In this document: positions 1-42,103 of the stretch, piece by piece
How positions within the stretch are numbered: position 1 is the first letter of the stretch
How the letters are laid out: each line of letters opens with the position of its first letter
IMG/VR virus record: IMGVR_UViG_2675903468_000011
Coordinates: 1 to 42,103 of that record
Length of the DNA stretch: 42,103 nucleotides
Reading direction: 5' to 3' (one strand)
From: a virus
Taxonomy: Duplodnaviria; Heunggongvirae; Uroviricota; Caudoviricetes
Notes under the pieces: generated by a model
What the model was told of the DNA's origin: nothing
Database searches by the model: none
Seen by the model: the letters and a program-made list of their open reading frames with translations, nothing else
Translations under genes and position numbers: made by a program

Positions 1-507
1 ATGCAAAAATCTATTGGGCAACCAAGTGATAACGAAGAAACTGAGTTCGAGGAAGTTGAGGAAGAGCTAAGTAACGAGATTATCCAAAACCCAGATGCAT
101 TTACTCGCGTGCTTGACCGACCAGAAATTCAGGAAATTGTTGTTGCTCATCACGCATTCCAAGGACCACTTCCACCACCTTATCTTCTTCGTGGGTATCA
201 GGATATTTTACCTGATGCCCCTGAACGGATTTTCCAGTTGACGGAAAAAGAGTTTGCTCACCGCCAAAAAATGGAAGAAAAGGCCCTTGATGGAGCGATA
301 AACCGGGATAAACGAGGACAATTTTATGGTCTTGCTGCGACTCTTTTTACAGTAACATGTGCAACCATATTGGGGCTAACTGGTCACGAAATTTTGGCAG
401 GAACAGTGATCGGTACTGTTGTCGCAGTTACGGGTATTTTTGTTCTTCGAAAAAAACCAAGCACTAAAAACAAATCTAAAAACGACAATAACCACGATGA
501 AGAATAG
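1..507 (+). CDS. Membrane protein, DUF2335-like (acidic N-terminus, two C-terminal TM helices)
   Basis: ORF of 168 aa; hydrophobic stretches LAATLFTVTCATILGL and GTVIGTVVAVTGIFVL; followed by a hairpin plus T-run terminator. Family assignment from memory only. Confidence 0.45.
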   Translation: MQKSIGQPSDNEETEFEEVEEELSNEIIQNPDAFTRVLDRPEIQEIVVAHHAFQGPLPPPYLLRGYQDILPDAPERIFQLTEKEFAHRQKMEEKALDGAINRDKRGQFYGLAATLFTVTCATILGLTGHEILAGTVIGTVVAVTGIFVLRKKPSTKNKSKNDNNHDEE

Positions 508-528
508 CCCGCGCTGCGGGCTTTTTTA
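508..528 (+). terminator. Rho-independent terminator
   Basis: GCCCGCGCTGCGGGC hairpin followed by TTTTTT immediately after the stop of the 1..507 ORF. Confidence 0.6.
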
Positions 529-600
529 TGGACGAAACAAAAGTCAGTGCTACACTCATTGATGCCACATTGAGGTGGCTTATAGATGGAAATCTCACAA

Positions 601-761
601 TGAAAAAAGCATTTGCTGCACTGTTCGTTTTGTTGTCTCTGGTGGCTTCAACTCAGGCCTCTGCTGGTCGTTGTCAGCACGATAGCGATACTGCCGCTGA
701 CGGCTCCCGCTGCGGTGGGCGCTCTGCGGATTCCCGCCCGGGAGGCGGTGGCATTCGTTAA
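601..761 (+). CDS. Small secreted protein (53 aa) with Sec-type signal peptide
   Basis: Internal start MKKAFAALFVLLSLVASTQASA: n-region KK, hydrophobic core, AXA cleavage motif; Gly/Cys-containing mature part. Confidence 0.4.
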
Positions 762-850
762 AAACAAGGCCGCAAAAATGGCCTGTGACATGCCACATTA
801 ACTTTTTTCAGCCAGCCGTGGCACGTTCTTGCATACGACGTGCTACGGTT

Positions 851-1006
851 TCATTCATCTTCGACCGGAAACTTCTTATACAAAGTCGATACGCCAACAT
901 CATAGATGATCGCCACTTTCTGGCGAGAAACTCCTGATGCAATTTGTCGTCCAGCCTGCGCCCATTGCTCCGGCGTGAGAGTAAGACAGTAAACTGTAGA
1001 AAAATC
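851..1006 (-). pseudogene. Remnant of a Pin/Gin/Hin-family serine DNA invertase (C-terminal HTH only)
   Basis: Minus-strand frame translates to ...LTLTPEQWAQAGRQIASGVSRQKVAIIYDVGVSTLYKKFPVEDE*, the characteristic C-terminal DNA-binding helix-turn-helix of tail-fibre invertases. No catalytic N-terminal domain; an in-frame stop lies immediately upstream. The ORF-track entry 808..1071 is a different frame. Confidence 0.6.
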
Positions 1007-1063
1007 TCATTAAACTTAATATAATAATAAGTTACAGAATTATCTTTACTAAATAATAGATAT

Positions 1064-1609
1064 ATGAACATTAGTGAACTTAAAAACTGTATACACTATG
1101 AAGTAATAGGTTATAAACGCCATTTTTCCTGGCGAAAAGCGATTGTTCGCGCAATAAAACACAGAAGATTACGTTATTTATTTTGGTGGCGCATAGCCAA
1201 ATACCTTTTTGATAAAGGCGGATACTGTCGGAAGATTGCGGGAAAAATAGAGCGTTTCATTCTTGATAAATATAATGTAACCGTTCCCTTAACTGTAAAT
1301 ATTGGTAAAGGGTTCGACATATCTTATCTCAATGGCGTTGTTATCGGTCACAAAGTTACAATAGGTGAAAATTGTTCAATTAAGCCTGGAGTAACTATTG
1401 GACTTCGCGGTGAATTTAATGATATGGATATTGTCATAGGAAATAATGTAACCATTGGCTGTAACGCCACCATCCTTGGTGGCAAAGTGCATATAGGGAA
1501 TAATGTAAAAATAGGAGCTCATGCATTGGTACTGCATGACATTCCTGATGACTCCACATTCATTACTAAATTTCACTCTGAAATTATTTATAACTCATCT
1601 CACACATAA
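1064..1609 (+). CDS. Hexapeptide-repeat (left-handed beta-helix) acetyltransferase, serine/sugar O-acetyltransferase-like
   Basis: Repeated [LIV]-G-x-x-x-x hexapeptides (VVIGHKVTIGENCSIKPGVTIG...VIGNNVTIGCNATILGGKVHIGNNVKIGAHALV); very AT-rich gene and upstream region, unlike surrounding phage DNA. Confidence 0.7.
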   Translation: MNISELKNCIHYEVIGYKRHFSWRKAIVRAIKHRRLRYLFWWRIAKYLFDKGGYCRKIAGKIERFILDKYNVTVPLTVNIGKGFDISYLNGVVIGHKVTIGENCSIKPGVTIGLRGEFNDMDIVIGNNVTIGCNATILGGKVHIGNNVKIGAHALVLHDIPDDSTFITKFHSEIIYNSSHT

Positions 1610-1619
1610 TTCCGTTTAA

Positions 1620-2192
1620 TCACAGCTCTGGCCATACGATATCCGGGGCTGTATTTATATCAATCCGACTCACTAATACCCGGTATTTTTTCCAGGAAGA
1701 TAGCATCGATACTTCCTCATCAGTTGCCATTTCAAAATTAACAGCATCCTGCAGAATTGTTATGTTATCAGTGGCTTCCTGGATTAATCTTGCCTTTTTC
1801 TCTTCCGCCTCCCGGATCCGGAACAGTTTTTCTCCTTCTGCATCTTTCACCCAGGCTGTGCCGTTCCACTTCTGAAACTCCCCATCCGGCGACAACCAGG
1901 TGACGTTTTCCGGTAATGGGCCAAGTTCAGAAATAAATAACGCGTCGCCGGAAGCCACGTCATAAACCGTTTTACCCCGATGATCTTCAACGAGATGCCA
2001 CGATGACTCATCACTGTTGAAAACAGCCACGAAGCCAGCCGGAATATCTGGCGGTGCAATATCGGTACTGTTTGCAGGCAGCCCTGTATGGGGTGGAATA
2101 TATGCATCACCTTCACCAATAAATTCATTAGTTCCGGACAGCAGATTATAAATTTTTATGGTCCGTGATTGTTCACTCATTCTGAATGCCAT
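1620..2192 (-). CDS. tfa: Tail fibre assembly protein (Tfa family)
   Basis: 190 aa; N-terminus [48 protein letters not shown] is the conserved Tfa chaperone signature of e14/Mu/lambda-type tail fibre assembly proteins; lies directly downstream of the tail fibre gene. Confidence 0.85.
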
Positions 2193-3307
2193 TATGCAAG
2201 CCTCACAATATAGTTAAATGCGATGTTTTTGACGGTGTTTTCCGCGTTACCAGCAGCGTTAACGGTGATGGTGTGTCCATGTGAACCAATCGCAACAGAG
2301 TGCGTATGTGCACCAATAGCGACAGTATGTGTATGCGCCCCAGCACTTGCTGCAGTACCTGATACTGAGTGGGTATGCGCGCCAGCAGAATTCGTTGCAC
2401 CTAAGTGAGTTTGAGCAGAGTTCGACGAAGCTACTCTACCGGAGCTAACGTTAGCATTATCCCCCTGAGATATCGGATGCGTATGTGCACCTGCTGAAGC
2501 TGCTGTTCCGCTAACGCTATGGGTATGCGCACCAGTGTTATTCGTAGATTTAGTTCCATAATCAAACGACGATGTGGTTTTCGTCCCCAAATCCGTACTG
2601 GATGCGCTGGCGCTGTGGGTATGCGATTTAATGCCATCCTGTTCCTGAGACAATACGGCACGACCACTGGCGGGTTTGCCCTTAATCGTCCAGCCACGCA
2701 TATCAGGGATCACGCCTGACGGATAAGCGACTGCAAGTTTCGGGTATGCAGATTTGTCAAAAGTCTGCCCCTGCATCAGGGCATAACCAGATGGAACTGA
2801 ATCTGATGGCCACGGGATCGGGGCACCTACAGGAAAGGTCGAATTATTTTCCAAACCAAGATATTTAAGGACATCAGCAACAGAGCTTTTTGCCAAAATA
2901 TCTCGCCCAACCTGTGTCAGGTCAGCCAAATTAGCGGTATCTTGATTGGTAAAATACGGTAATTTGTTTTCGGATGCTGAAAGATTAGCAAGTGCGGTAA
3001 GTATGGCATTAATTCTCTGATAGTTCTTATCTAATGCAGACGACATTTTTGCGATAAAGCCGGCCTGATCGCCATCGTCCTGTACATCCAGTCCACTTTC
3101 ATTTGCTGTATATTGTGCTATTGCAGATGCAATAAAGCTGGCCTGCCGAATAACCTTATTGACTTGCGCACTGGATGCTTTCCCTGCTGTAAATCCGGAT
3201 AAAAGCGCAGGCAACGCTTCCCATTCCTCCTGCGACATAACATTGGCATTTTTACCCGTTGCGAATGTTTTAAAGTCATTTTTTGCCATCAGAGTAATAC
3301 TCCCCAT
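2192..3307 (-). CDS. Tail fibre protein with His-rich (GAHTH) repeat tip
   Basis: 371 aa; position between baseplate genes and tfa; Ser/Thr/Gly/Ala-rich; tandem repeats [19 protein letters not shown] near the C-terminus. Confidence 0.75.
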
Positions 3308-3969
3308 GCCCCTACATCAAAACCACTGATAAATTCGTTATCCATATCAAAACCAAAAAATTTTGAACCTTCCGATGGAGTTTCCACCGAAGGTGTTTCA
3401 ATGCCACCCGCCCATACCCCGGCGGCTTTAACTGTGAGATACCCCTGTTTAATTGCCGCAATTAACTCACGCGATACATCTGAAATATCAGTATCAGGAA
3501 AGACCCAGACCGATATCGTCATGTCCTGGTTATCGACTATCTGCATTCGCAGCCCGGATCCTGCTGTTGCAGCGTCAAGAATTGCCGGAAGCGAATCATT
3601 CCGTCCATCCCAGTTATTAATCGCAATCTTCGCTTTAAGAATGACACGATAAGTTTCATCGCTGAGGTACATGTATCCGGAATCAGGATCGTATGGTCCC
3701 TGCCATACCCCCTGATCATATCCAAGCCCGTCGGTATCCCAGCTGAAATAGACACCTGAAATAGGCTGGCTGACAACACGGCTACGTCCGATCCACAATC
3801 CCAGAATGTCAAGTTGCACACCAACCGCAGAGTCAATATCAAATGCAGTAATCAGCCCGCTGGTGGCAGCCGCAACATCAATAAGCGGCCGGGTCATCAG
3901 ATCAACATGTGCAAGAAATTTAGGTTTGGTGGCGTGGTAGTTCGTGATTAGTTCGGTGTATTTGCTCAT
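3289..3969 (-). CDS. Baseplate/tail protein, Mu gp48 / YmfQ-like
   Basis: 226 aa, in conserved position between baseplate J-like gene and tail fibre gene; start overlaps upstream gene stop. Confidence 0.5.
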
Positions 3970-5165
3970 GACTCCACCGTTATAACGATATTTTCCGGGG
4001 TACAGGACGCAGATTCGTTATATCTGATATCAATGTTTGATGGCGACAAAGCCCCCGGGGATTTCCCAATCGTCAGTTCCTGAATATCGTAATAGCGTGC
4101 ATTCCCGCCACTCACCACGCCAAGATTTGCCGGTGAGTAAATGCGACTCAAAAGGATCGAATCACCAATCGTCAGACTATTGATATAGTCGGAAATAGCC
4201 TGCTGGATCTGCTGCCCTATCTGTGAGGTATAACCCGTAAAAACTTTTAATTTGATCTGGGCATAAACAGGTACATCACTGGAACGCGAGAACTTGATTA
4301 CATGGGGATTGCCGTATTTATCCGGAACCGTAACGGATGTTGTACCGTGAGTGGCTGTCCCCTGACCTTTATTCCCTCTGATAGCCTGAGCAATATCCGT
4401 CACATCACCGCCATCCACAATCACAGCAACAGAGTGTGGCGGTAACCCGTTACCGTCCTCCGAACCAGTATCATTTTCATAGAGTTTGTGGCGTGTTACA
4501 CCGGCAACATTAGAAACAGCACCATCCAGTGCTTCAAATGGGGTTATTGATGGCAACGCAACACTTTGCGACTGGCGGATACGTAACTCCGCATCAGTTT
4601 CTGCCGGAGTGCCCACAGTGGCTGCAGCAGGATTGGTTACCGAAACCCAGCCACGGGTTGGCGTATTAATTTCAGTGATAGTTCCAGCCAGCGCCGCCAC
4701 TGCACCACTGACGGAACATGTTGCGGTCACCATCACTGTACCATCCACGCCTACCACCACTGAAGCAGGCAAACGCCATATCACATTATTACTGTCTTTC
4801 ACGCTGCCATTAATGATGGTTGTTCCGGCAGTTCCTGTAAGAAGCAAATCAACCGTAGAGTTCGTCGCGCCTTTACGTGAAATACCATTTATTTTCACGT
4901 TACTGGTCAGTGCAGCCCCATAGCCGGTTGCCGGTGAAAAACAGTTGTAGACAGTTATCGCCGTATTATTGGCATCATGAATCGCCAGCGCCATCAGAGC
5001 CACCATCTGGCCGTCTTTGCTGTCCGGTTCGAGGTAGGCATCACTACCATAAATCTGCTGAAAATAGCTAATCAGGGTGCTGAGTATCGTCTGATAATCA
5101 GGCGCACTGATCCCCTCCGCGGTTACCTTTGCAGATAAACCGAGAGAATCAAGGTTCAGAGCCAT
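3966..5165 (-). CDS. Baseplate J-like protein (Mu gp47-like)
   Basis: 399 aa; size and position typical of baseplate J family; translationally coupled to neighbours. Confidence 0.65.
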   Translation of the reverse strand: MALNLDSLGLSAKVTAEGISAPDYQTILSTLISYFQQIYGSDAYLEPDSKDGQMVALMALAIHDANNTAITVYNCFSPATGYGAALTSNVKINGISRKGATNSTVDLLLTGTAGTTIINGSVKDSNNVIWRLPASVVVGVDGTVMVTATCSVSGAVAALAGTITEINTPTRGWVSVTNPAAATVGTPAETDAELRIRQSQSVALPSITPFEALDGAVSNVAGVTRHKLYENDTGSEDGNGLPPHSVAVIVDGGDVTDIAQAIRGNKGQGTATHGTTSVTVPDKYGNPHVIKFSRSSDVPVYAQIKLKVFTGYTSQIGQQIQQAISDYINSLTIGDSILLSRIYSPANLGVVSGGNARYYDIQELTIGKSPGALSPSNIDIRYNESASCTPENIVITVES

Positions 5166-5518
5166 TACGCCTCCGATGTAACAGTCGTTATTCCATAAAG
5201 AGTGTCGATTTCAGCGGAAAACATGACACGTCGGGTCGTGGTATCCACCGTCGTATTGAAAGAGAGGATTGATTTAACGCCCTGCGTTTCCAGAATGCGC
5301 TTACGGATCGCCAGGTTGTAGGTTTCCGGCTTCTGCCTGCCCAGCACGGACTGGATCCATGGAGTCCCTTCGGTGGTGTCGAGAAACCATTGCCCATACC
5401 ACAATTCGAATCGCGTTTTTACCGCCTGCGCCACGGCCTCCGGTGAGTTAATCAGCCAGGTGTCATCACCGCTGCCAAAGGTGTAATCACCATCGGCGTC
5501 TTCACGTCTGTATCGCAT
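5165..5518 (-). CDS. Baseplate protein, GP46-like (gpW-like)
   Basis: 117 aa; start overlaps upstream stop; conserved position between spike and J genes. Confidence 0.55.
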   Translation of the reverse strand: MRYRREDADGDYTFGSGDDTWLINSPEAVAQAVKTRFELWYGQWFLDTTEGTPWIQSVLGRQKPETYNLAIRKRILETQGVKSILSFNTTVDTTTRRVMFSAEIDTLYGITTVTSEA

Positions 5519-6270
5519 CAGTTTACCCCATCGGTATTGCTTCCACCGCGCTGAACACCGCCATGAGTGTGCGTATCATCGATTGGCTTGCCGTTAGCCT
5601 TAACGCTCCCCAAGAACTCAACAGCACCAGTGATTTTTGAAGCCACACCAGAAACAACAGACCCCACCATGCCCCCCATCCAGGTTAACAGGCCATGAAT
5701 GGTTACTTTCTCAGAAAAGTCAGCCAGAGGGGCGACCACATCAAGCCCCCCGGGAGCGACAATTTTAATTTTCCGGGTATCAGGATTAAGCTCAAAATAG
5801 GTGCTGCCGTCATCACTACGCAACTGTGTGGCACTGGTATTAATACCGCTAATCTTCCTTGCCTGCGACTGGGGACCGACAATACAAAACGCATCCGATA
5901 AATCATGCATTCTGTCATCGACCGGCTCCTGTATCCCGCCGCTCTGCCACCAGAAATCAATACAACGATCGGCAAAAACGACAAGACACTCATTCCCGGC
6001 TTTAACCGGAAAAGTCAACGTACAGCCTCCGCCGCGCGGAAATACCACCGGCACATCCACCAGCAGGGGTAATGTCGTCGACTGGTTGATTCCATTTGAG
6101 TCCGGCTCATAGCCTTTAATCGCAGGTTGAACAACTACCGTTACCGTGTCCGGATCAAATGACTGGACAATTCCGGGCATAGAAACACGCAGCGCCGACA
6201 TGACAGAACCAGCAAGTCTTACATCGGCCTGTTCTTTGCTACCAAGTTGAGCGCTTAAAGAAACGGGCAT
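5518..6270 (-). CDS. Baseplate assembly/spike protein (gpV / Mu gp45-like)
   Basis: 250 aa; Gly-rich; C-terminal H-x-H (DDTHTHGG) as in phage spike tips. Confidence 0.55.
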   Translation of the reverse strand: MPVSLSAQLGSKEQADVRLAGSVMSALRVSMPGIVQSFDPDTVTVVVQPAIKGYEPDSNGINQSTTLPLLVDVPVVFPRGGGCTLTFPVKAGNECLVVFADRCIDFWWQSGGIQEPVDDRMHDLSDAFCIVGPQSQARKISGINTSATQLRSDDGSTYFELNPDTRKIKIVAPGGLDVVAPLADFSEKVTIHGLLTWMGGMVGSVVSGVASKITGAVEFLGSVKANGKPIDDTHTHGGVQRGGSNTDGVN

Positions 6271-6293
6271 TCATATGTCTCCAGAAAGTAAAA

Positions 6294-6313
6294 AACCCGC
6301 CGGGTAGCGGGTT
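6294..6313 (-). terminator. Hairpin plus U-run terminator on minus strand
   Basis: ACCCGC-CGGGTA-GCGGGT hairpin; on the minus strand it is followed by TTTTTT. It sits just upstream of the baseplate spike gene, inside the late operon. Confidence 0.5.
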
Positions 6314-6387
6314 ACTGATCAAATATCAGGGTGTTTAATGCATATTTTATGGATATATTGCAATGGTATTTTCGATAAGGAAAAACC

Positions 6388-6843
6388 ATGCTTAATCATG
6401 AAGATCCACGCACAGCTTTAATTGATTTTTTGAAAAGCATTCCGCAAAACCTAAGAATAGATGAATACCTCTTCATTATTCTCATGTGTTGCGGTGAAAA
6501 CCCGCCGGAGGATTTAGACGATTTCGAACCAATCGTTGAGAAATATCTAAGCCGAACAGGATACGCTGGTTTTGGCGCTGTTATTTGCACCATAGCCATA
6601 CTGGAGCGTAGGTTATCAAGTGTAATGTTAAAACTGGAACGAGCTGAGGAGTCGTTGAAAGCATTATCTAATGAGAACGCTGATTTCTCTCAATATCCGC
6701 TGCTAAGCATGCCTCTGAAAAAGCGGCAATATGCTCAGGTTGTTGAGCGCTGGAGAGCTCTCTTACGCGGTGCGCTATCTGCTGAAAACCTTGCTTATTT
6801 CGAACAAAATCCGCAAGCGTTATCACTGGTGACAAAAGAATAA
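6388..6843 (+). CDS. Hypothetical protein (moron, opposite strand to tail operon)
   Basis: 151 aa ORF with AAGGAAAAA ribosome-binding site; low-GC; bracketed by hairpins; no recognisable domain. Confidence 0.5.
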   Translation: MLNHEDPRTALIDFLKSIPQNLRIDEYLFIILMCCGENPPEDLDDFEPIVEKYLSRTGYAGFGAVICTIAILERRLSSVMLKLERAEESLKALSNENADFSQYPLLSMPLKKRQYAQVVERWRALLRGALSAENLAYFEQNPQALSLVTKE

Positions 6844-7010
6844 AATCCCGAACTTCTTCATCTGTCATTTGCATCTCTCATAAGTTTGAGTGTAAGAAAC
6901 AATCGTTCTGCTTAAGTGCCTGCCTTCAACCAGGCACTTCTTGCACGGGAAAGAGCCAATAACTTTCGGCGCATCCATGCTGTTCTGCAGAAGCTGGACG
7001 CCAATGTAAT

Positions 7011-7319
7011 TCACTTCACCTTCCGGCAATCATACGTCCAGAACTCCCGAGGCTCGTCCATATTTTTGCGGATAACTTCAACGTTGAGGATCGCTTTTTT
7101 GTTTCGTTTGATGTAGTCCATACCTAACCAACGTCCAGTATTAGGATCAGGTAACATCCATTGCATCATGACATTATCGAAATCGTCTTTTTGTTTCAAA
7201 AAGGTCATTTTTTGTGTTTCTGGCTTTTGACCATTGATGTGCATGAGGCCATCATTACCAGCATCAAAGCGGAATGGTCCGCACTGCGTTGCCGCCGAAA
7301 CTGTTAACGGCAGGGCCAA
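7011..7319 (-). CDS. Small secreted protein; 5' end ambiguous (possible frameshift in A/T homopolymer)
   Basis: Track ORF uses TTG start (MALPLTVSAATQC...). An upstream GTG (7345) followed by an A6 run would give a canonical signal peptide MKK(S/V)IFCLFLALPLTVSAATQC only if the A-run were one base longer. Confidence 0.45.
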   Translation of the reverse strand: MALPLTVSAATQCGPFRFDAGNDGLMHINGQKPETQKMTFLKQKDDFDNVMMQWMLPDPNTGRWLGMDYIKRNKKAILNVEVIRKNMDEPREFWTYDCRKVK

Positions 7320-7341
7320 GAATAAACAAAAAATACTTTTT

Positions 7342-8376
7342 TCACTCTACATCTCCGACTTTGTCCAAAGTGCCTTTTGCCAATAGTTCTTTGCCACCTT
7401 TAGCCAGGCAAAGCAGGTCCATATACCACGCCTGCCCTCGGGTGTCGCCAGTATAATCAATGCTGCCCACAATGTAATCACCGTCAGTATTAATGCTGGC
7501 AGGCTGTGACATGCCTGGCAGACCGTTAACGTAGAGATTACCGTCGCTTTCAGACTCATCCAGTCGTGCTGGCGATTTCGCTACCTGGTCATTACTCAAA
7601 GAGGCACGGTATACAGATGCCTGATCCAGACGAATAAGCCCACCGAGCTTAATATTTGGATTAATCAGACATCTGACATTTACGCCAGCTCCCATCGTCT
7701 GCTGTGGCATACCGATAAGCCCGGTGTTAGCATTCAACACCGTAGCAACACCAATATATTTATCTTCAGGAACAATATTTACCAGATTATTTTCATACCA
7801 CCAGTTAGCCTTACACTGCCCTGCGATATGATTCATCAACCTTGATGTGTTTTGATAAACAACGCGACCCCGGGGAAATACCGTTTCAGGCATGTCAGGA
7901 ACTGCGCCGGATTCGATGCCATATGGTTCGAATGATTTCATACCCAGACTGAAAAGATCTCTGTACTTCCAGCCAGCTGCCACTGTGGTTTTCACACTTG
8001 CGTTCAGGTGGCCTTCCCAGCTGTCAATACACTGCAACATGATCCAACTGTCTGTGGCATTATCTTTACCAGTGACAGTAAAACGGATATCTCCATTGAA
8101 TATCATACCAACGTTTTCATCAGGATAATTACCTGCTGCATCCGGTTGCCCCTTGTATCCGGCAATAACCTGTATACGCGAAAACTCCTTCTGCATAATC
8201 CGGTTCTGAGTGGTAGGGGACAGGTTATAAACCTTAAAATTCCCAACGAATCCATTGAATATGGTCGCAGGCATTTTCTGAATATTGAAAGTGACTTTAA
8301 GCTCAGAAATTTTTATCCCGTCGCCCTTATCATCAACAAGCAATAATTCAAAGTGACGCATCCAGTTTTTCGACAT
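7342..8376 (-). CDS. Baseplate hub / tail protein (Mu gp44-like)
   Basis: 344 aa; position between tape-measure-proximal genes and baseplate genes; assignment by synteny and size. Confidence 0.5.
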   Translation of the reverse strand: MSKNWMRHFELLLVDDKGDGIKISELKVTFNIQKMPATIFNGFVGNFKVYNLSPTTQNRIMQKEFSRIQVIAGYKGQPDAAGNYPDENVGMIFNGDIRFTVTGKDNATDSWIMLQCIDSWEGHLNASVKTTVAAGWKYRDLFSLGMKSFEPYGIESGAVPDMPETVFPRGRVVYQNTSRLMNHIAGQCKANWWYENNLVNIVPEDKYIGVATVLNANTGLIGMPQQTMGAGVNVRCLINPNIKLGGLIRLDQASVYRASLSNDQVAKSPARLDESESDGNLYVNGLPGMSQPASINTDGDYIVGSIDYTGDTRGQAWYMDLLCLAKGGKELLAKGTLDKVGDVE

Positions 8377-8378
8377 TG

Positions 8379-8681
8379 TTACTCCGTGAAAACATAGAGG
8401 TGTGAGAGCGTTCCAAGATCGAATTGCGTCGGATTCTCCTGCCCTGCCACGTCGCAGAGCACCACCAGAGAAAAACCCAGATCCATATATCGATACTGTG
8501 CCAGCAGGTCAGCCCCCGTAATCATCGGTATACCTGATATAATGGCGGAGCCATTGCTGTCAGCAAGATCCAGAACCCAGTACTCGCCTCGCCAGATGAC
8601 AGACAGGTGATAAACCGAACCGTTAATTGTGGTGGCAAAAGTCTGATTGTCAGCAACCAGTGGGATTTCTACGGCTTTCAT
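8379..8681 (-). CDS. Tail protein, hypothetical
   Basis: 100 aa ORF tightly packed in tail operon. Confidence 0.4.
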   Translation of the reverse strand: MKAVEIPLVADNQTFATTINGSVYHLSVIWRGEYWVLDLADSNGSAIISGIPMITGADLLAQYRYMDLGFSLVVLCDVAGQENPTQFDLGTLSHLYVFTE

Positions 8682-8684
8682 GAA

Positions 8685-9338
8685 TCACCTTCCCAGAAAT
8701 AAATTGCTCAAATACCCATCAACAGTGGAGATACCTTCTTGCGCCATCTGTGGCAGCGATTTCAGAATGGAATTATTCGGCGGCACCGTTGTTTTGGTGC
8801 CTGTATTCTGCACAGCAGACGTTCCGACTCCCTCGGTCATATTGTTTTTCGGGGCAACCCTGACTGACTGCGTGGAGGTAATAATTACTTCCCTGAGGGT
8901 AAGTGTCGCCAGAAGCACATTTTCACTACTCTTATCGGTCGTGACCTCCAGCGTTTTTATCAACATATTGTTGTAAATACGCTTGCCGGTTGTCACATCG
9001 AAAGGAATACGATTCCGCTGCAGGTTAAGCAGTTCCTGATACAGTTCTTTCGGGCTCAGCCCCAGTAAACTGGTAGCAGTCAGGTTACTGGCAAAATCAA
9101 GCAGCGATCCGCCTCCGGAAAAACCGGTTTCCATCACAACCTCAGAAGGGCGCCTGAATGCGTGTTCTGATATATAACCAGCGCCCTCACCACTGGCACC
9201 AGCATTCGTGGGCTGTTCAACCGGATGTTCCGTAATTTCCAGGGCGTCAGTGTGCTTTTCGGTAATAACCACATCAGGAATAATGATTCCTATTGAGCGG
9301 GTTCGCTGCTGCAGTAAAACAGATAAAAAGTCCATCAC
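8685..9338 (-). CDS. Tail protein, hypothetical
   Basis: 217 aa ORF immediately downstream of tape measure gene, overlapping its stop. Confidence 0.4.
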   Translation of the reverse strand: MMDFLSVLLQQRTRSIGIIIPDVVITEKHTDALEITEHPVEQPTNAGASGEGAGYISEHAFRRPSEVVMETGFSGGGSLLDFASNLTATSLLGLSPKELYQELLNLQRNRIPFDVTTGKRIYNNMLIKTLEVTTDKSSENVLLATLTLREVIITSTQSVRVAPKNNMTEGVGTSAVQNTGTKTTVPPNNSILKSLPQMAQEGISTVDGYLSNLFLGR

Positions 9339-11362
9339 GCAGGCCCTTTCAATTGCTGTACCGCCCTGGCATTTACAGCCCCCTGCTTGTCAGCAATCAG
9401 ATTAGCCGCCTCCTGAGGGTTGTTAACTCCATGAACATTTATAACAGTCTGCTGGTTAAGGCTGCCAGCGGCGGCCTGATACGCCAGCGGGCTGTTCCAG
9501 TTTGAATAACCTTCTTTGCGCGCCATCGACTGCATCAATGCTCCCATAGTCCGGGGATCTGTAAGATTCAATATTGCATTCGGTGATACTCCCATCCATT
9601 TCGCAACATCCTGTGCATACTTTTTCGGATCGTTGTTATCACCTGCCGGGGCCCAGGTACTGACAATATCCTGAATAGTCTGTAATGCCCGTCCGGTTGT
9701 TTTCCCGGTAAAGTAACGCATGAGCTGGTTTTTCATCGCCTCCCAGCCCTTAAGCGCTGATTCGAAAAACCGGAACCCTTTACCGCTCACCGGGCGAATG
9801 TTCCCGGGGTTATTGTTGCGATCAGCAAGAGTGCCGCCGCCGGGGATGTCGGGCTGGACGTTGGAGCCATGCACTACACCGTTACTCTGTCCCTGCCGGA
9901 TAACTTTACCGGGTCCACCGTGCAACCAGTCCATCCACGCAGGCCATTCACGGACCTCACTGACATCCCTGCGTCCGATATCTGTTTTTATACCAATAGC
10001 AGCCAGCGTGTCGCCGATAATTCGCTTCGTATACCTCAGTGAAGATTTTGCGCTATCGGCAATATTTTCTCTGTCACTAACAATATAGCCCGCGTAAAGC
10101 GCCCACAATTTAAGCCAGGGTGGGACCGGTAAACCTGATATTTTTCCGAAAGCCCCCAGAACCTTGGATACCCAGACACCCGCGATGAATGTACCGAGGA
10201 TTTCCAGTGCATTTTGCCAGCCGCCAACACCATCTTTTAGTTCCAGAAGGTGATCACGAAGCCAGGTGATCGCATCCTTCGCTTTATCTATTGCCGGTTG
10301 CCATTTTTCCCAGTCGATAAGGCTGTTACCGCCTTCTTTCCATGTTTTGTAGTCTTCCCACAAGAGACCGAGAGCCACGATCAGACCAGTAATCAGCCCT
10401 ATAGGTGACATCCAGAAAGTAGAGTTAAGTATCCGCATGGCGACAACCAGACCGCCGATAACCTCTATCAGGGTTTTCGTTTCGGCATCCAGTTTCCCCC
10501 ACCACTCGATGATATCTCCGACACCATCGACTATCCGAAATGCAACCCGCCCGACTATCTCACCCAGCCAGAAGATCCCCTTTATGACCTTTGTGATGGT
10601 GACTTCAATTTTGGGAAAATTTTCAATTATCTTTTTGCGCAGGTTATCAATCTGCCCCGCCAGTCCGTCCGCAAGATTCGATCCGATTTTGTCCCGCGCC
10701 ATCCCGGCCATTTCACCGAGCGATTTCAGCGAGGTCATAAACCGGTTTGACGATAAGGCAGCCTGATCGGCATTAAATCCGATCGCTTTCACCATTTCTG
10801 AATACTGAGCGCTGAACTGCCCCACACCACGACGCATGGCCATCAGGGTATTTTCGTCAATGCCCAGCATCTGCGCATACTGGTTAGCCCGGTAATACGG
10901 CATGCTGCTGAGTTTCTGTCCAACGCCCGTAAAAATAGCGGCCATGTCACGCATGTTACCGCTGGCATCACGGGTCTGTACGCCCAGGCGATTCAGAAAG
11001 CCTTCTGCACCGGGATTGTTACGAATAAACCGGGAGAGGCTTTCCAGAGAAGATCGCGCAGCGTCCACGCTGCCGCCAACCTGCGAAACCGCATAGCCAA
11101 TAGACTGAATTCCCTGGACTGTCGCGCCGGTGCGCTGTGACGCCCAGTAAAGATTATCCAGGCCGGAGGCGATCTTAGCCGTGAAGGCCACCACGGACAA
11201 CGCAGCTCCTTCAACGGCCAGTCCCATTTTGATGACATTTGCAGTTGTACCGGCGAGGACAGAACCGAACTTTTTCGCTCCTGCATCATCCACACTGAAG
11301 CCAAGCGAGACGAGGAAATCTTTAATAGTTTCAGCGTTCATTATCCTCTCTCCATTTCTCAA
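9335..11362 (-). CDS. Tail tape measure protein
   Basis: 675 aa; Ala/Gly-rich helical N-terminal half, central hydrophobic segments (LIEVIGGLVVAMRIL, IGLITGLIVALGLLW); follows chaperone gene with frameshift extension. Confidence 0.8.
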   Translation of the reverse strand: MRNGERIMNAETIKDFLVSLGFSVDDAGAKKFGSVLAGTTANVIKMGLAVEGAALSVVAFTAKIASGLDNLYWASQRTGATVQGIQSIGYAVSQVGGSVDAARSSLESLSRFIRNNPGAEGFLNRLGVQTRDASGNMRDMAAIFTGVGQKLSSMPYYRANQYAQMLGIDENTLMAMRRGVGQFSAQYSEMVKAIGFNADQAALSSNRFMTSLKSLGEMAGMARDKIGSNLADGLAGQIDNLRKKIIENFPKIEVTITKVIKGIFWLGEIVGRVAFRIVDGVGDIIEWWGKLDAETKTLIEVIGGLVVAMRILNSTFWMSPIGLITGLIVALGLLWEDYKTWKEGGNSLIDWEKWQPAIDKAKDAITWLRDHLLELKDGVGGWQNALEILGTFIAGVWVSKVLGAFGKISGLPVPPWLKLWALYAGYIVSDRENIADSAKSSLRYTKRIIGDTLAAIGIKTDIGRRDVSEVREWPAWMDWLHGGPGKVIRQGQSNGVVHGSNVQPDIPGGGTLADRNNNPGNIRPVSGKGFRFFESALKGWEAMKNQLMRYFTGKTTGRALQTIQDIVSTWAPAGDNNDPKKYAQDVAKWMGVSPNAILNLTDPRTMGALMQSMARKEGYSNWNSPLAYQAAAGSLNQQTVINVHGVNNPQEAANLIADKQGAVNARAVQQLKGPA

Positions 11363-11573
11363 TGCGCCGCTGGTTATCCGCTTTTACCGCCAGATGGTCA
11401 TTCAAGAGAGCAATATCGTACAAATCGACAGAGCCATCTTTAAGTGCTGTATAGGGAATTAACCCGGCGTCAACCGGATTGAGAAGGTAGGACAGCCCGT
11501 CCGGCAGGCTGTTAAACGTCAGCCCTGTTGCAGGCTCTGCGTCGTGCTGGTAAGGGGTGTAGGCAAAAAATTT
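11331..11573 (-). other. Putative programmed -1 frameshift extension of the tail assembly chaperone (G/GT-like)
   Basis: Slippery heptamer A_AAT_TTT (11573..11567, minus sense) near the 3' end of the chaperone gene; the -1 frame stays open for 78 codons across the chaperone stop and ends at 11331..11333, overlapping the tape measure start. Confidence 0.5.
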
Positions 11574-11971
11574 CCCAGCGAATCGGCGACCACCCGCGCC
11601 ACCAGCTGCAGCATGACCAGCAAGTCAATATCATCAAACATCAGTTCGCCCTGGGTAAATACCGGCACCCATCCGTCCATATGACGCCGCGATACCACCG
11701 CAAGACAGGGATGAATAATCGCATCGGTGTCATCTTCGGTCAGGGAAGACAGTTCCTCAGCGATACGCGGGAGCATGGTTTCAAACACCGGTTTTAACTG
11801 TTCGAATTTCACGGTGTCGATTTTGCCGTCAGCAGGCAAACGGGAGCGAATACTCCCGAAATCTGACATCATTCCTGCCAGCACCGGCAGAAGTTTGCGG
11901 GTCACTTTCAGCTGGTCAAAAACGCTGAGTTTTGCCGTGCGATATTTCACGCCTTTAATTTCGAATTCCAT
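11519..11971 (-). CDS. Tail assembly chaperone
   Basis: 150 aa, acidic, between tail tube and tape measure genes; carries the frameshift site. Confidence 0.6.
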   Translation of the reverse strand: MEFEIKGVKYRTAKLSVFDQLKVTRKLLPVLAGMMSDFGSIRSRLPADGKIDTVKFEQLKPVFETMLPRIAEELSSLTEDDTDAIIHPCLAVVSRRHMDGWVPVFTQGELMFDDIDLLVMLQLVARVVADSLGNFLPTPLTSTTQSLQQG

Positions 11972-11974
11972 GCA

Positions 11975-12415
11975 TTAAAACTCCCCGAGAACCTGGTCAA
12001 TCTTGCCGCAGTCAAACACCCACGGCATCGTATTACCGGTTTTAGCGTTGGCGTTATCCGGTTGTTTCTGGAACGCAACACTGCGTGCCGTGATGATGTC
12101 GCCGCTGACCTTGTTGCGGATCACGATAACGTTATTCCCCCATGTGGCAGAAGACTGGCTCTGTGCGTTATACGCCAGCGACAATTTTTTATTTGTCGGT
12201 GATGTCTTCAGAAGGTTAACGGTAATCGTCCCGCTTTTATCTGCATGGAGACTGTGCATCACTTCGCCATCAGCACCGATGGTCATGGTGTTTTTAGGAC
12301 CGCCCATCGCAACCACAATCCCCTCTTCAGAACTTGCCGAACCGTACCCGAGGTCAATCGAACCTGTCGGCCCGGTCAGCGTCGCAGTGACATCCATAAA
12401 AGAATAGGTAGACAT
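11975..12415 (-). CDS. Tail tube protein
   Basis: 146 aa ORF directly downstream of sheath gene; size and position typical of contractile-tail tube proteins. Confidence 0.6.
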   Translation of the reverse strand: MSTYSFMDVTATLTGPTGSIDLGYGSASSEEGIVVAMGGPKNTMTIGADGEVMHSLHADKSGTITVNLLKTSPTNKKLSLAYNAQSQSSATWGNNVIVIRNKVSGDIITARSVAFQKQPDNANAKTGNTMPWVFDCGKIDQVLGEF

Positions 12416-12425
12416 TCACTTCCCC

Positions 12426-13571
12426 TTAGCGAACAACGTTAATCTGTACGTCAGCGTAATGAACCGCGCCTGCAAGTTTTATTGCAGCCTGAATCACCGG
12501 AGCCTTACGGGCTTCACGTTCTGATTGTGCCTGTTCATCCAGCGGCTGGGCGTATACGTAATAACCTTTGGGCAGCGTGTCACCTGATGACAACTGACCA
12601 AGGTCGCCCCCGTTCCATACGCCCGGAGCAATCAGTCCATTCTGAACGGCCTGATCCAGTGATTTTTCAACACTTGATAACAGTCGGGTAATACCGGCTT
12701 CAGTCTGGGGAACTTTCGTGGTGCTGGTATAAAGCAGGTTATAGAGGTTGGTCTGCACATAATTCTGTAACCAGTCCAGGCCGTGGCGTTCATCAAAGAA
12801 ATCACCGTTGGTCATCACTCCCTGCTGGAGGATAGCTGTATCATTCTGGTAGTACACGAATACGTTGCAGTTTTTTGCATCAAGTGCCGATGCCTGGCTG
12901 ACTGTCAGTGTTTCATACCCGACACCCGGCTCCTGCTTAAACTTGAGCGTAATCGCGGTATTACTGCCATTGAAATTAACCGTGAATGCCCGGCCAAATG
13001 CAGATAACGCAGCGTATTTATTACCCGATGAATACTGAATAAAACTGCGTGAATATCCGGCGGTTTTCAGTTTTGATGCCAAATCATCTCTGGATGCAGT
13101 CTGCAGGCATTTCTCATCGCTTGTCGTAATCGCCAGAATACGGCTTACAGAAGAGGATTCGATCGCCGCAGCCACTTTCAGCCAGTCTGCATCCGGAATA
13201 TCTGCATCGTCTGCAATCCCCAGCCCATACCATGAAGTATAATCAAGCATGGCATTCACAGCCTGCTCCAGCGTCTCAGACGTGGCCTGTTCGCTGTCTC
13301 CCTTCGTTTTCACCCAACGACCAACAAAAACCTCCTGAGGTTTCGGTGATTGTGAGAAAAACACCTGCGCAGCCTTATATTCTGGTGATTCCACGCCAAA
13401 ATCTTTTCCAATATCTTCCGCGGCAGAATAACGGCGAATGCGCTCACTTACCGGAATGATTGTGGACGGGCCGAGAATGAGTAATGCACCAAAATTTCGC
13501 CCTGATGCTGCACGCGGCGACATGATCACATCAACATTAACAACGTTTGATACAGGCAAGCCCTGTGCCAT
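12426..13571 (-). CDS. Tail sheath protein
   Basis: 381 aa; conserved position upstream of tube gene; sheath-like size. Indicates a contractile tail. Confidence 0.7.
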
Positions 13572-13574
13572 AGC

Positions 13575-14138
13575 TTAATCTCCGAAAAAGATGACTGGTG
13601 CTTCCACCAGCGATTTAATACCGTACTCGCGCACAACCTTCCGGCGCAGACGCACCGTCATATCGTAGCGGCGGACCCATTGCTGATTAATAAGTTCAGG
13701 GAAGGGAGTCAGACCTGTGTAATCGCCAAGAGACAGCCCCAGCGCATTCAGTGCTGCGTTGTTCTGCGGTACAGATATACCGTCACGAAACCGGGACGCA
13801 TACACCATCCCCGCCGGACCATAAAACGAAGCCATACACTCAATCGTTTCATGCCGCCAGAGCTGAGAGCCATCATCGGTCTGTCTGGTGAATGCCGGAC
13901 TGTCATCACCTGACCATCCGATAACCCCAAACGCACACCAGTTCGTTTCAGCCGGTAGCAGTGGCGGTTGCTCTTTCTGCCAACGCGGACGAACCATCCC
14001 GGCAGACAGACCGGAAACGTTACGCATCCACTGGCTTAACAGCCTGTCGAGCGCTTCGTCATAATCCGGATCGCCACTGGTTGGTATCAGCCATCCGCGC
14101 TCTGTGCTGGTGTTATTGCTCAACCGGAATTCCCCCAT
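13575..14138 (-). CDS. Virion/head-tail protein, hypothetical
   Basis: ORF in structural operon; internal Met start (MGEF...) chosen to limit overlap. Confidence 0.4.
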   Translation of the reverse strand: MGEFRLSNNTSTERGWLIPTSGDPDYDEALDRLLSQWMRNVSGLSAGMVRPRWQKEQPPLLPAETNWCAFGVIGWSGDDSPAFTRQTDDGSQLWRHETIECMASFYGPAGMVYASRFRDGISVPQNNAALNALGLSLGDYTGLTPFPELINQQWVRRYDMTVRLRRKVVREYGIKSLVEAPVIFFGD

Positions 14139-14502
14139 CAAACGGCAGCAACTCACAATGCGCCTGAACGAATCCGGCACCATACGCTGTATACGGGTCG
14201 ACGAAAGTCACACGATAATCACGGCCCTGATACGTCACGATATCGGCATCACGGCCAGTCTGTCCCTGCGTCAGTCGCTCAGTCGTCACAATCAGAATTG
14301 CACCACTGATTACCTGCCCGGCCTGCATACGACAGTTTTCCAGAGAGCGATCAACAGTTACGACTCCGGCAAACTGCTTTTTAACTTCGCTGTCGCTGCC
14401 GATCCCGTCCTCATCCACCGTTTGCACACGGTGTGTTACCCACAAATTGAAGTCGCAAAAATCGGGGTCAAAAAGCACATCTGTTACATCAAGAGTCGGC
14501 AT
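14113..14502 (-). CDS. Virion/head-tail protein, hypothetical
   Basis: 129 aa ORF in structural operon. Confidence 0.4.
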   Translation of the reverse strand: MPTLDVTDVLFDPDFCDFNLWVTHRVQTVDEDGIGSDSEVKKQFAGVVTVDRSLENCRMQAGQVISGAILIVTTERLTQGQTGRDADIVTYQGRDYRVTFVDPYTAYGAGFVQAHCELLPFDGGIPVEQ

Positions 14503-15043
14503 TTTTATCCCTCACAACATGGGTAATCGCTCTGCGATATTGCCCGGTGTCAATTAATGGTTTCGCCAGTTCGGTTCCCGGGGATTCGCCAGCAGCACGC
14601 CGGGCAAGTTCCAGTGTTGCCCCCTTGCGCCCCCGACGAGCCCGGGCTTCAACAGTACTGTCAGCAAGCGGCGTAAAGCCGGTAATGGTCATGTAACGCC
14701 TGACGCCATTAACGGCCAGCGTTCCGGCACGGTTGAGTGAGCTTTCTGCTCCCGCAGCATTACCATCAAGTGCAGCCTGCGCCGCGGCTTTGAGCTGCGG
14801 CACCGTCTGCTCTTCTGCCGATTTAACGCCGGGGACCAGGTGAGGTCGTGGCGGGATGTTCTGCTCTGGTGAGCCGTATTCGTTGAGGTAACCGATGCCC
14901 GCATTACCAAACGGAACCTCATCCCGTTCGCTGTCTTCCGAAGGGATGCCGACCAGCACATCTTTTTTGGTTAACGACCTGAGCGCATCCAGAATGGCCT
15001 TAGCGTTATCCACCCTCGTTGTTACACCGCTTTTGAAACTCAT
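14489..15043 (-). CDS. Virion/head-tail protein, hypothetical
   Basis: 184 aa ORF in structural operon, overlapping neighbours. Confidence 0.4.
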
Positions 15044-15459
15044 AGCTGGCGACCACCTGCACCGAACATCGTGATCAACTGATAAAATTCAGCGCCATAT
15101 CGGGTGTTATTCCAGAAACCTGCATCAGGATTCAGCGTCGCGCTGGTGTCATAGCTGACGCTTACCTTATCAACGGACTTTGAGGACTGAACACCATTGG
15201 TTGAACCGCCCGGACCACCAGCCAGAATAGCCCGGCTGTCTGCCGCCCAGAGCGTCATGTAATGCGCAACGAACAACCCGGCAAAGTACGGAAACAACTT
15301 TTTGCCGGTGACATTTTCGCTCAGCAGTTCATCGGCCAGATTCAGACGGAACCCGATTTGGGCGTCGGGATATTTTGCCGGGTCAGCAAACTGCGGGAAG
15401 TCGCGGCGAAAATCACTTACCGCTGGCAGACTTTGATTCTTTGGCATCTTTAGCCCCAT
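15040..15459 (-). CDS. Virion protein, hypothetical (DUF4054-like)
   Basis: Internal Met start (MGLKMPKNQ...); structural operon position. Confidence 0.4.
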
Positions 15460-15781
15460 TACCGCCAGTCCGGGCGGCAGTAATCTGCGCCTGCAGGCTA
15501 TCGTTCTGCTCCTGCAGTTTGAGCAATGCATCTTTCAAATCGGCAATCAGCTTATCTTTGTCGGCAATCTGCGCTTGCAGGCCGTCGATAATGGGTTGCA
15601 GATCATCGGTGTCGCTAATCACGCTTTCGGAAATTTCAGAGTGCGCCTGGGTGAACCAGTGCGACGCGACCTCTTCCGGTACGTTATGTCGTCCCCGGCC
15701 AAACTCCTGTTTTGACTGATCGCCGAGCGTCAGCGTAAACGGGGTGTGAACATGGATGGTAACCAGTTTTTCTTTCGCCAT
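15413..15781 (-). CDS. Hypothetical head protein with C-terminal coiled coil
   Basis: Start MAKEKL preceded by AGGAAA ribosome-binding site; heptad-like C-terminus ([33 protein letters not shown]). Confidence 0.45.
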
Positions 15782-15821
15782 TTCAGTTTCCTTCAGGCCC
15801 CTTTCGGGGCCATTCTGGTTA

Positions 15822-16763
15822 TCAGATACCGTCCACATAGGACAGAGTTTCTTTATACACTGGCTCAACCGCACCCAGCTTGCCGTAGTAAGTGACGATC
15901 TGATACAGACCGCGATACTGCACCGGCACGCTCTGAAGCGGAACCAGCGGGTAGCGGACGTATTTTTTATCGTTGGTGTACGCAACCATGCGATCCTTTT
16001 TCCCCACACCACGGCCTTTCAGCCATTTAACCGCGCGGATATTCAGCGGAACACCGTTCTGGTGATAGCTGATGGTGTTGGTCTGAAGATACGTCAACAG
16101 GGACTGGTTACCCGCAGATGAAACGATGATGCTGGACAACAGAGCAAACTGCTCAGGCGGGATCAGCAAATCACGCGGAACCACAGAGTAACCGGAAGCG
16201 GCCCACGCATCAGACAGCACCTGGTTAATGCTTGCGCGGATTTCGTCCGGTGTTGAAGTTGCCCACGTTTTGGCAGCGTTGTTGACAGGCACGCCGTCCA
16301 GGGTAACAAGGCCTTTCAGGTTTAATGCGGAATCGCCAACATATACCTGTTCATCGTTATCCATCTGCCATTTCAGTTGCATACCGTCATACTTCTGCGT
16401 ATCAATCGGGCGGCCGACCTGCTGAGCAGCCTGCAATTCTATGACCGTCCAGCCAAGTTCCATCCCCCACAGGTTCAGCGGGTTACCGGATTTGCCGGTA
16501 TCCACGTTTACGCCAGCAATAGCGGTTGAGTCTTTGCCTACCCAGTTTTTGCCATTCGGATTTGCACCAGTACCCGCAGCGGCGAAGCTGGTATTCGTCC
16601 AGCTGGAAATGTCATCTGCGATAGAGACATCTTCACGCAACTTAATATCGCGGGTCCAGGTGTACCCCACCAGTGGCAGGTTCAGCGTCTGGTCGAGTCG
16701 CTCCAGCTCCCCGATGAGAAAGGCACCAGAGCTGTCAACGGTTGCCTGATCAAAAGTAATCAT
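15822..16763 (-). CDS. Major capsid protein (probable)
   Basis: 313 aa ORF following scaffold/protease-like and small head protein genes; order portal - morphogenesis - scaffold - capsid. Confidence 0.55.
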   Translation of the reverse strand: MITFDQATVDSSGAFLIGELERLDQTLNLPLVGYTWTRDIKLREDVSIADDISSWTNTSFAAAGTGANPNGKNWVGKDSTAIAGVNVDTGKSGNPLNLWGMELGWTVIELQAAQQVGRPIDTQKYDGMQLKWQMDNDEQVYVGDSALNLKGLVTLDGVPVNNAAKTWATSTPDEIRASINQVLSDAWAASGYSVVPRDLLIPPEQFALLSSIIVSSAGNQSLLTYLQTNTISYHQNGVPLNIRAVKWLKGRGVGKKDRMVAYTNDKKYVRYPLVPLQSVPVQYRGLYQIVTYYGKLGAVEPVYKETLSYVDGI

Positions 16764-16774
16764 TCGTCTGTTCC

Positions 16775-17281
16775 TTAAATCTTCCAGGAAATTTCTGCAT
16801 TGCCGTCAGCATCACCGGCACCTGTGAATTCAGCGTTGGTCAGCACCACATTTTTGCCACTGACTGACGTGGACATGAATCCACCCAGCGGCACTTTGAT
16901 GGATTCATCAGTGGAGACGACAACGTATACCGGGTCGCCTTTTTTGATGGTGCTGGCATCAAAATCAGAACCGAGATTAACAGTCACGTAGCCACGCTTC
17001 ATGGCGTCGCCCGGGAAGTTCTTGCCACTCCCCACCTGGCGAACCATGTCCGGCTGCGAAGTGGTCGGATAAGGGCGCACGTAGATCCCCTTCACCTTGT
17101 CTGCGGTATCACCATCTGCCAGCGGCACGAAAAAACCGTCATCATCGTATTTACCAGCCAGCCCATAGGCAGCGAAGGCGTTATCGGATTTAAGGACCAC
17201 CGGTTCGACGGTTAAGTCCTGCGGGCGAGAGACAGCCCCGGCAATGCCAACAGGCATCCGGTACAGAAATACATTATTCAT
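16775..17281 (-). CDS. Head protein (decoration/accessory), hypothetical
   Basis: 168 aa ORF between scaffold-like and capsid genes. Confidence 0.4.
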   Translation of the reverse strand: MNNVFLYRMPVGIAGAVSRPQDLTVEPVVLKSDNAFAAYGLAGKYDDDGFFVPLADGDTADKVKGIYVRPYPTTSQPDMVRQVGSGKNFPGDAMKRGYVTVNLGSDFDASTIKKGDPVYVVVSTDESIKVPLGGFMSTSVSGKNVVLTNAEFTGAGDADGNAEISWKI

Positions 17282-17284
17282 TTT

Positions 17285-18505
17285 TTACCCTTTACGGTTT
17301 GCCCAGAATTCAGCGTTTTGTTTGTTCAGGGAAGCGATACTGGTCATGCCCATGTTTGGGCGCTGTGCATCGCCGGTGGTAGCGCGGGTGTTTCGCCCTT
17401 TGGCAATCTCAGACACGGCATTAAACGCCATGTCGACCGATTGTTTCGGCAATTTGCGGATATCCGCATCTCCGACGATCTGGCGAACCAGCGTTTTGTC
17501 AGCAGAAGCCAGAACCTCGCGTTTGAACGCGGTCGGTTTCATCTTACGGCTCAGATCGATACCCGGAACGATAACTTCGGCACGCCAGGCTGAGTCACCA
17601 GTAATCGTGGTTTCCTCTTCATCGTCCTCGCCGTCACCGGTCGGATTATCGTCAGGCTTATTATCGTTATCGCCCGTGGCATTTCCTTCCAGCTTAGCCA
17701 GCAGGGCTTTCAGTAATGTTTTGAGGTCATCATAACTGTCGCCGGTTGGACCTCCACCCATCTCTGGTGCTTTGTCCGGTAGTGGTTGCTGCGGGGACAG
17801 GTTGATGTTGAGATTAACGCCCTGCGGCAAATCCCCCTCATCTCCTGTAACCGATGCGGGAGCCGACTCCACCAGTTCGTTCATGGTGTCAGCGTCACCC
17901 GTTTTGATGGCCGTGCGCATGCGGGTCCACCAGCTTTTCTTTTGATTTGCCATTGTGTCTCTGTCTCCAATTGCACAACGATTTCCGGCTCTGCCTTTAG
18001 GGACAAGAGCCACATGGTTTCCGGTAATATCGACCTGCTCGGCTTTACCTGGCTCGGTCTGCTCATACTCCGCGTCATAGCCGCACGACACTTCGCGCAG
18101 GCCATCTTCGATAAGCTGAATGGCGCTTTCGTCTTTGACGATAAGGTCAGCCAGCATCAAATCAGACTGCTCACCCGTCCCGCGCCGGACATTCTGGAGG
18201 TGCCCGACAGCAAGCTCTTTCCAGTTCTCGGGATTTACCAGCCGCACATTCCCGTTTTCATCTTCAGGATGCAGGATCGTGATGCTCATCCCTTCGAATG
18301 AGGCAAGCGTGGCCGGATGGAATACCTGCTCAGGAGAACGCGTGACGACTATTTCACCGAACTTATCGGGTTTCAGTTTTGGCAGGTCATCAGCACCATA
18401 GAGCTGCTTACCTGTTCGTCCTATCGGCACGTCTTTGCACAGCAACGAGCCGTCAGCCAGCTGATAGCGGGTTTCCCCCAGCCGGGTATTGAAAAAATAT
18501 TTCAT
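17285..18505 (-). CDS. Head scaffold / prohead protease-like protein
   Basis: 406 aa; acidic Asp/Glu-rich low-complexity segment (TGDGEDDEEETT) typical of scaffolding proteins; follows portal and morphogenesis genes. Confidence 0.45.
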   Translation of the reverse strand: MKYFFNTRLGETRYQLADGSLLCKDVPIGRTGKQLYGADDLPKLKPDKFGEIVVTRSPEQVFHPATLASFEGMSITILHPEDENGNVRLVNPENWKELAVGHLQNVRRGTGEQSDLMLADLIVKDESAIQLIEDGLREVSCGYDAEYEQTEPGKAEQVDITGNHVALVPKGRAGNRCAIGDRDTMANQKKSWWTRMRTAIKTGDADTMNELVESAPASVTGDEGDLPQGVNLNINLSPQQPLPDKAPEMGGGPTGDSYDDLKTLLKALLAKLEGNATGDNDNKPDDNPTGDGEDDEEETTITGDSAWRAEVIVPGIDLSRKMKPTAFKREVLASADKTLVRQIVGDADIRKLPKQSVDMAFNAVSEIAKGRNTRATTGDAQRPNMGMTSIASLNKQNAEFWANRKG

Positions 18506-18519
18506 GTGTTACCTGCGAT

Positions 18520-19293
18520 TCAGGCGGGATAAGAATGGGAGGTGGGAAAAACGATTTCTTTATAACAGCGACAATTCGGGAGCTCGCCAGCGTGACCGGT
18601 CATGCCATCAAGCGTTGGAGGTTTGCCCCATTCGACAAATTTACCTTCCATTTCCCGATGAGAATGCCTGACGTCACCATCTTCGGCTGTACGCCAGATA
18701 TAACCATTCGAACCAATTGACAGCGCACGCGCCTGATCCAGCGCGCCGGTTGCACGTCCAAGTTCAGTACGGGCAATCAGGTCAGCTCTGGACTTTGCTA
18801 TATCACCCGATGCGGCTATTTCTTTAGCAAAATGTTCTGCTCTCCCGCCGGTCACAACAGCTTCTGTCGCCCGATTCTGGATGTCGTACACCCTGTCAGC
18901 CGCCTCGAGGGGGAGCGATTTGATGTACTTGACCTGTTCGGCGATGATGGATTGCATCACCTGGCCCACAGGAGCGCTTTCCACAAGATTGCGGAGCTCG
19001 CGACTGATGTTCTTGCTGTGTTGCCGCCAAACTTTCTCGTTCTGCCGGGTCAGGTCCGCAGTAAAGTTTTCCGCGACCTTTGTCGCCCATGGGGTGATGA
19101 TTTCACTGTAGCGTTCCAGCGCCTCAATAATTTCCGTGATACTGTCATTTGAACCATCGTAGCGACCATTTACGATGTCTCCGACCGCCCGCGCTATCCT
19201 GCGTAGGCTGGTTCGATAGCGGATTTCCGCCTGACGGTTCCTGCGGTTCGTCATCAGGTTCGCCGATGCCGGGCGGCGCTTCATCTTCGGCAT
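18520..19293 (-). CDS. Head morphogenesis protein (minor head protein, Mu F / SPP1 gp7 family)
   Basis: 257 aa; conserved C-terminal region ending ...GELPNCRCYKEIVFP; position after portal gene. Confidence 0.7.
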   Translation of the reverse strand: MPKMKRRPASANLMTNRRNRQAEIRYRTSLRRIARAVGDIVNGRYDGSNDSITEIIEALERYSEIITPWATKVAENFTADLTRQNEKVWRQHSKNISRELRNLVESAPVGQVMQSIIAEQVKYIKSLPLEAADRVYDIQNRATEAVVTGGRAEHFAKEIAASGDIAKSRADLIARTELGRATGALDQARALSIGSNGYIWRTAEDGDVRHSHREMEGKFVEWGKPPTLDGMTGHAGELPNCRCYKEIVFPTSHSYPA

Positions 19294-20611
19294 TCTCGAT
19301 GTCCTCGTCGGTAATGGATGCCCCGATGCCGGTTACGTCAGAATTTTCGCGCAAATCAGTCATAGCGGCTTTCAGTGTCATCAGACCATCACCCAGCGCT
19401 GTACTGATTGCGTTGGTGGTATTTAACGCCACCGTTGAACGATCGACATCAGACATTTGCCAGAGCGGGTTAAACTCAAACGTGAAATCATCCGGGAGCG
19501 GCTTGCCAAGTTCCGAACGATGCATGATGTCCAGTATCCGCCGCACCGGAAGACGTAAACGCCTCTCCTGCAACGAGCTTACCCGGTCGTAATAGTTGGC
19601 AAGGTCTGCATCGCCGGTAGAAAATCCCTTCGGGGACTGTCCGAACAACCGCACCAGTGGGATACCAACAGCGCCACTAATCTGTTCTGCAAACTGTGAA
19701 AGGATGTCATCCAGACCACTGAAGCTGTACTGATGGGTTTCAAACTTATCCCGCGAGTCCATGAGCGTCATGCCTTCATTGCTCTGGAACTGTCGAATCA
19801 GGTCGATATTCTTCAGCAACGCTTCATACGCAGGACCACCAAGTGCGATAAGCTCACGTAGCTTCTCCACGCTGTAGGTACGCAGATGCGCCTTGTAGAC
19901 CAGCTGCGCCGCACCGACAGTAGCGCTGTCGAACGCGGTAAGACGATCCCAGATACGCTCTACAACCGACATTCCCCATTCGTTCTCGGTCATCTTCTGC
20001 TGAAATGGCAGCGTGACGCCATCAAAGCGAATCAGGCGACTGTGATGAATGCGCCAGGCAGGAATTCCCGTTGCTGTGGTCACCACATCGTAAAACTCAG
20101 GTTTACCCAAGTCCGGCCCCATATCTTTAATGCGGCGGGTCAGTACCGGGTCAATCATCCAGCGGTCGAGCGGGAGAATCCCCTTAAACTTGCCCTTACC
20201 GATGGTTTCGGGTCGCAGCGGGGTCATTGGTGCCTGCCCCTCAATCATGATGAAACCCACCGCGCCGCCGTAGAGGCGCGACCATTTCAGCACGTCATTC
20301 AGCGCATCCCAGATTTGCAACTCATCCAGTTGTGATTCGAGAATGCCACGATCTTTTGCATCAATTTCCGAAGTGATGCGAATGCCTTTGCGGGTCATAT
20401 CATCCGGGATAGCATCGACTGCTTCGCCGATGATCCAGGATGAACGATAGGACCATTCCACCAGCATGCGGTTACGACTGGTGAAATTAGCCCGGTAGGT
20501 GGATGCTGAGTGCTGGTTAGGTGTCTGCATCCCTACGCGGGCGATAAAATTCTCATAACCATCAGCTGTGGCCTGCGCAGTTCGCCGCAGGGCTTGTTTG
20601 TTTCGTGCCAT
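19145..20611 (-). CDS. Portal protein
   Basis: 488 aa ORF immediately downstream of large terminase, overlapping its stop; acidic C-terminus. Confidence 0.6.
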   Translation of the reverse strand: MARNKQALRRTAQATADGYENFIARVGMQTPNQHSASTYRANFTSRNRMLVEWSYRSSWIIGEAVDAIPDDMTRKGIRITSEIDAKDRGILESQLDELQIWDALNDVLKWSRLYGGAVGFIMIEGQAPMTPLRPETIGKGKFKGILPLDRWMIDPVLTRRIKDMGPDLGKPEFYDVVTTATGIPAWRIHHSRLIRFDGVTLPFQQKMTENEWGMSVVERIWDRLTAFDSATVGAAQLVYKAHLRTYSVEKLRELIALGGPAYEALLKNIDLIRQFQSNEGMTLMDSRDKFETHQYSFSGLDDILSQFAEQISGAVGIPLVRLFGQSPKGFSTGDADLANYYDRVSSLQERRLRLPVRRILDIMHRSELGKPLPDDFTFEFNPLWQMSDVDRSTVALNTTNAISTALGDGLMTLKAAMTDLRENSDVTGIGASITDEDIENAEDEAPPGIGEPDDEPQEPSGGNPLSNQPTQDSAGGRRHRKWSLRWFK

Positions 20612-22233
20612 CAGGCCTGTCTCCCTAGCAACTCCCAGATGTTCAGGGCTGAATTCATTGGGGCATAGTTGATCATCACCGAGTCGGCAAGATTTGGCGA
20701 CCGGGTCCCATCAGGCTGTTTATCAATAACGATTTTTCCCACACCATTAATGGAATAGGTCGGCTGCGAAAGCTCGATGATGAGTTTATCTTTGAGTGCC
20801 ATGCTACTGCTGATTGAGATGATCTCGTCCGGGTTGTAAGCCATACCTTCAACCACGGCGCGCCAGGTATTCTGAAAAAGTTTACGTAACCGCCACCAGC
20901 TCTGGGCTTTGGCGTTAGCGAAGAAGTCCTTGTTCAGACGTGCGGCTTGCCCGTTGTCCCCGCGAACAGCTTCATCATCCGGATCAAATACCGCGCCACT
21001 ACCTCGAAACGGTGTGGCGAGTATTGACGGTCGACGCGCAGCGTTACGCAGTTCGTTGATAGCGCGCGCATCGCCGCGAACGCCAGCGCCCAGCCCGTCC
21101 TCGTCAAAGCGAAACTCGTCGAGGTTGTCCTGTTCGCAAAAACCGAAAACCTTCTCAACTGACTGATAAATGTCGCTGCCCACACCGGACCATTCCCGCA
21201 CATTTTCCAGGAGGAAGCCATGACGGGTGGAAAAGGCATTTTTGTCCCTGCCTTCGTCGGCGACATCCATCGCGCCAAGTCGTTTGCCTGTTGGCTGGAT
21301 ACCCAGTTTGATATGTGCATCAACGGCAGCCTGTACCCATTCGGATGGAATCAGGACGCCTTCCGCTGATGCGCTGTAGTTCAGATCAAGTTCCTGTGCC
21401 ACCACCACCGGATTATCGATTTTCTCGCATTCCCTGCGATACCACTCTTCATCCTTGCGAGGATCATCCCGCCAGTGGAATGTGAATACCGGTATCTTCC
21501 CGCCATGACGCTTCTGAGCGAACGGGTTAGCCATGCCGTTAACTGAACTCAGGTCGATACGGCAACGCGTCGTTTGTGACAACGCCGCATCAATCAGCAG
21601 AGGACGCTGAAGGAATGCAGCCTCATCAACCAGATAAAGCGTGGTACGGTCACCACGACCAATATTATCGCCAGCCTCGCCTTTGATAACGGCACCAGTT
21701 TCAGGAAACTCAACACGCATATATGGCGCGTGCTTCTTCTCGCTCCACGAACCGCGAAACTCTACAGGTAGCGTTTCCACGAACTTGCGCGCCTTCCAGA
21801 ACAATGCTTTCGGGTCACCAGTGCTGTCGACGTATTCCTCTTTACGGGAGCCGAAACCGATAACCATTTCTTTGTTGAAGAGACAAAGCGAGCAGGCCAG
21901 TCCGATCGCGGTCCAACTGAGCCCCATTTCACGGGATTTTTCGGTAATACCATTCTCCCGATTGCTCCAGCGTTCCATAATCCAGTGGATCCACTCCTCC
22001 TGCTTAGGGAAGAGTAAAAACGGAATGGTCACCGGCAGGCCATAATCAATATTACGCGGGTCCGTTGTCATGCCCCAGTCGATGATGAACTGAGCCGGAT
22101 TAGTTCGGTAAAACTGTTTTAGTGCAGGCAATATTTCAGGATTCTGGCGAATGCGCTGTAGGCGTTCCATCCGCCATTCAAAAACCATCTGGTAATCAGG
22201 ATGTTTAAAATCGAAGGGGAATGGTAACGGCAT
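20611..22233 (-). CDS. Terminase large subunit
   Basis: 540 aa; N-terminal ATPase region and C-terminal nuclease-like region; follows small terminase gene. Confidence 0.85.
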
Positions 22234-22235
22234 AC

Positions 22236-22808
22236 TTAGCCCATTATTTTTCTATACGCCTCTGCAGCCTGCTCCGGCGTTAAGTTGGTAATTTCTGTTC
22301 TGACTGGTCCTCCATCAGCGCCAGTCACTTCATTTTTGACGTTGTCTTTAAACGCCTGAACAGAAACATGACGCCCAAGCAACTCAAGGTTTTTAACCTT
22401 ATCAGGCCACTTAATCTTTTTAAGGATCCCGACCATTTCTCTGTCATCTCCTCGCCCCTCAAACATTTCAGCGAGGTTAAATCCACTCAGGTACCGACGC
22501 CACGATTCCGGCCACGCAGACAGAGGCTTAATACTTAAATCGTCCTCCAGGATGTCAGCCACATCGAGCCTGTCGATCTCAACCAGTCGCATCAGCACAT
22601 AATTCGCATCAATGCCCAGTTGATCAATACGCTCCTGCTTTAGCTCGTTGATGCGGGCGCGTATCTCAGGTTTACCGTATAGTTCAGCCCCCGTAACATG
22701 TGCTCGCCTGGAGGCGTAGCCTGCGCGAATAGCTGCTTGTGTAGCATTAAGATCGACAAGAAACTCGCGACAAAACACCTCGTGTTTTGCTTTCAGCTTC
22801 TTAGTCAT
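22236..22808 (-). CDS. Terminase small subunit
   Basis: 190 aa; N-terminal motif [33 protein letters not shown] typical of small terminase DNA-binding domains. Confidence 0.75.
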
Positions 22809-22869
22809 TTTATTTTCCAGTTATCAGGTCATTATCGAAGCCCCTCCAAGAAGAGCTTCTGTAATGCTA

Positions 22870-23394
22870 TTACCGGGATTGTTCTATTTGTCGGACACCA
22901 GCCAACTGGTTATTCGCCTTCTCGATGGCTGCCAACAATGGGTTAATCCACAGAACAGCCTGGCAATATGTCAACGTTCTGGTGGTAGTGGCACGATCAC
23001 CGGCTGGGTCAATGTACCCGGAATCGGCGTGCACTGAGCTGGCGCGTAAACGGTTCGCGTAGTTGAGCAACCCGACAGCAATATCAGCAGGAACAGGGAA
23101 ATCACAGTTCTTTTCACGGAGCAGAACCTCACGGTATTTGATGACTGTCTTCTCGTGACCGATGTCGACCAGAGAATTTAATCGGCTTGCGTTTTCTGCT
23201 ATCTGGTTAAAACGATTGAAGTTGAATGCCTGATTAGCTATCACTTTCCCTTGATATTCAGCTTCACCTTCCGCTTTATCAGCCCGCAACTTTTCTGCCT
23301 GATACTTGCTATGGTAATGGTTTGCAAGCCAGACGAGCGCCCCAAAGGCAGTGAAGAAAAATGCCGCGATGACAATCTTATAAGTCAGCTTCAT
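22870..23394 (-). CDS. i-spanin (Rz-like)
   Basis: 174 aa; N-terminal TM helix (IVIAAFFFTAFGALVWL) then coiled coil; downstream of endolysin; contains embedded Rz1 in the +1 frame. Confidence 0.6.
   Translation of the reverse strand: MKLTYKIVIAAFFFTAFGALVWLANHYHSKYQAEKLRADKAEGEAEYQGKVIANQAFNFNRFNQIAENASRLNSLVDIGHEKTVIKYREVLLREKNCDFPVPADIAVGLLNYANRLRASSVHADSGYIDPAGDRATTTRTLTYCQAVLWINPLLAAIEKANNQLAGVRQIEQSR
22971..23117 (-). CDS. o-spanin (Rz1-like lipoprotein) embedded in Rz
   Basis: 48-codon ORF (GTG start) in +1 frame inside Rz: MKRTVISLFLLILLSGCSTTRTVYAPAQCTPIPGTLTQPVIVPLPPER; lipobox LSGC, proline-rich mature region. Below the 60-aa track threshold. Confidence 0.6.
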   Translation of the reverse strand: MKRTVISLFLLILLSGCSTTRTVYAPAQCTPIPGTLTQPVIVPLPPER

Positions 23395-23854
23395 TTACCA
23401 CCCCACCAGCATCTTTAAACCTGGAAATCAGGTCACCGATTTTATGTTCATACTGACCGTAACCTGCACCAGGTAACGACGCCCAGATATTGCTGCAACG
23501 GTCGATTGCCTGACGAATATCGCCGCGGTCAATCATCGGTAAAGCGCCACGCTCTTTAATCTGCTGCAGCGCCACAGAGTCCTGACTTTCTGGCGAAAAA
23601 TCTTTCAGGCCAAGCTGCTTGCGGTAGGCATCCCACCAACGGGAAAGAATCTGGTAACGTCCGGCGGCTGTTGATTTGAGTTTAGAGTTTAGCGTGACAA
23701 GTTTGCGAGGGTGATCGGAGTAATCAGTGAACAGTTCGCCACCAACAATAACATCATAACCGTGGTTACGTGTCGGTTGTCGCCCGTTATCCGTTCCTTC
23801 TGACCATGCCACCATATCAAGGAAAGCTTTACGCTGGGGATTTAGTACCTGCAT
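23378..23854 (-). CDS. Endolysin, lambda R-type lytic transglycosylase
   Basis: 158 aa; near-identity by recollection to lambda R (NPQRKAFLDMVAWSEGTDNGRQPTRNHGYDVIVGGELFTDYSDHPRKLV...). Confidence 0.9.
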   Translation of the reverse strand: MQVLNPQRKAFLDMVAWSEGTDNGRQPTRNHGYDVIVGGELFTDYSDHPRKLVTLNSKLKSTAAGRYQILSRWWDAYRKQLGLKDFSPESQDSVALQQIKERGALPMIDRGDIRQAIDRCSNIWASLPGAGYGQYEHKIGDLISRFKDAGGVVNEADL

Positions 23855-23857
23855 AAA

Positions 23858-24199
23858 TTACTCCTTCGAGCTACCAAATTTGTTACCGATTACTCGCATT
23901 GCAGCCCCACGAATAGCATCGACACCGATCAGCCCCACGCCACCACCAATGGCAACAGAAAGCGATTTAGGCCATCCGACATACTCAAGAGCGGATGCAA
24001 AGGTCAGCGTCAGTGCGCCGCAGAGCAAAATCTCAAGCGTTTTTCGTTTCCAGCCGCCGCCACCGCCAAAATAGGCAATGCGCAAACCAGCCATAACAAT
24101 CGACATAACCACTGCGCCCAACGGCGTATCTCCACGCCACCAACTTTGTAAGAGTTCCAGTAAGTCAGGCCAGGAATGAGGAGCATTGTGCATTTTCAT
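23858..24199 (-). CDS. Holin (class I, lambda S-like) with dual-start motif
   Basis: GGAGGTG Shine-Dalgarno upstream of ATG-AAA-ATG (Met-Lys-Met dual start); three hydrophobic segments; directly upstream of endolysin. The track start at 24217 is probably too long. Confidence 0.75.
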   Translation of the reverse strand: MKMHNAPHSWPDLLELLQSWWRGDTPLGAVVMSIVMAGLRIAYFGGGGGWKRKTLEILLCGALTLTFASALEYVGWPKSLSVAIGGGVGLIGVDAIRGAAMRVIGNKFGSSKE

Positions 24200-24473
24200 A
24201 CTTCCCACCTCCGCCATTACGGGGTGTTGTTGAAAGGCGGGCCCTGCGTATACGCCCGTAGGATTGGGTTATGAGCCGTCCTTCGGTGGGCCCTGAATAC
24301 AAAAAAAAGTTCGCCATAGCGAACCTTGTTAAATTTGTTAAAAAAGAAGGTTATTTAACATAATGTACGTTATAGGAACCACACGATCACCGCTCGCAAT
24401 AGATTTGCGATGAAAGGCCTATTTAATCAACTTAAGTGGTCCAGAATGGCGAAATTCGAGTGAATAAAAGGTG

Positions 24474-24521
24474 CATAAAAAAGGGCAAAAACTGCATAGC
24501 GTTTTTTCGCAGCGAAAGCCC
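24474..24521 (-). terminator. Candidate late-leader terminator (tR'-like)
   Basis: Nested hairpin GGGC..CTGC..GCAG..GCCC followed on the minus strand by TTTTTTAT, about 270 bp upstream of the holin. Confidence 0.4.
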
Positions 24522-24645
24522 TGTTTTATTAACTTTTCCTCAGAATGGGGCAATAAAAAAGGCCCCCTTGCGGAAGCCTCTTCGTGATGAACTGTTTTCA
24601 ACAGATATCAGGCTAATCGGCTTTTTGGAATTCCACAACTATTTT

Positions 24646-24987
24646 TTATCTTACCTTGATGCCTGATGCCGTCAGATGTTTACGACAGTCCTGAATACCT
24701 TCGTTATAACCCGCATCGTAGAAGCTATCCGGCTTTGCCTTCAGCGCAGGAAGCGTAACGCTGGTAGCTCTTCGTTCGGCCAGAACACCTGCCTGAAAGA
24801 GTGTCCACATCAACTGAACTGCTGAATCACAGTAAGTAACATCTTCACTGTACAATTCTCGTTCAATCCTGATGCCAAGTTGAGCCTTCATTGATGCGCC
24901 AATATTACCTTTGACCTGCAACGACAGGTCTGGGTACCTCTGTTCCATGAAACTTTCAAATCTGTTGCGAACGCTGATCAGAGCCAT
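24646..24987 (-). CDS. Hypothetical protein between Q and the lysis genes
   Basis: 113 aa ORF; no recognised domain; sits in the Q-to-S interval. Confidence 0.45.
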   Translation of the reverse strand: MALISVRNRFESFMEQRYPDLSLQVKGNIGASMKAQLGIRIERELYSEDVTYCDSAVQLMWTLFQAGVLAERRATSVTLPALKAKPDSFYDAGYNEGIQDCRKHLTASGIKVR

Positions 24988-25018
24988 CTAGTTCCCTTAC
25001 GTGATTGATTGCTGGATA

Positions 25019-25441
25019 TTATGCCGCCGAGCAGCTCCTACGCAAAGTCCTGATAGCCTGAGGCTTTGACTGAACCGACTGATCCATTTCGAGCACCACA
25101 TCCAGCATGGCTAAGCAACCGTCAATAAATCCCTCTGCCGCCTGAAGCCTCTTCAGAACGTGGGTGTGAGATACGCCGAGCTTCTCACCCATCGCCCGCA
25201 CGGGCATGGCCTGGACGTAATGCCACTCAAGGAGCGTGCACAGATACGGATCTTTTTTCTTCAGGCAGCTCATAGCGGAGCTGATGATAAGACCGTCATT
25301 GTCACTGCATTTCAGCCTTCCAGACTGCGTCGCGGGTAGCAGATTCTTAAACCCGGCTGCAACAGGAGGAAAGTAGACGCTACCACCTTCACTCGCTGCC
25401 CAGCCTCCCCAGCGCTCTAAAACCTGTTGAATATTACGCAT
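25019..25441 (-). CDS. Late-gene antiterminator Q-like protein
   Basis: 140 aa; N-terminus MRNIQQVLERWGGWAA... and Cys-containing central region resemble the phage antitermination Q family; position upstream of lysis genes. Confidence 0.65.
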   Translation of the reverse strand: MRNIQQVLERWGGWAASEGGSVYFPPVAAGFKNLLPATQSGRLKCSDNDGLIISSAMSCLKKKDPYLCTLLEWHYVQAMPVRAMGEKLGVSHTHVLKRLQAAEGFIDGCLAMLDVVLEMDQSVQSKPQAIRTLRRSCSAA

Positions 25442-25555
25442 AGCTCTGACCTCTACGTTTTGCTACGAAAAAATTTTCTGAGAACTACGTCTGTTTATCC
25501 GTGGGTGTGGATAACGCAGTTCCGATTCGCATATTGCATGTATCAACATGCAAAA

Positions 25556-25752
25556 AGTTGCTAATGCGGAGTGGAACCACCTGCCCCCACCTGGAACCAC
25601 CTTTTCCTAACCTTTCCCTCAATCGACTTATATATATATATGGGGTTTCTAGTAGAAAGGCGGTTCCAGTGGTTCCAGTGGTTCCGCCCCGCTTGCCACA
25701 AGGTCTGCAAGGTGGAACCACCTTCTCTTTTAGGTGGTTCCGCGTGGTTCCA
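25556..25752. repeat. Replication-origin-like iteron array (GGAACCAC / GTGGTTCC) flanking an AT-rich core
   Basis: About 9 copies of the 8-bp core in both orientations (e.g. 25563, 25584, 25659, 25668, 25703, 25723, 25733), with TATATATATATAT at 25620-25632; overlaps the 3' end of the primase gene. Confidence 0.6.
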
Positions 25753-27916
25753 GCGGTTCCCAAACCTTGCATTTTTTCCCCCCAATTCGCCTTTGGGCAC
25801 GCTTATACCCGCAATTTTGCAAAACATTACTAATTCGCATTTCTTCGCGTTTTCCGATGCGGTCAGGATTTAGCCCAATCGCATCACGCAAAACATCACT
25901 TGCGCGTAAAAATTCGCAATTTCGCGGAAGTTCATTAGTCATCAGGTCGGGCGTGTCGAGCCATTTCTCTACCGTTTCAAGCCAAGCATCCTTGATGGTG
26001 TACTGTTCATGGACACTCGCTGCCAGTTGTTCAGCCTCACGGAACTGGATACCCCCCAGACGCTGAAACACCTCACGAGCCTCAGCCCAAAGTAAAAGGA
26101 GATCTCTTTTTATCGCTTTCACGTCGACTTTCGACACTTCCACGGGGAGCCAGCGACGGTTACCAGTCTTGTCCGCAAGGAATTCGTCCTCATTGGTGGT
26201 ACCAACGAACACCAGGCGACGAGGAAACTGGGTGGCAAACTCCCGGTATTTCGGGATCCAGTTTTCGTGAGTACGCGTCACAAACGCTTTGATTGACTCC
26301 AGCTCTTTGGTATTAAGTCCGCGCAGTTCACCAATCTCTGCCACCAGCCGACCACGCATTTTTCGAGCGAGATCATCGTCTTTTTCGGCAAAAGAGATTT
26401 CAGTAAAAAACGCAGGATCAGGGCTCAGTGCCTCCACTCCGGAAGACTTACCGCAGCCCTGCGGACCAACGAGGATCGGCACCATATCCGCTTTGATGCC
26501 TGGCTCCAGTACTCGCCCCGCCAACGCGGTCCACATGTACATAGACACCGCACGGGTATAAGGCGTGTCGGCAGTACCGAAGTGCGTATGGTAGAAACAT
26601 TCGATGCGCGGCACGCCATCCCACTCCAGTCCGTTCAGCCAGGTGATCGCTGAATCGAATGGTTGTTCATCGGCTGCAAGTAACACCACATCGCGAATAA
26701 GTTCACGACCAACAGGTTTAAATCCCCGCTTTTCCATCGTGATGCGCAGGCGCGCATAATCCGCATCAGTAAACGCCTGCCACTGGCCGGAGCCCGCCGG
26801 GGCGAACATGATTTCGTCACGGAACTGGTCGAAGCGAATATCGATATCCACGAAGTCAGGACGCACAACGGCTTTGGCCGCGTTGCTGATGGTGGCCTCG
26901 ATGCGGCCCCACTTATCGCGCTCGAACGCCGGCAGCGGTAACGGCTCGGTCACTTCGGTGCTGGTAAGGTCTTCGAAATCGTCGTTGCGGATCCCGATGG
27001 CATTAAGGAAATCGCCGTCGTCGCGATGCGCACAACTGGCATGCAGGCATTTAAAATGCCCCTGCTCAAAGCCCGCGGTTCCCGCAGGAAAATAAACTGT
27101 GCTTGTTGGATCGCCCCCGCTACTGTGGCCGTCTTCAAACGGACAGCGGATATATCGTTCACCATTTGCGCCATCCAGCAGCGTCCAGCCATTGGCATCA
27201 AGATATTCAGCTGTATCATCCGTCGCGCCGGGCGTGAATGCTGATCGGTCGCGCATCTTCGTGTTGCCCGCTTCGGTGGTTACCGACACAGGGAGTTGTT
27301 CAGCCAGGCGCTGCCACAGCGTTTCAAGCTGCTCACCAGTAATAGCCGGAGGTTCATCCGGCAAACCGCCGTCCCATTCAATACGCGCGCCGCTGCTGTG
27401 CGTACCGCAGGCAACGAACTGCTGCCCGTTCGCCAGCAACTCGATAATGCCCATATCCCCCGCCAGGCGATGGATACGCTTACGGAAATCACCATCAACG
27501 GCCAGCAGATACAGACACTTATTACTGTTTGCTCGCCAGCGTCGCGGCGGCAACTCACCCAGAAGTTGCACAAGCGTTTTGCGAATATCTGCCTGAATGT
27601 CTTCATCTTCGCTATCACAGTCCAGCGCCAGCCAGCCATGGCCTGTACGCACGCAGATGCCATAATCCGGTTCATTCGACCAGCGGGCAAAATCATGCTC
27701 AGTAACAACATGCCCGGTCCATTGAGCAATACCGGTGACCTGGCGGTCCCGGTTATAGCGACTCGGCGTCTTACCCAACGCTTTCAGTTTACTATCAGGT
27801 GATATGGTCGCACCGGGGTTACATACAACTGGGAGAAGATGATCAGTTCTCCCCAATACCAGGTCGAAATGAAACCACTCATCAGGCGTAGCTCCCCATG
27901 GTTTGCTATCGGACAT
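25730..27916 (-). CDS. Primase/helicase, P4 alpha-like (prim-pol N-terminus plus P-loop NTPase)
   Basis: 728 aa; Walker A GPQGCGKSS; N-terminal acidic prim-pol-like region; adjacent to iteron origin. Confidence 0.75.
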   Translation of the reverse strand: MSDSKPWGATPDEWFHFDLVLGRTDHLLPVVCNPGATISPDSKLKALGKTPSRYNRDRQVTGIAQWTGHVVTEHDFARWSNEPDYGICVRTGHGWLALDCDSEDEDIQADIRKTLVQLLGELPPRRWRANSNKCLYLLAVDGDFRKRIHRLAGDMGIIELLANGQQFVACGTHSSGARIEWDGGLPDEPPAITGEQLETLWQRLAEQLPVSVTTEAGNTKMRDRSAFTPGATDDTAEYLDANGWTLLDGANGERYIRCPFEDGHSSGGDPTSTVYFPAGTAGFEQGHFKCLHASCAHRDDGDFLNAIGIRNDDFEDLTSTEVTEPLPLPAFERDKWGRIEATISNAAKAVVRPDFVDIDIRFDQFRDEIMFAPAGSGQWQAFTDADYARLRITMEKRGFKPVGRELIRDVVLLAADEQPFDSAITWLNGLEWDGVPRIECFYHTHFGTADTPYTRAVSMYMWTALAGRVLEPGIKADMVPILVGPQGCGKSSGVEALSPDPAFFTEISFAEKDDDLARKMRGRLVAEIGELRGLNTKELESIKAFVTRTHENWIPKYREFATQFPRRLVFVGTTNEDEFLADKTGNRRWLPVEVSKVDVKAIKRDLLLLWAEAREVFQRLGGIQFREAEQLAASVHEQYTIKDAWLETVEKWLDTPDLMTNELPRNCEFLRASDVLRDAIGLNPDRIGKREEMRISNVLQNCGYKRAQRRIGGKKCKVWEPLEPRGTT

Positions 27917-27919
27917 GGG

Positions 27920-28120
27920 TTACGCCTTTTGTCTAGCTGTCACTTCCTGAAAAAGCTTTTCTATCGCACGTACTGTAGAAAAGCGAGGGTCAGAATGAAC
28001 CCCGGTGAGAAGCCGACTAATAGAAGACTGCTTCACGCCTGCAATTTCGGCAATTTGGTTTTGGGTATACCCTGAATCAATCAAGCTTTTGACCATCTCT
28101 TGTGGTGTTAGTCCGGACAT
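27920..28120 (-). CDS. Cro-like HTH regulator
   Basis: 66 aa; helix-turn-helix TQNQIAEIAGVKQSSISRLL; divergent from the CI-like repressor gene; first gene of the minus-strand early operon. Confidence 0.6.
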   Translation of the reverse strand: MSGLTPQEMVKSLIDSGYTQNQIAEIAGVKQSSISRLLTGVHSDPRFSTVRAIEKLFQEVTARQKA

Positions 28121-28261
28121 ATTTAAGTCTCCACTTTCGTCTATAGCGCAAATTTATACGAAAACGGATTATTCAGCAATACAGCAATTCTATATCATCC
28201 TAGATTAAAATATCCGATAACGCATAATCACCGTCCCTGTATACAACATGGATGAATCCAA
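28121..28261. promoter_or_regulatory. Divergent cro/cI promoter-operator region
   Basis: 141-bp AT-rich spacer between divergent HTH regulator genes; motif ATAACGCATAAT recurs downstream of cI (about 29040 and 29061). Confidence 0.4.
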
Positions 28262-28936
28262 ATGATTGATACTACCGATATCCTTTCTCAAAACATCAAG
28301 TACCTGATGGACAAAGCCAAGATAAGCTCGATAACTGAGCTGGCACGTCGGTTACAGCTGAACCAACCAACGCTACACAGGCTGGTATCAGGAGAGGTGA
28401 AAGATCCGAAATACGTAACGTTAAAGCAGATCGCCGACTACTTCCACGTGTCACCAATAGACCTGGCAGAAAGGAGCCTTCAAGAAATGGAGAAAGAGGA
28501 CGCGACAGGTATAAAAACGTATATTTCTCTTAGGTTTAATAAAGTACCTGTTTTGGGAAACACTCAGCTAGGCGTTGGAGGACTTTGGAGCGACACCCAA
28601 TATTCAGTAGGTAGCAGTGATGGTTTCATATACTGGCCGACAAAGGATGAAGATGCATACGCCCTGAAATGTGTTGGTGATTCAATGATGCCTAGAATCA
28701 AAGAGGGTGAGTTCGTAATCGTCGAACCCAACCACGACTACACTCCTGGTGATGAAGTACTTGTGGTTACCCGGGACGGTGAGGTCATGGTTAAAACCTT
28801 CTTGTTCGAACGCGATGGCCTGTTCCATCTAATGTCTGTAAATGAAGATCATCCACCAGTCAGAGTACCACGCGAAAACATTGAAAAAATCCATTACGTG
28901 GCGGGGATCGCCAAATCCGCGCTACGCATGTACTAA
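28262..28936 (+). CDS. CI-like repressor (HTH plus S24 LexA-type autopeptidase domain)
   Basis: 224 aa; N-terminal HTH (ITELARRLQLNQPTLHRLVSG); C-terminal S24 motifs GDSMMP (Ser nucleophile) and downstream Lys (EVMVKTF). Confidence 0.85.
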   Translation: MIDTTDILSQNIKYLMDKAKISSITELARRLQLNQPTLHRLVSGEVKDPKYVTLKQIADYFHVSPIDLAERSLQEMEKEDATGIKTYISLRFNKVPVLGNTQLGVGGLWSDTQYSVGSSDGFIYWPTKDEDAYALKCVGDSMMPRIKEGEFVIVEPNHDYTPGDEVLVVTRDGEVMVKTFLFERDGLFHLMSVNEDHPPVRVPRENIEKIHYVAGIAKSALRMY

Positions 28937-28965
28937 CCTTTACAGACTGATAACTTACTTCTGAT

Positions 28966-28996
28966 CAAACCGCTCTCCACAAGGGCGGTTTTCTTA
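28966..28996 (+). terminator. Rho-independent terminator after cI
   Basis: ACCGCTC..GGGCGGT hairpin followed by TTTTCTTATTT. Confidence 0.55.
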
Positions 28997-29377
28997 TTTG
29001 CAAAATAATTCATTTTCGCATTGACACAAAATCCCATAACGCATATAAATACGGTACCGCATAATTAATGCGTTTTTTAATACCAGCTCTTTAACAAACT
29101 GAACCGCGTGACAGGTAAGCCGCAGTGCTCCTGGCAAAACGAAATAGCACCCGATGGGATCGAGGTAAGCGCCGAGTCCGTATGCGTACGGTAAGCGTAG
29201 AGGACAACACCGCGACGAGCTGATAAGTCACGCAAATTGAAACGCCCCGATGATGGGGCGTGCAGTGAATTAATCAAAGGCTTCTGGCCTTTTACTAATC
29301 CACTGGCGAAGCACTGTCTAATTAATACAAGTCGAAGCCGCCGAACCACCAAAGTGAACTAAATGAGGAATTACAAG

Positions 29378-29572
29378 ATGCCTAAATATAAACTGGTTAA
29401 TGACCTGGCTATCGGCGACAAAATTGAATTCAGGGGAAAACGGATAATGGAGGTTACCCAAAAAACTGACCGCGACCAGCATAACGTTAGCCTGACTCTA
29501 GTTAACAAACATACAGGTTCTGCGACCAATACTTGTTTTAACCGAATGGATACCGTCGTCCTTCACCCATAA
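29378..29572 (+). CDS. Hypothetical small protein
   Basis: 64 aa from the second ATG, which has a GAGGA Shine-Dalgarno; the track start at 29363 lacks a ribosome-binding site. Confidence 0.4.
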   Translation: MPKYKLVNDLAIGDKIEFRGKRIMEVTQKTDRDQHNVSLTLVNKHTGSATNTCFNRMDTVVLHP

Positions 29573-29608
29573 CAATCCTCTGAATCCTCCATGTAATTGC
29601 TGTGTGTA

Positions 29609-29637
29609 GTCTTTGCCCGCCGCAAGTGACGGGCTTT
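29609..29637 (+). terminator. Rho-independent terminator
   Basis: GCCCGCCGCAAGTGACGGGC hairpin followed by TTTTTTT. Confidence 0.6.
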
Positions 29638-29700
29638 TTTTATGTCTGAAAGCGCACTCGCAACAGCGCGCTCCCCGATATGAAAAAAGGAATACAACCG

Positions 29701-29850
29701 ATGAAACCTGAATACCTCCATCGACTGACGGGGCGCGATGTTCTCCGTTATCGCCGTAAAAACTTCGATTTGATGACCTGTCTGGCCGTTGCCACTGCGC
29801 TCGGTCTGATCATCACTTTCATTCTCCTTGTAGCGAGGACCACAGTATGA
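29701..29850 (+). CDS. Small tail-anchored membrane peptide (49 aa), not in ORF track
   Basis: AAGGAA ribosome-binding site 10 nt upstream; [49 protein letters not shown]: basic N-terminus, single C-terminal TM; stop overlaps start of next gene (ATGA). Confidence 0.45.
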   Translation: MKPEYLHRLTGRDVLRYRRKNFDLMTCLAVATALGLIITFILLVARTTV

Positions 29851-30749
29851 GTTTAGAAACCAGTCTCGAACTTAATAATCAACTTCTGGCACAACATAAT
29901 GCGCTGCTTGAACGTCTTATCCGCACAATGGCATCAGGCATTGTTATGCATCCTGACACGATTTCACGAGTGCAGGAATGTCGGGATACAGCAACTGAAA
30001 CTGAAAATATGTCAGCGGCAATGACACTGGATGATCTGGAGTTCAGCGACGTTATCGCACTGGCTGGTTTCTACCCGGTAGCCACCCCTATCACAGAAGA
30101 CATGCTGCAACGTGCTGTTGCCTACCGTGATGCTGAAGGCGATAAACGAGTTGTTCAGATTGATGCTCTCGACAGCGCATTGCAGGGCGTCAAACGAGCC
30201 AGGGCGCTGCTTAAACCTGCTCTCCTGGACCTGTCCCGTAACATCCTTAAGTTCTGGGACGACCTGCCAACCATCGGCGAGCGACGTGCTTTTGCCGAGC
30301 AGCTACTTGATGCACCTGCGGATGGGCGTGATGAAGTTAAGCCGAAAAAGGCCAGTAACAAGGATGGAGAACGCACGGGGTCGTTTTACGTCAAAAATGT
30401 ATCCGGCACAGCAGCCAGTGAACTCCACACCTTACGCAAGTTGAACGAGATGCTGAAAAAAGGCCATATCGAGATCAACCGTGTTGAGTACCTTCAGCTG
30501 CAGGAAGAATTTGCACGCAGAGACGCAGCAAATTCCAGCCAGAATAATGACGCCAAAGATGACCATACAATTGATTTCGCGGCACTACGCAAACAAGCTG
30601 AAGGGTTGATCCTCCAGTTAGCAAAAGGGGGTTACCGGGCAGAAGCTATTGCAATTCTGGAAAAACAGGGAGCCAGGAAACTTGGTGAAGTAACGGATGA
30701 AAATCTCGCTGAAGTAATCACCCTGGCTGAAAAAGCACTGGAGGGTTAA
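29847..30749 (+). CDS. Hypothetical early protein
   Basis: 300 aa, helical, acidic; first large gene of plus-strand early operon; no recognised domain. Confidence 0.5.
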
Positions 30750-30751
30750 TC

Positions 30752-32053
30752 ATGCCAGACGTTCATGCACAACTTTCTCCATCATCAGCGCATCGATGGA
30801 TGCGCTGCCCAGGAAGTCTGGCGCTGGAGGCCACACAACCAGATAAAGAAACAACTTTTGCAATCGAGGGCACTGCAGCGCACGCGCTTGCTGAAAAAGT
30901 TCTACGAAACAGGCAAAGCCACCCGGAACACTACGCCGGATGCAATGTTTCTATGTTTCTCGGCTCATACCCCCTTCGCGAAAATCCTGATGATACATCT
31001 GGCCCACAGGTGGATGATGAAATGGTCGAAGCCGTTGGCCGGTATGTTGATACGGTCTGGACTCTTGCACAGAATAATGAACTATTGGTTGAACAACGTG
31101 TTGATTTCTCACATATAACGGGTGCGGAAGAATCTTTCGGAACTGCCGACGGCATAATCATCGCTGGTAACGAATTACAAATCCACGACCTGAAATATGG
31201 CAAAGGCGTCCGCATTGATGCAGAACAAAATGAGCAACTACAACTGTATGCTCTGGGTGCGCTCGAACAATTCAGCATGCTGTATGACTTTGAGACTGTA
31301 AGATTATTTATTCACCAGCCAAGGCTCAACCACGTTTCAGAATGGTCGTTAACCGTACAGGAACTTCAGTCTTTCGGTGAACGGGCACAGGAGGCCGCAA
31401 CCAGTGCGATCCTTGTTCTCAATATTGCTGAATGCGAAGGCATTGAGACACTACCGCTGGAAAACTTCATACCTGGAGAAAAACAGTGCCGCTTCTGTAA
31501 AGCAAAAGCTATTTGCACTGCCCAGAAAATGCAGCATTTACAAACAGCGGCCAGCGACTTTGAAGATCTGACAAAGCCTGTCAGCGAAATAATCACCAAT
31601 GCCAGCGCACGAGTACCTCTGTTAACCATTGAGCAGCTTGCGGAGATCTATAGTCAGGCCGACTTTATTGAATCCTGGCTAAAGGCAGTACGGGACCGGG
31701 TTCACAATGAACTCAATGCCGGACATCCGGTACCGGGGTTTAAACTGGTAACAGGAAAACAAGGTAACCGGGCCTGGAGTGATGAAGAGGCAGCTCGCGC
31801 ACTTCTGAAGGACCAGTTCAGGTACAAAACTGAAGAAGTATTCGACTTTAAACTTATTAGTCCCACAAAAGCCGAAAAACTTATCAAAAAGGCCAGTCCG
31901 CGCCGTTGGTCAAAAGTCGAGGCACTGATAACACGAGCTGATGGTAAACCCACCGTCGTTCCCGAGTCAGACCCACGCCCCGCACTCAATATCAACCTTA
32001 TAAATGATTTCGACGACGTATCCGACGATACGCTAACCGCAGACCTCATCTGA
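30752..32053 (+). CDS. PD-(D/E)XK-type nuclease with C-terminal Cys cluster (DUF2800-like)
   Basis: 433 aa; N-terminal [15 protein letters not shown] motif; Cys cluster [10 protein letters not shown] suggestive of Fe-S; upstream of DUF2815-like and DNA polymerase genes. Confidence 0.6.
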
Positions 32054-32068
32054 TTTAAGGAAATACCC

Positions 32069-32617
32069 ATGAAACTGAAGCTGAACAATGTTCGTCTGGC
32101 CTTCCCGTCTCTGTTTGAAGCTAAAACAGTAAACGGCGAAGGCGATCCACGTTTCTCCGCAGTATTTTTAATGTCTCCCAAACACCCACAACTGGAAGAA
32201 ATCCGTAAAGCTATGAAGCAGGTAGCGAAGGAAAAATGGGGGGAGAAGTGGGAGTCCATTTATAACCAGCTGGAGAAAAAACTCAATCTGTGCCTGCATG
32301 ATGGTGATGAAAAAGCAGAGTATGAAGGCTTTCCCGGCAATTTCTTCCTGAACGCTGCTAACAAAGCGCGCCCAGCTGTTCTTGATCGCGATCGTTCGCC
32401 ACTAATTCAGGCTGATGGACGTCCCTATGCAGGGTGCTATGTAAACGCCGTTATCGATATCTGGGCACAGGACAATAATTTCGGTAAACGCATTAATGCC
32501 TCACTCGGCGGAGTCCAGTTCCTGCGAGACGGCGATGCATTCGCTGGCGGCGGAGTGGCAAGCGCTGACGATTTCGACGATATCAGCGAAGGTGCTGATG
32601 CTGAAGCACTGATTTAA
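32069..32617 (+). CDS. DUF2815-like protein (putative ssDNA-binding)
   Basis: 182 aa; N-terminus MKLKLNNVRLAFPSLFEAK; conserved partner of DUF2800 and phage family-A polymerase. Confidence 0.55.
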   Translation: MKLKLNNVRLAFPSLFEAKTVNGEGDPRFSAVFLMSPKHPQLEEIRKAMKQVAKEKWGEKWESIYNQLEKKLNLCLHDGDEKAEYEGFPGNFFLNAANKARPAVLDRDRSPLIQADGRPYAGCYVNAVIDIWAQDNNFGKRINASLGGVQFLRDGDAFAGGGVASADDFDDISEGADAEALI

Positions 32618-32643
32618 AGCATCAATGTATCAGGTCGATAATA

Positions 32644-33243
32644 TCATTTGACCTGATACTTACTTGCATCTACTTTCAATAGCTGTAAATTATACTTATT
32701 TATAACTTCTCGCCCCGGGAAAAGAGTCCAGAACATAAAAACCGTAAACAAACAAAACAACATTACAACAACGCCAAGAACCATATAAACAGTACCCTTA
32801 TTTAGCAACAAACACAGAAATATTAGGCCATACACCAAATAAAAAATAGCTGCAATTTTAGAATACAAGCGATATCGTTTATATTTACCTTTATAACGTA
32901 TAAAAAATCTATCATATTTACATTGAATATGAGGTGCTAAGAACCACCACCGCCAAGATGGCATATCTAATTCAGAATACGTTCTTATATAAAGAATTAA
33001 CGGCCTAAGTTTCAAATTAACCATACCCAAGATGCTTTTTTTGATTTCTCTTTTTATTTCTGCCTTCATAAACTCTAACTCAGAAGGATCAATATACTCC
33101 CGATAATTTTCAAGAATATGTGAGAATTTTGTTGTTTTCGACAAAAACCAACTAACATCATTCAATAATTTATAAACACCCACTGCTGCGGTTATACCTG
33201 GGATTATGAGTCCGACAAGTGCAATAACATCTTTTATTTCCAT
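32644..33243 (-). CDS. Membrane protein, hypothetical (opposite-strand AT-rich insertion)
   Basis: 199 aa; N-terminal TM (VIALVGLIIPGITAAVGVY) and two C-terminal TMs (IAAIFYLVYGLIFLCLLL, VLGVVVMLFCLFTVFMFWTLF); markedly AT-rich; antisense to the surrounding replication operon. Confidence 0.55.
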   Translation of the reverse strand: MEIKDVIALVGLIIPGITAAVGVYKLLNDVSWFLSKTTKFSHILENYREYIDPSELEFMKAEIKREIKKSILGMVNLKLRPLILYIRTYSELDMPSWRWWFLAPHIQCKYDRFFIRYKGKYKRYRLYSKIAAIFYLVYGLIFLCLLLNKGTVYMVLGVVVMLFCLFTVFMFWTLFPGREVINKYNLQLLKVDASKYQVK

Positions 33244-33269
33244 ACAACTAACCCTTCGGAATAAATACC

Positions 33270-35333
33270 ATGTCCAATATACTATGGGGCGACCTGGAAA
33301 CCTATTGCGAAATCCCTATTACGAACGGCACCCATGCGTATGCCGAAGGCGTTGAAGTGATGCTGTTCGCATGGGCTATCAACGACGGGCCAGTAAACGT
33401 ATGGGATATCACTGCTGGTGGCGGTATTCCACACGAATTATACGAAGCAATCGCAGCCTCTGAAACCCTGCTTTATTTCCATAACTCTCACTTCGACCGC
33501 ACCGTTCTGCGTTATGTAATGCCGCGACTGGCACCGCCAGTCGAACGTTGGCGTGACACGATGGTGCAGGCGCTGGCGCACGGTCTCCCGGGGTCTCTGG
33601 GGGAACTCTGCGAAGTACTAGGCGTCCCGCAAGACAAAGCGAAGGACAAAGAAGGTAAAGCGCTGATCCAGCTGTTCTGTAAGCCACGCCCGAAAAACAG
33701 CAAACTGCGTCGGGCCACCAGTAAAACCCACCCGGAAGAATGGCGGCGCTTTGTTGCTTACGCCGGACTGGATATCGAGGCAATGCGCGAAGTCTATAAA
33801 CGTCTGCCGAAGTGGAATTATCAGGGGACAGAGCTGGCGCTCTGGCATCGTGATCAGCAGATCAACGACCGGGGCGTCTGCATGGACATGCAACTCGCGC
33901 GCGCTGCGATCGAAGCGGTAGACCAGGAGCAAAAGCGCCTGGCAAAGCGTACACAGGAAATGACTGATGGCGAAGTGCAGGCAGCCACACAACGGGACGC
34001 GTTGATTAAGCACATCGTTGAATCCTACGGTGTGGAGCTACCAGACATGCAACGCAGTACCCTAGAACGTCGTATAGCCGACCCCGATTTACCATCTGCC
34101 GTGAAAGAACTGCTGGCTATCCGCCTGCAAGCCAGTACTACCAGCACCAGTAAATACAAGGCACTAATGAAAGGCGTAAGCCACGACGGGCGCTTACGCG
34201 GTACGCTACAGTTCTGCGGGGCGTCGCGTACCGGGCGCTGGGCCGGACGGCTATTCCAGCCCCAGAACCTTCCCCGCCCTTCACTAAAACAGGAACAAAT
34301 AGACGAAGGCATCGAAGCACTGAAAGCCGGATGTGCAGACCTGCTGTTTGACAATATCATGGAACTAACCAGTTCAGCGTTACGTGGCTGCATTATCGCG
34401 CCAACAGGCAAAAAACTGGTGGTAAGTGACTTGTCGAACATTGAAGGCCGTATGCTGTCATGGCTGGCAGGAGAAGAATGGAAACTGAATGCATTCAGAG
34501 AGTACGACGCCGGAACGGGTCCGGACTTATATAAACTGGCGTATGCAAAAGCTTTTGATATTGCACCAGATGATGTTGATAAACACATGCGTCAGATCGG
34601 TAAAGTCATGGAACTCGGTCTGGGTTATGGTGGTGGTGTGTCGGCCTTCATCACTTTTGCACTGGTTTACGGTCTCGATCTCGACGAGCTGGCAAACGCT
34701 GCACTGCCAAACATTCCCCGCGATGTTATCCGCGAGGCGAAAAGCTGGTACGGCGAATCGGTTAAACGTAAGTCAACCTACGGGCTTTCTGAACGGGTAT
34801 TTATCGCCTGCGACTCACTTAAACGTCTCTGGCGCAGGGCGCACCCGGCGACCTGCGATTTCTGGTACGAACTGGAGCGCACCGTCCGCACTGCAATCGC
34901 CACACCGCAAAAAACATTGTATTGCGGCTATCTTAAAATCCGCCGCGATGGCGCGTGGCTGCGCATACAGCTACCATCCGGGCGCGCACTCTGCTACCCA
35001 TCCCCGTCCATCGAGAAGGGGAATATCACCTATCAGGGCGTTAACTCCTACTCGCGCAAATGGCAGCGGCTCAAAACCTACGGCGGAAAGCTGGTGGAAA
35101 ACGTCACTCAGGCGGCCGCCCGCGACGTTCTGGCCGGAAACATGCCGCTGATCGAGGATGCCGGTTACAGCATTGTGCTGACGGTACACGATGAGGTGAT
35201 CACCGAAGCGCCGGACACAGACGATTTTAACGATACGGCGCTTTCCGCGCTGCTCTCCACTAACCCCGAATGGGCGCCCGATATCCCGCTGAACGCTGGC
35301 GGCTTCGAGGCGTACCACTACCGTAAGGATTAG
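33270..35333 (+). CDS. Family-A DNA polymerase (3'-5' exonuclease plus polymerase domains)
   Basis: 687 aa; exonuclease-like N-terminus ([10 protein letters not shown]...[12 protein letters not shown]); downstream palm/fingers region ([10 protein letters not shown]...LTVHDEV). Confidence 0.75.
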
Positions 35334-35386
35334 CTGATCGCTGTCATTGCTGCTTTGCTAAATATTGCTTATTTTATAGGAAAATA

Positions 35387-36148
35387 ATGATGCAGGATCT
35401 CAATGAAATGGCTCTCAAATACCCACACCCTGTCGAAACTTTTCGTCAATTTTTAGTCGAATCCGGATTTGATGTTACCGGAGAAGAAAACAAAGCCGGT
35501 CATGATTGTTATCGTTTAAGTAATGGTGCCATCATAACGCTTTACCACACCGGAACGATTTTGATTCAAGGATCACAAGCGGCAAAACCAGAGGTTGAAG
35601 CCATTATTAATGAACACTTGGGTAATGCGCCAGCTCAACGAGTTCAGCCAGCCCTGGTTCAAGAGCCAGCCAAAAAGATTTTCATCGTTCACGGTCACGA
35701 CCATGCAGCAAAAGAGCAGCTTGAGCTCATTCTTCATAAGCTTGGGTTACCTGATCATTTTATTTTGCAGAATACAGGTGGTACTGGACTTACGATAATT
35801 GAAGAACTTGAGCGTGAAATTGGTCAAGGGCAGACAGCGACTCGTTTCGGCATTGTTCTTCTCACTCCCGATGATGTGGGATACTCCAAAAGAGACGGTC
35901 AAGAAGCAGCCCTGCCCAGGGCTCGTCAAAACGTAGTTCTAGAAATGGGGATGTTGTTATCATCACTCGGCCGCAGTAACGTGGTCATCTTGCAGAAGCA
36001 ACACCTTGAACAGCCTTCTGATGCTGCGGGTATTCTTTATCTCAACTTTAATGATCATGTTCGAGAAACTGTACCTCGCTTAATCCAGCGCCTTAAACAG
36101 GCCGGTTTCACATTTAATGAAGCTCAAATAGCGAACGCTTCATCTTAA
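35387..36148 (+). CDS. TIR-like domain protein (N-terminal unknown domain plus C-terminal TIR-like nucleotide-binding fold)
   Basis: 253 aa; C-terminal motifs KKIFIVHGHDHAAKEQLE, GIVLLTPDDVG, RQNVVLEMGMLLSSLGRSNVVIL resemble the bacterial TIR-like (COG4271-type) family from memory; own ribosome-binding site and downstream terminator. Confidence 0.5.
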   Translation: MMQDLNEMALKYPHPVETFRQFLVESGFDVTGEENKAGHDCYRLSNGAIITLYHTGTILIQGSQAAKPEVEAIINEHLGNAPAQRVQPALVQEPAKKIFIVHGHDHAAKEQLELILHKLGLPDHFILQNTGGTGLTIIEELEREIGQGQTATRFGIVLLTPDDVGYSKRDGQEAALPRARQNVVLEMGMLLSSLGRSNVVILQKQHLEQPSDAAGILYLNFNDHVRETVPRLIQRLKQAGFTFNEAQIANASS

Positions 36149-36170
36149 TCAATCATTTTCCTAAAAAGTA

Positions 36171-36196
36171 AAAAGCCCTGCAAATGCAGGGCTTTT
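36171..36196 (+). terminator. Rho-independent terminator
   Basis: GCCCTGCAAATGCAGGGC hairpin followed by TTTTT directly after the TIR-like gene. Confidence 0.7.
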
Positions 36197-36213
36197 TACT
36201 TGAGGTAACCCCT

Positions 36214-36432
36214 ATGTCATTTAAATATCGGGACAGTCCGCTGTACTACCGGACTGCGCGGGAGGCTTTGCGCCTTGAGCAGTCCGGTGAATACGACCTG
36301 GCGGCGAAGGTCTGGGCCAAAGCAAACCGCGAATCACGTAACGAACTTAATCAGGACTGGAGCGAGCGCCGGGCTGATTTTTGCCTGATGCAGAGCATGC
36401 GCGAAAAGCGTAAGGCGGTGGACGATGCCTAA
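36214..36432 (+). CDS. Hypothetical small helical protein
   Basis: 72 aa from ATG preceded by GAGG; the track start at 36184 lies inside the terminator. Confidence 0.4.
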   Translation: MSFKYRDSPLYYRTAREALRLEQSGEYDLAAKVWAKANRESRNELNQDWSERRADFCLMQSMREKRKAVDDA

Positions 36433-36619
36433 CATCGATAATAAAGGGTGGGGTTTTCCCGCCCTGTCGAAAAAAGCGCATTTCTTTAATTCAGGGGAAG
36501 CCATATCGCTATGCGGTAAATGGATGTTCACCGGCATCAGGATTGATGAATGGCATGAACACCCTGAGAACTGCGCTACCTGCATGAAGAAACGCAAAAA
36601 ACAGGAAGGCGAAAAATAA
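36425..36619 (+). CDS. Small Cys/His-containing protein (possible zinc-binding)
   Basis: 64 aa; C-x(n)-H-x-H-x(4)-C-x(2)-C pattern (LCGKW...WHEHPENCATC); overlaps neighbours. Confidence 0.4.
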   Translation: MPNIDNKGWGFPALSKKAHFFNSGEAISLCGKWMFTGIRIDEWHEHPENCATCMKKRKKQEGEK

Positions 36620-36888
36620 TGGCTTACGAACGTGAAAGCCTTATCGAAAAGCACCTCGTCGCCGAAGTGAAAAAGGCTGGCGGGTTGGCCTTTAAGTTCG
36701 TGTCACCCGGTCGCCGCTCGGTACCGGATCGCATTGTCCTGCTCCCCGGCGGTCGCCTCGTTTTCGTTGAATGCAAAGCACCCGGCAAACCACCACGCCC
36801 CGACCAGCTGCGCGAGCACGAACGGCTACGCGCGCTGGGCTTTACCGTGGTGGTACTGGATAGCAAAAATCTGGAGGGGATATTATAA
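36619..36888 (+). CDS. VRR-NUC domain nuclease
   Basis: 89 aa; PD-(D/E)XK-like core (PDRIVLLPGGRLVFVECKAP). Confidence 0.6.
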   Translation: MAYERESLIEKHLVAEVKKAGGLAFKFVSPGRRSVPDRIVLLPGGRLVFVECKAPGKPPRPDQLREHERLRALGFTVVVLDSKNLEGIL

Positions 36889-36889
36889 T

Positions 36890-37450
36890 TTAATCAGTGA
36901 CTTTTTGGTTCTGCTTCTGGTTCTCAAGCATACCTTGAAGTTCAGAATTATCATTTGCGGCAGTTTGCTGATGCTCATGATATTTTTCTTGCGTATAATT
37001 CCTTTCTTTTAACTTTTGTTCATAGTTATTAGAAATAATATCATGACGGTCTTGCAATACTTGTTCAAGTTGATTTTTAAAGTCGTTTATTTTATCTTCG
37101 GAGATCACATTTTTATATTTTTCAATATCACGACGAAGCTCTTTTTCTTTTTTCTTGTTAATACTTAACAACTGTCGATTAACACTGCCTAGTGACCATT
37201 TAAACCCTATCGATTTTATCCAGTGAGCCAAAAACATAGCACAACTAGGAAGTGCTAATAAAAGAAAAGGCTTAATTGAATTTAAATCAGAATCGATATG
37301 TGGGATATGCCCATCCCACGAGGCAACAAGTATGGTCAAAAGCCCTGTGACACCGCCAGCAGCTACATTTGAGAGCAGAGGAACTTTTTCGTAACTATCT
37401 GGCTTAGAGGCGCTACTCAAACGCACCTCCTTTGATTGTTCTTCCAGCAC
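36890..37450 (-). CDS. Membrane protein with C-terminal coiled coil (cassette gene C)
   Basis: 186 aa (alternative TTG start near 37420 after AAGGAGG); two TM segments (VAAGGVTGLLTILVASW, IKPFLLLALPSCAMFLAHWI) then Lys/Glu-rich heptad region; AT-rich. Confidence 0.55.
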   Translation of the reverse strand: MLEEQSKEVRLSSASKPDSYEKVPLLSNVAAGGVTGLLTILVASWDGHIPHIDSDLNSIKPFLLLALPSCAMFLAHWIKSIGFKWSLGSVNRQLLSINKKKEKELRRDIEKYKNVISEDKINDFKNQLEQVLQDRHDIISNNYEQKLKERNYTQEKYHEHQQTAANDNSELQGMLENQKQNQKVTD

Positions 37451-37661
37451 GAATAGCAGTCATCGCAATTTTGTAAAATTCGTCGTCAGAAGAAACATCG
37501 ACTACATCCCGACGAACAGTTCCTTCCGTGTCGATGTATTCAAGTACAAGATGGTGCTTAGATGTAAGCGCAAAGCGTAACCTATCAAACATCATCTTGA
37601 AAACCCAATACAATACAGGAAGAAGGCTAAAAAAAGCCAGCCAGAAAGCAAAAGCAATCAT
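37413..37661 (-). CDS. Small single-pass membrane protein (cassette gene B)
   Basis: 82 aa from ATG preceded by GGGAGGGG; N-terminal TM MIAFAFWLAFFSLLPVLYWVF plus soluble C-terminal domain; stop lies inside the SD/start of gene C. Confidence 0.5.
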   Translation of the reverse strand: MIAFAFWLAFFSLLPVLYWVFKMMFDRLRFALTSKHHLVLEYIDTEGTVRRDVVDVSSDDEFYKIAMTAIRAGRTIKGGAFE

Positions 37662-37683
37662 AGCCCCTCCCCATGTTAGCCTG

Positions 37684-38562
37684 CTATAAGATGCCGTGTA
37701 CTGTAACAACTATGTACGTTTTGTCCAGTGAATTCAAGTTTTCACGAATGAGCAAATCAACGTAGTAGGCATCGCTAAAAACACCGGGCTCTCTTCCAGT
37801 ACTAACACGTTGCAAGAACTCATTATCCTCTATAGATACGCTGATGGTTTCATCGTCATAGTTGACTCGCCAGCCAGTGTTTTTGTCCTTATGGATGGTC
37901 AGAAATGTGATTGGGGCCTCTTCAATCACCCTCTCAGACAAGGATTGCTCGACAGGAACACGCCGATATCTGAAAGGTTCAATACCATCTTCATGTACAT
38001 TAACTAACTCCACCCCTTGCTGGGTTGAAATCTTAAGCGATTCATACCCCTCCTTTTGCAAAGGGTTATGTATTAACTTCGATAACGATTTACGTATGCT
38101 CGGGGAAGCAAGTAAAGGTCGGAAATAGGAAGGAGCTATAATTTCCTCACCATCATCCATAATTATTTTACAATCTCCTTCCGCAGTTAAAGTCAACCGC
38201 CGTATTTGCCTACCATTAATTTGACGAATTAGGTCAATAAGAGTATTTCCTGCGGCAAGCGCGGCTGTGCCTCCGATACCAATAATGCTCAGAATATTCA
38301 AGTGATCAAGCGGATTTTGAATAATATCAATCAAATATTCGAATGAGCCTTCTCTGAATGGCTCAACTTCAACATTAATATTCTCGCTAGTACCATTGAC
38401 AACCAAATTAACTTCTTTCAGCAGGCTATTTAGACCATTTAATGACTCAGTTAAAACATCCAAATCTATTTTATGATCTGCTAGCGCTGGCCCATCATAT
38501 TTAACCACTAGCTTATCTATTATATTTTCTTCTTGCTGAATATCAGTGCTATTTGACGTCAT
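37684..38562 (-). CDS. Hypothetical soluble protein (cassette gene A)
   Basis: 292 aa; AAGGA ribosome-binding site; AT-rich; no recognisable motif; first gene of three-gene minus-strand cassette. Confidence 0.55.
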   Translation of the reverse strand: MTSNSTDIQQEENIIDKLVVKYDGPALADHKIDLDVLTESLNGLNSLLKEVNLVVNGTSENINVEVEPFREGSFEYLIDIIQNPLDHLNILSIIGIGGTAALAAGNTLIDLIRQINGRQIRRLTLTAEGDCKIIMDDGEEIIAPSYFRPLLASPSIRKSLSKLIHNPLQKEGYESLKISTQQGVELVNVHEDGIEPFRYRRVPVEQSLSERVIEEAPITFLTIHKDKNTGWRVNYDDETISVSIEDNEFLQRVSTGREPGVFSDAYYVDLLIRENLNSLDKTYIVVTVHGIL

Positions 38563-38639
38563 AACCGTTCCTTTTTAAGACAATAATTAAAGTTAATCAA
38601 ACCGTTGCTACTTAAATTCACTTATGAGGACACAATAAC

Positions 38640-40037
38640 ATGGCCTATGCTATGTTTTCACCCCGCCCTTATCAAGACCTCATCATCAACCACGAAATAG
38701 ACACCTTGCGCTGCAACATCTGGGCAGGCATGGGTATGGGTAAAACCGTGGCGACGCTCACCACGCTGGAAGATCTCTTTATAGCGGGAGCGGAGACTCA
38801 GCCCGCGCTGGTTCTCGCGCCGCTGCGCGTGGCGGCCAGCACCTGGCCGGATGAAGCGGTTAAATGGGGGCATCTGCGCAATATCGAGGTGCAGCCGATT
38901 GTCGGTAATGCCAAAGCGCGCGCGGCGGCGCTGGCGAACAGTAACGCCAGCGTGTTTACCATCAACTACGACAATCTGGTCTGGCTGGTCGAAGAGCTGG
39001 GCGGCCGCTGGCCGTTCGGTACCGTCATCCCCGACGAAAGCACCCGACTGAAATCCTTCCGGCTGCGCGGGGGCGGTAAGCGCGCGGCGGCGCTGGGCAA
39101 GGTGGCGCATAAGTATGTCCGGCGCTGGATGAATCTCACCGGTACACCAGCGCCGAATGGCCTGGTTGATTTGTGGGGGCAGGCGTGGTTTGTGGATCAG
39201 GGGCAGCGCCTCGGGCGAACTTACGGCGCCTTTACCTCCCGCTGGTTCAACTCAATTCAGTTTCCGGGGCAGAGCTGGACGAAGCTGGAGCCTTTCGCAC
39301 ACTCGCAGGACGAAATACAGCGTGCACTGGCCGACGTGACTATCTCCCTTGATGCGGCCGACTGGTTCGATATCAAAGAGCCCATCCATAACGTGATCCG
39401 CGTGGACATGCCGCCGAAGGCACGCCAGCAGTATCGTGAAATGGAAAAGGAAATGTTTCTCGAACTGAACGGCGAAGGCATCGAAGCGCCGAACGCTGCG
39501 GCAAAGACAGTGAAGTGTCTGCAAATTGCCAGCGGCGCAGTGTACACCGACGACGCCGGGAGCTGGTCAGAACTGCACGACGCGAAGCTGCAGGCGCTGG
39601 ACAGTATTCTCACCGAAGCAGCTGGCGCACCGGTGCTGGTGGCCTATCACTGGAAACACGATCTTGAACGCTTGCTTAAAGCATTCCCTCGCGGTCGTCA
39701 CCTCGACCAGGATCCACAGACACTGCGCGACTGGAATTCAGGAAAGATTCCTGTTCTCTTTGCACACCCTGCCAGCGCGGGCCACGGCCTGAACATGCAG
39801 GACGGCGGGAATATACTGGTATTTTTCTCACACTGGTGGGACCTGGAGCAGTATCAGCAAATTATTGAACGTATCGGCTCAACCAGACAGATACAGGCCG
39901 GACACAATCGTCCGGTATTTATTCACCACATTATTGCTGCCGACACTATGGACGAAATGGTGATGGAGCGGCGCAACTCAAAACGAACAGTGCAGGACAT
40001 CCTGCTCGATGCCATGAAAAAGAGAGGTATAGCATGA
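38640..40037 (+). CDS. SNF2/DEAD-like helicase
   Basis: 465 aa; Walker A GMGMGKT, DEAH-like box VIPDESTRLK, motif LTGTPAPNG; higher GC than neighbours. Confidence 0.8.
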   Translation: MAYAMFSPRPYQDLIINHEIDTLRCNIWAGMGMGKTVATLTTLEDLFIAGAETQPALVLAPLRVAASTWPDEAVKWGHLRNIEVQPIVGNAKARAAALANSNASVFTINYDNLVWLVEELGGRWPFGTVIPDESTRLKSFRLRGGGKRAAALGKVAHKYVRRWMNLTGTPAPNGLVDLWGQAWFVDQGQRLGRTYGAFTSRWFNSIQFPGQSWTKLEPFAHSQDEIQRALADVTISLDAADWFDIKEPIHNVIRVDMPPKARQQYREMEKEMFLELNGEGIEAPNAAAKTVKCLQIASGAVYTDDAGSWSELHDAKLQALDSILTEAAGAPVLVAYHWKHDLERLLKAFPRGRHLDQDPQTLRDWNSGKIPVLFAHPASAGHGLNMQDGGNILVFFSHWWDLEQYQQIIERIGSTRQIQAGHNRPVFIHHIIAADTMDEMVMERRNSKRTVQDILLDAMKKRGIA

Positions 40038-40234
40038 GCGAGAAACCCGACGATTTACTCACCCCGGATGAAGTATGCCAAAAGTTAGGTATTACACAGA
40101 AAACGCTATGTGAGTGGAATATTAAGCATCGTCATCGGGCTATCCTGGCACCAATTCGTTTCAGTGCAAAAGTAGTTCGTTATGAGCGCCGAAATGTCGA
40201 CGCTTTTATTCAAAAATGTCGCAGCCAGTATTAA
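40034..40234 (+). CDS. AlpA-family HTH regulator (excisionase-like)
   Basis: 66 aa; LTPDEVCQKLGITQKTLCEWN helix-turn-helix; adjacent and convergent to integrase. Confidence 0.6.
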   Translation: MSEKPDDLLTPDEVCQKLGITQKTLCEWNIKHRHRAILAPIRFSAKVVRYERRNVDAFIQKCRSQY

Positions 40235-41634
40235 CCTCGCCGCCGTAGCAATGCCACCTGCGCAAGTATGCTCCGCTCGTGAGCCTCGAAAGCTTCGCGC
40301 TTCAACGCAATCTCTTCCTGTAAAATCTCATCAGAAAAGTCGTAATGTTCTGCCATCGGGTCATCTGACTTGCTGGAGTGGTGAAGGCAAAGGAGGCTGA
40401 TTTCCCTTCGGTCTGAGCGGGAATAGCCTCTTTCCTTCATCAAGGCAATAACATTGCTCTTAAGGAATTTACGGCACATCGTATTAAATGCACCGTCTTT
40501 CCCTTTAACAGTCCCATCATGTTTTATTCCTTTTACAGCCCCGTCCGGGCTGTATGTTTTCACCAGCTTATCCAGTGATCGTTTTGAAAATGGCTGCATT
40601 GGCTCACGTGGCTGCAAAAATACATAATCCCTGTTGCACTCAGGAACTGAATCACGCCAGGCTTTCTGCTCGTCGATAATCCGCCGGATCTCAGGCGTTA
40701 TCGGCAGGCGGAAAGCCTTTTGTGTTTTCATAGCCCCTCGCATGCCGATAACCCCTTCCGGATAAACAATTTCACCAGCCTCCTCGTAAACGTAGTCCCA
40801 GCGCAGGTTATGGACATTAATCGGACGAACACCAGTGATGATCATGAAGCGAACAGCATTCTTCTGGTGTACAGAGGTGCAGGCAGCAACATTGAGCCAG
40901 AGTCGGGCGATTGATTCAATATCGGTAAAAAGCCGTGTGGGGGTGGGTTTCTGTACGCGGGAGGAAACATAATCATCTGGCAAACTGGCGGCAACATTGC
41001 GGCCGTTGCAAAGAATAGGTGCGCAGAACTTCCAGAACCGACGGAGCTCGGCAAACAACTCCAGGGCGTTATTGTTCGAGCGAGTGGCGATCCACTCGTC
41101 CAGCACTTCCACCAGCCGACTGTATGTTACGTCGCTGAACACCTCGCGCTCGCCGAACGTTGCTTTAATCCGGTCGATACGCACCCCGTAGGTTGTGAAA
41201 CTGTCCGGGCTCAGCTTCTGCCGGGCGACTTTGGCTTTGAGGTCATCCCGGTACATTTCCAGCGCTGCATGTACGGACTCTGCTCGCAGGCCACCGTCAG
41301 CCATACCTAGCGCTTTTTCGCGCGCCAGCTGGATAGCGAGCTCCGGCCACTCGCCGAGCTTTTTACCTTTGAGGCCCATCTTTTTTGGAAACTCGGCGTA
41401 AAATGTAACCTTACCGGCTTTGCTGAAATCGATACGGAGATAGTTCTCTTTTTCGTATTTGGAACGGCGAGCCACGCCGGAAGCAGCGAGGATGATTTTG
41501 GCGGCAGCAACACAGATTTTCATGTGTGCGCTGGTATAGGGGGGTTTACAGGCGTCCCATTTTTCAGATGCGGCTAAAACATCGTCATTATTGGGGCTAT
41601 CCGGATTATGTGTTACAGTGCGCGGCATTCTCAA
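40231..41634 (-). CDS. int: Tyrosine integrase
   Basis: 467 aa; catalytic-domain motifs TGVRPINV (box I Arg) and C-terminal LHHSSKSDDPMAEHY (His...Tyr region, comparable to lambda Int LLGHKSDTMASQY). Confidence 0.85.
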   Translation of the reverse strand: MRMPRTVTHNPDSPNNDDVLAASEKWDACKPPYTSAHMKICVAAAKIILAASGVARRSKYEKENYLRIDFSKAGKVTFYAEFPKKMGLKGKKLGEWPELAIQLAREKALGMADGGLRAESVHAALEMYRDDLKAKVARQKLSPDSFTTYGVRIDRIKATFGEREVFSDVTYSRLVEVLDEWIATRSNNNALELFAELRRFWKFCAPILCNGRNVAASLPDDYVSSRVQKPTPTRLFTDIESIARLWLNVAACTSVHQKNAVRFMIITGVRPINVHNLRWDYVYEEAGEIVYPEGVIGMRGAMKTQKAFRLPITPEIRRIIDEQKAWRDSVPECNRDYVFLQPREPMQPFSKRSLDKLVKTYSPDGAVKGIKHDGTVKGKDGAFNTMCRKFLKSNVIALMKERGYSRSDRREISLLCLHHSSKSDDPMAEHYDFSDEILQEEIALKREAFEAHERSILAQVALLRRRG

Positions 41635-41833
41635 TCCTTATCTGCGTAGGCGCAGAAAACAAGCTCACACATACAAGTCTTTTCTACGGGACAAAATGCA
41701 ATGTGTTGCGGTTTTGTGTTGCTGGACTGAGTTTATCAAGGTTAAATACACTGGATCAACATACAGTAAGTTAATGACAGTAAAGCATACAAACTCGATA
41801 CAACTTACTGATTTTAAAATGATTTAACGGTAA

Positions 41834-42103
<270 letters not shown>

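Follow-up and report, generated by a model that had tools for sequence, protein, structure and literature searches.

The tail-fibre end of the prophage analysed here probably once carried a Pin-type DNA inversion switch, which was replaced by a mobile host-range cassette bringing with it a moron for a left-handed beta-helix (LbH) acyltransferase-like protein. This is our best explanation of the locus as a whole. The window, by which we mean the whole stretch of 42,103 nucleotides that was analysed, would represent a complete E. coli prophage of a SEN34-like temperate myovirus, with its tail-fibre end at this locus and its integrase at the opposite end. The features of the locus are collected in Table 1. 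The acetyltransferase gene and tfa are convergent and separated by 10 bp, and the placement of the former beyond the fibre and tfa genes, as given in the earlier note, was confirmed. The relic and the genes next to it are not products of chance.

Table 1. Features of the tail-fibre end of the prophage (positions are those of the window).
Feature	Positions	Strand	Description
Conserved 45-bp element	809-853	none	follows the pin stop codon; contains an imperfect inverted repeat, CCGTGGCACG...CGTGCTACGG
Pin-type DNA invertase relic	851-985	minus	stop codon 851-853; HTH_7 codons 143-184 at 854-979; two junction codons 980-985
Replacement segment	980-3128	none	2149 bp; from collinearity with L135
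AT-rich cassette leader	986-1063	plus	18% GC; sigma-70-like promoter (TAGAAA 997-1002, 17-nt spacer, TATAAT 1020-1025)
Hexapeptide-repeat (LbH) acyltransferase-like gene	1064-1609	plus	181 aa, intact; Pfam Hexapep E=1e-13; phrog_2154
tfa, lambda-type tail fibre assembly gene	1620-2192	minus	Caudo_TAP E=2e-37
Tail-fibre gene, whole	2192-3307	minus	Collar and Phage_fiber repeats (Pfam)
Tail-fibre tip (distal)	2192-2836	minus	Collar domain onward, His-rich Phage_fiber repeats; right-hand part of the cassette
Tail-fibre proximal part	2837-3307	minus	blastn against L008, L009 and L135

The structural reading of the earlier note was borne out by three sister prophages with the same backbone as the window (L008, L009 and L135), which carry an intact pinE gene (184 aa) and an invertible Sv/U-U'/Sv' segment between pix sites at the position taken in the window by the invertase stub and the acetyltransferase gene. 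The pix sites (CTTCTCCCAAACCAAGGTTT) lie about 1.8 kb apart in the sister prophages, and the crossover sites were seen in L008 and L009. Both L009 and L135 adjoin yfhH, and the left flank of L135 is that of the window. Positions 1-979 match L135 7001-7977 at 97.1%, and positions 3129-6179 match L135 10251-13301 at 95.3%. Between these two blocks, the replacement segment takes the place of 2273 bp in L135 and of 2544 bp in L009. Compared with these two prophages, the window has lost pinE codons 1-142, both pix sites, Sv', U', U and the variable part of the fibre gene. The place of pinE and the invertible segment is occupied by the stub, the acetyltransferase gene, tfa and a different fibre tip. 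The only fibre part held in common with the three intact-switch sisters in blastn comparisons is 3129-3307, the N-terminal 59 codons, and the acetyltransferase gene is absent from all three. Since an intact switch lies at the same place in prophages of the same backbone, the switch has been replaced in the window and the host range has thereby become fixed.

What is left of the invertase is its C-terminal end. The 44-aa peptide quoted in the earlier note is the exact translation of 854-985 on the minus strand, ending at the stop codon. It matched HTH_7, the resolvase helix-turn-helix domain (Pfam, E=7e-10), and aligned with residues 143-184 of the intact 184-aa PinE at 90% identity, so that the catalytic N-terminal resolvase domain with the active-site serine is absent. 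Two in-frame stop codons lie immediately 5' of the stub. These stops, together with the alignment to PinE, leave about 42 homologous codons rather than the roughly 50 claimed earlier, although the claim that only a C-terminal remnant survives held good. The earliest in-frame start codon (ATG, GTG or TTG) within the stub is a GTG with a product of only 21 aa, in-frame stops interrupt the stub in 6 of the 11 relatives, and RefSeq labels the same relic as 'incomplete, missing N-terminus'. The stub is apparently untranslatable, devoid of catalytic capacity and decaying. We also considered a small HTH regulator and ruled it out, because the start codon is missing and copies in relatives contain stop codons. 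In every phage compared, the pin module begins on its left side with the 45-bp element beyond the stub. The homology of the window to L001, L007, L008 and L009 begins at 805-809, and the element occurs by itself in further E. coli genomes (H112-H130).

The remaining parts of a switch were likewise missing. A tblastn search with intact PinE detected no other invertase in the 42-kb window, in any frame, as the remaining matches were at chance level. The pix/gix-type crossover core AAACCNNGGTTT, allowing at most one mismatch, was not found near the locus and occurred at chance level over the whole window, and the full 19-mer crossover site from L009, allowing at most three mismatches, was also not found near the locus. 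A scan of 780-3400 for inverted repeats, by which gix-like sites had been suggested to be sought, returned only short, chance-like pairs and no pair of crossover sites. Neither the open reading frames nor the Pfam matches of the window contained an alternate tfa or fibre arm. With no invertase, crossover site or alternate arm left in the window, the switch is locked, in agreement with the earlier claim. The whole 5' part of pinE is gone, which would include the presumed position of the enhancer by analogy with gin and hin, and the loss of this part and of both crossover sites would fix the host range. The locus follows the order of the Pin (e14), Gin (Mu) and Cin (P1) switches, in which the constant fibre part is followed by a variable part that includes tfa, then by the place of an alternate arm, and last by an invertase on the fibre strand. 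Unlike these switches, it lacks the catalytic domain, the crossover sites, the pinE 5' region and the alternate arm. The locus is a relic of a Pin/Gin/Cin-type switch, neither working nor merely silenced.

The DNA that took the place of the switch contains a mobile cassette of 1.84 kb (about 996-2836), comprising the acetyltransferase gene with its own promoter-like leader, tfa and the fibre tip. Its left border lies at about 990-996, where homology to type-B cassettes begins, and its right border at 2833-2836, the common end of the matches with lambdoid, P2-like, P1-like, Salmonella and Buttiauxella loci. The same borders were found in the lambdoid prophage L007, the P2-like L005, the 47-kb phage-plasmid L003, the P1-like L004 and phage 613R2. 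The acetyltransferase gene and tfa were inherited together in 43 of 45 phage contigs. Among 5426 E. coli genomes, 315 carry the acetyltransferase gene; the junction between stub and cassette is covered by 64 E. coli genomes, and an identical pin remnant (143-184) is kept in all 11 type-A loci. The same type of tfa and fibre tip is also common without the acetyltransferase gene, as in lambda and the mEp phages, and the link of the gene to the fibre is thus optional.

Could the acetyltransferase gene alone have inserted into the phage's own switch, with loss of the alternate arm and of the 5' part of pin but with the original fibre and tfa genes left in place? The gene lies exactly at the position of U'/Sv' and the pin 5' part in the sisters, and some ancestor must have had such a joint at pin codon 143. 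However, the differing segment takes in tfa and most of the fibre gene. The cassette is also present in phages that have no pin remnant, where the acetyltransferase gene, tfa and tip are co-inherited at 83-87% nucleotide identity, and the junction between stub and cassette is identical in the lambdoid prophage L007. These observations speak against decay in place, the model implied by the earlier note, which we regard as quite improbable. The occurrence of an identical junction in unrelated phages points to one ancestral event. The earlier claim that the acetyltransferase gene lies in the place of the invertase and the alternate arm was therefore correct as to position, which the sisters confirm, but the gene arrived within a 1.84-kb cassette and not by simple gap filling.

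In the replacement that we favor, the ancestral order would have been the constant fibre part, then an invertible Sv-U/U'-Sv' segment between pix sites, and finally pinE. A single recombinational replacement spanning 980-3128 would have overwritten this switch with a non-invertible host-range cassette, the cargo of which would be a lambda-Stf/T4-gp37-like tip, a lambda-type Tfa chaperone and a convergent AT-rich moron with its own predicted promoter. The left joint would have fallen inside pinE at codon 143, leaving the 42-codon HTH stub. The composite of stub and cassette probably arose once, and homologous recombination would later have carried it between lambdoid and SEN34-like phages. Free of the stub, the cassette also circulates in phage-plasmids and in phages of the P2-like and P1-like types. 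A stub next to a fixed cassette is a common and already annotated arrangement that belongs to ordinary modular phage evolution, and the stub itself had been flagged by RefSeq.

The earlier description of the acetyltransferase gene as a very AT-rich hexapeptide-repeat gene was confirmed by the Hexapep match and by its GC content, which is 35.7% in the open reading frame and 18% in the 78 bp upstream, compared with 49.5% in the whole window. The predicted promoter has 10 of 12 consensus matches in the promoter scan and is conserved at nine loci with three unrelated upstream contexts. The reading frame was intact in all 44 phage copies examined, with a dN/dS of 0.08-0.10; the gene is evidently under strong purifying selection while the stub decays. 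Its deviant GC content, its own promoter-like site, its orientation opposite to fibre and tfa, and its presence or absence among close relatives mark it as a moron, and it did not turn out to be a conserved chromosomal gene unrelated to the prophage. No structured RNAs were found in the window with Rfam, and no defence-system match was obtained with the PADLOC-DB models at E<=0.01.

Morons next to tail-fibre genes include the sopE cassette in SopE-phi, the effector loci downstream of lambdoid fibre genes and Z/fun of P2. Like these, the acetyltransferase gene is self-contained, compositionally distinct and variable among near-identical phages, and it has its own predicted promoter and lies at the fibre end of the late operon. 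Unlike these, it forms a single cassette with the fibre tip and tfa that has spread over at least four phage backbones, and it has divergent paralogues at the same position in several genera.

Comparison of the protein with CysE, WcaB and LacA, as proposed in the earlier note, gave the best matches to CysE, EpsC and WcaB, yet all of these stayed below the NCBIfam family cutoffs: 78 bits against 210.65 for TIGR01172 (cysE), 50.6 against 397 for NF008349, 86 against 150 for the EpsC model, and 60.4 against 196 and 58.9 against 194.65 for the WcaB models. The matches to LacA, Maa, Vat and CatB were weak and far below these. A structure model from a 76-sequence alignment had a pLDDT of 90.8 and replaced a model from a 24-sequence alignment that was too poor (pLDDT 68.6). 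In Foldseek, the best 48 matches of the model were all serine acetyltransferase (SAT) structures (TMq 0.61-0.76), whereas the fold match to maltose acetyltransferase was poor (TMq 0.31). The protein is predicted to be soluble, with helices and LbH coils in a SAT-like fold. There was no Pfam match to the integral membrane domain Acyl_transf_3, which marks the O-antigen acetyltransferases (Oac/OafA) of converting phages.

RefSeq and several phage papers label this gene 'serine acetyltransferase', a label also given for the P1-like JL22 and Citrobacter phage phiNP, and CysE/SAT proteins are its best matches in both sequence and fold. These annotations and matches would fit a genuine serine O-acetyltransferase, that is, an auxiliary metabolic gene raising cysteine synthesis in the lysogen. 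The likeness to CysE (PDB 1T3D, 6WYE and 8I04, short isoforms included) extends over the LbH coils, the preceding helices and the CoA-binding C-terminal coils, which are well conserved (IGCNATILGG...IGAHALV...P). However, apart from falling far under the TIGR01172 and NF008349 cutoffs, the 181-aa protein has no SATase_N domain detectable with Pfam, which found only Hexapep-type domains; for comparison, the Proteus CysE in L016 matched SATase_N at E=1.5e-37. It ends in ...NSSHT and lacks the C-terminal Ile tail through which CysE binds CysK. An alignment to CysE structures with HMMER placed ISY for LDH, VTVPL for VDIHP and DMDI for DRHP, with Tyr88 at the position of the catalytic His158 and with the equivalents of Asp92, Asp143, Asp157, Arg192 and His193 also replaced. 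His158 and Asp92 form the catalytic dyad of CysE (PMC13040420), and the Asp92 column is variable in the family alignment. With six CysE residue equivalents replaced, the acceptor site appears rebuilt, so that O-acetylserine would not be made, and we consider a genuine serine acetyltransferase highly improbable. Because catalytic and serine-binding residues of CysE are missing, 'serine acetyltransferase' is probably a misnomer, and this prophage gene should not be taken as a fitness gene of cysteine metabolism.

In size the protein resembles the small CysE-like polysaccharide acetyltransferases of the WcaB (colanic acid O-acetyltransferase) and EpsC types, and as in these the LbH coils come after a short N-terminal part of helices, but it falls under their equivalog cutoffs, lies outside a polysaccharide cluster and belongs to an E. 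coli clade without the His. NeuO of prophage CUS-3, a soluble LbH polysialic acid O-acetyltransferase that modifies surface polysaccharide, is a prophage-borne precedent for lysogenic conversion by an LbH-type protein (PMC3046976). The similarity to NeuO (PDB 2WLC) is marginal (E about 1e-3). The catalytic residues of NeuO are a His/Trp pair, with the His in a protruding loop, and its gene bears a phase-variable 5' tract of heptanucleotide repeats, whereas our protein has Tyr at the only aligned catalytic position and no tandem repeats were found in or near its gene (700-2278).

The position of the general-base histidine is taken by a tyrosine in 39 of 41 phage copies, as it is in a chromosomal islet copy between ybjL and rcdA (L006), and other Enterobacterales members retain His. 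The islet copy disproved the idea that the Tyr88 clade is strictly phage-borne. No other histidine is invariant in the phrog_2154 family alignment, and all LbH acyltransferases crystallised by 2011 have a catalytic His according to the NeuO structure paper (PMC3046976). The E. coli Tyr88 clade might accordingly be an inactive pseudoenzyme, acting as an LbH trimer that binds CoA or a ligand or serves as a scaffold, in a regulatory or interfering role. The strong purifying selection and the conserved CoA-binding coils argue against this, and the strict conservation of the tyrosine itself suggests a functional side chain. In addition, some LbH N-acetyltransferases (WlbB, QdtC) act without a catalytic base. 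We therefore regard a pseudoenzyme as unlikely. The occurrence of the family bears on another reading. Most species-representative members of phrog_2154 are single-gene islets in unrelated chromosomal settings, as for a stand-alone detoxifying enzyme, and the weak matches to LacA, Maa, Vat and CatB would also fit a small-molecule (xenobiotic, sugar or antibiotic) acetyltransferase that serves detoxification or resistance in the lysogen and is unrelated to the fibre. The far stronger matches to CysE, EpsC and WcaB and the poor fold match to maltose acetyltransferase do not favor such an enzyme, and the repeated adjacency to tfa would be left unexplained, which makes it rather improbable in our view.

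Family members next to tfa were found in E. coli, Salmonella, Buttiauxella, Hafnia phage yong2, Citrobacter phage phiNP and the P1-like JL22, and these members are polyphyletic in the family tree of the acetyltransferase. The repeated location of divergent members beside the fibre-tip and tfa module would make an envelope glycan or another acceptor that is not serine the most likely one. In the lysogen, the predicted promoter of the gene would drive expression of the acetyltransferase-like protein, which would keep the acyl-CoA-binding coils of CysE. As to its role, we tentatively suggest that the protein might acetylate an envelope glycan that is assembled in the cytoplasm, or else an acceptor other than serine, and thereby alter the receptor or the cell surface met by phages with this fibre, leading to exclusion or lysogenic conversion. 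The O-acetylation of surface polysaccharide suggested in the earlier note is likewise a conjecture, set against a soluble protein with a rebuilt acceptor site and no canonical catalytic His, and against relatives that mostly stand alone outside polysaccharide gene clusters. A bolder and rather doubtful conjecture would see phrog_2154 as a receptor- or envelope-modifying exclusion factor coupled to the tip for the same surface structure, in which case tip, Tfa and modifier would travel as one cassette among lambdoid, P2-like, P1-like and SEN34-like Enterobacterales phages and the His-to-Tyr site would reflect a new acceptor or chemistry.

What stands out is that, in several genera and on several phage backbones, the gene family is repeatedly tied to one type of fibre tip. 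If the gene does modify the receptor of the fibre, receptor-binding specificity and superinfection exclusion would be inherited as a single compact module, which would be relevant to prophage-driven surface variation and to the choice of therapeutic phages. In targeted full-text searches of the literature, the gene was mentioned only in passing, as cargo for which no explanation was given.

The chromosomal neighbours sampled encode an autotransporter, CysE and TrmL (in Proteus, with the gene between cysE and trmL), transporters, a GGDEF protein, a TonB-dependent receptor and a methyltransferase. No recognisable polysaccharide cluster was present among the neighbours inspected, a sample from 57 species-representative loci. 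Weak glycan hints came only from a DUF6056 membrane protein in a Salmonella locus (L013) and a DUF3413-sulfatase protein in a Proteus locus (L038). In phage ESSI2_ev015, the family member adjoins int instead of tfa.

Three prophages of E. coli (L008, L009 and L135) share the backbone of the window and carry an intact pinE, followed by an oppositely oriented partial fibre gene with tfa and then by a second tfa and fibre gene, which is the Mu/P1/e14 layout. In L008 and L009, inverted crossover sites, CTTCTCCCAAACCAAGGTTT, lie about 1.8 kb apart. The cleanest 'before' state is L135, which is collinear with window 1-979 (97.1%, a block that takes in the genes for DUF2335 and the small peptide at the left) and with 3129-6179 (95.3%). 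Window 980-3128 (2149 bp) takes the place of 2273 bp in L135, which hold the first 142 codons of pinE, the invertible segment and the variable part of the fibre. Comparison with the intact 184-aa PinE of a related prophage revealed only the stub and no second invertase-like region elsewhere in the 42-kb window, and the search for gix-like crossover sites found no pix-like site in the window. The entire 5' part of pinE is also absent; in gin and hin, the recombinational enhancer is located in this part of the gene. The earlier note had proposed that an inversion switch formerly stood here and is now locked. Both proposals hold, and the switch is more than off: recombinase, both crossover sites and alternate arm are all gone. 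Setting the window directly beside an intact switch, as after and before, is new.

What survives of the invertase is its tail, as had been claimed. The peptide quoted in that note is encoded exactly by the window and aligns with residues 143-184 of PinE (42 codons, 90% identity), matching both the resolvase helix-turn-helix (HTH) domain and the PHROG DNA-invertase family. Unlike the functional Pin family, the stub has the HTH domain without a catalytic domain, crossover sites or a start codon; it is a Pin-family relic outside the functional family. Two in-frame stop codons stand immediately upstream, and the earliest possible in-frame start within the stub would give a product of only 21 residues. 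The stub is decaying, since 6 of 11 type A loci (cassette copies joined to the stub) contain an in-frame stop within it. The 45-bp element after the pin stop codon is the left limit of homology in all phages compared and could serve as a terminator or mark a boundary of recombination. The element is also found alone, unannotated, in other E. coli genomes (91-100% identity). The two genes beyond the stub adjoin an intact pinE in 65 E. coli genomes.

Coordinates of features in the window and in related loci
Feature	Location	Strand	Remarks
DUF2335 membrane protein gene	window 1-507	+	phrog_3996, 'moron'; beyond pin stub
77-aa peptide gene	window 528-761	+	signal-like N-terminus; phrog_3117/14503; beyond pin stub
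45-bp element	window 809-853		homology from about 805; imperfect inverted repeat CCGTGGCACG / CGTGCTACGG
pin stub	window 854-985	-	stop codon 851-853; Pfam HTH_7, E=7e-10
Promoter-like site	window 997-1025		TAGAAA-17-TATAAT; kept in 9/9 aligned loci
Acetyltransferase gene	window 1064-1609	+	intact 181-codon ORF; hexapeptide repeats, Hexapep E=1e-13
tfa	window 1620-2192	-	Caudo_TAP E=2e-37
Tail-fibre gene	window 2192-3307	-	Collar domain, His-rich Phage_fiber repeats
151-aa ORF	window 6388-6843	+	no Pfam match
TIR-domain gene	window 35387-36148	+	253 aa; CAP12/Pycsar-effector type, E=6e-31
Tyrosine integrase gene	window 40231-41634		
Group II intron D1-D4 fragments	L004 3225-3494		Rfam RF02001 96.9 bits, RF01998 46.8 bits
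Islet copy, E. coli O145:H28 RM12761	L006 4935-5486		Tyr88; 72% nucleotide identity
Family member, phage JL22	L139 2522-2998		37% identity
DUF6056 gene, Salmonella enterica s1 prophage	L013 3710-5248		512-aa integral membrane protein
Family member, Proteus	L016-L028, L057, about 5986-6543		nine species sampled; His-containing

The acetyltransferase gene and tfa are convergent, with stop codons 10 bp apart, and tfa comes after the tail-fibre gene and the baseplate genes (DUF2612, baseplate J). The GC content is 35.7% in the acetyltransferase gene, 18% in the 78 bp upstream and 49.5% on average in the window. Between the window and type B copies (the same cassette without the stub), homology at 83-84% nucleotide identity is unbroken from 990-996 to 2833-2836 and takes in the promoter, the acetyltransferase gene, tfa and, from its Collar domain on, the fibre tip. 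Because this homology runs through tfa and the fibre tip, the alignments indicate that the gene is not a lone insert. The earlier note was thus right to place the acetyltransferase where the switch had been, but not in picturing a simple filling-in, as the gene seems to have arrived with tfa and the fibre tip. Type B is carried by a P2-like prophage, a 47-kb phage-plasmid, P1-like plasmids and phage vB_EcoM-613R2. The sequences that precede position 996 or so fall into three unrelated kinds, namely the pin 3' end (in the window and the lambdoid prophage L007) and two others. The composite of pin codons 143-184 and cassette has the same breakpoint in SEN34-like prophages (the window and L001) and in L007, which carries Lom and StfR. 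The shared breakpoint argues for one ancestral joint within pinE; 64 E. coli genomes cover the junction. Such a joint would have fused the pin codons to the cassette, and the composite would then have spread by homologous recombination, with the fibre gene serving as one arm and the pin 3' end, together with the 45-bp element that follows it (805-853), as the other. In genetic terms, the acetyltransferase gene is a textbook moron, sited at the fibre end of the late operon. The earlier structural interpretation is correct, and the arrangement itself is ordinary and already annotated; what is new is that fibre tip, tfa and acetyltransferase are defined as one cassette and that the spread of this cassette is traced. 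We regard this as likely to be the best explanation overall, a judgement resting on the structural and evolutionary account and not on function. In the P1-like plasmid of E. coli ECE228, the holin gene is separated from the cassette by a 1-kb stretch that has no gene annotated and contains the intron fragments; on the P1 map, this is where cin and the alternate fibre arm lie.

The acetyltransferase gene was found in 315 of 5426 complete E. coli genomes. Matches at 95-99% identity (64 records) are type A and those at 80-90% (182 records, including 58 plasmid copies) type B, while among the 71 records at 60-80% the one inspected is an islet between ybjL and rcdA, where no other phage genes were found near the single copy. 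We also provide new evidence that the acetyltransferase is under selection while the stub is dead: its ORF is intact in 44/44 phage copies checked, and dN/dS between types A and B is 0.08-0.10.

RefSeq names the gene 'serine acetyltransferase', PHROGs assign it to phrog_2154 (E=8e-78; category unknown function), and PADLOC gave no match. In the comparison with CysE and WcaB called for by the earlier note, CysE enzymes were the nearest solved relatives by sequence (E about 1e-13 to 1e-8), and a structure model (pLDDT 90.8) matched serine acetyltransferase (SAT) structures at TMq 0.65-0.76. Although the fold is common to CysE, the defining catalytic residues and scores are not: the protein fell below the cutoffs of TIGR01172 (78 bits vs 210), EpsC (86 vs 150) and WcaB (60 vs 196), and Pfam detected no SATase_N domain. 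In HMMER alignments to CysE structures, LDH (Asp157-His158) is replaced by ISY, VDIHP by VTVPL and DRHP (Arg192-His193) by DMDI. The partner of His158 in CysE is Asp92 (PMC13040420), and the Asp92 column of the family alignment holds a variable residue. The C-terminal LbH coils are the best-conserved part of the family. In CysE, these coils bind CoA. The simplest reading would be a transferase that depends on acyl-CoA and has a rebuilt acceptor site, rather than an enzyme of the cysteine pathway. That the product is a true SAT is highly improbable, and its label, against which the argument is new here, is probably a misnomer. The small CysE-like polysaccharide acetyltransferases WcaB and EpsC are closest in size and architecture, and NeuO of prophage CUS-3 is closest in biology, but the window protein does not qualify as any of these.

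The His-to-Tyr change is the mark of an E. coli clade that takes in the window gene, type B, the ybjL-rcdA islet and metagenomic relatives with identities as low as 53%. Tyr occurs in 39/41 phage copies, and His is kept in 56/56 other Enterobacterales representatives examined. Some LbH N-acetyltransferases have no catalytic base. Among LbH O-acetyltransferases, the change is unusual (PMC3046976). We consider both a pseudoenzyme and an acetyltransferase acting on a small molecule unlikely.

A role linked to the fibre has the genomic context to speak for it. In 43 of 45 IMG/VR hits, tfa is directly downstream and convergent. Divergent paralogues (37-52% identity) repeatedly occupy the same position beside a tail-collar fibre gene and tfa, in Hafnia phage yong2, Citrobacter rodentium phage phiNP, E. 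coli phage Ro157c2YLVW, P1-like JL22, and Salmonella and Buttiauxella prophages, and these tfa-adjacent members are scattered through the neighbour-joining tree of the family. The recurrent linkage to one receptor-binding module suggests a product whose target matters to the linked fibre. However, most of the members from species representatives stand alone on the chromosome, in surroundings unrelated to one another, one P2-like phage has a member adjoining int, and the same type of tfa and fibre tip is common without the gene. In Proteus, too, the member is fixed, with a genuine cysE directly before it and the gene for a SpoU-type methylase (trmL-like) after it, and looks like a conserved chromosomal paralogue beside a real SAT. 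An envelope-modifying role linked to the fibre is a tentative proposal. The target would be a glycan of the envelope that is built on the cytoplasmic side, and its change would give exclusion or seroconversion, an outcome we hold possible though doubtful. If true, fibre-coupled exclusion would make the cassette of greater interest. In the papers found by targeted full-text searches, the gene is mentioned only as unexplained cargo; ORF4 of Citrobacter phiNP is listed as a 'fitness' gene (PMC6456863).

Two relatives have further neighbours. In JL22, the family member lies between two convergent fibre/assembly sets (S-U and tfa-stf) and so occupies the middle of an arrangement reminiscent of an invertible segment. 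In the Salmonella prophage, the DUF6056 gene is directly upstream of a 48%-identical member, itself adjoining a Gp34-type fibre gene, and the two products may form an envelope-modification pair.

The window is a whole prophage, with genes for a CI-like repressor, a VapE-type primase, a family A polymerase and a tyrosine integrase. Over the structural region it shares 97.5% identity with E. coli myoviruses obtained by induction, vB_EcoM-611R5 among them; Salmonella phage SEN34 is a more distant relative. Among the spike and baseplate genes, the 151-aa ORF lies on the opposite strand; since L001, a SEN34-like relative, has a DUF2335 gene at the matching position, oriented like the tail genes, a second moron slot within the tail operon is suggested. 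The TIR-domain gene lies in the early region, flanked by the family A polymerase gene and other replication genes, and is a candidate prophage-borne defence gene.

Follow-up and report, generated by a model that had tools for sequence, protein, structure and literature searches.

A frameshifted small gene coupled to the baseplate hub gene, a variable cargo slot and a conserved terminator in the late operon of an Escherichia coli prophage

The DNA analysed here (the window) is a stretch of 42,103 nucleotides, IMG/VR record IMGVR_UViG_2675903468_000011, which belongs to an E. coli prophage. The element is a temperate myovirus that has lambdoid regulation and a baseplate of E217/Pam3 type. On its minus strand lie a baseplate hub gene of 344 aa (7342..8376; PF22759 E217_GP41, 1.4e-07; phrog_196 'baseplate hub', 9.9e-80) and a membrane-puncturing spike gene of 250 aa (5518..6270; PF18352, 5.9e-44, plus a GpV Apex motif). 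The two genes are separated by a gap of 1.07 kb with 42% GC. A reading of the sequence alone had noted about 1 kb of low-GC DNA here, and this DNA is indeed present, with 42.4% GC over positions 6271-7341; the values are 51.3% for the spike gene, 50.7% for the late operon and 45.3% for the hub gene. The GC drop is real and modest, and it has no sharp edge toward the hub. All features named in the sequence-only reading exist, either exactly where it put them or a few bases away. I found that the interval is not a single island but three juxtaposed elements: a gene for a small secreted protein, a cargo slot, and a terminator. All three are ordinary prophage features, and none of them is a proven on/off switch. 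No nucleotide match to the island was found in a search of 50,697 phage records. ST64B and SfV were rejected as identities of the prophage, since neither turned up in the set of phages that encode the small protein.

The small gene (7011..7345, minus strand) matches phrog_3443 (1.8e-47) over profile positions 8-114 of 115. It encodes 111 aa when intact and is frameshifted in the window. Its GTG start codon (7345-7343) is preceded by a GGAG Shine-Dalgarno sequence 7 nt upstream, and the TGA stop codon of the hub gene overlaps with this GTG (GTGA). Is this arrangement common among relatives? In the E. coli relatives, the hub stop and the small-gene start overlap as GTGA or ATGA, and intact homologues are annotated as genes of 111-113 aa overlapping the hub stop. 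In the isolated phages Mulock, vB_EcoM-683R1 and ST340-VIM1phi10.1, whose small proteins are 28-76% identical, the gene order is hub, small protein, variable gene(s) and spike, and the start of the small gene lies right at the hub stop or a few bases past it. Even the isolated phages with only 28-33% identity carry the small gene after the hub gene. It was found directly after the hub gene in every relative examined, isolated phages included. The small gene is not a recent moron, since it overlaps or adjoins the hub stop and comes after the hub in all relatives examined; the presence/absence pattern of a moron is not seen for it. A consensus scan detected no promoter for the small gene inside the hub gene. 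The protein has 134 homologue clusters, and the named ones all belong to Enterobacterales. Translational coupling of the small gene to the hub gene is therefore probable, as is a long-standing place of the small gene in the baseplate module.

In the in-frame alleles, the N-terminus consists of MKK, VFFCLFLALPLTV and VSA|A, which is the layout of a Sec-type signal peptide. The same layout, as well as two invariant Cys residues, was found in 38 of the 38 aligned homologues, and the in-frame protein is predicted to be exported to the periplasm. One UniRef member is named 'Lipoprotein'. This assignment was rejected because the lipobox [LVI][ASTVI][GAS]C is missing; the invariant Cys lies 3-4 residues past the AXA site and is preceded by T-Q, T-S, M-Q, M-K and similar residues. 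An AlphaFold2 model of the small protein (pLDDT 89.5) is an 8-stranded beta-barrel, whose nearest fold class would be the small 8-stranded up-and-down beta-barrels (avidin/streptavidin-like and others). A Foldseek search against viral models gave zero matches at an E-value of 0.001 or better. Pfam, NCBIfam, PADLOC and PDB sequence searches with the small protein and with the 151-aa protein encoded in the cargo slot gave nothing usable, and profile, sequence and structure searches found no functional annotation for either. The suggestion that the small protein is a lysogenic-conversion factor has no evidence behind it. A role of the barrel in envelope modification or superinfection exclusion is a best guess only.

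Llp of phage T5 and Cor of phi80, N15 and HK022 are envelope proteins encoded in tail modules, and they block superinfection. Like them, the small protein has an N-terminal export signal, lies among tail and receptor-binding genes and would not be expected in the virion. Llp and Cor are lipoproteins, whereas the phrog_3443 protein has no lipobox and is dissimilar to them in sequence and fold; the likeness goes no further than analogy. A conserved, predicted-exported protein within the baseplate module points to superinfection exclusion or envelope remodelling as questions.

The minus strand of the small gene reads GTG (7345-7343), AAAAAA (7342-7337), GTA, TTTTTT (7333-7328) and GTT. The A6 run (7337..7342) directly follows the GTG; the sequence-only reading had put it at 7335-7340. 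The T6 run (7328..7333) comes three bases after the A-run. These two runs make up codons 2-7 of the gene, and a change in the length of either would switch the frame. The window is A6T6, while the in-frame states are A6T7 and A7T6, and thus the peptide read from the GTG is out of frame and stops after 13 codons (VKKVFFVYSWPCR*) at the TAA at 7306-7304. With A7 in place of A6, translation from the GTG would yield MKKSIFCLFLALPLTVSA|ATQC. An extra T in the T6 run equally restores the frame. The remainder of the protein is the predicted 102-aa TTG ORF on the minus strand (7319-7011), which does exist. Its start, MALPLTVSA, has zero charge and a stretch of only 9 residues, which does not qualify as a signal peptide; the ORF has lost the charged n-region along with half the hydrophobic core. 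The claim that a signal peptide lies one base out of frame with the GTG therefore stands, and the proposed A7 repair exists in nature (MKKSIF...), with the T-run as an equal candidate. Since A6T7, not A7T6, is the in-frame allele seen most often in E. coli, the lesion may lie in the T-run (7328-7333). It is likely that the 102-aa TTG ORF and the RefSeq 107-aa protein with an ATT start are artefacts of a frameshifted 111-aa gene, which is of value for annotation.

Is the missing base real? No assembly error is commoner than the miscall of a single base in a homopolymer, and the true genome might be A6T7 or A7T6 with an intact gene. The off-state complete genome ET650 also has a frameshifted spike gene, hinting at low homopolymer accuracy in that genome. 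However, the Logan assembly of run SRR2070769, which may come from the same isolate as the window, agrees with the window at 100% over 6,080 nt, A6T6 included. A6T6 is also common to a clade of assemblies from different projects. Moreover, short reads resolve homopolymers of 6-7 nt accurately, and the runs are well within that range. A sequencing or assembly artefact is therefore improbable, and the best reading of the frameshift is a genuine loss-of-function mutation that is inherited and lies at a site prone to slippage. The loss of one base in the tandem homopolymer pair would have inactivated the small gene in this genome.

The sequence-only reading suggested looking for variation of the A-run in homologous prophages. 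Such variation was found, namely A5, A6 and A7, along with T6, T7 and T8 in the second run. A6T7 (MKKVFF...) is the majority in-frame allele of E. coli; its 111-aa protein is present on at least 1000 contigs, and A6T7 is the tract state in 25 of the 26 complete E. coli genomes with this allele, in 13/13 IMG/VR contigs and in 6/6 metagenome contigs. By exact protein, the TTG 102-aa call is found on 16 contigs, the ATT 107-aa call on 10, and the E. coli MKKSIF protein (P0016, A7T6) on 3; the A7T6 state in E. coli is deduced from this protein sequence together with the A7 DNA of Salmonella. The Salmonella allele is A7 at the DNA level, and its T-run is interrupted (TTTTGTG). The tracts are 6-7 nt long in the E. 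coli and Salmonella alleles, A5 being seen in two E. coli assemblies and the maximum, T8, in two off-state assemblies. The off-states A6T6, A5T7 and A6T8 are recurrent in several backgrounds and rare. In one clade (L009, L012, L016 and L018, with about 10 similar places), A6T6 occurs together with a common hub deletion, and thus the off-state there was inherited. In a tree built from the flanking DNA, off-states are interspersed with in-frame sequences, and they are accompanied by three cargo types. This suggests several independent off events, although the neighbour-joining tree is poorly resolved at about 99% identity and supports them only qualitatively. The series A7T6, A6T6 and A6T7 may represent a compensated double frameshift whose intermediate is still circulating. 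It was also observed that the recurrent variants A5T7, A6T6 and A6T8, together with the two in-frame states, fit a contingency locus.

Slipped-strand phase variation would mean that the tandem A and T runs are a reversible, selected switch and that the window was caught in the off position. The tracts lie immediately behind the start codon, their natural variants cover A5 to A7 and T6 to T8, and the scatter of off-states over the flank tree and three cargo types speaks for several independent events. A6T7 (MKKVFF) and A7T6 (MKKSIF) are linked via A6T6, so that the off-state must have been restored to the on-state at least once in evolution. Of the 20 homopolymers of at least 6 nt in the 21-kb late operon, 4 lie in the small gene. 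On the other hand, useful homopolymer switching needs about 8 or more repeats, as in contingency loci of Haemophilus, Neisseria and Campylobacter, and the tracts here have 6-7. Among loci that were not selected for frame, 44/45 are in frame and 1/45 is off (the complete genome ET650), and overall only tens of contigs have off-state calls, compared with at least 1000 in frame. The abundant Salmonella allele has the interrupted T-run. The neighbouring hub, plug and spike genes of the same prophage set have other one-off indels, and N-terminally truncated forms of the small protein with starts further downstream (62, 65, 77 and 92 aa) are on record, which together fit general decay. Since recurrent tract-length variants do exist, the phase-variation idea comes out weakened; a dedicated on/off switch finds little room with tracts of 6-7 nt and 44/45 loci in frame, and I consider it unlikely.

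A literature search on homopolymer phase variation in E. coli prophages found nothing on this locus. Homopolymer phase variation in Neisseria, Haemophilus, Campylobacter and Bordetella takes place at simple-sequence contingency loci (PMC1891110, PMC5084427). The present locus resembles them in having homopolymers near the 5′ coding end of a gene for a predicted-exported protein and a natural polymorphism of tract length. It differs from them in its short tracts (6-7 nt), its rare off-state and its host, E. coli. The states A7T6, A6T6 and A6T7 fit the path of a two-tract switch in E. coli and Salmonella prophages. It is very unlikely, in my estimation, that the pair is a contingency switch in which either run rescues the other, with the barrel as a new envelope-acting factor in Enterobacterales myoviruses. 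If this were true, the barrel would be, for example, a superinfection-exclusion or receptor-masking factor that was unrecognised before.

Could the A6T6 gene still give full-length, exported protein, so that it is attenuated and not off? Recoding might come from transcriptional slippage or from a -1 ribosomal slip, either on G-AAA-AAA-G or on TTT-TTT, and a -1 shift on either run would recreate exactly MKKSIF... or MKKVFF.... In E. coli, Lys-tRNA is known to shift readily on A-runs (dnaX). However, the site has no downstream stimulatory structure or properly spaced internal Shine-Dalgarno sequence, the heptamer register is wrong for an efficient A-AAA-AAG shift, and no more than a few per cent of product could be expected. 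Since nearly all relatives encode the protein in a single frame, recoding is not a conserved programmed event. A programmed frameshift at the A/T runs was rejected on these grounds of conservation and register, and the chance that recoding explains the window is very small indeed. Thus, a heritable frameshift in a conserved gene is the preferred reading for the small gene.

Downstream of the small gene, the cargo slot (6314-7010) has 41.9% GC versus 50.7% in the late operon. It holds a plus-strand gene of 151 aa (6388..6843) that is antisense to the late operon and encodes an all-helical orphan protein. This gene, which the sequence-only reading had proposed, is real and conserved: it matches phrog_26342 (6e-89), is annotated in RefSeq as WP_057781012.1, has homologues that are 55-99% identical, and has an AAGGA Shine-Dalgarno sequence 8 nt upstream. 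In relatives, the slot is occupied by DUF4282, by genes of 257+126 aa or 243+142 aa, by Arc/Arc/antirepressor, by Arc/Bro-N, or by Phd+Fic. Similarity to loci with other types of cargo is lost at 6313 and at 6926-7011. The gene is replaced in relatives with otherwise collinear flanks, and the base composition of 6314-7010 is unlike that of the surrounding operon, both of which are marks of a moron. The description of the whole interval as a moron island hence fits the 151-aa gene, which occupies a variable cargo position, and is wrong for the small gene, which follows the hub in all relatives examined. In annotation, the 'island' should be treated as two things, an operon member that is conserved and a genuine cargo slot.

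A consensus scan found no sigma-70-like site in 6314-6387, where the AT-rich DNA may hold a weak or non-consensus promoter; the only nearby plus-strand promoter match (6430-6458) lies inside the 151-aa gene. Between the convergent 151-aa and small genes, folding revealed a 9-bp stem-loop (6914..6939; -16.5 kcal/mol, z = -2.6 on the plus strand; -17.9 kcal/mol, z = -3.1 on the minus strand). It follows the 151-aa gene, has a U-run on neither strand, and is found only in the 151-aa cargo version. Morons of lambdoid phages were reportedly described by Juhala et al. in 2000 and by Hendrix and colleagues. The 151-aa gene is similar to them as extra, lower-GC DNA in the late operon, with other genes there in relatives and a terminator-bounded junction at its end. 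It differs from them in that no promoter was identified for it and that its own 3′ hairpin has no U-run. A further parallel is the immI region of P22 (arc, mnt, ant) in the late operon, since the relatives' slot holds Arc-family repressors and antirepressors; such cargo is absent from the window.

The slot ends at an intrinsic terminator on the minus strand (6284..6313; AACCCGC-loop-GCGGGTTTTTT), which was found by a scan and supported by folding and conservation. The hairpin (6313-6294), a feature that had been recognised in the sequence beforehand together with its U-run, has an 8-pair stem with 5 G-C pairs and a 4-nt loop, followed by a T-run. The sequence AACCCGCTACCCGGCGGGTTTTTT (minus strand, 6313-6290) folds at -12.5 kcal/mol (z = -3.2). 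It lies 14 nt upstream of the Shine-Dalgarno/ATG region of the spike gene, the first gene downstream, and forms the downstream border of the cargo slot. The stem, the T-run and the spike RBS are kept across all cargo variants and Salmonella, whereas the loop differs (TACC, CACC, CTTCGA and CGTCGA in E. coli and Salmonella with different cargo).

How are the genes behind the terminator transcribed? At the head of the late operon lies a Q-family antiterminator gene (25019..25441, minus strand) matching the full PF06530 Phage_antitermQ profile (4.3e-42). A tR'-like intrinsic terminator (24306..24327, minus strand), a 9-pair stem followed by TTTTTTGTATT, lies between the Q gene and a holin gene (23858-24217, PF05106). 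With a Q gene in the phage and a tR'-like terminator following it, one may soundly infer that Q-modified polymerase reads through, and the earlier idea that the genes after the terminator depend on Q is consistent with this arrangement. In a lysogen, the terminator may keep transcription of the cargo or small gene from running on into the spike, wedge and fibre genes; once the prophage is induced, Q-modified RNA polymerase would read through it. The arrangement resembles the lambda Q/pR'/tR' system: a strong terminator stands between a Q-family gene (PF06530) and the lysis genes, and one long co-oriented late operon has an internal terminator. The likeness covers the Q gene and the terminator; the tail module here differs from the lambda type in being contractile and of E217/Pam3 type.

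In summary of the locus, the reading I consider probable joins a conserved, hub-coupled gene with a frameshift, a recombinational cargo slot and a conserved terminator. The slot would be bounded by the 3′ end of the small gene and by the terminator. Current understanding is not overturned by these findings. The small proteins form an Enterobacterales-wide, uncharacterised beta-barrel family, predicted to be exported and coupled to the hub in temperate myoviruses including Klebsiella and Escherichia phages. The site between the small gene and the spike gene appears to be a recombination hot spot that gathers toxin-antitoxin, immunity and orphan genes.

The late genes of this prophage are all on the minus strand of the window, and prophages of E. 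coli chromosomes are nearest to it in DNA sequence (97-99% identity). A Q-family antiterminator gene (25019-25441, minus; PF06530, 4.3e-42), a strong terminator-like hairpin with a 9-pair stem and a T-run in the Q-holin gap (24327-24306, minus), and the holin gene (23858-24217, minus) show the classic lambdoid Q/tR′ layout, here joined to a contractile-tail phage; the small terminase gene lies at 22236-22808 (minus). The head genes lie 3′ of the small terminase, followed by the contractile-tail module, whose minus-strand genes encode a tape measure that includes a lytic transglycosylase domain (9335-11362), a Dit-like protein (8685-9338), a Pam3-gp18-type plug (8379-8681), an E217-gp41-type hub (7342-8376), the spike (5518-6270), then a 117-aa protein (5165-5518), homologues of which match the sheath-initiator family, and finally Baseplate_J (3966-5165). 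On the plus strand are a CI-like repressor gene (28262-28936) and, behind an ORF ending at 507, a G+C-rich palindromic hairpin, AGCCCGCGCTGCGGGCT, with a T-run (506-522).

The hub-spike interval is unremarkable for a prophage, combining three features of known kinds: an accessory gene inactivated by a frameshift, a hot spot for cargo and a presumably insulating terminator. Each element listed in the sequence-only reading (a 151-aa ORF, a hairpin, a TTG ORF and a GTG frame) was found, and the low GC content holds (42.4% for 6271-7341 vs 51.3% for the spike and 50.7% for the late operon), although the hub itself has just 45.3%. By direct reading, GTG AAAAAA GTA TTTTTT GTT lies 5′ of the minus-strand TTG ORF (7011-7319), the GTG overlaps the TGA of the hub, and its frame reaches a stop after 13 codons. 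As predicted, one extra A after the GTG yields MKKSIFCLFLALPLTVSA followed by ATQC, with the A-run at 7337-7342 rather than 7335-7340. The proposed repair of A6 to A7 is backed by the exact MKKSIF... protein, recorded on three contigs and, judging by adjacent accession numbers, adjoining the same 151-aa protein, and by the abundant Salmonella allele (1175 blocks), where GTG A7 GT ATT TTG TGT encodes MKKSIL. However, near-identical E. coli prophages differ from the window in the T-run (7328-7333), not in the A-run: GTG A6 GTA T7 GT gives MKKVFFCLFLALPLTVSA followed by ATQC (WP_000755137.1, 111 aa). With alleles named by their A- and T-run lengths, the A6T6 of the window may come either from A7T6 by loss of one A or from A6T7 by loss of one T. 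The simplest history would run from a Salmonella-like A7 through A7T6 and the out-of-frame A6T6 to A6T7, and the E. coli majority allele would therefore be a compensated double frameshift whose intermediate is naturally segregating, a mildly interesting by-product. One related prophage (L025) has the cargo of the window and A6T7, yet is merely 98.3% identical to it. The 335-nt gene (7011-7345, minus) has four 6-nt homopolymers (7095, 7208, 7328 and 7337); the 21-kb late operon has 20 in all. In the frameshifted gene, PGAP called an ATT start (WP_057781014.1, 107 aa; L006 1542-1865) and other annotations call the 102-aa TTG ORF; both are probably artefacts of one 111-aa gene.

The secreted protein was assigned to phrog_3443 (1.8e-47), and a homologue search returned 134 clusters, those named being from Escherichia, Salmonella, Klebsiella, Citrobacter, Enterobacter, Kosakonia, Erwinia, Pantoea, Pectobacterium, Rahnella, Rouxiella and Rosenbergiella. 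All 38 members in the alignment (110-121 aa) have an MKK-type signal peptide, an AXA-like cleavage site, an invariant Cys-Gly pair close to the start of the mature protein and a second invariant Cys close to the C-terminus; no lipobox was found in them. The gene lies 3′ of the hub in every examined relative from E. coli and Salmonella, overlapping the hub stop or starting a few bases on, and likewise in the isolated phages Klebsiella Mulock (28% identity), Escherichia vB_EcoM-683R1 (33%) and Klebsiella ST340-VIM1phi10.1 (76%). This placement rules out a recent insertion, and of the proposed moron island only the 151-aa gene, in its swappable slot, remains. The alleles are mosaic. Relative to the related prophages L001 and L002, the segment 7097/7138-7386 is swapped for a divergent cassette and the 3′ end hardly differs; the segment spans the last ~15 hub codons, the signal peptide and the first two thirds of the predicted barrel. 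Across L001, L002 and L019-L028, the cassette (7097-7386) has ~60-65% amino-acid identity, with near-identity in the last ~26 codons and the flanks. Such a pattern is suggestive of recombination, or of diversifying selection acting on this half of the protein. The best guess, made purely by analogy with T5 Llp and Cor, is an envelope-acting role, e.g. exclusion or receptor masking. This uncharacterised, hub-coupled family of predicted exported barrels is a further by-product of mild interest.

How common is the off-state? In three samples unselected for frame, A6T7 was found in 25 of 26 complete E. coli genomes with this allele (the other, ET650, has A6T6), in all 13 IMG/VR contigs and in all six metagenome contigs. 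A look-up of the exact 102-aa product, deliberately selecting out-of-frame states, listed 33 blocks; the tracts were A6T6 at five loci, A5T7 at two and A6T8 at two, with three cargo types, dispersed across the tree of the flanking DNA. Sequencing error is an unlikely explanation: ET650 also has a spike gene annotated as frameshifted (L006, 2304-3055), reflecting either prophage decay or homopolymer errors in assembly, but a Logan contig (run SRR2070769) reproduces 6,080 nt of the window, A6T6 included, at 100% identity, and the A6T6 state is inherited, since the members of one A6T6 clade have a hub 3′ deletion in common. Independent single-base deletions, one at ~position 2950 in L009, L012, L016 and L018 and another at ~position 1517 in L005, lie within the last 12 hub codons and give a 342-aa hub; one of them is the deletion of the A6T6 clade. 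Most off-state cases are real, and the state recurs, yet it is rare (tens of contigs vs at least 1000 in frame). Since the tracts are just 6-7 nt, neighbouring genes carry other sporadic indels and shortened small-protein forms with later starts are recorded, a hot spot for slippage, located in a gene dispensable in the lysogen, fits better than a maintained contingency switch, and phase variation is improbable. Leaky recoding of the frameshifted gene is less probable still. The frameshift is probably a real inactivating mutation; the original observation was confirmed and its interpretation was partly right.

The antisense 151-aa gene (6388-6843, plus) is genuine: it has a full-length match to phrog_26342 (6e-89), and RefSeq genomes annotate it. 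Its homologues are few (9 clusters, 55-99% identical), with a protein-like conservation pattern. It has a good Shine-Dalgarno sequence ahead and a 9-bp stem-loop lacking a U-run behind (6914-6939); a consensus promoter scan detected none. The protein is modelled as a helical bundle (pLDDT 83) with no informative structural neighbours. A perfect 5-bp palindrome, CTGAT-caaat-ATCAG (6315-6329), upstream of the gene, starts one nucleotide past the base following the terminator stem base at 6313 and could be an operator, or nothing. Against prophages with other cargo, homology ends at 6313 and at 6926-7011. Their slots hold DUF4282, two hypothetical genes (257+126 aa or 243+142 aa), Arc/Arc/P22-type antirepressor, Arc/Bro-N or Phd-Fic; the Arc-family repressor and antirepressor cargo resembles an immI module. 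In Salmonella and E. coli, the slots of L052/L054 (1917-2737), L053 (1843-3336) and L007 (1891-3081) carry either a pair of Phd-like antitoxin and Fic-domain protein or Arc-family repressors alongside Bro-N or P22-type antirepressors. In E. coli Br_112_kylling (L028), the spike and the 151-aa gene are separated by an inserted IS4-like (ISVsa5 family) transposase (1562-2770), which has cut the spike to 220 aa.

The hairpin and T-run before the spike (6313-6294, minus) form the sole clear canonical terminator within the tail part of the operon. The stem, the T-run and the spike ribosome-binding site are identical across all cargo variants and Salmonella while the loop differs, which argues for selection on the hairpin. 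Behind co-oriented cargo (DUF4282, Fic), it lies directly 3′, as a moron-type terminator; with the inverted cargo of the window, it stays as a conserved border. Since the spike, wedge and fibre genes lie 3′ of it and the phage has Q and a tR′-like terminator, Q-dependent readthrough would be the economical inference.

Follow-up and report, generated by a model that had tools for sequence, protein, structure and literature searches.

A probable iteron-type replication origin beside the primase/helicase gene of a temperate prophage family, and its relation to the helicase wing

Described origins beside helicase-initiators and the element considered here

The closest described systems are the origins of the Staphylococcus aureus pathogenicity islands and related satellites. 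The SaPI Rep proteins bind, through a C-terminal winged helix, iterons lying immediately downstream of rep; these origins contain six to twelve iterons of 5-6 bases, with an AT-rich centre and at least two opposed iterons on each side of it, and Rep is self-loading, that is, it acts without a separate loader (PMC9371898). The same rep-adjacent layout drives plasmid replication in the E. coli PICI EcCICFT073 and has been described as exclusive to PICIs (PMC6092414).

The DNA analysed here, referred to as the window (42,103 bases), is an E. coli prophage of about 40 kb: a complete temperate phage that encodes its own replisome. It carries an array of octamers which, as in the SaPI/PICI ori, lies immediately 3' of the gene of the initiator-helicase. 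The nine good copies and one degenerate copy are within the range of six to twelve, and a (TA)6T centre has three minus-strand copies on one side and two to three plus-strand copies on the opposite side. The initiator is an SF3 helicase homologous to SaPI1 Rep1, and the SaPI/PICI initiators are themselves sometimes fused to a primase (Rep1, PriRep5). The differences are that the iterons of the window measure 8-9 bases rather than 5-6, that three of them are inside the rep coding sequence and an extra sub-cluster of four is present, that the primase domain is a Prim-Pol, and that the element is not a satellite but a prophage with virion genes and a DNA polymerase of its own. We consider the array a probable member of the known class of rep-adjacent iteron/AT-rich origins of SF3 helicase-initiators.

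The preliminary description compared the locus with P4, naming the protein "P4 alpha-type" and the arrangement a mirror of the P4 ori; both points have to be withdrawn. P4 alpha likewise joins a primase and an SF3 helicase in one polypeptide, and work by Ziegelin/Lanka and by Yeo et al. reportedly assigns to its C terminus a winged-helix domain that binds the origin. The type-1 repeats of P4 are octamers in both orientations at a spacing of 9-10 bases, a likeness of style only, as the sequences differ (GGTGAACA in P4, GGAACCAC in the window). Homology to alpha was rejected: the BLASTP E value is 0.69, the primase of the window is of the Prim-Pol/AEP type (PF09250) and that of alpha of the toprim type, and the helicase belongs to the VapE family. 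The cluster directly after the alpha stop codon is crr, with ori 2 kb upstream of alpha, so a position immediately 3' of the gene mirrors crr and not ori; in addition, P4 depends on two sites at a distance from each other, ori and crr, and only one cluster is present in the window. The relation to P4 is one of analogy, in the logic of the domains and the style of the repeats, and not of membership in its family.

Iteron plasmids (Rep_3/pi/TrfA) and lambda O also present repeated initiator sites beside an AT-rich unwinding element, and the lambda origin is inside the initiator gene. Their iterons, however, have 17-22 bases and are direct, whereas the units in the window have 8-9 bases and both orientations; none of their initiators is a helicase, and DnaB has to be loaded, whereas the initiator of the window is itself a helicase; and the DnaA box near the array appears not to be conserved with it. 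Pfam revealed no Rep_3 or O-type domain in the neighbouring proteins. RepA of N15, a linear plasmid-prophage, is a multifunctional Prim-Pol and helicase initiator of about 1,300 aa; the origin is fully internal to the RepA gene, in its 3' part.

The 701 bases around the array are 99-99.6% identical to chromosomal prophages in O55:H7 DEC5B, O103:H2 12009 and others, and a match to this region is found in 140 of the 5,426 complete E. coli genomes. The genes relevant to the further discussion are as follows.

29847-40400, leftward replisome operon, placed by correspondence with 24357-35120 of the DEC5B prophage (L105)
28262-28936, CI-like repressor gene, divergent from the minus-strand operon
27920-28120, minus strand, Cro-like HTH gene
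25730-27916, minus strand, primase/helicase gene of 728 aa, ending in ...KVWEPLEPRGTT and the stop
25019-25441, minus strand, Q antiterminator gene

On the minus strand the order is the Cro-like gene, the primase/helicase gene, a gap of 288 bases, Q, and then the lysis and terminase genes. The leftward operon encodes a family A DNA polymerase (PolA), DUF2800, DUF2815, VRR-NUC and an SNF2 helicase and is followed by the integrase gene next to the host yfhL; the other genes form a myovirus-like virion module beside an integrase, and terminase, head, tail, baseplate and lysis genes are all found in the prophage. Such a self-contained replisome is unusual for a lambdoid-style regulatory layout. 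Since the prophage has PolA, DUF2815, DUF2800, VRR-NUC and SNF2 genes of its own, it needs its own initiation site.

The array, its core and the protein beside it

The exact octamer GGAACCAC occurs nine times in the window against an expectation of 1.12, and none of 100 shuffles reaches nine; seven of these copies are within 25573-25751. The pattern GGAACCRC adds the copies at 25660-25667 and 25753-25760, which gives nine GGAACCAC/GGAACCGC copies in 188 bases (25573-25760). With up to one mismatch allowed, the density is 36.6 per kb in 25530-25775 versus 0.57 per kb outside, and the 42-kb window contains no second cluster, the maximum in any other 250-base stretch being two copies. Thus, the initial observation of at least nine octamers, direct and inverted, on both sides of an AT tract is borne out by the scan, which excludes a similar density elsewhere; the same is true of its placing of the last iterons within the primase coding sequence. 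The interval proposed for the array, 25556-25752, was correct as to location, but its right end cuts off the last repeat, and the module occupies about 25536-25773. Its components are listed here.

25760-25774, minus strand, codons 715-719 (K-C-K-V-W), the wing residues tracking iteron class; left boundary, in gene direction, of the swappable cassette
25734-25760, minus strand, three in-gene iterons GGAACCGC, GGAACCAC and GGAACCAC, encoding the tail EPLEPRGTT
25730-25732, minus strand, stop codon of the primase/helicase gene
25714-25721, plus strand, single inverted iteron, in the same place in relatives
25660-25685, minus strand, three tandem iterons with a 9-base period, on one side of the AT-rich centre
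25601-25659, central core between the iteron sets, holding the TA tract and the GGAAAGGTT box
25629-25641, TA tract TATATATATATAT, (TA)6T or about (TA)7, the proposed melting site
25609-25617, box reading AACCTTTCC on the plus strand and GGAAAGGTT on the gene strand
25572-25601, plus strand, three 10-base units on the opposite side of the centre (good copies 25573-25580 and 25593-25600, degenerate copy 25583-25590)

Copies with the GGAACCAC reading on the plus strand are those at 25573, 25593 and 25714, and with this reading on the minus strand those at 25660, 25669, 25678, 25734, 25744 and 25753. In both orientations the unit has 8-9 bases, and copies within a cluster are spaced by 9-10 bases. 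The tenth, degenerate unit GCCCCCAC is in register between two good copies, and some relatives have a proper repeat at its position. The whole array (25572-25760) reads, in gene direction, as three direct iterons in the last codons, the stop codon, one inverted iteron, a spacer, three tandem iterons, the 59-base core and three inverted units. The iteron at 25714-25721 and the last in-gene iteron form a 10-base inverted repeat with an 8-base spacer; 28 bases (36 from start to start) separate the single inverted iteron from the tandem triplet. For the octamer itself, the literature searched yielded nothing but primer sequences.

In the core, the TATATATATATAT tract is the least stable of the 42,089 15-mers in the window (nearest-neighbour dG -11.0, z 3.8), although the AT-rich stretch is short and at the 40-base scale the AT-richness of the core is only moderate (rank 236 in the window). 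The core is conserved among loci that differ in their iterons, and of 83 unique origins 82 contain (TA)3 or longer. Regardless of iteron class, 74 of the 83 have a GGAAAGGTT-like box, mostly 9-11 bases from the TA tract, and all 65 exact GGAAAGGTT copies in the loci are within the origin region. It is not a universal element, as YeP4, L094, L095, L098 and L101 have other TATATA-rich cores instead. The box could be a priming or loading signal for a conserved part of the protein.

The four gene-end iterons (three direct and one inverted) have no AT-rich centre of their own. This, and the P4 arrangement, in which crr is the cluster immediately 3' of alpha and ori is 2 kb beyond the other side of the gene, may suggest that the helicase binds the array, the latter serving as an auxiliary cis element (crr-like, for copy control or handcuffing) with the true start elsewhere in the prophage. 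We consider this improbable: a second repeat cluster is missing from the window, and the array has a (TA)7 centre between opposed repeats, as in the functional SaPI/PICI origins.

The protein consists of a Prim-Pol (AEP) domain, a Zn-binding region, a VapE-family SF3 helicase and a predicted C-terminal winged helix. Pfam reports PF05272 (VapE, E 2.3e-60) and PF09250 (Prim-Pol, E 2e-10), and the PHROG matches are 256 and 1156. PDB entry 7PDS (SaPI1 Rep1 with DNA) matches aa 394-657 with E 9.5e-34; the HMMER alignment ends at residue 657, short of the C-terminal domain. The latter was modelled with AlphaFold2 (alignment A2), the homologues for the alignment, as well as the chimera protein P0001 mentioned below, coming from a search with the 156-aa C-terminal fragment, which returned mostly partial proteins. 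The predicted elements in the DNA are as follows.

25754-25915, minus strand, predicted winged-helix codons (about aa 668-721)
25754-25807, minus strand, predicted wing hairpin (aa 704-721)

The model has a helix-helix-helix-beta hairpin topology, with helices at 672-680 and 689-701, strands at 704-711 and 714-721, a GG turn at 712-713 and a block pLDDT of 82-88. The best Foldseek matches in the PDB are all winged-helix domains with a probability of up to 0.94, yet their E values of 0.02 or higher are not significant; neither SaPI Rep nor the P4 origin-binding domain was retrieved in this search.

Some homologues end before the in-gene repeats (..FEPV and the stop), so the tail they encode is optional. 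In two IMG/VR contigs (L040 and L050) the tail is ...EPLEPPKREGGSTLQAL and not ...EPLEPRGTT with the stop, a frameshifted read-through across the inverted iteron; as judged from these sequences, the tail past residue 721 tolerates change. Two Klebsiella pneumoniae proteins named "phage antitermination protein Q" (P0015 and P0026) contain the Q domain PF06323 and, at 85-90% identity, also match the helicase in its C-terminal part. Such proteins point to ORFs in some Klebsiella prophages that are fused or misannotated and continue from the 3' end of the helicase gene into Q.

Related loci and the exchange of repeats with the wing

A genome scan and a scan of viral contigs yielded about 100 loci, 94 of which were usable for tabulating wing against iteron. 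The layout 3' of the homologous gene is conserved in all 94 and in APSE-2: two to three gene-end repeats, one inverted, a spacer, three tandem with a 9-base period, a TATATA core and two to three inverted. The tandem triplet is its most conserved feature in the 94 loci. The layout is shared by Enterobacterales, Orbales, Burkholderiales, Yersinia phage YeP4 and APSE-2; the genera include Trabulsiella, Pluralibacter, Pectobacterium, Xenorhabdus, Photorhabdus and Gilliamella/Orbaceae, and 80 IMG/VR viral contigs have it as well. In 11 representative loci the locus's own repeat is present in 5-11 copies in the origin versus 0-2 elsewhere. No literature description of this origin family was found.

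The repeat itself differs between loci. YeP4, whose protein is 73% identical, has the layout with identical spacings of 9 and 75 bases and with TAGACAACC in place of GGAACCAC. The repeat classes number at least 11, namely those tabulated below, GTCACCAC and others, and within each locus all copies change together. The gene downstream of the array also varies: it is Q in some loci and unrelated in others, which means that the array travels with the helicase gene.

Several peculiarities of individual loci can be mentioned. The Photorhabdus caribbeanensis locus (L021, 3700-4075) has an expanded origin with 11 copies of GGAACCACC and extra pairs on both flanks; here and in several other loci primase and helicase are encoded by two separate genes, the match beginning at aa 307-316. 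In APSE-2 (L107, NC_011551) a "P4 hypothetical protein" is annotated at 3424-3645, atop the AT-rich centre and iterons and between the P3 helicase and the Q-like P5; it is probably not a gene.

The repeat class is related to residues 715-719 of the wing, and among the 94 loci no wing pentamer maps to two classes.

Wing KCKVW or KSKVW, repeat class GGAACCAC
Wing MTRIF or VTRIF, repeat class GTACCAAC
Wing KMRIF, repeat class GTCCCAAC
Wing LMKVW, repeat class GTTACCAC
Wing VQRVW, repeat class GTAACCAC
Wing VLKVW, repeat class GTATCCAC
Wing MTKAW, repeat class GwAGCCAC
Wing QIRVW, repeat class TAGACCAC
Wing QQRIF, repeat class TAGACAAC
Wing SQRVY, repeat class GTAACAAC

Among 69 unique proteins, the per-column information on iteron class peaks at residues 716 (0.76) and 715 (0.71), and the class completely determines residue 719; the automatic labelling split GTACCAAC into two labels in this analysis, which lowers the association scores and does not raise them. 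Elsewhere in the last 400 aa the mean is 0.01-0.11, with almost no class information in residues 329-708. The high scores of residues 720-728 are trivial, since these residues are encoded by the repeats. Simple rules based on one residue were considered and rejected. W719 is paired with C at repeat position 6 in seven classes, and the rule by which W corresponds to C, and F or Y to A, fits the first ten classes; it is broken by APSE-2, which has W with A. A rule for K/R717 is likewise broken by APSE-2.

The wing codons are 0-60 bases from the first iteron, and this adjacency means that physical linkage alone would give some association. Natural exchanges between prophages are informative here. 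In an E. coli prophage (L054) the sequence up to codon 714 matches the window at about 100% identity, and so does the stretch running from about 25536 across the Q flank; inside 25536-25773 every repeat of L054 is GTACCAAC and its wing is MTRIF (compare the chimera protein P0001). The breakpoint falls after codon 714, and the swap thereby gives the bounds of the segment.

25536-25773, wing-plus-origin cassette of about 240 bases, bounds from the natural swap in L054

The wing and tail of the helicase are the sole coding sequence inside it. In five cross-class pairs the nucleotide identity is 95-100% over the 150 bases leading up to codon 715 and, for the preceding 450 bases, 92-100%. These sharp breakpoints would argue against pure linkage as the source of the association between wing and class.

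The opposite case is the DEC5B prophage (L105), in which CI is 27% identical and Cro is different, yet the helicase is 99% and the origin 99.6% identical to those of the window. This prophage is heteroimmune, the CI and Cro genes being replaced (22621-23577 in L105, 27920-28936 in the window). As the adjacent helicase gene and origin are kept there, a recombination junction between cro and the helicase gene is implied. DEC5B keeps the repeats with new CI and Cro, and L054 keeps the Q flank with new repeats; hence the repeats follow the helicase wing and not the immunity genes or Q.

These exchanges bear on a possible role of the repeats in transcription, as operators or as an RNA hairpin controlling read-through from the early operon into Q. 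The replication gene and Q, which have the array between them, are on the same strand, and as mRNA the inverted repeats at the stop codon would form a stable hairpin (-33.4 kcal/mol, z -3.4). The hairpin, however, has no U tract, and the scan of 24900-26000 found neither a sigma-70 promoter nor a minus-strand terminator; its only terminator-like match is the iteron palindrome on the plus strand, which is wrong for the operon. An Rfam scan of 25300-25900 gave no match to the array. In addition, the array is also found 3' of the helicase gene in loci where a gene other than Q comes next (L003-L005, L008-L011), L054 has different repeats beside an identical Q and Q flank, and in DEC5B the repeats stay constant when CI and Cro change. 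We therefore regard transcriptional control as very unlikely. The Rfam scan also gave a sub-threshold c4-a1b1 match on the minus strand within the Q gene (25336-25376; 16.3 bits versus the gathering threshold of 46.7, E 0.17), which is most likely due to chance.

Finally, one may ask whether the array is a site for some other protein, involved in packaging or partition or supplied by the host, and linked to the helicase gene by chance. The adjacency of wing codons and repeats, by which covariation could reflect linkage, is compatible with this, as is a perfect DnaA box 60 bases from the array.

25506-25514, minus strand, perfect DnaA box TTATCCACA, in the inverted repeat TTATCC-N8-GGATAA (25497-25518)

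This is the sole exact DnaA box in the window, and it lies between the cassette and the start of Q. It is common to the window and L054 along with the Q flank; since it is outside the swapped cassette, it is doubtful that the box belongs to the origin. Inspection by eye of the downstream regions displayed for the other relatives, with or without Q following, revealed no exact DnaA box. Against the involvement of another protein, the helicase wing and tail are all that the swapped cassette encodes, the terminase genes are 2.5 kb from the array and outside the conserved neighbourhood, and no partition genes were seen among those of the prophage. We give this explanation the least credence of the three, hardly any at all.

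The proposed origin and its meaning for the prophages

The conserved layout, the concerted change of the repeats, their tracking of the wing and the homology to SaPI1 Rep1 strongly support the reading of the array as an origin. The earlier suggestion of an iteron-type origin overlapping the 3' end of the primase/helicase gene is thus upheld by comparison of sequences (the 94 loci, APSE-2 and SaPI1 Rep1). We believe with good confidence that the array is the replication origin of the prophage, with initiation of the theta type, paired with the adjacent gene of a self-loading primase/helicase-initiator.

By analogy with the SaPI system, from which binding, melting and priming are extrapolated, initiation may proceed as follows. 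The C-terminal winged helix would recognise the 8-9-base iterons mainly via its beta-hairpin wing (715-719), and a spacing of 9-10 bases, about one helical turn, would put the iterons on one face of the DNA. The opposed triplets flanking the centre would position two SF3 hexamers, the (TA)7 tract would melt, and each hexamer of the pair would load around one single strand. The N-terminal Prim-Pol would then provide the primers to be extended by the phage PolA. The gene-end sub-cluster is presumed to be an auxiliary binding site; it may add affinity or couple the end of rep transcription/translation to the occupancy of the origin.

A further proposal is that the wing residues 715-719 and the iterons constitute a self-contained specificity cassette of about 240 bases, diversified in nature into at least 11 mutually distinct replicon specificities and exchanged between otherwise identical prophages. 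We advance it tentatively, with a confidence falling somewhat short of even.

The kind of origin is already known, and the observation extends existing knowledge without overturning it. A probable origin with exact boundaries can now be assigned to the prophage family found in the 140 E. coli genomes (O55:H7 and O103:H2 included) and to the APSE phages of aphid symbionts; existing annotations give the region there as intergenic or as a hypothetical gene. The layout called exclusive to PICIs (PMC6092414) is also present in full-size temperate phages with their own replisome, and since the element in the window is a full phage, this exclusivity does not hold.

The main interest is in a clean natural system for origin specificity and not in the element being of a new kind. 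The natural exchanges of the cassette reduce the candidate determinant of specificity to five wing residues and offer a system for studying how a winged helix reads DNA and how replicon incompatibility arises between prophages. Should a few wing residues suffice to set the specificity for 8 bases, the family would serve as a natural look-up table of DNA recognition by the wing and would supply orthogonal origin/initiator pairs. If the exchange of self-contained cassettes is true, co-resident prophages would thereby avoid competing for each other's initiators or being hijacked by them.

Follow-up and report, generated by a model that had tools for sequence, protein, structure and literature searches.

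Modules in which genes for a nuclease, a protein that binds single-stranded DNA (SSB), and a family-A DNA polymerase (PolA) follow one another have been described in several phages (PMC8093625, PMC6302109, PMC5686142), and synteny among phages of the BPP-1/APSE-1 type, several of which are described as podoviruses, has been published as well (PMC8579659). A nuclease and a gp2.5-type annealase constitute a recognised recombinase pair (PMC8093625), and for the Enc34 homologue of the SSB considered here, which adopts the gp2.5 fold, binding of ssDNA has been shown experimentally (PMC5686142). When eight phage PolAs with Leu762 were tested in vitro, five gave primer extension (PMC9069017), and a Leu762 substitution is cited in PMC6302109 as having slowed Taq polymerase. 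The Rep/PriRep replicons of SaPIs carry no polymerase gene; an AT tract flanked by iterons of both orientations, located 3′ of the initiator gene, is the arrangement shown experimentally for these self-loading helicases (PMC9371898).

Here, the early region of an E. coli prophage was analysed within the window, i.e., the whole stretch of 42,103 nucleotides. Domain and motif searches confirmed a predicted temperate-phage replication and recombination gene set with its own polymerase, nucleases, SSB, helicase, primase, and origin (Table 1). An earlier note had regarded this combination as unusual for a temperate phage. This is not so: the arrangement of cro-primase on one side and cI-nuclease-SSB-PolA-VRR-NUC-SNF2-xis-int on the other is seen in long-known temperate phages and in the literature (PMC8579659, PMC8093625, PMC6302109). 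Judged by the matching order in Bordetella, Hamiltonella, Yersinia, and Xylella phages, the gene set is an ordinary one, because the same order exists in known phages and about 3% of the complete genomes of E. coli contain the module. The co-variation of nuclease and SSB tails and the low-GC cargo slots with their candidate defence genes are more novel than the module itself.

Gene content of the early region

Table 1. Features of the early region, with positions in the window
Feature	Position	Strand	Basis or remarks
Putative origin of replication	25572..25762	.	nine copies of 9-mer GTGGTTCCA, ≤2 mismatches
Primase-helicase-initiator, 728 aa	25730..27916	-	PrimPol (AEP) N-terminal, VapE helicase 427-639
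Cro-like HTH regulator	27920..28120	-	HTH_3 1.2e-09; first gene of rightward (minus-strand) early operon, which runs on into primase
CI-like repressor	28262..28936	+	HTH_26 5.4e-12; Peptidase_S24 2.6e-18 (self-cleaving peptidase domain)
pL-like promoter candidate TTGACA-N17-TATAAA	29021..29049	+	sequence reading; downstream of cI terminator (28967-28991)
Conserved 300-aa protein	29847..30749	+	phrog_6784 3e-178; directly upstream of nuclease gene
DUF2800 Cas4/RecB-type PD-(D/E)XK nuclease, 433 aa	30752..32053	+	four-Cys Fe-S-type signature; acidic C-terminal peptide (16 aa)
DUF2815/T7 gp2.5-like ssDNA-binding and annealing protein	32069..32617	+	acidic C-terminal peptide DDFDDISEGADAEALI
Cargo slot A, 199-aa ORF, predicted 3-TM membrane protein	32644..33243	-	hydropathy; GC 0.32
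Family-A DNA polymerase, 687 aa	33270..35333	+	N-terminal 3′-5′ exonuclease domain; no 5′ nuclease domain
Cargo slot B, TIR-domain protein (CAP12/Pycsar-type TIR)	35387..36148	+	PF10137 5.8e-31; PADLOC PDC-S35 2.6e-109
Small ANR-family protein	36184..36432	+	NF033650 5.6e-20
VRR-NUC PD-(D/E)XK nuclease, 89 aa	36619..36888	+	PHROG 93 7.6e-32
Cargo slot C, three opposite-strand genes	36890..38562	-	GC 0.39
SNF2-family ATPase/translocase, 465 aa, helicase core only	38640..40037	+	SNF2-rel_dom 40.9 bits; PDB Snf2 matches
Excisionase-like HTH_17 protein, last in operon	40034..40234	+	HTH_17
Integrase	40231-41634	-	after excisionase-like gene; adjoins host yfhL

The stretch that the earlier note had singled out (30752-35333) contains the nuclease, SSB, and PolA genes, and its ORF limits (30752-32053, 433 aa; 33270-35333, 687 aa) agree with ours, but VRR-NUC, SNF2, and primase lie outside it. 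Upon domain annotation, every domain call proved correct except that of a "P4-type" primase. The 687-aa protein is a polymerase: DNA_pol_A (PF00476) matches residues 275-457 with 48.2 bits (cut-off 34.3), and PHROG 17 "DNA polymerase" matches over the full length (residues 1-685; 2e-126). The exonuclease motifs (ExoI D8xE10, ExoII N72xxxD76, ExoIII Y164xxxD168) and the polymerase motifs (at 386 and 441; motif C VHDE at 639), all read from the sequence, are intact. Leu449 occupies the position of Phe762 in E. coli and Phe667 in Taq; by this residue and its gene neighbourhood, the enzyme appears to match the published "Leu762 group I PolA".

The nuclease is recognised by PF10926 (E=4e-110) and PDDEXK_1. 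No change is seen in C19, C246xxC249x5C255, D133, D146-x-K148, or Q162xxxY166 among six phages with identities as low as 33%, and the four-Cys signature kept in them fits the proposed Fe-S type of enzyme. The SSB matches Enc34_ssDNA-bd (PF10991; E=2.4e-44) and the Enc34 SSB structure (PDB 5odj; 4e-16), and the nuclease-SSB-PolA stretch matches the published "duf2800-gp2.5-polA module". VRR-NUC scores 17.9 bits in Pfam, short of the 23.8 bits required there, with D37/E51/K53 invariant; its assignment and that of SNF2 stood on the matches in Table 1.

Nuclease and SSB share an acidic C-terminal peptide, which co-varies between the two proteins across 13 phages (p=0.00045). No DNA-level homogenisation between the two tails was found. 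The shared, co-varying peptide argues that nuclease and SSB may dock on one common partner.

CI (HTH plus S24), Cro, and Q are all present, as had been claimed. The Cro-like protein is 100% identical to the "HTH cro/C1-type" protein of phage 606R2. A 10-mer, ATAACGCATA, lies in the spacer of the pL-like promoter candidate and recurs between cro and cI, at 28217; it is a possible CI operator. The C-terminal 58 residues of the 300-aa protein are common to YeP4 and APSE-1 P53 (BLASTP 4e-22 and 1e-15, respectively), and its AF2 model is confident for residues 241-300 only; it had no match in BPP-1, Staphylococcus, or Jersey-type neighbour genes. In the modules of E. coli, YeP4, and APSE alike, the gene for the ANR-family protein stands between those for PolA and VRR-NUC (tblastn, 58-84% identity).

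Primase-helicase and iteron origin

Rather than being of the P4 type, the primase joins an archaeo-eukaryotic PrimPol domain to a VapE helicase and is homologous to SaPI5 PriRep (PDB 7pds; 9.5e-34) and not to P4 alpha. It matches VapE-like_dom (2.3e-60), Prim-Pol (PF09250; 1.8e-10 in a search with the N-terminal 317 residues), and PHROG primase/helicase families. The PrimPol domain carries LALDCD and GTHSSG motifs and is accompanied by a Cys/His zinc-finger-like segment at about residues 258-297; the C-terminal region is presumed to bind the origin.

The iteron origin that the earlier note had named along with this primase/helicase is borne out by the clustering of the 9-mer, and origin and gene overlap at the gene's 3′ end. 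With at most one mismatch, GTGGTTCCA has 17 matches in the window, eight of them inside 25572-25752; a ninth copy at 25753-25761 has two mismatches. Two leftward copies are followed by an AT tract (25631-25643), three tandem rightward copies, one leftward, and three rightward ones. YeP4 and 606R2 have the same layout on the 3′ side of their primase genes, with other iterons (AGACAACC and GGTGACRG, respectively), whereas STEFF_1 has iterons and a primase identical to those of the window. In 606R2 and YeP4, the iteron sequence changes together with the C-terminal half of the primase while the architecture is kept.

Relatives and distribution

Among 5426 complete E. coli genomes, 159 contain the PolA gene, 152 of them with 95-99% identity. 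Three near-identical phages, vB_EcoM-606R2, -689R2, and -611R5 (ON470579, ON470582, ON470588), are deposited as phage genome records; together with the yfhL prophages (159 genomes), they form one lineage with the window phage. In the 606R2 lineage, PolA is 97% (protein), the nuclease 99%, and the SSB 99-100% identical to those of the window, and STEFF_1 likewise is integrated next to yfhL. 606R2 differs in the helicase/origin-binding half of the primase, in its iterons, in a TIR allele of 71% identity, and in the cargo of slots A and C. The exact cargo combination of the window is found in no complete genome of the collection (best coverage 81%).

That the prophage is a decaying, non-functional remnant whose genes lack a current role seems extremely improbable. 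In the relative STEC383, the 300-aa gene is interrupted by a stop, and two relatives have IS66 insertions; this would agree with decay, but the core ORFs of the window are all intact with their catalytic residues kept, full virion, lysis, and integrase gene sets are present, and near-identical phages exist as deposited phage records.

Comparative genomics revealed synteny over the entire early region with that ("module 1-2") of the temperate phages BPP-1 (Bordetella), APSE-1 (Hamiltonella), YeP4 (Yersinia), Xfas53 (Xylella), BcepC6B (Burkholderia), and Acinetobacter 4316, whose PolAs are 56-73% identical to that of the window. All share primase and cro on the minus strand, followed on the plus strand by cI and then nuclease, gp2.5-like SSB, cargo, PolA, VRR-NUC, cargo, SNF2, xis, and int. 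Identities to BPP-1, YeP4, and APSE-1 amount to 61-73% for PolA, 66-75% for SNF2, 55-66% for SSB, 46-59% for the nuclease, and 54-76% for VRR-NUC. In contrast to this group, the window phage has a contractile-tail virion module (sheath, baseplate, tape measure) as in Salmonella phage SEN34, a lambda-type Q/holin lysis region, different cargo in its three slots, and an integrase on the opposite strand. The suggestion that the genome is a mosaic is thus upheld, with a BPP-1/APSE/YeP4-like (podovirus) early region set against contractile-tail virion genes. Conservation of the order nuclease-SSB-PolA-VRR-NUC-SNF2, along with a VapE/primase gene, extends from phages of Proteobacteria to those of Firmicutes and Bacteroides.

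Cargo slots

Three low-GC cargo slots within the operon carry candidate defence genes. The ORF of slot A, which no more than 13 of the 5426 complete E. coli genomes contain, gave no family match in profile searches and lies outside the replication machinery. The TIR protein of slot B is by its match a candidate for defence system PDC-S35; its gene occurs in 10 of 5426 genomes and is absent from STEFF_1, P4, and JNE23-001. Slot C encodes products of 186 aa (one TM segment and a coiled coil), about 82-98 aa (one TM segment), and 292 aa, the last matching PDC-S42/DUF7946.

The contents of such slots also bear on the association with modified DNA drawn in the earlier note. Read as an explanation, it would mean that the module exists because bases of the phage DNA are modified and the host polymerase copes poorly with them. 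In some E. coli relatives, an Nmad5 gene ("putative nucleotide modification") separates SSB from PolA, in BcepC6B that slot is taken by a methyltransferase gene, and relatives carry in a neighbouring slot a DUF4406 gene, which we take to be of a nucleoside deoxyribosyltransferase-like family. PolA itself has a weak N-terminal match to the DpoZ model (E=3.9e-4). This match, however, lies far under threshold (19 bits vs a cut-off of 500) and is confined to the shared exonuclease domain; the genes for Nmad5 and the methyltransferase occupy variable cargo slots outside the conserved core, and no modification enzyme was found among the window ORFs scanned. This explanation is therefore considered very unlikely.

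Proposed mechanism

The reading favoured here, with a probability of roughly 0.6, combines a minimal replisome of the T7 kind with a recombination pair of exonuclease and annealase, expressed from a leftward operon under CI control. In the order of events that we infer, induction would lead to self-cleavage of CI. The rightward operon (cro, then primase-helicase) would yield the PrimPol-VapE protein, which would bind the iterons directly 3′ of its own gene, melt the central AT tract, load itself as a hexameric helicase, and then prime. From the CI-controlled pL-like promoter, the leftward operon would supply the Leu762-type proofreading PolA and the gp2.5-like SSB, which would jointly extend the primers. 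The DUF2800 Fe-S nuclease would resect ends and pass ssDNA to the SSB/annealase, the two acting like T7 gp6 and gp2.5 or lambda Exo and Beta, with recombination-dependent replication and concatemers as the outcome. VRR-NUC may cut branched intermediates ahead of packaging, and the SNF2 translocase may remodel forks or branches. To call the module "self-sufficient", as the earlier note had done, would overstate the case, given the replication factors that the window was found to lack (see below).

PolA is not necessarily the replicative enzyme, however, since initiators of the SaPI type make use of the host's polymerase. The leftward operon might instead serve mainly recombination and repair, as an analogue of lambda Red with a gap-filling polymerase, bulk synthesis being left to host Pol III at forks opened by the PriRep-like initiator. 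The operon, separate from that of the initiator, lies between cI and xis/int, where lambda has exo/bet/gam; it holds the recognised nuclease-annealase pair (PMC8093625), and SaPI replicons manage without a polymerase gene. The 42-kb window yielded no ligase, clamp/processivity factor, 5′ flap nuclease, or topoisomerase, PolA is of the Leu762 type (the substitution cited in PMC6302109 as having slowed Taq), and SNF2 proteins are translocases without an established role in phage replication. On the other hand, no gene of the module is better conserved across genera than that of the proofreading PolA, which is always linked to a primase/VapE gene, also in modules of another gene order, and virulent Chi-like and Jersey-like phages carry the same gene set. 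A recombination and repair role is thus a possible but tentative alternative to the T7-like replisome.

Comparison with known systems

SaPI5 PriRep and SaPI Rep share with the window protein a homologous VapE-type helicase domain and an N-terminally fused primase. As in the window, the SaPI ori is located directly downstream of the gene and has opposed iterons flanking an AT-rich centre (PMC9371898). The window element differs in its Gram-negative host, in having 9-mer rather than 5-6-mer iterons, and in being a phage, not a satellite, that encodes its own polymerase and SSB. The Leu762 group I PolAs (Nasko et al. 2018, PMC6302109) likewise have leucine at 762 and RecB/Cas4-like nuclease and SNF2 neighbours without ribonucleotide reductase; the class was defined from marine virome contigs, and the window PolA is likened to it by residue and neighbours. 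A temperate lifestyle was proposed for this group (PMC6302109), and the window phage is temperate. The functional inventory of T7 (gp4 primase-helicase, gp5 PolA, gp2.5 SSB, gp6 exonuclease, gp3 endonuclease) corresponds one for one to that of the window, and both systems have an SSB of the gp2.5 fold family with an acidic C-terminal tail and a proofreading family-A polymerase. In contrast to T7, the window primase-helicase is an unrelated PrimPol-VapE protein instead of a Toprim/DnaB-like one, position 762 of PolA is leucine instead of tyrosine, the nucleases belong to other folds or families, an SNF2 ATPase is added, and the phage is temperate.

Prophage Organization and Regulation

The tyrosine integrase gene of the prophage adjoins host yfhL, as it does in the related prophage of E. 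coli strain STEFF_1. A divergent pair formed by cro and an HTH repressor gene with an S24 peptidase domain, a Q-family antiterminator gene upstream of the lysis genes, and a lambda-type holin gene together bear out the CI/Cro/Q circuitry recognized in the earlier note, and its description of the genome as a mosaic also proved correct. Downstream of the cI terminator, a TTGACA-N17-TATAAA promoter harbors in its spacer the 10-mer ATAACGCATA, a second copy of which is located between cro and cI. The two 10-mers may represent CI operator sites, and the promoter fits a putative CI-repressed, pL-like promoter. Two hairpins separate this promoter from the first ORF. A 91-aa reverse ORF in the same interval was without a family match and is probably a non-coding leader with hairpins. 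Neither Rfam nor tRNA scanning of the entire window gave a match. At the opposite end, a hexapeptide-repeat acetyltransferase gene resides beside the tail-fibre and tail-fibre-assembly genes, with a low GC content of 0.386 over positions 1001-2000, and may be a lysogenic-conversion gene.

Features of the prophage and its replication module, with positions in the whole stretch
Feature	Position	Strand	Description
DUF2335 membrane protein	1-507	+	first ORF of the window
Hexapeptide-repeat acetyltransferase	1064-1609	+	
Virion, lysis and Q genes	~1.6-25.4 kb	-	tail sheath, baseplate, tape measure, portal, terminase, lambda-type holin, Q-like antiterminator
Iteron cluster	25572-25752		eight GTGGTTCCA copies
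Leftward iterons	25572-25600		flank AT tract
AT tract	25631-25643		alternating
Rightward iterons	25660-25686		flank AT tract
Ninth iteron	25753-25761		two mismatches
Primase-helicase	25730-27916	-	728 aa, reads leftward on map
Cro	27920-28120	-	reads leftward on map
10-mer, second copy	28217-28226		cro-cI intergenic region, just upstream of cI
CI repressor	28262-28936	+	HTH + S24; followed by long plus-strand operon reading rightward
cI terminator	28967-28991		upstream of candidate promoter
Candidate promoter	29021-29049		points into replication operon
10-mer in promoter spacer	29036-29045		
91-aa ORF	29077-29352	reverse	probably non-coding
Hairpins	29242-29261, 29275-29293		
300-aa protein	29847-30749	+	upstream of nuclease
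DUF2800 nuclease	30752-32053		tail coded by 31999-32053
SSB (DUF2815)	32069-32617		tail coded by 32563-32617
Slot A, SSB/PolA	32644-33243	-	199-aa ORF, three predicted TM helices, GC 0.32; 13/5426 genomes
PolA	33270-35333		687 aa
Slot B, PolA/ANR	35387-36148	+	TIR protein (CAP12/Pycsar-type TIR), GC 0.45; 10/5426 genomes
ANR-family protein	36184-36432	+	directly after PolA
VRR-NUC protein	36619-36888		89 aa
Slot C, VRR-NUC/SNF2	36890-38562	-	three genes, GC 0.39; 17 genomes, ~84% identity
SNF2 ATPase	38640-40037		465 aa
Tyrosine integrase	40231-41634	-	adjoins yfhL

Proteins of the Replication Module

The gene set that had been read from the sequence alone, comprising a DUF2800 nuclease, a DUF2815 protein, a family A polymerase, a VRR-NUC protein, and an SNF2 protein, was borne out far beyond chance, with VRR-NUC as a probable assignment. 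The interval 30752-35333 assigned to it spans the genes from nuclease to PolA; those for VRR-NUC and SNF2 lie outside. The nuclease matches DUF2800 over the full length of the profile (E=4e-110, positions 1-368 of 368), and also PDDEXK_1 (2.8e-10) and a PHROG family labeled exonuclease (2e-135). Its cysteines follow the Cas4/AddB-type pattern, one N-terminal and three C-terminal (C19...C246xxC249x5C255), the catalytic motifs are D133, D146-x-K148, and Q162xxxY166, and none of the nine residues (C19, C246, C249, C255, D133, D146, K148, Q162, and Y166) varies among six phages whose proteins are as little as 33% identical. By these features the protein is a predicted Fe-S PD-(D/E)XK nuclease of the DUF2800 Cas4/RecB type. 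A PDB sequence search with the nuclease gave no useful match. Phage Bas14 has a DUF2800 protein that has been called an AdnA/RecB-like nuclease (bioRxiv 10.64898/2026.07.14.737667), and a July 2026 preprint still described what DUF2800 does during the life cycle of phages as unknown.

The DUF2815 assignment is equally correct (2.4e-44 to the family now termed Enc34_ssDNA-bd, PF10991). Relatives of the protein in the PDB are 4jg2 (1e-16), 5odj (4e-16), and 4klk, PHROGs labels it a gp2.5-like SSB/annealase, and it ends in the acidic tail ASADDFDDISEGADAEALI; family and tail place it among the predicted single-stranded DNA-binding proteins of the T7 gp2.5 type (DUF2815/Enc34 ORF6). The VRR-NUC call is probable: the Pfam VRR_NUC score is below the gathering cut-off (17.9 vs 23.8 bits), but phrog_93 is matched at 7.6e-32, D37, E51, and K53 are invariant, and a RefSeq protein 93% identical to it carries the VRR-NUC label. 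The predicted SNF2 family ATPase comprises an N-lobe (SNF2-rel_dom, 40.9 vs 24.9 bits) and a helicase C-lobe with a borderline score (Helicase_C, 22.6 vs 23.5 bits), its best PDB matches being yeast Snf2 and a Sulfolobus Rad54-like protein. Two further plus-strand genes accompany this set. The small protein of the ANR family ('AraC negative regulator') is kept at 58-84% identity in the modules of E. coli, YeP4, and APSE. The 300-aa protein is conserved in the E. coli relatives, and only its C-terminal 58 aa are common to YeP4 and APSE-1 P53; a single-sequence AlphaFold2 model has a mean pLDDT of 47, with only a three-helix unit (residues 241-300) predicted confidently, and BLASTP against the nuclease-upstream genes of BPP-1 (Bbp36, Bbp37), Staphylococcus phage phiSa2wa, and Jersey-type ER15 gave no match.

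The Polymerase and the Question of Modified DNA

Whether the 687-aa protein is a polymerase had been named in the earlier note among the points on which its reading could fail. Pfam DNA_pol_A is matched above the gathering cut-off (48.2 vs 34.3 bits), in residues 275-457 only, and PHROG 17 covers residues 1-685 (2e-126). Motifs read directly from the protein sequence comprise polymerase motif A (DxSxxE; SDLSNIEGR at 386), motif B (RxxxKxxxFxxxYG; R441..K445..L449..Y453G, with leucine replacing phenylalanine), and motif C (HDE; VHDE at 639), as well as ExoI (D8xE10), ExoII (N72xxxD76), and ExoIII (Y164xxxD168), and there are weak matches to PHROG exonuclease-subunit families. PolA is accordingly classed, from its sequence, as a family A DNA polymerase with predicted 3'-5' proofreading; the domain reading contains no 5' nuclease domain. 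In a HMMER alignment to Taq, Leu449 takes the place of Phe667, which is Phe762 in E. coli. Leu762 PolAs whose genes have RecB-like nuclease and SNF2 genes as neighbors constitute a defined class that has been proposed as a temperate-phage marker (PMC6302109). The window PolA gene is uninterrupted. In APSE-1 (positions 4717-7698 of L005, the APSE-1 record) and in some Jersey-like Salmonella phages (PolA match rows H28, H31, and H33) the match is split in two; the APSE-1 polymerase gene has an annotated HNH endonuclease gene inside it, which suggests a mobile insertion.

A link between this type of module and modified DNA had also been proposed in the earlier note. Nmad5 does occur in relatives (STEFF_1 and others), and a methyltransferase in BcepC6B, but these genes occupy a variable slot flanked by SSB and PolA, outside the conserved core. 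Among the scanned ORFs of the window, none matched a base-modifying enzyme such as Nmad5, DpdA/queuosine genes, glycosyl- or aminocarboxypropyl-transferases, or dNMP hydroxymethylases/kinases. Identity of PolA with the aminoadenine polymerase DpoZ was rejected, the score being 19 bits against a cut-off of 500; even this weak match arises because the exonuclease domain is common to both. That the DNA of the window phage carries modified bases is, on this evidence, highly improbable.

Primase-Helicase and Predicted Origin

The initiator had initially been regarded as a P4-type primase. In P4 alpha-type proteins, a D5-type SF3 helicase is joined to a Toprim/DnaG-like primase domain with a zinc ribbon. 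The window protein carries an N-terminal archaeo-eukaryotic Prim-Pol domain (PF09250, AEP; 1.8e-10; motifs LALDCD and GTHSSG, plus a Cys/His cluster), followed by a VapE-like helicase domain (2.3e-60; the DUF5906 match is sub-threshold), a combination that is not P4-like; profile searches reported neither a Toprim nor a D5 family. Among solved structures, its nearest relative is 7pds (9.5e-34), which comes from the paper on the self-loading Rep helicases of SaPI1 and SaPI5. A PDB sequence search with the primase N-terminus yielded no useful match.

The repeat GTGGTTCCA occurs 17 times in the 42-kb window when at most one mismatch is allowed, and eight of these matches fall within a cluster that overlaps the last codons of the primase gene. 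Together with the ninth copy, the iterons are arranged as two leftward, the AT tract, three in rightward tandem, one leftward, and three rightward. The same layout has been described for SaPI origins, which feature 6-12 iterons immediately downstream of rep and an AT-rich center with at least two iterons per side in opposite orientation (PMC9371898). Homology and origin layout thus assign the window initiator and its predicted ori to the SaPI PriRep-type, self-loading class. YeP4 and coliphage vB_EcoM-606R2 (606R2) display the same architecture 3' of the primase gene, with the repeats AGACAACC and GGTGACRG, respectively, and the 606R2 primase (positions 3451-5712 of L001, the 606R2 record) has only its N-terminal 324 aa in common with the window protein (62%), the helicase/C-terminal half being different. 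Because the architecture is constant while the iteron sequence varies together with the C-terminal half of the initiator, there is good evidence that the predicted cluster is a functional origin. STEFF_1 has a primase identical to that of the window and the same iterons, along with a different cI/cro pair. The mosaic patterns of 606R2 and STEFF_1 therefore indicate that the initiator-plus-origin and immunity regions are swapped independently.

Distribution and Relatives

A tblastn search with PolA matched 1,734 phage records. Beyond E. coli, those closest to it all belong to temperate phages, namely YeP4-6 of Yersinia (73%), BPP-1/BMP-1/BIP-1 of Bordetella (67%), the Hamiltonella APSE phages (60-64%), Acinetobacter phage 4316 (64%), BcepC6B (57%), and Xfas53 (56%); Jersey-like Salmonella phages (~41%), Liberibacter phages (38%), Staphylococcus and Streptococcus prophages (~32%), and Chi-like phages (~30%) are more distant. 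The order nuclease-SSB-PolA-VRR-NUC-SNF2-integrase is collinear with the window in BPP-1, YeP4, APSE-1, Xfas53, BcepC6B, and Acinetobacter 4316, and cI and primase are present in these six phages wherever the compared stretch extends to them. The five core proteins are 46-76% identical to those of BPP-1, YeP4, and APSE-1. By gene order and homology, the window is assigned an early module of the BPP-1/APSE/Xfas53 type (cro-primase / cI-nuclease-SSB-PolA-VRR-NUC-SNF2-xis-int).

The combination had been taken as unusual, but the synteny of APSE, BPP-1, Bcep phages, Xfas53, and YeP4 is already published (PMC8579659). A 'duf2800-gp2.5-polA module' has been reported from phages of Firmicutes, and most phages infecting Gram-negative bacteria are noted to show an 'identical gene context' (PMC8093625); the replication module of Enc34 consists of primase, polymerase, VRR-NUC, and helicase (PMC5686142). 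The PolA gene is moreover found in 159 of 5,426 complete E. coli genomes, at 95-99% identity in 152 of these, and the deposited phages vB_EcoM-606R2, -689R2, and -611R5 encode a PolA protein that is 97% identical. RefSeq annotates these genes as DUF2800, DUF2815, DNA polymerase, VRR-NUC, and DEAD/DEAH helicase; a literature search for vB_EcoM-606R2 found no paper. The module type is therefore already known, and the window lineage itself already deposited and annotated. A polymerase-encoding temperate coliphage is not exceptional, and the prophage can be assigned to a documented module family; what annotation gains is an origin, a PriRep-type initiator, a Leu762 PolA, a gp2.5-type SSB/annealase, a Cas4-type nuclease, VRR-NUC, SNF2, and three cargo slots.

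Cargo Slots

Among the E. coli relatives the core is constant and three positions vary. Core genes have a GC content of 0.49-0.58. Family searches with the slot A ORF gave no match; at this position 606R2 encodes another membrane protein (209 aa), STEFF_1 carries Nmad5 and a 229-aa gene, Xfas53 a Bro-N/Ant gene, BcepC6B five genes, and Acinetobacter 4316 DUF2303. APSE variants likewise differ 'upstream of the DNA polymerase' (PMC8579659). The slot B protein matches the PADLOC defence candidate PDC-S35 (2.6e-109), and the 606R2 allele is 71% identical to it. In the corresponding position, directly after PolA, Acinetobacter phage 4316 has a 192-aa 'DNA polymerase III subunit beta' gene (positions 10081-10659 of its record, L013) and BcepC6B a RusA-like resolvase (positions 10302-10817 of its record, L012), both of which are accessory replication/recombination genes. 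Slot C encodes a 292-aa protein that matches PDC-S42 (3.2e-37)/DUF7946, along with two small proteins of one TM helix each; in relatives its place is taken by DUF6338, by a 243-aa protein, or by hypothetical genes on the plus strand. A literature search for PDC-S35 and PDC-S42 found no paper. Low GC content, opposite orientation, and patchy distribution point to the slot contents as acquired accessory genes, which may be expressed in the lysogen, and the slots are places to seek prophage-encoded defence genes.

A Shared Acidic Tail of Nuclease and SSB

Nuclease and SSB of the window end in the same acidic peptide (DDFDDIS..ALI in the SSB), with the motif placed exactly 16 residues from the end in both; a loose regular expression for it finds only four matches in the 40,231 six-frame ORF residues of the window. 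Across 13 phages, the two tails vary together.

C-terminal tails of nuclease and SSB in related phages
Phage	Nuclease	SSB
YeP4	NDFENV..AESLI	DDFDEI..AESLI
BPP-1	DDFADVS..EDLV	DEFDDIT..ADLV
BcepC6B	EDDFEV	EDDFEA
Xfas53	DFQDLS	DFEDLS
Chi-like	AWDDEDDDEV	AWDEDEDWEDEV
Jersey-like	GDLE	DDLED
phiSa2wa	EDDFDKL	EDDFDEL

Cognate tails score above non-cognate ones (mean 27.7 vs 22.0), the pairing permutation giving p=0.00045 for 13 phages, a value that treats related phages as separate when the independent changes are fewer (~5). Gene conversion was rejected as the cause, since the tail-coding DNAs of the window have only 11 nt in common and use different codons elsewhere. A further occurrence of the motif, at residues 311-316 in the linker of the window primase, was discarded as a third copy; it is not conserved in the primases of YeP4, 606R2, and Chi-like phages.

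The window motif resembles the C-terminal tip of E. coli SSB, DFDDDIPF. In T7, the acidic tail of gp2.5-type SSBs mediates contacts with the polymerase and the primase-helicase. In the Enc34 crystal, the SSB tail inserts into the groove of a neighboring SSB molecule (PMC5686142). We infer that the nuclease bears a docking peptide resembling that of the SSB and directed at a partner common to both proteins; the dock may lie on the polymerase, on the primase-helicase, or in the ssDNA groove of the SSB itself. Resection of ends would then be physically coupled to annealing and synthesis, and the tail would provide a simple handle on the assembly of a module that more than 1,700 deposited phage records contain. 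No mention of the nuclease tail was found in the searchable literature, and tail co-variation and cargo hot spots both go beyond the descriptions we found there. We put at about even the odds of a reading in which nuclease and SSB share a co-evolving docking tail and the replication operon serves as scaffold for three recombination hot spots, whose low-GC and mostly opposite-strand cargo includes candidate defence genes (the PDC-S35-matching TIR protein, the PDC-S42 match, and small membrane proteins).

A Phage-Encoded Replisome?

The replication operon occupies the position of the lambda recombination genes, SaPI-type initiators normally rely on the host polymerase, and no clamp, ligase, or flap nuclease was found. 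PolA might therefore serve recombination and repair while host Pol III carries out bulk synthesis, an arrangement that we consider the less likely one and the main rival. The inventory maps one-to-one onto the T7 set. This correspondence favors a phage-encoded replisome, to which we assign a probability of roughly 0.6. In such a replisome, the PriRep-like initiator would open and prime at the iteron origin, and PolA and SSB would perform the synthesis. Recombination-dependent replication and concatemer processing would be aided by the nuclease/annealase pair, VRR-NUC, and SNF2. The term 'self-sufficient', as used in the earlier note, is plausible for fork progression by analogy to T7. The counterparts in T7 are gp4 for the primase-helicase, gp5 for the family A polymerase with its predicted proofreading, gp2.5 for the SSB, gp6 for the 5'-end-processing nuclease, and gp3 for the branch-cutting nuclease, whereas the SNF2 translocase is an addition relative to the T7 set.

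Follow-up and report, generated by a model that had tools for sequence, protein, structure and literature searches.

An exchangeable gene for a predicted inner-membrane protein between the SSB and DNA polymerase genes of a temperate E. coli phage, with a possible anti-phage role

The analyzed phage sequence (42,103 nucleotides, hereafter the window) carries, between the genes for a single-stranded DNA-binding protein (SSB) and a DNA polymerase, a membrane-protein gene that is accessory, exchangeable, and outside the replication operon. This is supported by the swapping of the gene among related prophages, by its mobility outside this slot, and by a relic copy, and the gene is best explained as an independently transcribed moron carried by a temperate E. 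coli phage. As for its function, genomic context and protein sequence make it somewhat probable, in our estimate, that the product is an anti-phage protein of some kind; that it would block phage entry at the inner membrane of the lysogen, similarly to SieA of phage P22, is a tentative suggestion made by analogy. Prophage-encoded membrane exclusion proteins are common, and few of them are understood; to our knowledge, hardly any enterobacterial examples other than P22 SieA and HK97 gp15 have any mechanism assigned. The present gene is a compact test case, being a single gene with a natural allele series in otherwise 97–99% identical prophages, and, were its product anti-phage, this series would map the specificity determinants directly.

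The gene, its base composition, and candidate expression signals

The gene (32644–33243, minus strand; predicted to encode an inner-membrane protein according to ORF analysis, hydropathy, an AF2 model, and dN/dS) is a 199-aa open reading frame with an ATG start, antisense between the DUF2815 and DNA polymerase genes exactly as the initial annotation described it. Its left neighbor encodes an Enc34-type ssDNA-binding protein (DUF2815; 32069–32617, plus strand; Pfam PF10991, E = 2.4e-44), and its right neighbor, a family A DNA polymerase (DNA_pol_A; 33270–35333, plus strand; Pfam PF00476). The gap to either neighbor is only 26 nt, with the stop codon of the membrane gene convergent with that of the SSB gene, and its start codon divergent from that of the polymerase gene. 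This is a real gene and not a chance reading frame, given the dN/dS of 0.29 against a 69%-identical allele (0.05–0.085 for the flanks), the uniform length of close homologues (exactly 199 aa in ten out of ten clusters), the existence of more distant relatives at 20–42% identity, and the AF2 pLDDT of 82.

The gene is indeed far more AT-rich than its surroundings, with a GC content of 0.322 versus 0.495 in the window and 0.47–0.54 in the flanking genes. By codon position, GC1/2/3 are 0.38/0.29/0.30 in the membrane gene and 0.62/0.38–0.44/0.45–0.60 in the neighbors; since the bias affects all codon positions, amino acid composition alone is insufficient to cause it. The initial annotation took the AT-richness for a sign of horizontal acquisition; as evidence of a recent acquisition, this is not supported. 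All family members, in all contexts and even at 20% protein identity, are 7–19 GC points below their surroundings, so that AT-richness is a stable trait of the whole family and no proof of recent acquisition.

Several sequence elements around the gene are candidate signals for its expression. A Shine–Dalgarno sequence GAAGGG, read directly from the sequence (33252–33257, minus strand), lies 8 nt upstream of the ATG, and every allele has an SD-like element of its own. Consensus scans upstream of the gene yielded no convincing or conserved consensus promoter; a candidate −10 element, CCATAGTATA (33276–33287, minus strand), is situated inside codons 3–6 of the polymerase gene on the opposite strand, its TATATT ending 32 nt before the membrane-gene ATG. 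It is invariant across six upstream regions, including that of an Enterobacter copy in which the polymerase ATG has been destroyed. As the −35 region is poor, we only infer this −10 element; the promoter is probably located within the first ~60 nt of the polymerase gene, on the other strand. At the 3′ end, a perfect 10-bp inverted repeat, GTATCAGGTC / GACCTGATAC, with a 13-nt loop (32627–32659), occupies the region between the convergent stop codons and overlaps the last codons and the stop codon of the gene. Its RNA fold (−20 to −22 kcal/mol, z-scores of −3.1 and −4.1, no U-tract) makes it a likely transcript-end hairpin, and the other alleles have analogous but sequence-unrelated hairpins 3′ of the gene. 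No Rfam match was found within the cassette. SOS control, considered owing to relatives of the gene linked to umuDC, was rejected, as there is no LexA box nearby.

An exchangeable slot within the replication module

Similarity breakpoints delimit the exchangeable cassette as 32618–33269, i.e., from the stop codon of the SSB gene to the start codon of the polymerase gene: similarity to prophages with other cassettes (L004, L005) stops exactly at 32617/32618 and 33269/33270. Neither flanking direct or inverted repeats nor mobile-element ends were found at the cassette. Among 159 E. coli prophages sharing the SSB and polymerase flanks, 87 have a family member in the slot (20 with 199-aa alleles and 67 with a 209-aa type), and in about 59 the slot content is unrelated, namely, Nmad5 and an unrelated antisense gene. 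Among the non-family occupants are two proteins of 229 aa (soluble) and 89 aa. These two and the 186-aa protein of the window, products of other antisense genes in the slot or its neighborhood, are unrelated. Some antisense gene is present in the slot of every prophage examined. A search of the literature for this SSB|polymerase slot retrieved no description of it.

Different cassettes are bordered by identical SSB and DUF2800 proteins, and the alleles are 20–69% identical next to flanks of 97–99% identity; between alleles, dS of the membrane gene is 0.58, three- to fourfold higher than that of the flanks (0.15–0.20). At the same time, homologues down to 20–25% identity are found at exactly this site in phages with a merely 61% identical SSB, and thus the slot is a long-standing home of the family rather than the place of a one-off insertion. 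In a rough NJ tree, slot and non-slot family members are intermingled.

The initial annotation held that homologues consistently found in a conserved replication operon would speak against a moron. Half of this was observed, as the same slot is used in divergent phages; on the other hand, the gene never has the operon orientation, and the slot can lack it. The constant position in phages with an SSB of only 61% identity, together with the very basic domain of the protein (22 Lys/Arg in 105 aa) and a predicted basic β-hairpin that could bind nucleic acid, might suggest an accessory role in replication, with the protein anchoring phage DNA or the replisome at the membrane, for which the membrane proteins p16.7 and p1 of phi29 are the model. 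The distribution of the gene largely refutes this reading, which we regard as very improbable: the gene is antisense to the operon, unrelated genes substitute for it in about 59 of the 159 prophages, its products are 20–69% identical beside replication proteins that are 97–99% identical, and it is present in satellites, plasmids, and islands that have no replication module and stays intact where the polymerase gene is frameshifted or gone.

The accessory, moron-like nature of the gene, by contrast, stands, given its opposite strand, its own SD sequence and 3′ hairpin, the slot swapping, the dS three to four times that of the flanks, and the relatives in mobile elements. Among the features by which morons are recognized, replacement in closely related phages (about 59 of 159 prophages) and deviant base composition (GC3 of 0.30 versus 0.45–0.60) were found, and the −10-like element and the 3′ hairpin are candidates for a third, a promoter and terminator of its own that would allow expression from the repressed prophage. 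A comparable case is HK97 gp15, for which expression from the prophage and an exclusion function have been demonstrated (PMC3594210). Shared with it, and with the moron concept in general, are a gene of deviant GC content inside a temperate-phage operon, a small inner-membrane product, and independent transcription (a predicted one in our case). However, gp15 is a relative of the YebO family encoded in the tail operon, with no sequence relation to the 199-aa protein, and, unlike gp15, the membrane gene is not an “extra” insertion but one of several alternative occupants of its slot.

The protein family and its occurrence outside the slot

As judged by sequence and profile similarity, the family is small, uncharacterized, and Enterobacterales-centered, and it includes phrog_10579. 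It comprises 15 representatives among 1.8 billion proteins, matched over the full length by phmmer (E from 2e-85 to 9e-5); a profile search for additional members returned none. Membership is marked by collinear full-length similarity, a length of ~190–225 aa, an N-terminal transmembrane segment (TM), a basic helical domain, an RFFIRY-GKYKR hairpin, two further TMs, and a P...N...LLKID tail. The 209-aa protein, the most common slot occupant in E. coli, is phrog_10579 itself (E = 7e-107). Compared directly, the window protein matches phrog_10579 with an E-value of only 0.005, but in an hhalign comparison with the family profile, built without phrog_10579, the latter joins the family with a probability of 98% (E = 2e-13). 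Hence, phrog_10579 (function unknown in PHROGs) is a true but distant relative, and the window protein represents a separate subfamily outside every curated model.

Apart from phrog_10579, scans of the protein and all 16–19 family members against Pfam, PHROGs, PADLOC, and NCBIfam produced nothing significant, and the 199-aa protein has no significant match among known structures (PDB, BFVD). At E ≤ 0.1, Pfam, NCBIfam, and PADLOC gave matches at noise level only, namely, DUF2207_C (0.038), PADLOC “Effector 2TM” (0.0015, in one out of 16 members), and Pfam DUF4231 (0.024, in two out of 19 members); PADLOC “RTasSLATT” (0.049) was a further sub-threshold one. The Pfam, NCBIfam, and PADLOC libraries include models for SieB, Imm, and RexB; none of the Pfam models of known exclusion or abortive-infection proteins matched at E ≤ 0.1. 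In the literature searched, no paper mentions the accessions of the family proteins or the PHROG.

Family members also reside in satellites, plasmids, and genomic islands without any replication module. One copy (P0018), in a P4-like satellite, has psu and PDC-M36A as its neighbors; the psu–int region is the P4 defense hotspot (PMC9122126, PMC13586616). Another (P0023) adjoins Dsr1 (E = 0), a copy on a Pantoea plasmid adjoins a PDC-S20/PifA-like NTPase gene, and one more (P0025) is two genes away from an OLD/GajA-like ATPase gene. Altogether, a known or candidate defense gene is found at most two genes away in four out of about eight non-slot contexts, and in the window itself, PDC-S35 (TIR) and PDC-S42 are near the membrane gene. 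Several copies have no defense gene in their vicinity, namely, those that follow umuDC, those close to hha, and those in the par/rep regions of plasmids, and the family protein resembles none of the P4-hotspot systems for which experiments have been reported. Proximity to defense genes is partly expected of any cargo gene of mobile elements. The defense-gene neighbors listed above lend circumstantial support to an anti-phage role.

In an Enterobacter island, an intact membrane gene is bordered only by decayed remnants, one from the 5′ end of the polymerase gene and one from the 3′ end of the SSB gene, and the retained extent corresponds to 32573–33325 of the window; the sequence indicates that this copy is an intact relic left after loss of the phage. 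Similarly, in ETEC H10407 the membrane gene is intact and the polymerase gene is frameshifted. Such copies show that the gene is retained by the host or the element, not the reason why, and can be quoted for a non-defense cargo protein, either a membrane protein of host physiology (lysogenic conversion, stress, envelope) or a persistence factor of mobile elements (toxin-like or exclusion). The locations of the copies point the same way: some adjoin hha or the partition and replication genes of plasmids, others follow umuDC immediately and in the same orientation, and a CP4-type island with CbtA/CbeA has a copy at its end. However, there is no conserved antitoxin partner, 199 aa is far above the size of type I toxins, and extreme divergence of alleles beside near-identical flanks is a typical mark of conflict genes rather than of conversion genes of the housekeeping type; with half of the non-slot contexts (four out of ~8) having a known or candidate defense gene within two genes, we consider a non-defense cargo quite unlikely.

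As a site, the slot resembles the P4 psu–int hotspot in being a fixed position between conserved genes where alternative cassettes are swapped among near-identical elements. It differs in lying inside the replication module (SSB | polymerase) of Enc34-type prophages and in being dominated by one divergent family rather than by many unrelated systems, and the defense role of its occupants is putative. If the family is anti-phage, the slot would be a new kind of defense hotspot inside a replication module; otherwise, we deal with one more uncharacterized phage cargo gene.

Predicted architecture and possible modes of action

According to hydropathy, the TM segments are at ~6–24, 130–148, and 152–170, in agreement with the one N-terminal and two C-terminal TMs proposed initially. 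The “basic, Tyr/Lys-rich loop” of the same proposal is basic as stated (22 Lys/Arg within the 105-aa stretch separating TM1 and TM2; Lys 9.5% and Tyr 7.5% of the protein), but in the AF2 model (mean pLDDT 82.4) this stretch is a folded domain of four helices and a β-hairpin, not a loop. With the orientation derived from hydropathy and positive-inside counts over 19 family members, the predicted layout is an N-out TM1, a basic cytoplasmic helical domain with the β-hairpin (~30–119), a TM2–TM3 hairpin (~130–170), and a conserved cytoplasmic tail (176–199). In this predicted topology, about 130 of the 199 residues are cytoplasmic and just 3–16 are exposed to the periplasm.

The family alignment has no conserved stretch of 7–10 columns. 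Conservation is concentrated in single residues, with P176 and N185 of the tail invariant, and the invariant or near-invariant F113, R125, P176, N185, and D192 are all at the predicted cytoplasmic face; the tail follows the pattern [F/L/Y]-P-x-x-K-x-I-x-x-x-N-x-x-L-L-K-I-D. When close alleles are compared, the TM hairpin varies most (55% identity, dN/dS 0.44), and the cytoplasmic domain is more constrained (76% identity, dN/dS 0.18).

With nearly nothing in the periplasm, and the mass and the conserved residues mostly cytoplasmic, this layout is at least as compatible with a cytoplasmic sensor acting in abortive infection as with a block of phage entry. Following the models of SieB, RexB, and the two-TM effectors of CBASS and retrons, the basic cytoplasmic domain would sense a phage product, and the TM hairpin would oligomerize and depolarize the membrane, so that a single polypeptide would be both sensor and effector. 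The defense-hotspot contexts support this scenario equally with the entry block, and the scattered weak matches to two-TM effectors (“Effector 2TM,” “RTasSLATT,” DUF4231) could be quoted in its favor; these, however, are single-member, under any threshold, and at chance level for TM-rich proteins. Also, besides the lack of matches at E ≤ 0.1 to Pfam exclusion and abortive-infection models, there is no conserved adjoining partner gene for toxicity or self-immunity, and it is the TM hairpin that varies most, not the putative sensor, the reverse of what is expected of a sensor in an arms race. Taken together, abortive infection seems rather unlikely.

For the entry block, the closest parallel is P22 SieA, a small multi-pass inner-membrane protein whose gene has a fixed position; its types are ~25% identical, and its cytoplasmic tail bears a conserved motif (PMC10883804). 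Both proteins are small (164–212 aa for SieA) and multi-pass; in each, one TM is N-terminal and the others are C-terminal, and the cytoplasmic C-terminus carries a conserved motif with P...N. The genes are alike too: each is on the opposite strand, convergent with its upstream gene at a gap of 22–26 nt, AT-rich, and kept at a fixed genome site in sequence types ~25% identical. In our own check, sieA was found on the strand opposite to its upstream gene and converging with it, with a GC content of 0.34 and GC3 of 0.29.

At the sequence level, the similarity to SieA is suggestive at the tail motif only, and not significant. The hhalign probabilities are 5.3% for type A, 3.7% for type B, and 2.8% for the A+B profile (P = 0.007–0.016), the latter consisting of two sequences, as the SieA copies in the phage collection are all at least 98.8% identical to that of P22. 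In a block-shuffle test, the full score had a p of ~0.005, and the best domain, of 0.05. All matches are confined to the last TM and the tail motif, where P176 and N185 of the family align with the P and N of FxRYPGEAxxFNK in both SieA types, with a two-residue difference in spacing; R, Y, E, and A of the motif have no counterparts in the family.

Further differences concern the cytoplasmic domain between TM1 and TM2 (~100 aa in the 199-aa family versus ~55 aa in SieA), the location (the replication module versus the neighborhood of ejection-protein genes), and the occurrence of the family, unlike SieA, outside phages too. Moreover, SieA has been shown to block DNA injection through gp16/gp20, whereas the role of the family protein is putative.

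In the mechanism that we tentatively favor, the lysogen would express the membrane protein, and the protein would shield it against other phages at the inner membrane, where, like SieA, it would disturb the channel built by incoming phages for DNA delivery. The variable TM hairpin would set the specificity. The highly divergent alleles are best explained as being traded in the slot, the usual home of the family, via recombination at the gene borders, and family members have spread to satellites, plasmids, and genomic islands as well. In the broadest form of the proposed mechanism, the family would constitute a new anti-phage system, made up of one gene and carried by mobile elements of Enterobacterales, with the SSB|polymerase junction as an undescribed immunity slot where hyper-divergent alleles are swapped as specificity cassettes, and possibly a very distant branch of SieA; this combination is possible but doubtful. 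Should the SieA branch be true, entry exclusion of the SieA type would extend well beyond P22-like phages.

The TM layout is also that of TolQ (TMs 19–37, 140–158, 171–189), and ExbB, TolQ, and ZorA chains make up about 20 of the 50 highest-ranking Foldseek matches in PDB, all of them below threshold, which brings up a protein that imitates, or is distantly derived from, the TolQ/ExbB/ZorA stator subunit and would plug into or poison the Tol or TonB motors of the host. We consider this extremely improbable: those Foldseek matches all have E ≥ 1 and a TM-score ≤ 0.29, there is no Pfam MotA_ExbB match, and the TolQ/ExbB lead was rejected on the basis of hhalign, which assigns a probability of 0.9% to the comparison with E. 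coli TolQ. Finally, the TM2–TM3 hairpin, where conservation is highest in the MotA/TolQ/ExbB family, is the least conserved part in the 199-aa family.

Antisense membrane gene and its family

The opposite-strand ORF between the DUF2815 and polymerase genes (32644-33243, minus strand) is present as the initial annotation described it, with an ATG start and a product of 199 aa. It is flanked by the Enc34-type ssDNA-binding gene (SSB, DUF2815; 32069-32617, plus strand; Pfam E 2e-44) and the family A DNA polymerase gene (33270-35333, plus strand), with gaps of only 26 nt to each; a DUF2800/PD-(D/E)XK nuclease gene lies upstream in the same replication region. The ORF is AT-rich relative to its flanks, as noted initially: its GC content is 0.32, whereas the window as a whole has 0.495 and the flanking genes have 0.47-0.54. 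The low GC is seen at all three codon positions (GC3 0.30 versus 0.45-0.60 in the neighbours), and thus is not explained by amino acid composition. The ORF is a real gene. Its close homologues form ten clusters from E. coli, Enterobacter, and Klebsiella, all ten with a length of 199 aa, and dN/dS against a 69%-identical allele is 0.29. An exhaustive search of 1.8 billion representatives yielded 15 family representatives, some of them 22-42% identical, collinear, and of similar length.

Neither the 199-aa protein nor any other family member has a significant match in Pfam, NCBIfam, or PADLOC, nor was a known fold recognised for the protein. The only real match is indirect: a 209-aa protein, the commonest alternative occupant of the same slot, is phrog_10579 (E 7e-107), and, compared with a family profile built without it (hhalign probability 98%, E 2e-13), it is a true relative. 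The family is new and uncharacterised, within a known kind, namely, prophage-encoded membrane exclusion or defence proteins.

The proposed arrangement of one N-terminal and two C-terminal TM helices with a basic segment between them is borne out by both hydropathy and structure prediction. Hydropathy places the TM segments at residues ~6-24, ~130-148, and ~152-170, the first two separated by a basic 105-aa segment with 22 Lys/Arg. The AlphaFold2 model, made with a 19-sequence alignment (mean pLDDT 82, above 90 from the β-hairpin through the TM hairpin to the tail), comprises TM1 (residues 3-29), four helices (36-105), a β-hairpin with the RFFIRY motif (106-115), TM2 (120-146), TM3 (151-174), and a tail helix (178-188). 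Positive-inside counts agree throughout the family, with a short acidic N-terminus, 19-26 Lys/Arg in the central domain, and a basic tail, and hence we infer an N-out topology with the central domain and tail likely cytoplasmic; the TM2-TM3 loop has 3-16 residues across the family. Phe113, Arg125, Pro176, Asn185, and Asp192, invariant or near-invariant, sit at the predicted cytoplasmic face.

Exchangeable cassettes in a long-occupied slot

The window is a prophage. Structural genes and those for tail-fibre assembly are on its minus strand; in addition to the replication module, it encodes a VapE-type primase, a CI-like repressor that contains an S24 peptidase domain, an SNF2 helicase, and an integrase. 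Of 5426 complete E. coli genomes, 159 have the SSB and polymerase flanks, always on the chromosome. The variants cease to be similar precisely where SSB ends (stop codon, 32617) and the polymerase begins (start codon, 33270), which defines 32618-33269 as a cassette; no flanking repeats were found at it. The slot is occupied by the 199-aa allele of the window in 13 genomes, the 69%-identical 199-aa allele in seven (some copies with an added forward BRO-N/Ant gene), the 209-aa phrog_10579 type in 67, an Nmad5-family nucleotide-modification gene with an unrelated soluble antisense 229-aa gene in about 27 (e.g., L004:2169-3493, where the 229-aa protein has no family match), and a divergent Nmad5 with an unrelated antisense 89-aa two-TM gene in 32 (e.g., L024:3051-4026). 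SSB and DUF2800 proteins that are identical in sequence border different cassettes. All slot variants examined keep an antisense gene of some kind directly upstream of the polymerase.

Across slot-bearing phages, identity is 61-99% for SSB and 64-98% for the polymerase, versus 20-69% for the membrane protein. Synonymous divergence between the two 199-aa alleles is 0.58, compared to 0.15-0.20 in the flanks, and thus the cassette has an older, separate history; the alleles are exchanged, not merely fast-evolving in place. The combination found in the window over 32000-38700 is absent from all complete genomes (best coverage 71%), and thus the variable positions next to each other reassort independently.

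The distribution of homologues gives a twofold picture. Family members of 20-34% identity occupy this very position, in the same orientation, in phages less closely related (e.g., P0017, P0020, P0027, and P0007 from Klebsiella), yet others reside outside the slot, in a satellite, plasmids, and islands, and slot and non-slot members are intermingled in a rough neighbour-joining tree without bootstrap. Hence the initial view of the gene as a moron stands insofar as it is accessory, exchangeable, and of the moron type, but it is a long-term resident of the slot rather than a sporadic insertion. Nor is its AT-richness, initially taken as a sign of horizontal acquisition, evidence of a recent event: all family genes are richer in AT than the DNA around them (gene GC 0.29-0.40, locus GC 0.40-0.52), with a deficit of 7-19 points in every member (L005-L028) in any type of element, even at 20% protein identity, and therefore this is a stable family property and no timestamp.

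Retention without phage replication

P0004, a 70%-identical Enterobacter copy (Enterobacter sp. CP143759.1, L028:4920-5671), is located at the cargo end of a CP4-type island that also carries an antirestriction gene, RadC, and CbtA/CbeA. The DNA of this locus resembles the window from 33325 to 32573 and retains an intact 199-aa ORF, a stub of the SSB 3′ end, and a decayed polymerase 5′ stub whose ATG is destroyed (GGACAT to GGTCCT); the locus represents a domesticated slot relic. In ETEC H10407 (L026, NC_017633.1 2986477-2989227), the polymerase is annotated as frameshifted and the antisense 209-aa family gene is intact, a hint that this prophage, though decaying, has kept the membrane gene. 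In both cases, the gene is kept without phage replication. A role as a replication anchor is largely refuted and very improbable, given the relic copy, the orientation opposite to the replication genes, replaceability in the slot, divergence, and distribution outside the slot.

The relic also suggests that ~80 nt upstream may be enough for expression. CCATAGTATA, invariant in six out of six upstream regions compared, holds a −10-like TATATT ending 32 nt before the ATG, within polymerase codons 3-6 on the other strand; the −35 of this candidate promoter is poor, and consensus promoter scans gave no clear match. Every allele comes with an SD of its own and with a stem-loop that lies between the convergent stop codons and lacks a U-tract.

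Candidate anti-phage function

Outside the slot, P0018 belongs to a P4-like satellite, where it adjoins psu and neighbours a PDC-M36A protein, and the psu-int interval is a documented P4 defence hotspot (PMC9122126, PMC13586616). One family member is convergent with Dsr1 (PADLOC E=0), downstream of a umuD/umuC-like pair, and another is two genes away from an OLD/GajA-like ATPase; a Pantoea plasmid copy (PLSDB record, L025) adjoins a PDC-S20/PifA-like P-loop NTPase (E 1e-82). We consider a prophage-expressed anti-phage protein the best-supported reading, at somewhat better than even chances, because the gene is solitary, exchangeable, and on the opposite strand, is kept in decaying elements, shows extreme allelic divergence beside conserved flanks, recurs beside defence genes, known or candidate, as well as in a validated hotspot, and encodes a small inner-membrane protein. 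The initial anti-phage guess was thus reasonable, and is now backed by gene context.

Other contexts would suit cargo with a non-defence function, which we consider unlikely: Pantoea plasmids carry a family member between an integrase and parBA-rep, an IncFII-type plasmid copy has an integrase and a pyocin S gene in its vicinity, one member is near hha, and another follows umuC on the same strand at a distance of 45 nt. Three distant members are tied to umuD/umuC-like operons (L017-L019, L011, L022); this linkage may reflect either SOS-controlled expression or just a shared cargo region, and no LexA box was found near the 199-aa gene of the window.

As to the mode of an anti-phage action, the closest characterised analogue is SieA of P22. 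This inner-membrane protein of 164 aa, for which three TMs are predicted, is encoded at a fixed position in P22-like prophages, occurs in three types ~25% identical, has a conserved cytoplasmic tail motif, and keeps DNA from being injected by way of the ejection proteins gp16 and gp20 (PMC10883804). According to our own check, sieA is likewise antisense, convergent to gene 16 with a gap of 22 nt, and has the same AT bias as the family (GC 0.34, GC3 0.29). Pro176 and Asn185, invariant in the family, align with Pro and Asn of the SieA FxRYPGEAxxFNK motif in both type A (P22) and type B (a gene of prophage HS1 in E. coli HS, L031:25463-26101). The overall similarity is not significant (hhalign probability 3-5%, P 0.007-0.016; block-shuffle p of 0.005 with the full score, 0.05 with the best domain), and membership in the SieA family was not assigned.

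Tentatively, the 199-aa protein would stop an incoming phage from the inner membrane, as SieA does, with the TM hairpin acting as an in-membrane specificity determinant. The hairpin is the most variable part between close alleles (55% identity, dN/dS 0.44, versus 76% and 0.18 for the cytoplasmic domain), and since this fits such a determinant, the entry block is slightly favoured over abortive infection. The latter, a more doubtful option, agrees with the mass and conserved residues lying mostly at the predicted cytoplasmic side. A TolQ/ExbB-like stator or its mimic shares the topology, and many ExbB, TolQ, and ZorA chains are among sub-threshold Foldseek matches, but the hhalign probability is 0.9% and the conservation pattern does not fit, making it the least probable of all.

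Other candidates lie nearby. Directly after the polymerase gene is a gene for a 253-aa TIR-domain protein (35387-36148, plus strand; Pfam CAP12-PCTIR_TIR E 6e-31, PADLOC PDC-S35 E 3e-109), found in L003, L005, L008, and L010 and missing from the closest E. coli match (L001), which has an ANR regulator instead; by this comparison, its position is a second variable one right beside the slot. A 292-aa protein (37684-38562, minus strand) has a match to PDC-S42, a PADLOC candidate (E 3e-37), and a weak one to Pfam DUF7946, and with these two genes the replication-to-integrase arm is rich in putative defence genes. Between them lies an antisense gene (36890-37450; phrog_15878) whose 186-aa product has a single TM and an extended, charged helical region; the gene is AT-rich too (GC 0.365, GC3 0.32), and its product does not belong with the 199-aa family (hhalign probability 1.5%). 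At the other end of the window, a hexapeptide-repeat acetyltransferase gene in a low-GC (0.37) patch (1064-1609, plus strand) looks like another moron, possibly for surface modification; it adjoins a tail-fibre assembly gene (1620-2192, minus strand).

Follow-up and report, generated by a model that had tools for sequence, protein, structure and literature searches.

A prophage-borne, single-gene TIR protein with an RNase HIII-type TBP-like N-terminal domain as a candidate for anti-phage defence

The window analysed here, a stretch of 42,103 nucleotides from a Caudoviricetes virus (IMG/VR record IMGVR_UViG_2675903468_000011), encodes a 253-amino-acid protein in which an RNase HIII-type TBP-like domain is followed by a TIR domain. 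We consider it rather likely that this is a single-polypeptide abortive-infection factor directed against phages, that it acts as an NADase, and that a temperate prophage carries its gene as accessory cargo. What a sequence-only reading of the same DNA had observed was confirmed, and its interpretation stood in part: the TIR domain, the catalytic glutamate and the autonomy of the gene were borne out, while a functional link to a neighbouring three-gene cassette was not. The features referred to below are the following.

35334-36209, plus strand: accessory insert, a moron-like unit of leader, ORF and terminator, from alignment with the corresponding sites of E. coli B379 and EC0585
35334-35386, plus strand: leader of 53 nt, with a Shine-Dalgarno-like AGGA at 35377-35380 read directly from the sequence
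35387-36148, plus strand: ORF of 253 aa plus stop codon, ATG start, from the ORF listing; full-length member of PDC-S35 and phrog_16442
35411-35620, plus strand: RNase HIII-type TBP-like domain, aa 9-78 (helix, four strands, helix), presumed to be a sensor or recruitment domain
35621-35671, plus strand: variable linker, aa 79-95, predicted to be disordered (pLDDT <50 at residues 81-92)
35672-36145, plus strand: TIR domain of the Cap12/PycTIR type, aa 96-253, from Pfam PF10137, a profile search of PDB sequences and Foldseek
35924-35950, plus strand: active-site motif R180-Q-N182-V-V-L-E186-M-G188, aligned with RDNVVFEFG of SfSTING/Cap12
36020-36022, plus strand: D212 in a P-S-D loop (PsD opposite PTD in the HMM alignment), counterpart of SfSTING D110
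36166-36201, either strand: intrinsic-terminator hairpin AAAAAGCCCTGCAAATGCAGGGCTTTTT preceded by an A-run and followed by a T-run, from folding

The TIR domain, its active site and its family

The C-terminal 158 residues of the protein are a TIR domain of the Cap12/PycTIR type (PF10137). Residues 97-222 cover positions 1-118 of the 119-position Pfam profile with a score of 107.4 bits against a gathering cut-off of 24.7 (E 5.8e-31), and a profile search of PDB sequences retrieved Cap12/TIR-STING and PycTIR. Foldseek matched the domain, for which the structure model is of moderate confidence only (pLDDT 51-86), to TIR-STING (9lmq, E 6e-4, probability 1.00), SARM1, SPARTA TIR-APAZ, MAL and MyD88. 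The motifs that had been taken as signs of a TIR-like C-terminus are all present (FIVHGHD, LLTPDD and NVVLEMG, which occupy aa 99-105, 158-163 and 182-188, respectively), and the searches support that assignment.

In SfSTING, R78 and N80 bind the substrate, E84 is catalytic, and in the filament D110 acts in trans, completing the active site of a partner TIR domain (PMC9402430). Residues R180, N182, E186 and D212 of the window protein align with these four residues, and the spacing between the catalytic glutamate and the aspartate is 26 residues in both proteins; the glutamate of LEMG, earlier proposed as the candidate catalytic residue, is E186 and falls opposite E84. Residues R180, N182, E186, G188, P210, S211 and D212 are each invariant in a set of homologues that spans several phyla (46/46), and so are Q181, V183 and V184 in the homologue alignment. 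As judged from these alignments, the active-site set of the TIR-STING NADases is complete in the window protein, and we infer that it is an NADase.

The protein belongs to a known family, with matches to PF10137 and PDC-S35 that are far beyond chance. The PADLOC model PDC-S35 (PDLC05003) aligns with aa 11-253 over positions 3-245 of its 245 (E 2.6e-109), and the protein matches phrog_16442 at E 1.2e-77. RefSeq entries named 'TIR domain-containing protein' share 99% identity with it, and more than 3,000 homologues have the same two-domain, single-gene architecture of about 250 aa. By its sequence, the window protein is a member of PDC-S35 that no feature sets apart from the rest of the family; the family is already in RefSeq and PADLOC, and its little-studied part is the likely sensor domain. 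PDC-S35 is one of 145 'phage defence candidates', described by their authors as 'untested', and the PDC families go back to genes that lie within loci of BREX, DISARM and type I RM systems (Payne et al., bioRxiv 10.1101/2024.01.29.577857). With regard to a role in defence it is a 'guilt-by-embedding' candidate: other authors have excluded the PDC candidates as unvalidated, and our literature search returned no paper that names PDC-S35, describes its N-terminal domain or puts the family to experiment.

An accessory insert in the prophage replication module

The TIR gene lies directly downstream of an ORF for a family-A DNA polymerase (33270-35333). On its other side, three small plus-strand genes, encoding an ANR-family regulator (36214-36432), a 64-aa product (36425-36619) and a VRR-NUC protein (36619-36888), separate it from the three-gene cassette, which is on the minus strand (36890-38562) and 742 bp away. 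In E. coli B379 and EC0585 the ANR start codon is reached within 4-5 nt of the polymerase stop codon, and the G+C content is 0.41-0.48 in the insert as compared to 0.56-0.59 in the polymerase gene. The TIR gene and its terminator are an autonomous insert in a variable slot of a temperate, E. coli-type prophage. The earlier description of the gene as an autonomous unit rather than a part of replication is upheld by the arrangement in the sister prophage, where polymerase stop and ANR start are only 4 nt apart. Other prophages of the family have different cargo in the polymerase-to-nuclease interval (a methyltransferase, an ATP-binding protein and others).

Both the ORF on the plus strand and the hairpin downstream of it, as first described, are real. 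The ORF begins with ATGATG, which leaves the start codon ambiguous by one codon; the start of the other prophage allele aligns with the second ATG (35390), and the leader of that allele differs in sequence from the one in the window. The hairpin has a G+C core at 36175-36192 followed by a T-run at 36193-36197, and its folding energy is -28.1 kcal/mol (z = -6.65), with 0 of 200 shuffles equally stable. Since an A-run precedes it and a T-run trails it, it could potentially act in both directions. The consensus terminator scanner did not have this hairpin on its list, probably because pairing between the A-run and the T-run lengthens the stem. In the region of the TIR gene Rfam gave sub-threshold matches only, all of them on the hairpin, on both strands and to terminator-bearing families, and the second allele has a hairpin and T-run of other sequence in the same place 3' of the gene.

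Scans of 34400-35450 and 35000-38800 found no consensus sigma-70 promoter on the plus strand upstream of the TIR gene, and a sigma-70 promoter of its own was therefore rejected; by eye, there is only a weak candidate, TTGCTG-17 nt-TATTTT. Together with the co-orientation of the gene with the replication operon, directly 3' of the polymerase, this counts against a defence gene that is expressed in the lysogen and is consistent with a protein that serves the phage's own lytic cycle: co-transcribed with the polymerase, it would be an accessory of nucleotide or NAD metabolism, or a counter-defence enzyme that clears NAD-derived immune signals of the host. The nucleotide-modification-type genes in neighbouring slots of sister prophages (DUF4406, Nmad5 and methyltransferases) point in the same direction, as does the presence of the TIR gene in the corresponding slot of Escherichia, Providencia and Klebsiella prophages, where alleles 62-72% identical to the window protein suggest long residence in the phage lineage. 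Nevertheless, we consider a lytic role improbable. Among 50,697 phage records only 4 encode the protein, and within this prophage family the gene is missing from the majority (it is found in 10 of 159 genomes). A profile or fold match to a nucleoside 2-deoxyribosyltransferase, which the sequence-only reading had named as the outcome that would speak against a TIR protein, was looked for: Pfam gave no match to such an enzyme even at E <= 1, there was none among the 50 Foldseek matches listed, and neither kind of search matched the protein to another metabolic family.

The distribution of the homologues likewise argues against a lytic role, as most are in non-phage islands, beside RM systems or in integron-like arrays. 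Their contexts, of defence-type or mobile character and as such in favour of a role in defence, include an island with an integrase, Mrr and PemK, another with DUF4062, a reverse transcriptase and ParDE, an ORF that overlaps the gene for an Eco57I-type methyltransferase, which is followed by XhoI, an integron-like cassette array in Vibrio parahaemolyticus, and a recombinase island in Ralstonia. No neighbouring gene is common to the seven unrelated genomic contexts examined, as befits the single-gene definition of PDC-S35. In a Klebsiella prophage remnant the TIR ORF is intact while the polymerase and helicase genes are deleted. This locus, considered as an independent 'P4-satellite' context, was rejected as such: alignment shows it to be what is left of a decayed prophage from the same family, beside P4-like genes, and it was left out of the count of independent insertions.

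The functional link that had been drawn between the TIR gene and the three-gene cassette is contradicted by their distribution. Of 5,426 complete E. coli genomes, 10 contain the TIR gene and 17 the cassette, but none contains both, and of the two the same prophage backbone has the cassette alone in EC0585 and the TIR gene alone in STEC383. A single system composed of both was rejected on this lack of co-occurrence: the cassette is independent of the TIR gene, and its first gene is a member of PDC-S42, a separate single-gene candidate family. The same findings bear on the possibility that the TIR protein generates a signal, as does ThsB in Thoeris, and makes a cADPR-like messenger for a separate effector that is encoded either by the adjacent cassette, called membrane-associated in the sequence-only reading, or by the host. 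Cyclic ADPR signals are among the possible products of TIR enzymes, and N1-cADPR is made even by SpbK (PMC12847820), but the homologue contexts contain no conserved ThsA-type partner, and Cap12/TIR-STING and PycTIR, the nearest relatives to have been characterised, are effectors that deplete NAD+ rather than signal makers. We judge a signal-generating role very improbable. Of the kinship with Thoeris, CBASS and Pycsar that had been suggested, the type of TIR domain (Cap12/PycTIR) was borne out; signalling of the Thoeris type was not, and is made unlikely by the lack of a partner gene common to the different contexts.

As a separate observation, the replication module of the window's prophage has at least three independent cargo slots with candidate defence genes (PDC-S35, PDC-S42 and a low-GC membrane ORF). 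With these slots, it offers a convenient natural system for trying PADLOC candidates.

The N-terminal domain and a proposed mechanism

Residues 9-78 are an RNase HIII-type TBP-like domain, an assignment that supersedes the earlier description of the N-terminal 100 aa as unassigned; the helix, antiparallel sheet and helix found here are those of a monopartite TBP-like fold. The single N-domain sequence scores 17.7 bits against DUF3378, below the Pfam cut-off of 27, and in the search of PDB sequences with the N-domain profile the relationship to RNase HIII has an E of 0.13. The family profile of the domain, however, matches an RNase HIII-DinG protein in its N-terminal, TBP-like part (E 2.7e-13). 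A basic residue at position 43, an aromatic residue at 53 and Gly 62 are conserved, and resemble the contacts R32, Y43 and G52 of Ta-RNase H3. The N-domain of the window allele has a net charge of -6 (the family ranges from -6 to +4, with a mean of about -1), which does not suit simple electrostatic binding of nucleic acids.

The domain is modular and is reused with several output modules. What appears to be the same sensor is found on a membrane-spanning output (P0205, with a multi-pass membrane region), on a dCTP-deaminase-like one (P0186, with a region that matches a dCTP-deaminase defence profile at E 4e-29) and on an RNase HIII-DinG one (P0219, with RNase HIII and a DinG helicase), some of these alternative fusions being metagenomic gene predictions that are possibly truncated. 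This recurrence beside effectors of other types suggests that the sensors form a portable family. Within the family of the window protein, mean pairwise identity is 35% in the N-domain, 17% in the linker, the length of which varies among homologues, and 72.5% in the TIR domain; overall identity between the two prophage alleles is 72%, with the differences concentrated in the N-domain. A fast-evolving N-domain, an almost frozen catalytic domain and the reuse of the N-domain fit an arrangement of sensor and effector better than they do a toxin kept for addiction or to maintain the prophage, or a module for general growth arrest under stress. Active TIR NADases are intrinsically toxic and the gene has survived in a decayed prophage, but in none of the contexts is a small antitoxin-like ORF conserved beside it, and we judge a toxin that does not sense phages very improbable.

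For the preferred reading, an abortive-infection NADase, we infer activity, defence and trigger with the help of an analogy to TIR-STING, TIR-SAVED and SpbK. The protein would be inactive in the undisturbed lysogen. Upon infection by another phage, the fast-evolving N-domain would bind a multivalent cue, for which an RNA/DNA hybrid, another phage replication intermediate and an oligomeric phage protein are candidates. Binding would concentrate the TIR domains and promote TIR-TIR packing, with D212 completing the active site of the neighbouring subunit, and the resulting hydrolysis of NAD+ would leave an infected cell that no longer supports phage growth. The protein would need no partner gene for any of this. 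If the model is true, the prophage protects its host by means of a protein of about 250 aa that would be among the smallest self-contained sense-and-kill immune modules.

With regard to the trigger, candidates suggested by the RNase HIII-type TBP-like domain are RNA/DNA hybrids and, alternatively, a phage factor with affinity for the corresponding surface. One could go further and see in this domain a new class of portable sensor for RNA/DNA hybrids or a similar intermediate, with a polymeric ligand that aligns many copies of the protein and thereby turns on the TIR NADase. We regard this extension as speculative and on the unlikely side. Were it true, the window protein would represent the first TIR effector to be triggered directly by a nucleic-acid hybrid, and its N-domain a new sensor family common to several abortive-infection effectors.

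Comparison with known systems

The closest solved TIR domains to that of the window protein are those of Cap12/TIR-STING (SfSTING, PDB 7UN8; 9LMQ) and PycTIR (8JSJ). All three have PF10137, the R-x-N-x-x-x-E motif and the loop with the trans-acting aspartate in common, and by analogy activation by oligomerisation is likely to be common to them as well. The window protein differs in that it has no STING, SAVED or cNMP-binding domain: its sensor position is N-terminal and is filled by the TBP-like domain. The NCBIfam equivalog models of Cap12 score 32 bits against a cut-off of 450, and the PADLOC model of PycTIR gives a weak match (E 3e-10) over aa 66-233, mostly linker and TIR domain. There is no CD-NTase or cyclase gene beside the TIR gene, where the polymerase, the ANR regulator and VRR-NUC are found instead, or in the homologue contexts examined, and no PycC cyclase gene is nearby. 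Membership of CBASS, Pycsar and Thoeris was rejected, as the protein comes with no cyclase, ThsA-like partner or cyclic-nucleotide sensor domain. The TIR protein of Serratia SDIC1A differs from the window protein in architecture.

SpbK of the Bacillus subtilis element ICEBs1 resembles the window gene in being a single-gene, mobile-element-borne TIR protein of similar size and layout. With 266 aa, it consists of an N-terminal sensor of about 94 aa, a linker and a TIR NADase, and it provides abortive-infection defence that is switched on when its N-domains cluster on the multimeric phage portal (PMC12847820). Searches of PDB sequences gave no relationship in sequence between SpbK and the window protein, and their N-domains differ in build: the N-domain of SpbK is a four-helix bundle that binds the portal protein, whereas that of the window protein has the helix-strands-helix order of a TBP-like domain and is probably related to RNase HIII.

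Among known domains, the closest to the N-domain of the window protein are the N-terminal substrate-binding domain of RNase HIII (DUF3378; PDB 4PY5, 3VN5 and 2D0A) and, in the toxins RnlA and LsoA, the NTD and NRD domains, which are TBP-like. The effector that follows in the window protein is a TIR domain, in place of an RNase H or HEPN nuclease.

Accessory cargo in the replication module of an E. coli-type prophage

From its annotated relatives, the window can be recognised as a roughly 42-kb temperate prophage of a kind that occurs in E. coli. The minus strand carries the structural genes; the remaining gene set includes VapE, a LexA-like repressor, DUF2800, a DUF2815/SSB-like gene, a family-A DNA polymerase, an ANR-family regulator, VRR-NUC, an SNF2 helicase and an integrase. 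Its integration site in E. coli STEC383 is beside yfhL, shoB and acpS, and genome sequences exist for induced phages of this type (e.g. vB_EcoM-606R2). The polymerase region is present in 159 of 5,426 complete E. coli genomes, the TIR gene in only 10. In strains B379 and EC0585 the polymerase stop codon and the ANR start codon lie within 4-5 nt of each other, versus 876 bp between the same two codons in the window:

35334-36209: insert consisting of a 53-nt leader, the TIR ORF and a hairpin
35387-36148 (+): TIR ORF, 253 aa, with motifs FIVHGHD (aa 99-105), LLTPDD (aa 158-163) and NVVLEMG (aa 182-188)
36166-36201: perfect hairpin, preceded by an A-run and followed by a T-run, 18 nt past the TIR stop codon

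The ORF listing and folding thus bear out the gene, the three motifs and the strong terminator of the sequence-only reading, and the empty sites bear out its view of the gene as an autonomous unit. Across the insert, GC drops from 0.56-0.59 to 0.41-0.48. A second allele (72% protein identity, differing mostly in the N-terminal domain) fills this slot in 606R2, KY171 and 82.0312; its leader differs, as does the sequence of its hairpin, which again precedes a T-run. In Providencia the slot holds a 62%-identical allele. Judging by the empty sites and by the varied contents of the polymerase-to-nuclease interval in other prophages of the family (methyltransferase, ATP-binding protein, DUF7446, Ant, Bro-N or nothing), leader, ORF and hairpin are accessory, moron-like cargo. 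The second ATG (35390), which aligns with the start of the other allele, may be the true start, and promoter scans found no consensus promoter upstream of the gene.

With a folding energy of -28.1 kcal/mol (z = -6.65), the hairpin is more stable than any of 200 shuffles. It is absent from the output of a consensus terminator scan, probably because pairing between the A and T runs lengthens the stem, and all sub-threshold Rfam matches of the region sit on it, on both strands. This strong terminator stands mid-way in a co-oriented replication operon, which implies that the ANR, VRR-NUC and helicase genes beyond it either depend on antitermination or have promoters of their own.

The sequence-only reading had also proposed a functional link between the TIR gene and a three-gene minus-strand cassette (36890-38562). 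This we reject: the cassette, which has a separate slot between the VRR-NUC and helicase genes, is found in 17 complete E. coli genomes (~85% identity), none of them among the 10 with the TIR gene. EC0585 has the cassette and lacks the TIR gene; STEC383 has the TIR gene and other cargo in the cassette slot. Given its own slot, this lack of co-occurrence and the match of its largest gene (37684-38562, -; Pfam DUF7946) to the PADLOC single-gene candidate family PDC-S42 (E 3.2e-37), the cassette is a second, independent defence candidate in this prophage.

Two further positions of the module vary. A third variable slot, flanked by the DUF2815/SSB-like gene and the polymerase, is filled by a 199-aa ORF on the opposite strand (32644-33243, -), of very low GC (0.30-0.33) and seemingly a membrane protein. 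At this place a Providencia relative carries a Mrr_cat nuclease gene (L029 2967-3863), and different hypothetical genes are present in E. coli relatives, so that the slot looks like another cargo hotspot. A fourth variable position, between the ANR gene and VRR-NUC, is taken in the window by a 64-aa ORF (36425-36619, +) that, judging by its sequence, has two Cys pairs (CGKW...CATC) and may be a zinc ribbon; in sister prophages its place is taken by a DUF4406 gene or another small ORF.

A TIR domain with a conserved active site

The C-terminal part of the protein, residues 96-253, is a TIR domain of the Cap12/PycTIR type. It is matched by Pfam PF10137 at 107 bits (cut-off 24.7), the best solved-structure matches of the family profile are Cap12/TIR-STING (7un8, 9lmq) and PycTIR (8jsj), and the top Foldseek matches of the AlphaFold2 model are TIR-STING, SARM1, SPARTA TIR-APAZ and the TIR domains of MAL and MyD88. 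The TIR-like fold proposed from sequence is therefore upheld. The alternative named alongside it, a nucleoside 2-deoxyribosyltransferase, gained no support from the Pfam or Foldseek searches, which returned no such match.

In SfSTING, a TIR-STING of the Cap12 kind, the substrate-binding residues are R78 and N80, the catalytic one is E84, and D110 crosses over to complete the partner's active site within the filament (PMC9402430). In the HMM alignment, R180-Q-N182-V-V-L-E186 lies opposite R78-D-N80-V-V-F-E84 of SfSTING, and P-S-D212 opposite P-T-D110; R180, N182, E186 and D212 are each invariant in 46/46 homologues. By this alignment and invariance the catalytic Glu suggested earlier (in LEMG) was correctly picked as E186, and the TIR domain looks catalytically competent.

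[quoted passage not shown] The protein also matches phrog_16442, and RefSeq labels it "TIR domain-containing protein". The PDC families, 145 phage defence candidates, come from genes located within BREX, DISARM and type I RM loci (bioRxiv 10.1101/2024.01.29.577857); PDC systems were left out by other authors as unvalidated. Our literature search found no paper naming PDC-S35, or on a TBP-like domain fused to a TIR domain. The family is large (3,310 matches) and keeps its ~250-aa layout in Proteobacteria, Acidobacteria and Planctomycetes, with strongly asymmetric conservation: mean pairwise identity is 72.5% for TIR domains, 35% for N-domains and 17% for linkers.

Homologues mainly over the TIR domain, annotated 'nucleotide-binding protein', are carried by 1,141 PLSDB plasmids, mostly of Klebsiella, Escherichia and Salmonella and about half predicted conjugative (e.g. 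NZ_CP057562.1 8403-8873, NZ_CP077808.1 131474-131944). At least the first third of the query is missing from the plasmid matches listed; the enterobacterial ones cover aa 87-251 at ~37% identity, wholly without the TBP-like domain.

An RNase HIII-type TBP-like N-terminal domain

The N-terminus, previously left unassigned, can now be placed by its AlphaFold2 fold and profile matches as an RNase HIII-type TBP-like domain. Residues 9-78 form a helix, four strands and a helix with high confidence (pLDDT ~90 in the full model, 87 for the isolated domain). The top two matches of the N-domain profile to PDB sequences, RNase HIII (E 0.13) and LsoA (E 0.68), lie over a Y-x-T-G-x-x-x-x-Q-G-K motif common to query and matches, and single members searched against Pfam match RnlA_toxin in 6/24 cases (best E 9e-5) and DUF3378 in 4/24. 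Furthermore, the profile matches the N-terminal region of the 1,234-aa protein P0219 (E 2.7e-13), in which the next domain is RNase HIII (PDB 4py5, E 2e-21), followed by a DinG helicase.

Run against 1.84 billion cluster representatives, the profile detects 927 proteins (E <= 1e-3), which include TIR fusions as well as these other arrangements:

P0205: N-domain with a multi-pass membrane region
P0186: N-domain with a segment matching a dCTP-deaminase defence profile (E 4e-29)
P0175: N-domain in tandem copy
P0194: N-domain with DUF1653
P0219: N-domain with RNase HIII-DinG

Such pairing of one variable domain with different toxic outputs usually marks a sensor module in defence proteins. The metagenomic P0219 is itself an unusual fusion of a hybrid-cleaving nuclease and a helicase: repeated TBP-like domains precede its RNase HIII catalytic domain, and its DinG is related to type IV CRISPR-associated ones (PADLOC typeIV_DinG, E 2e-61).

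What the domain might sense can be approached from two sides. The counterpart domain of Ta-RNase H3 binds RNA/DNA hybrids specifically through E27, H28, R32, Y43 and G52 (PMC4132731). In the TIR-protein family, position 43 is basic in 44/46 homologues, position 53 aromatic in 46/46 and Gly 62 present in 45/46, the 9-residue spacing from aromatic to Gly equalling that of Ta-RNase H3. The RNase HIII relationship and these conserved contact-type residues point to RNA/DNA hybrids as a possible trigger. The N-domain net charge is -6 in the window allele (family range -6 to +4), which counts against a simple nucleic-acid-binding role and points to a protein ligand as the potential trigger.

Genomic contexts and a proposed mechanism

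Homologues elsewhere have no conserved neighbour gene across the contexts examined, which include an island with integrase, Mrr and PemK, an island with DUF4062, reverse transcriptase and ParDE, an integron-like cassette array in V. parahaemolyticus, a recombinase and RHS island in Ralstonia, a site beside SymE in Rhodanobacter, and an ORF overlapping an Eco57I-type methyltransferase, then XhoI. This last arrangement is seen in several metagenomic contigs, the TIR ORF overlapping the N6-methyltransferase gene start by 14 nt (L026 3612-6117, L027 6001-8506) with an XhoI-family endonuclease gene next, which suggests co-transcription with a restriction-modification system. The TIR protein is encoded by only 4 of 50,697 phage records. 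In Klebsiella sp. Ap-873 (L019 6586-10444) the TIR ORF is intact in a heavily deleted remnant of the same replication module, with the DUF2815, polymerase, VRR-NUC and helicase genes reduced to fragments; this survival argues for a benefit to the host. The remnant adjoins P4-like satellite genes (Psu, Ogr/Delta, integrase, AAA_15/21 ATPase).

We propose that the TIR protein would be idle by default and that its N-domain would respond to infection by binding a multivalent cue. Binding would raise the local concentration of TIR domains, which could then pack together so that D212 of one subunit completes its neighbour's active site; the resulting NAD+ consumption would abort the infection. The same logic of clustering leading to activation operates in TIR-STING (PMC9402430). 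It operates likewise in SpbK, a mobile-element-borne protein of 266 aa with an N-terminal sensor, linker and TIR domain, activated when its N-domain is clustered on a phage portal (PMC12847820).
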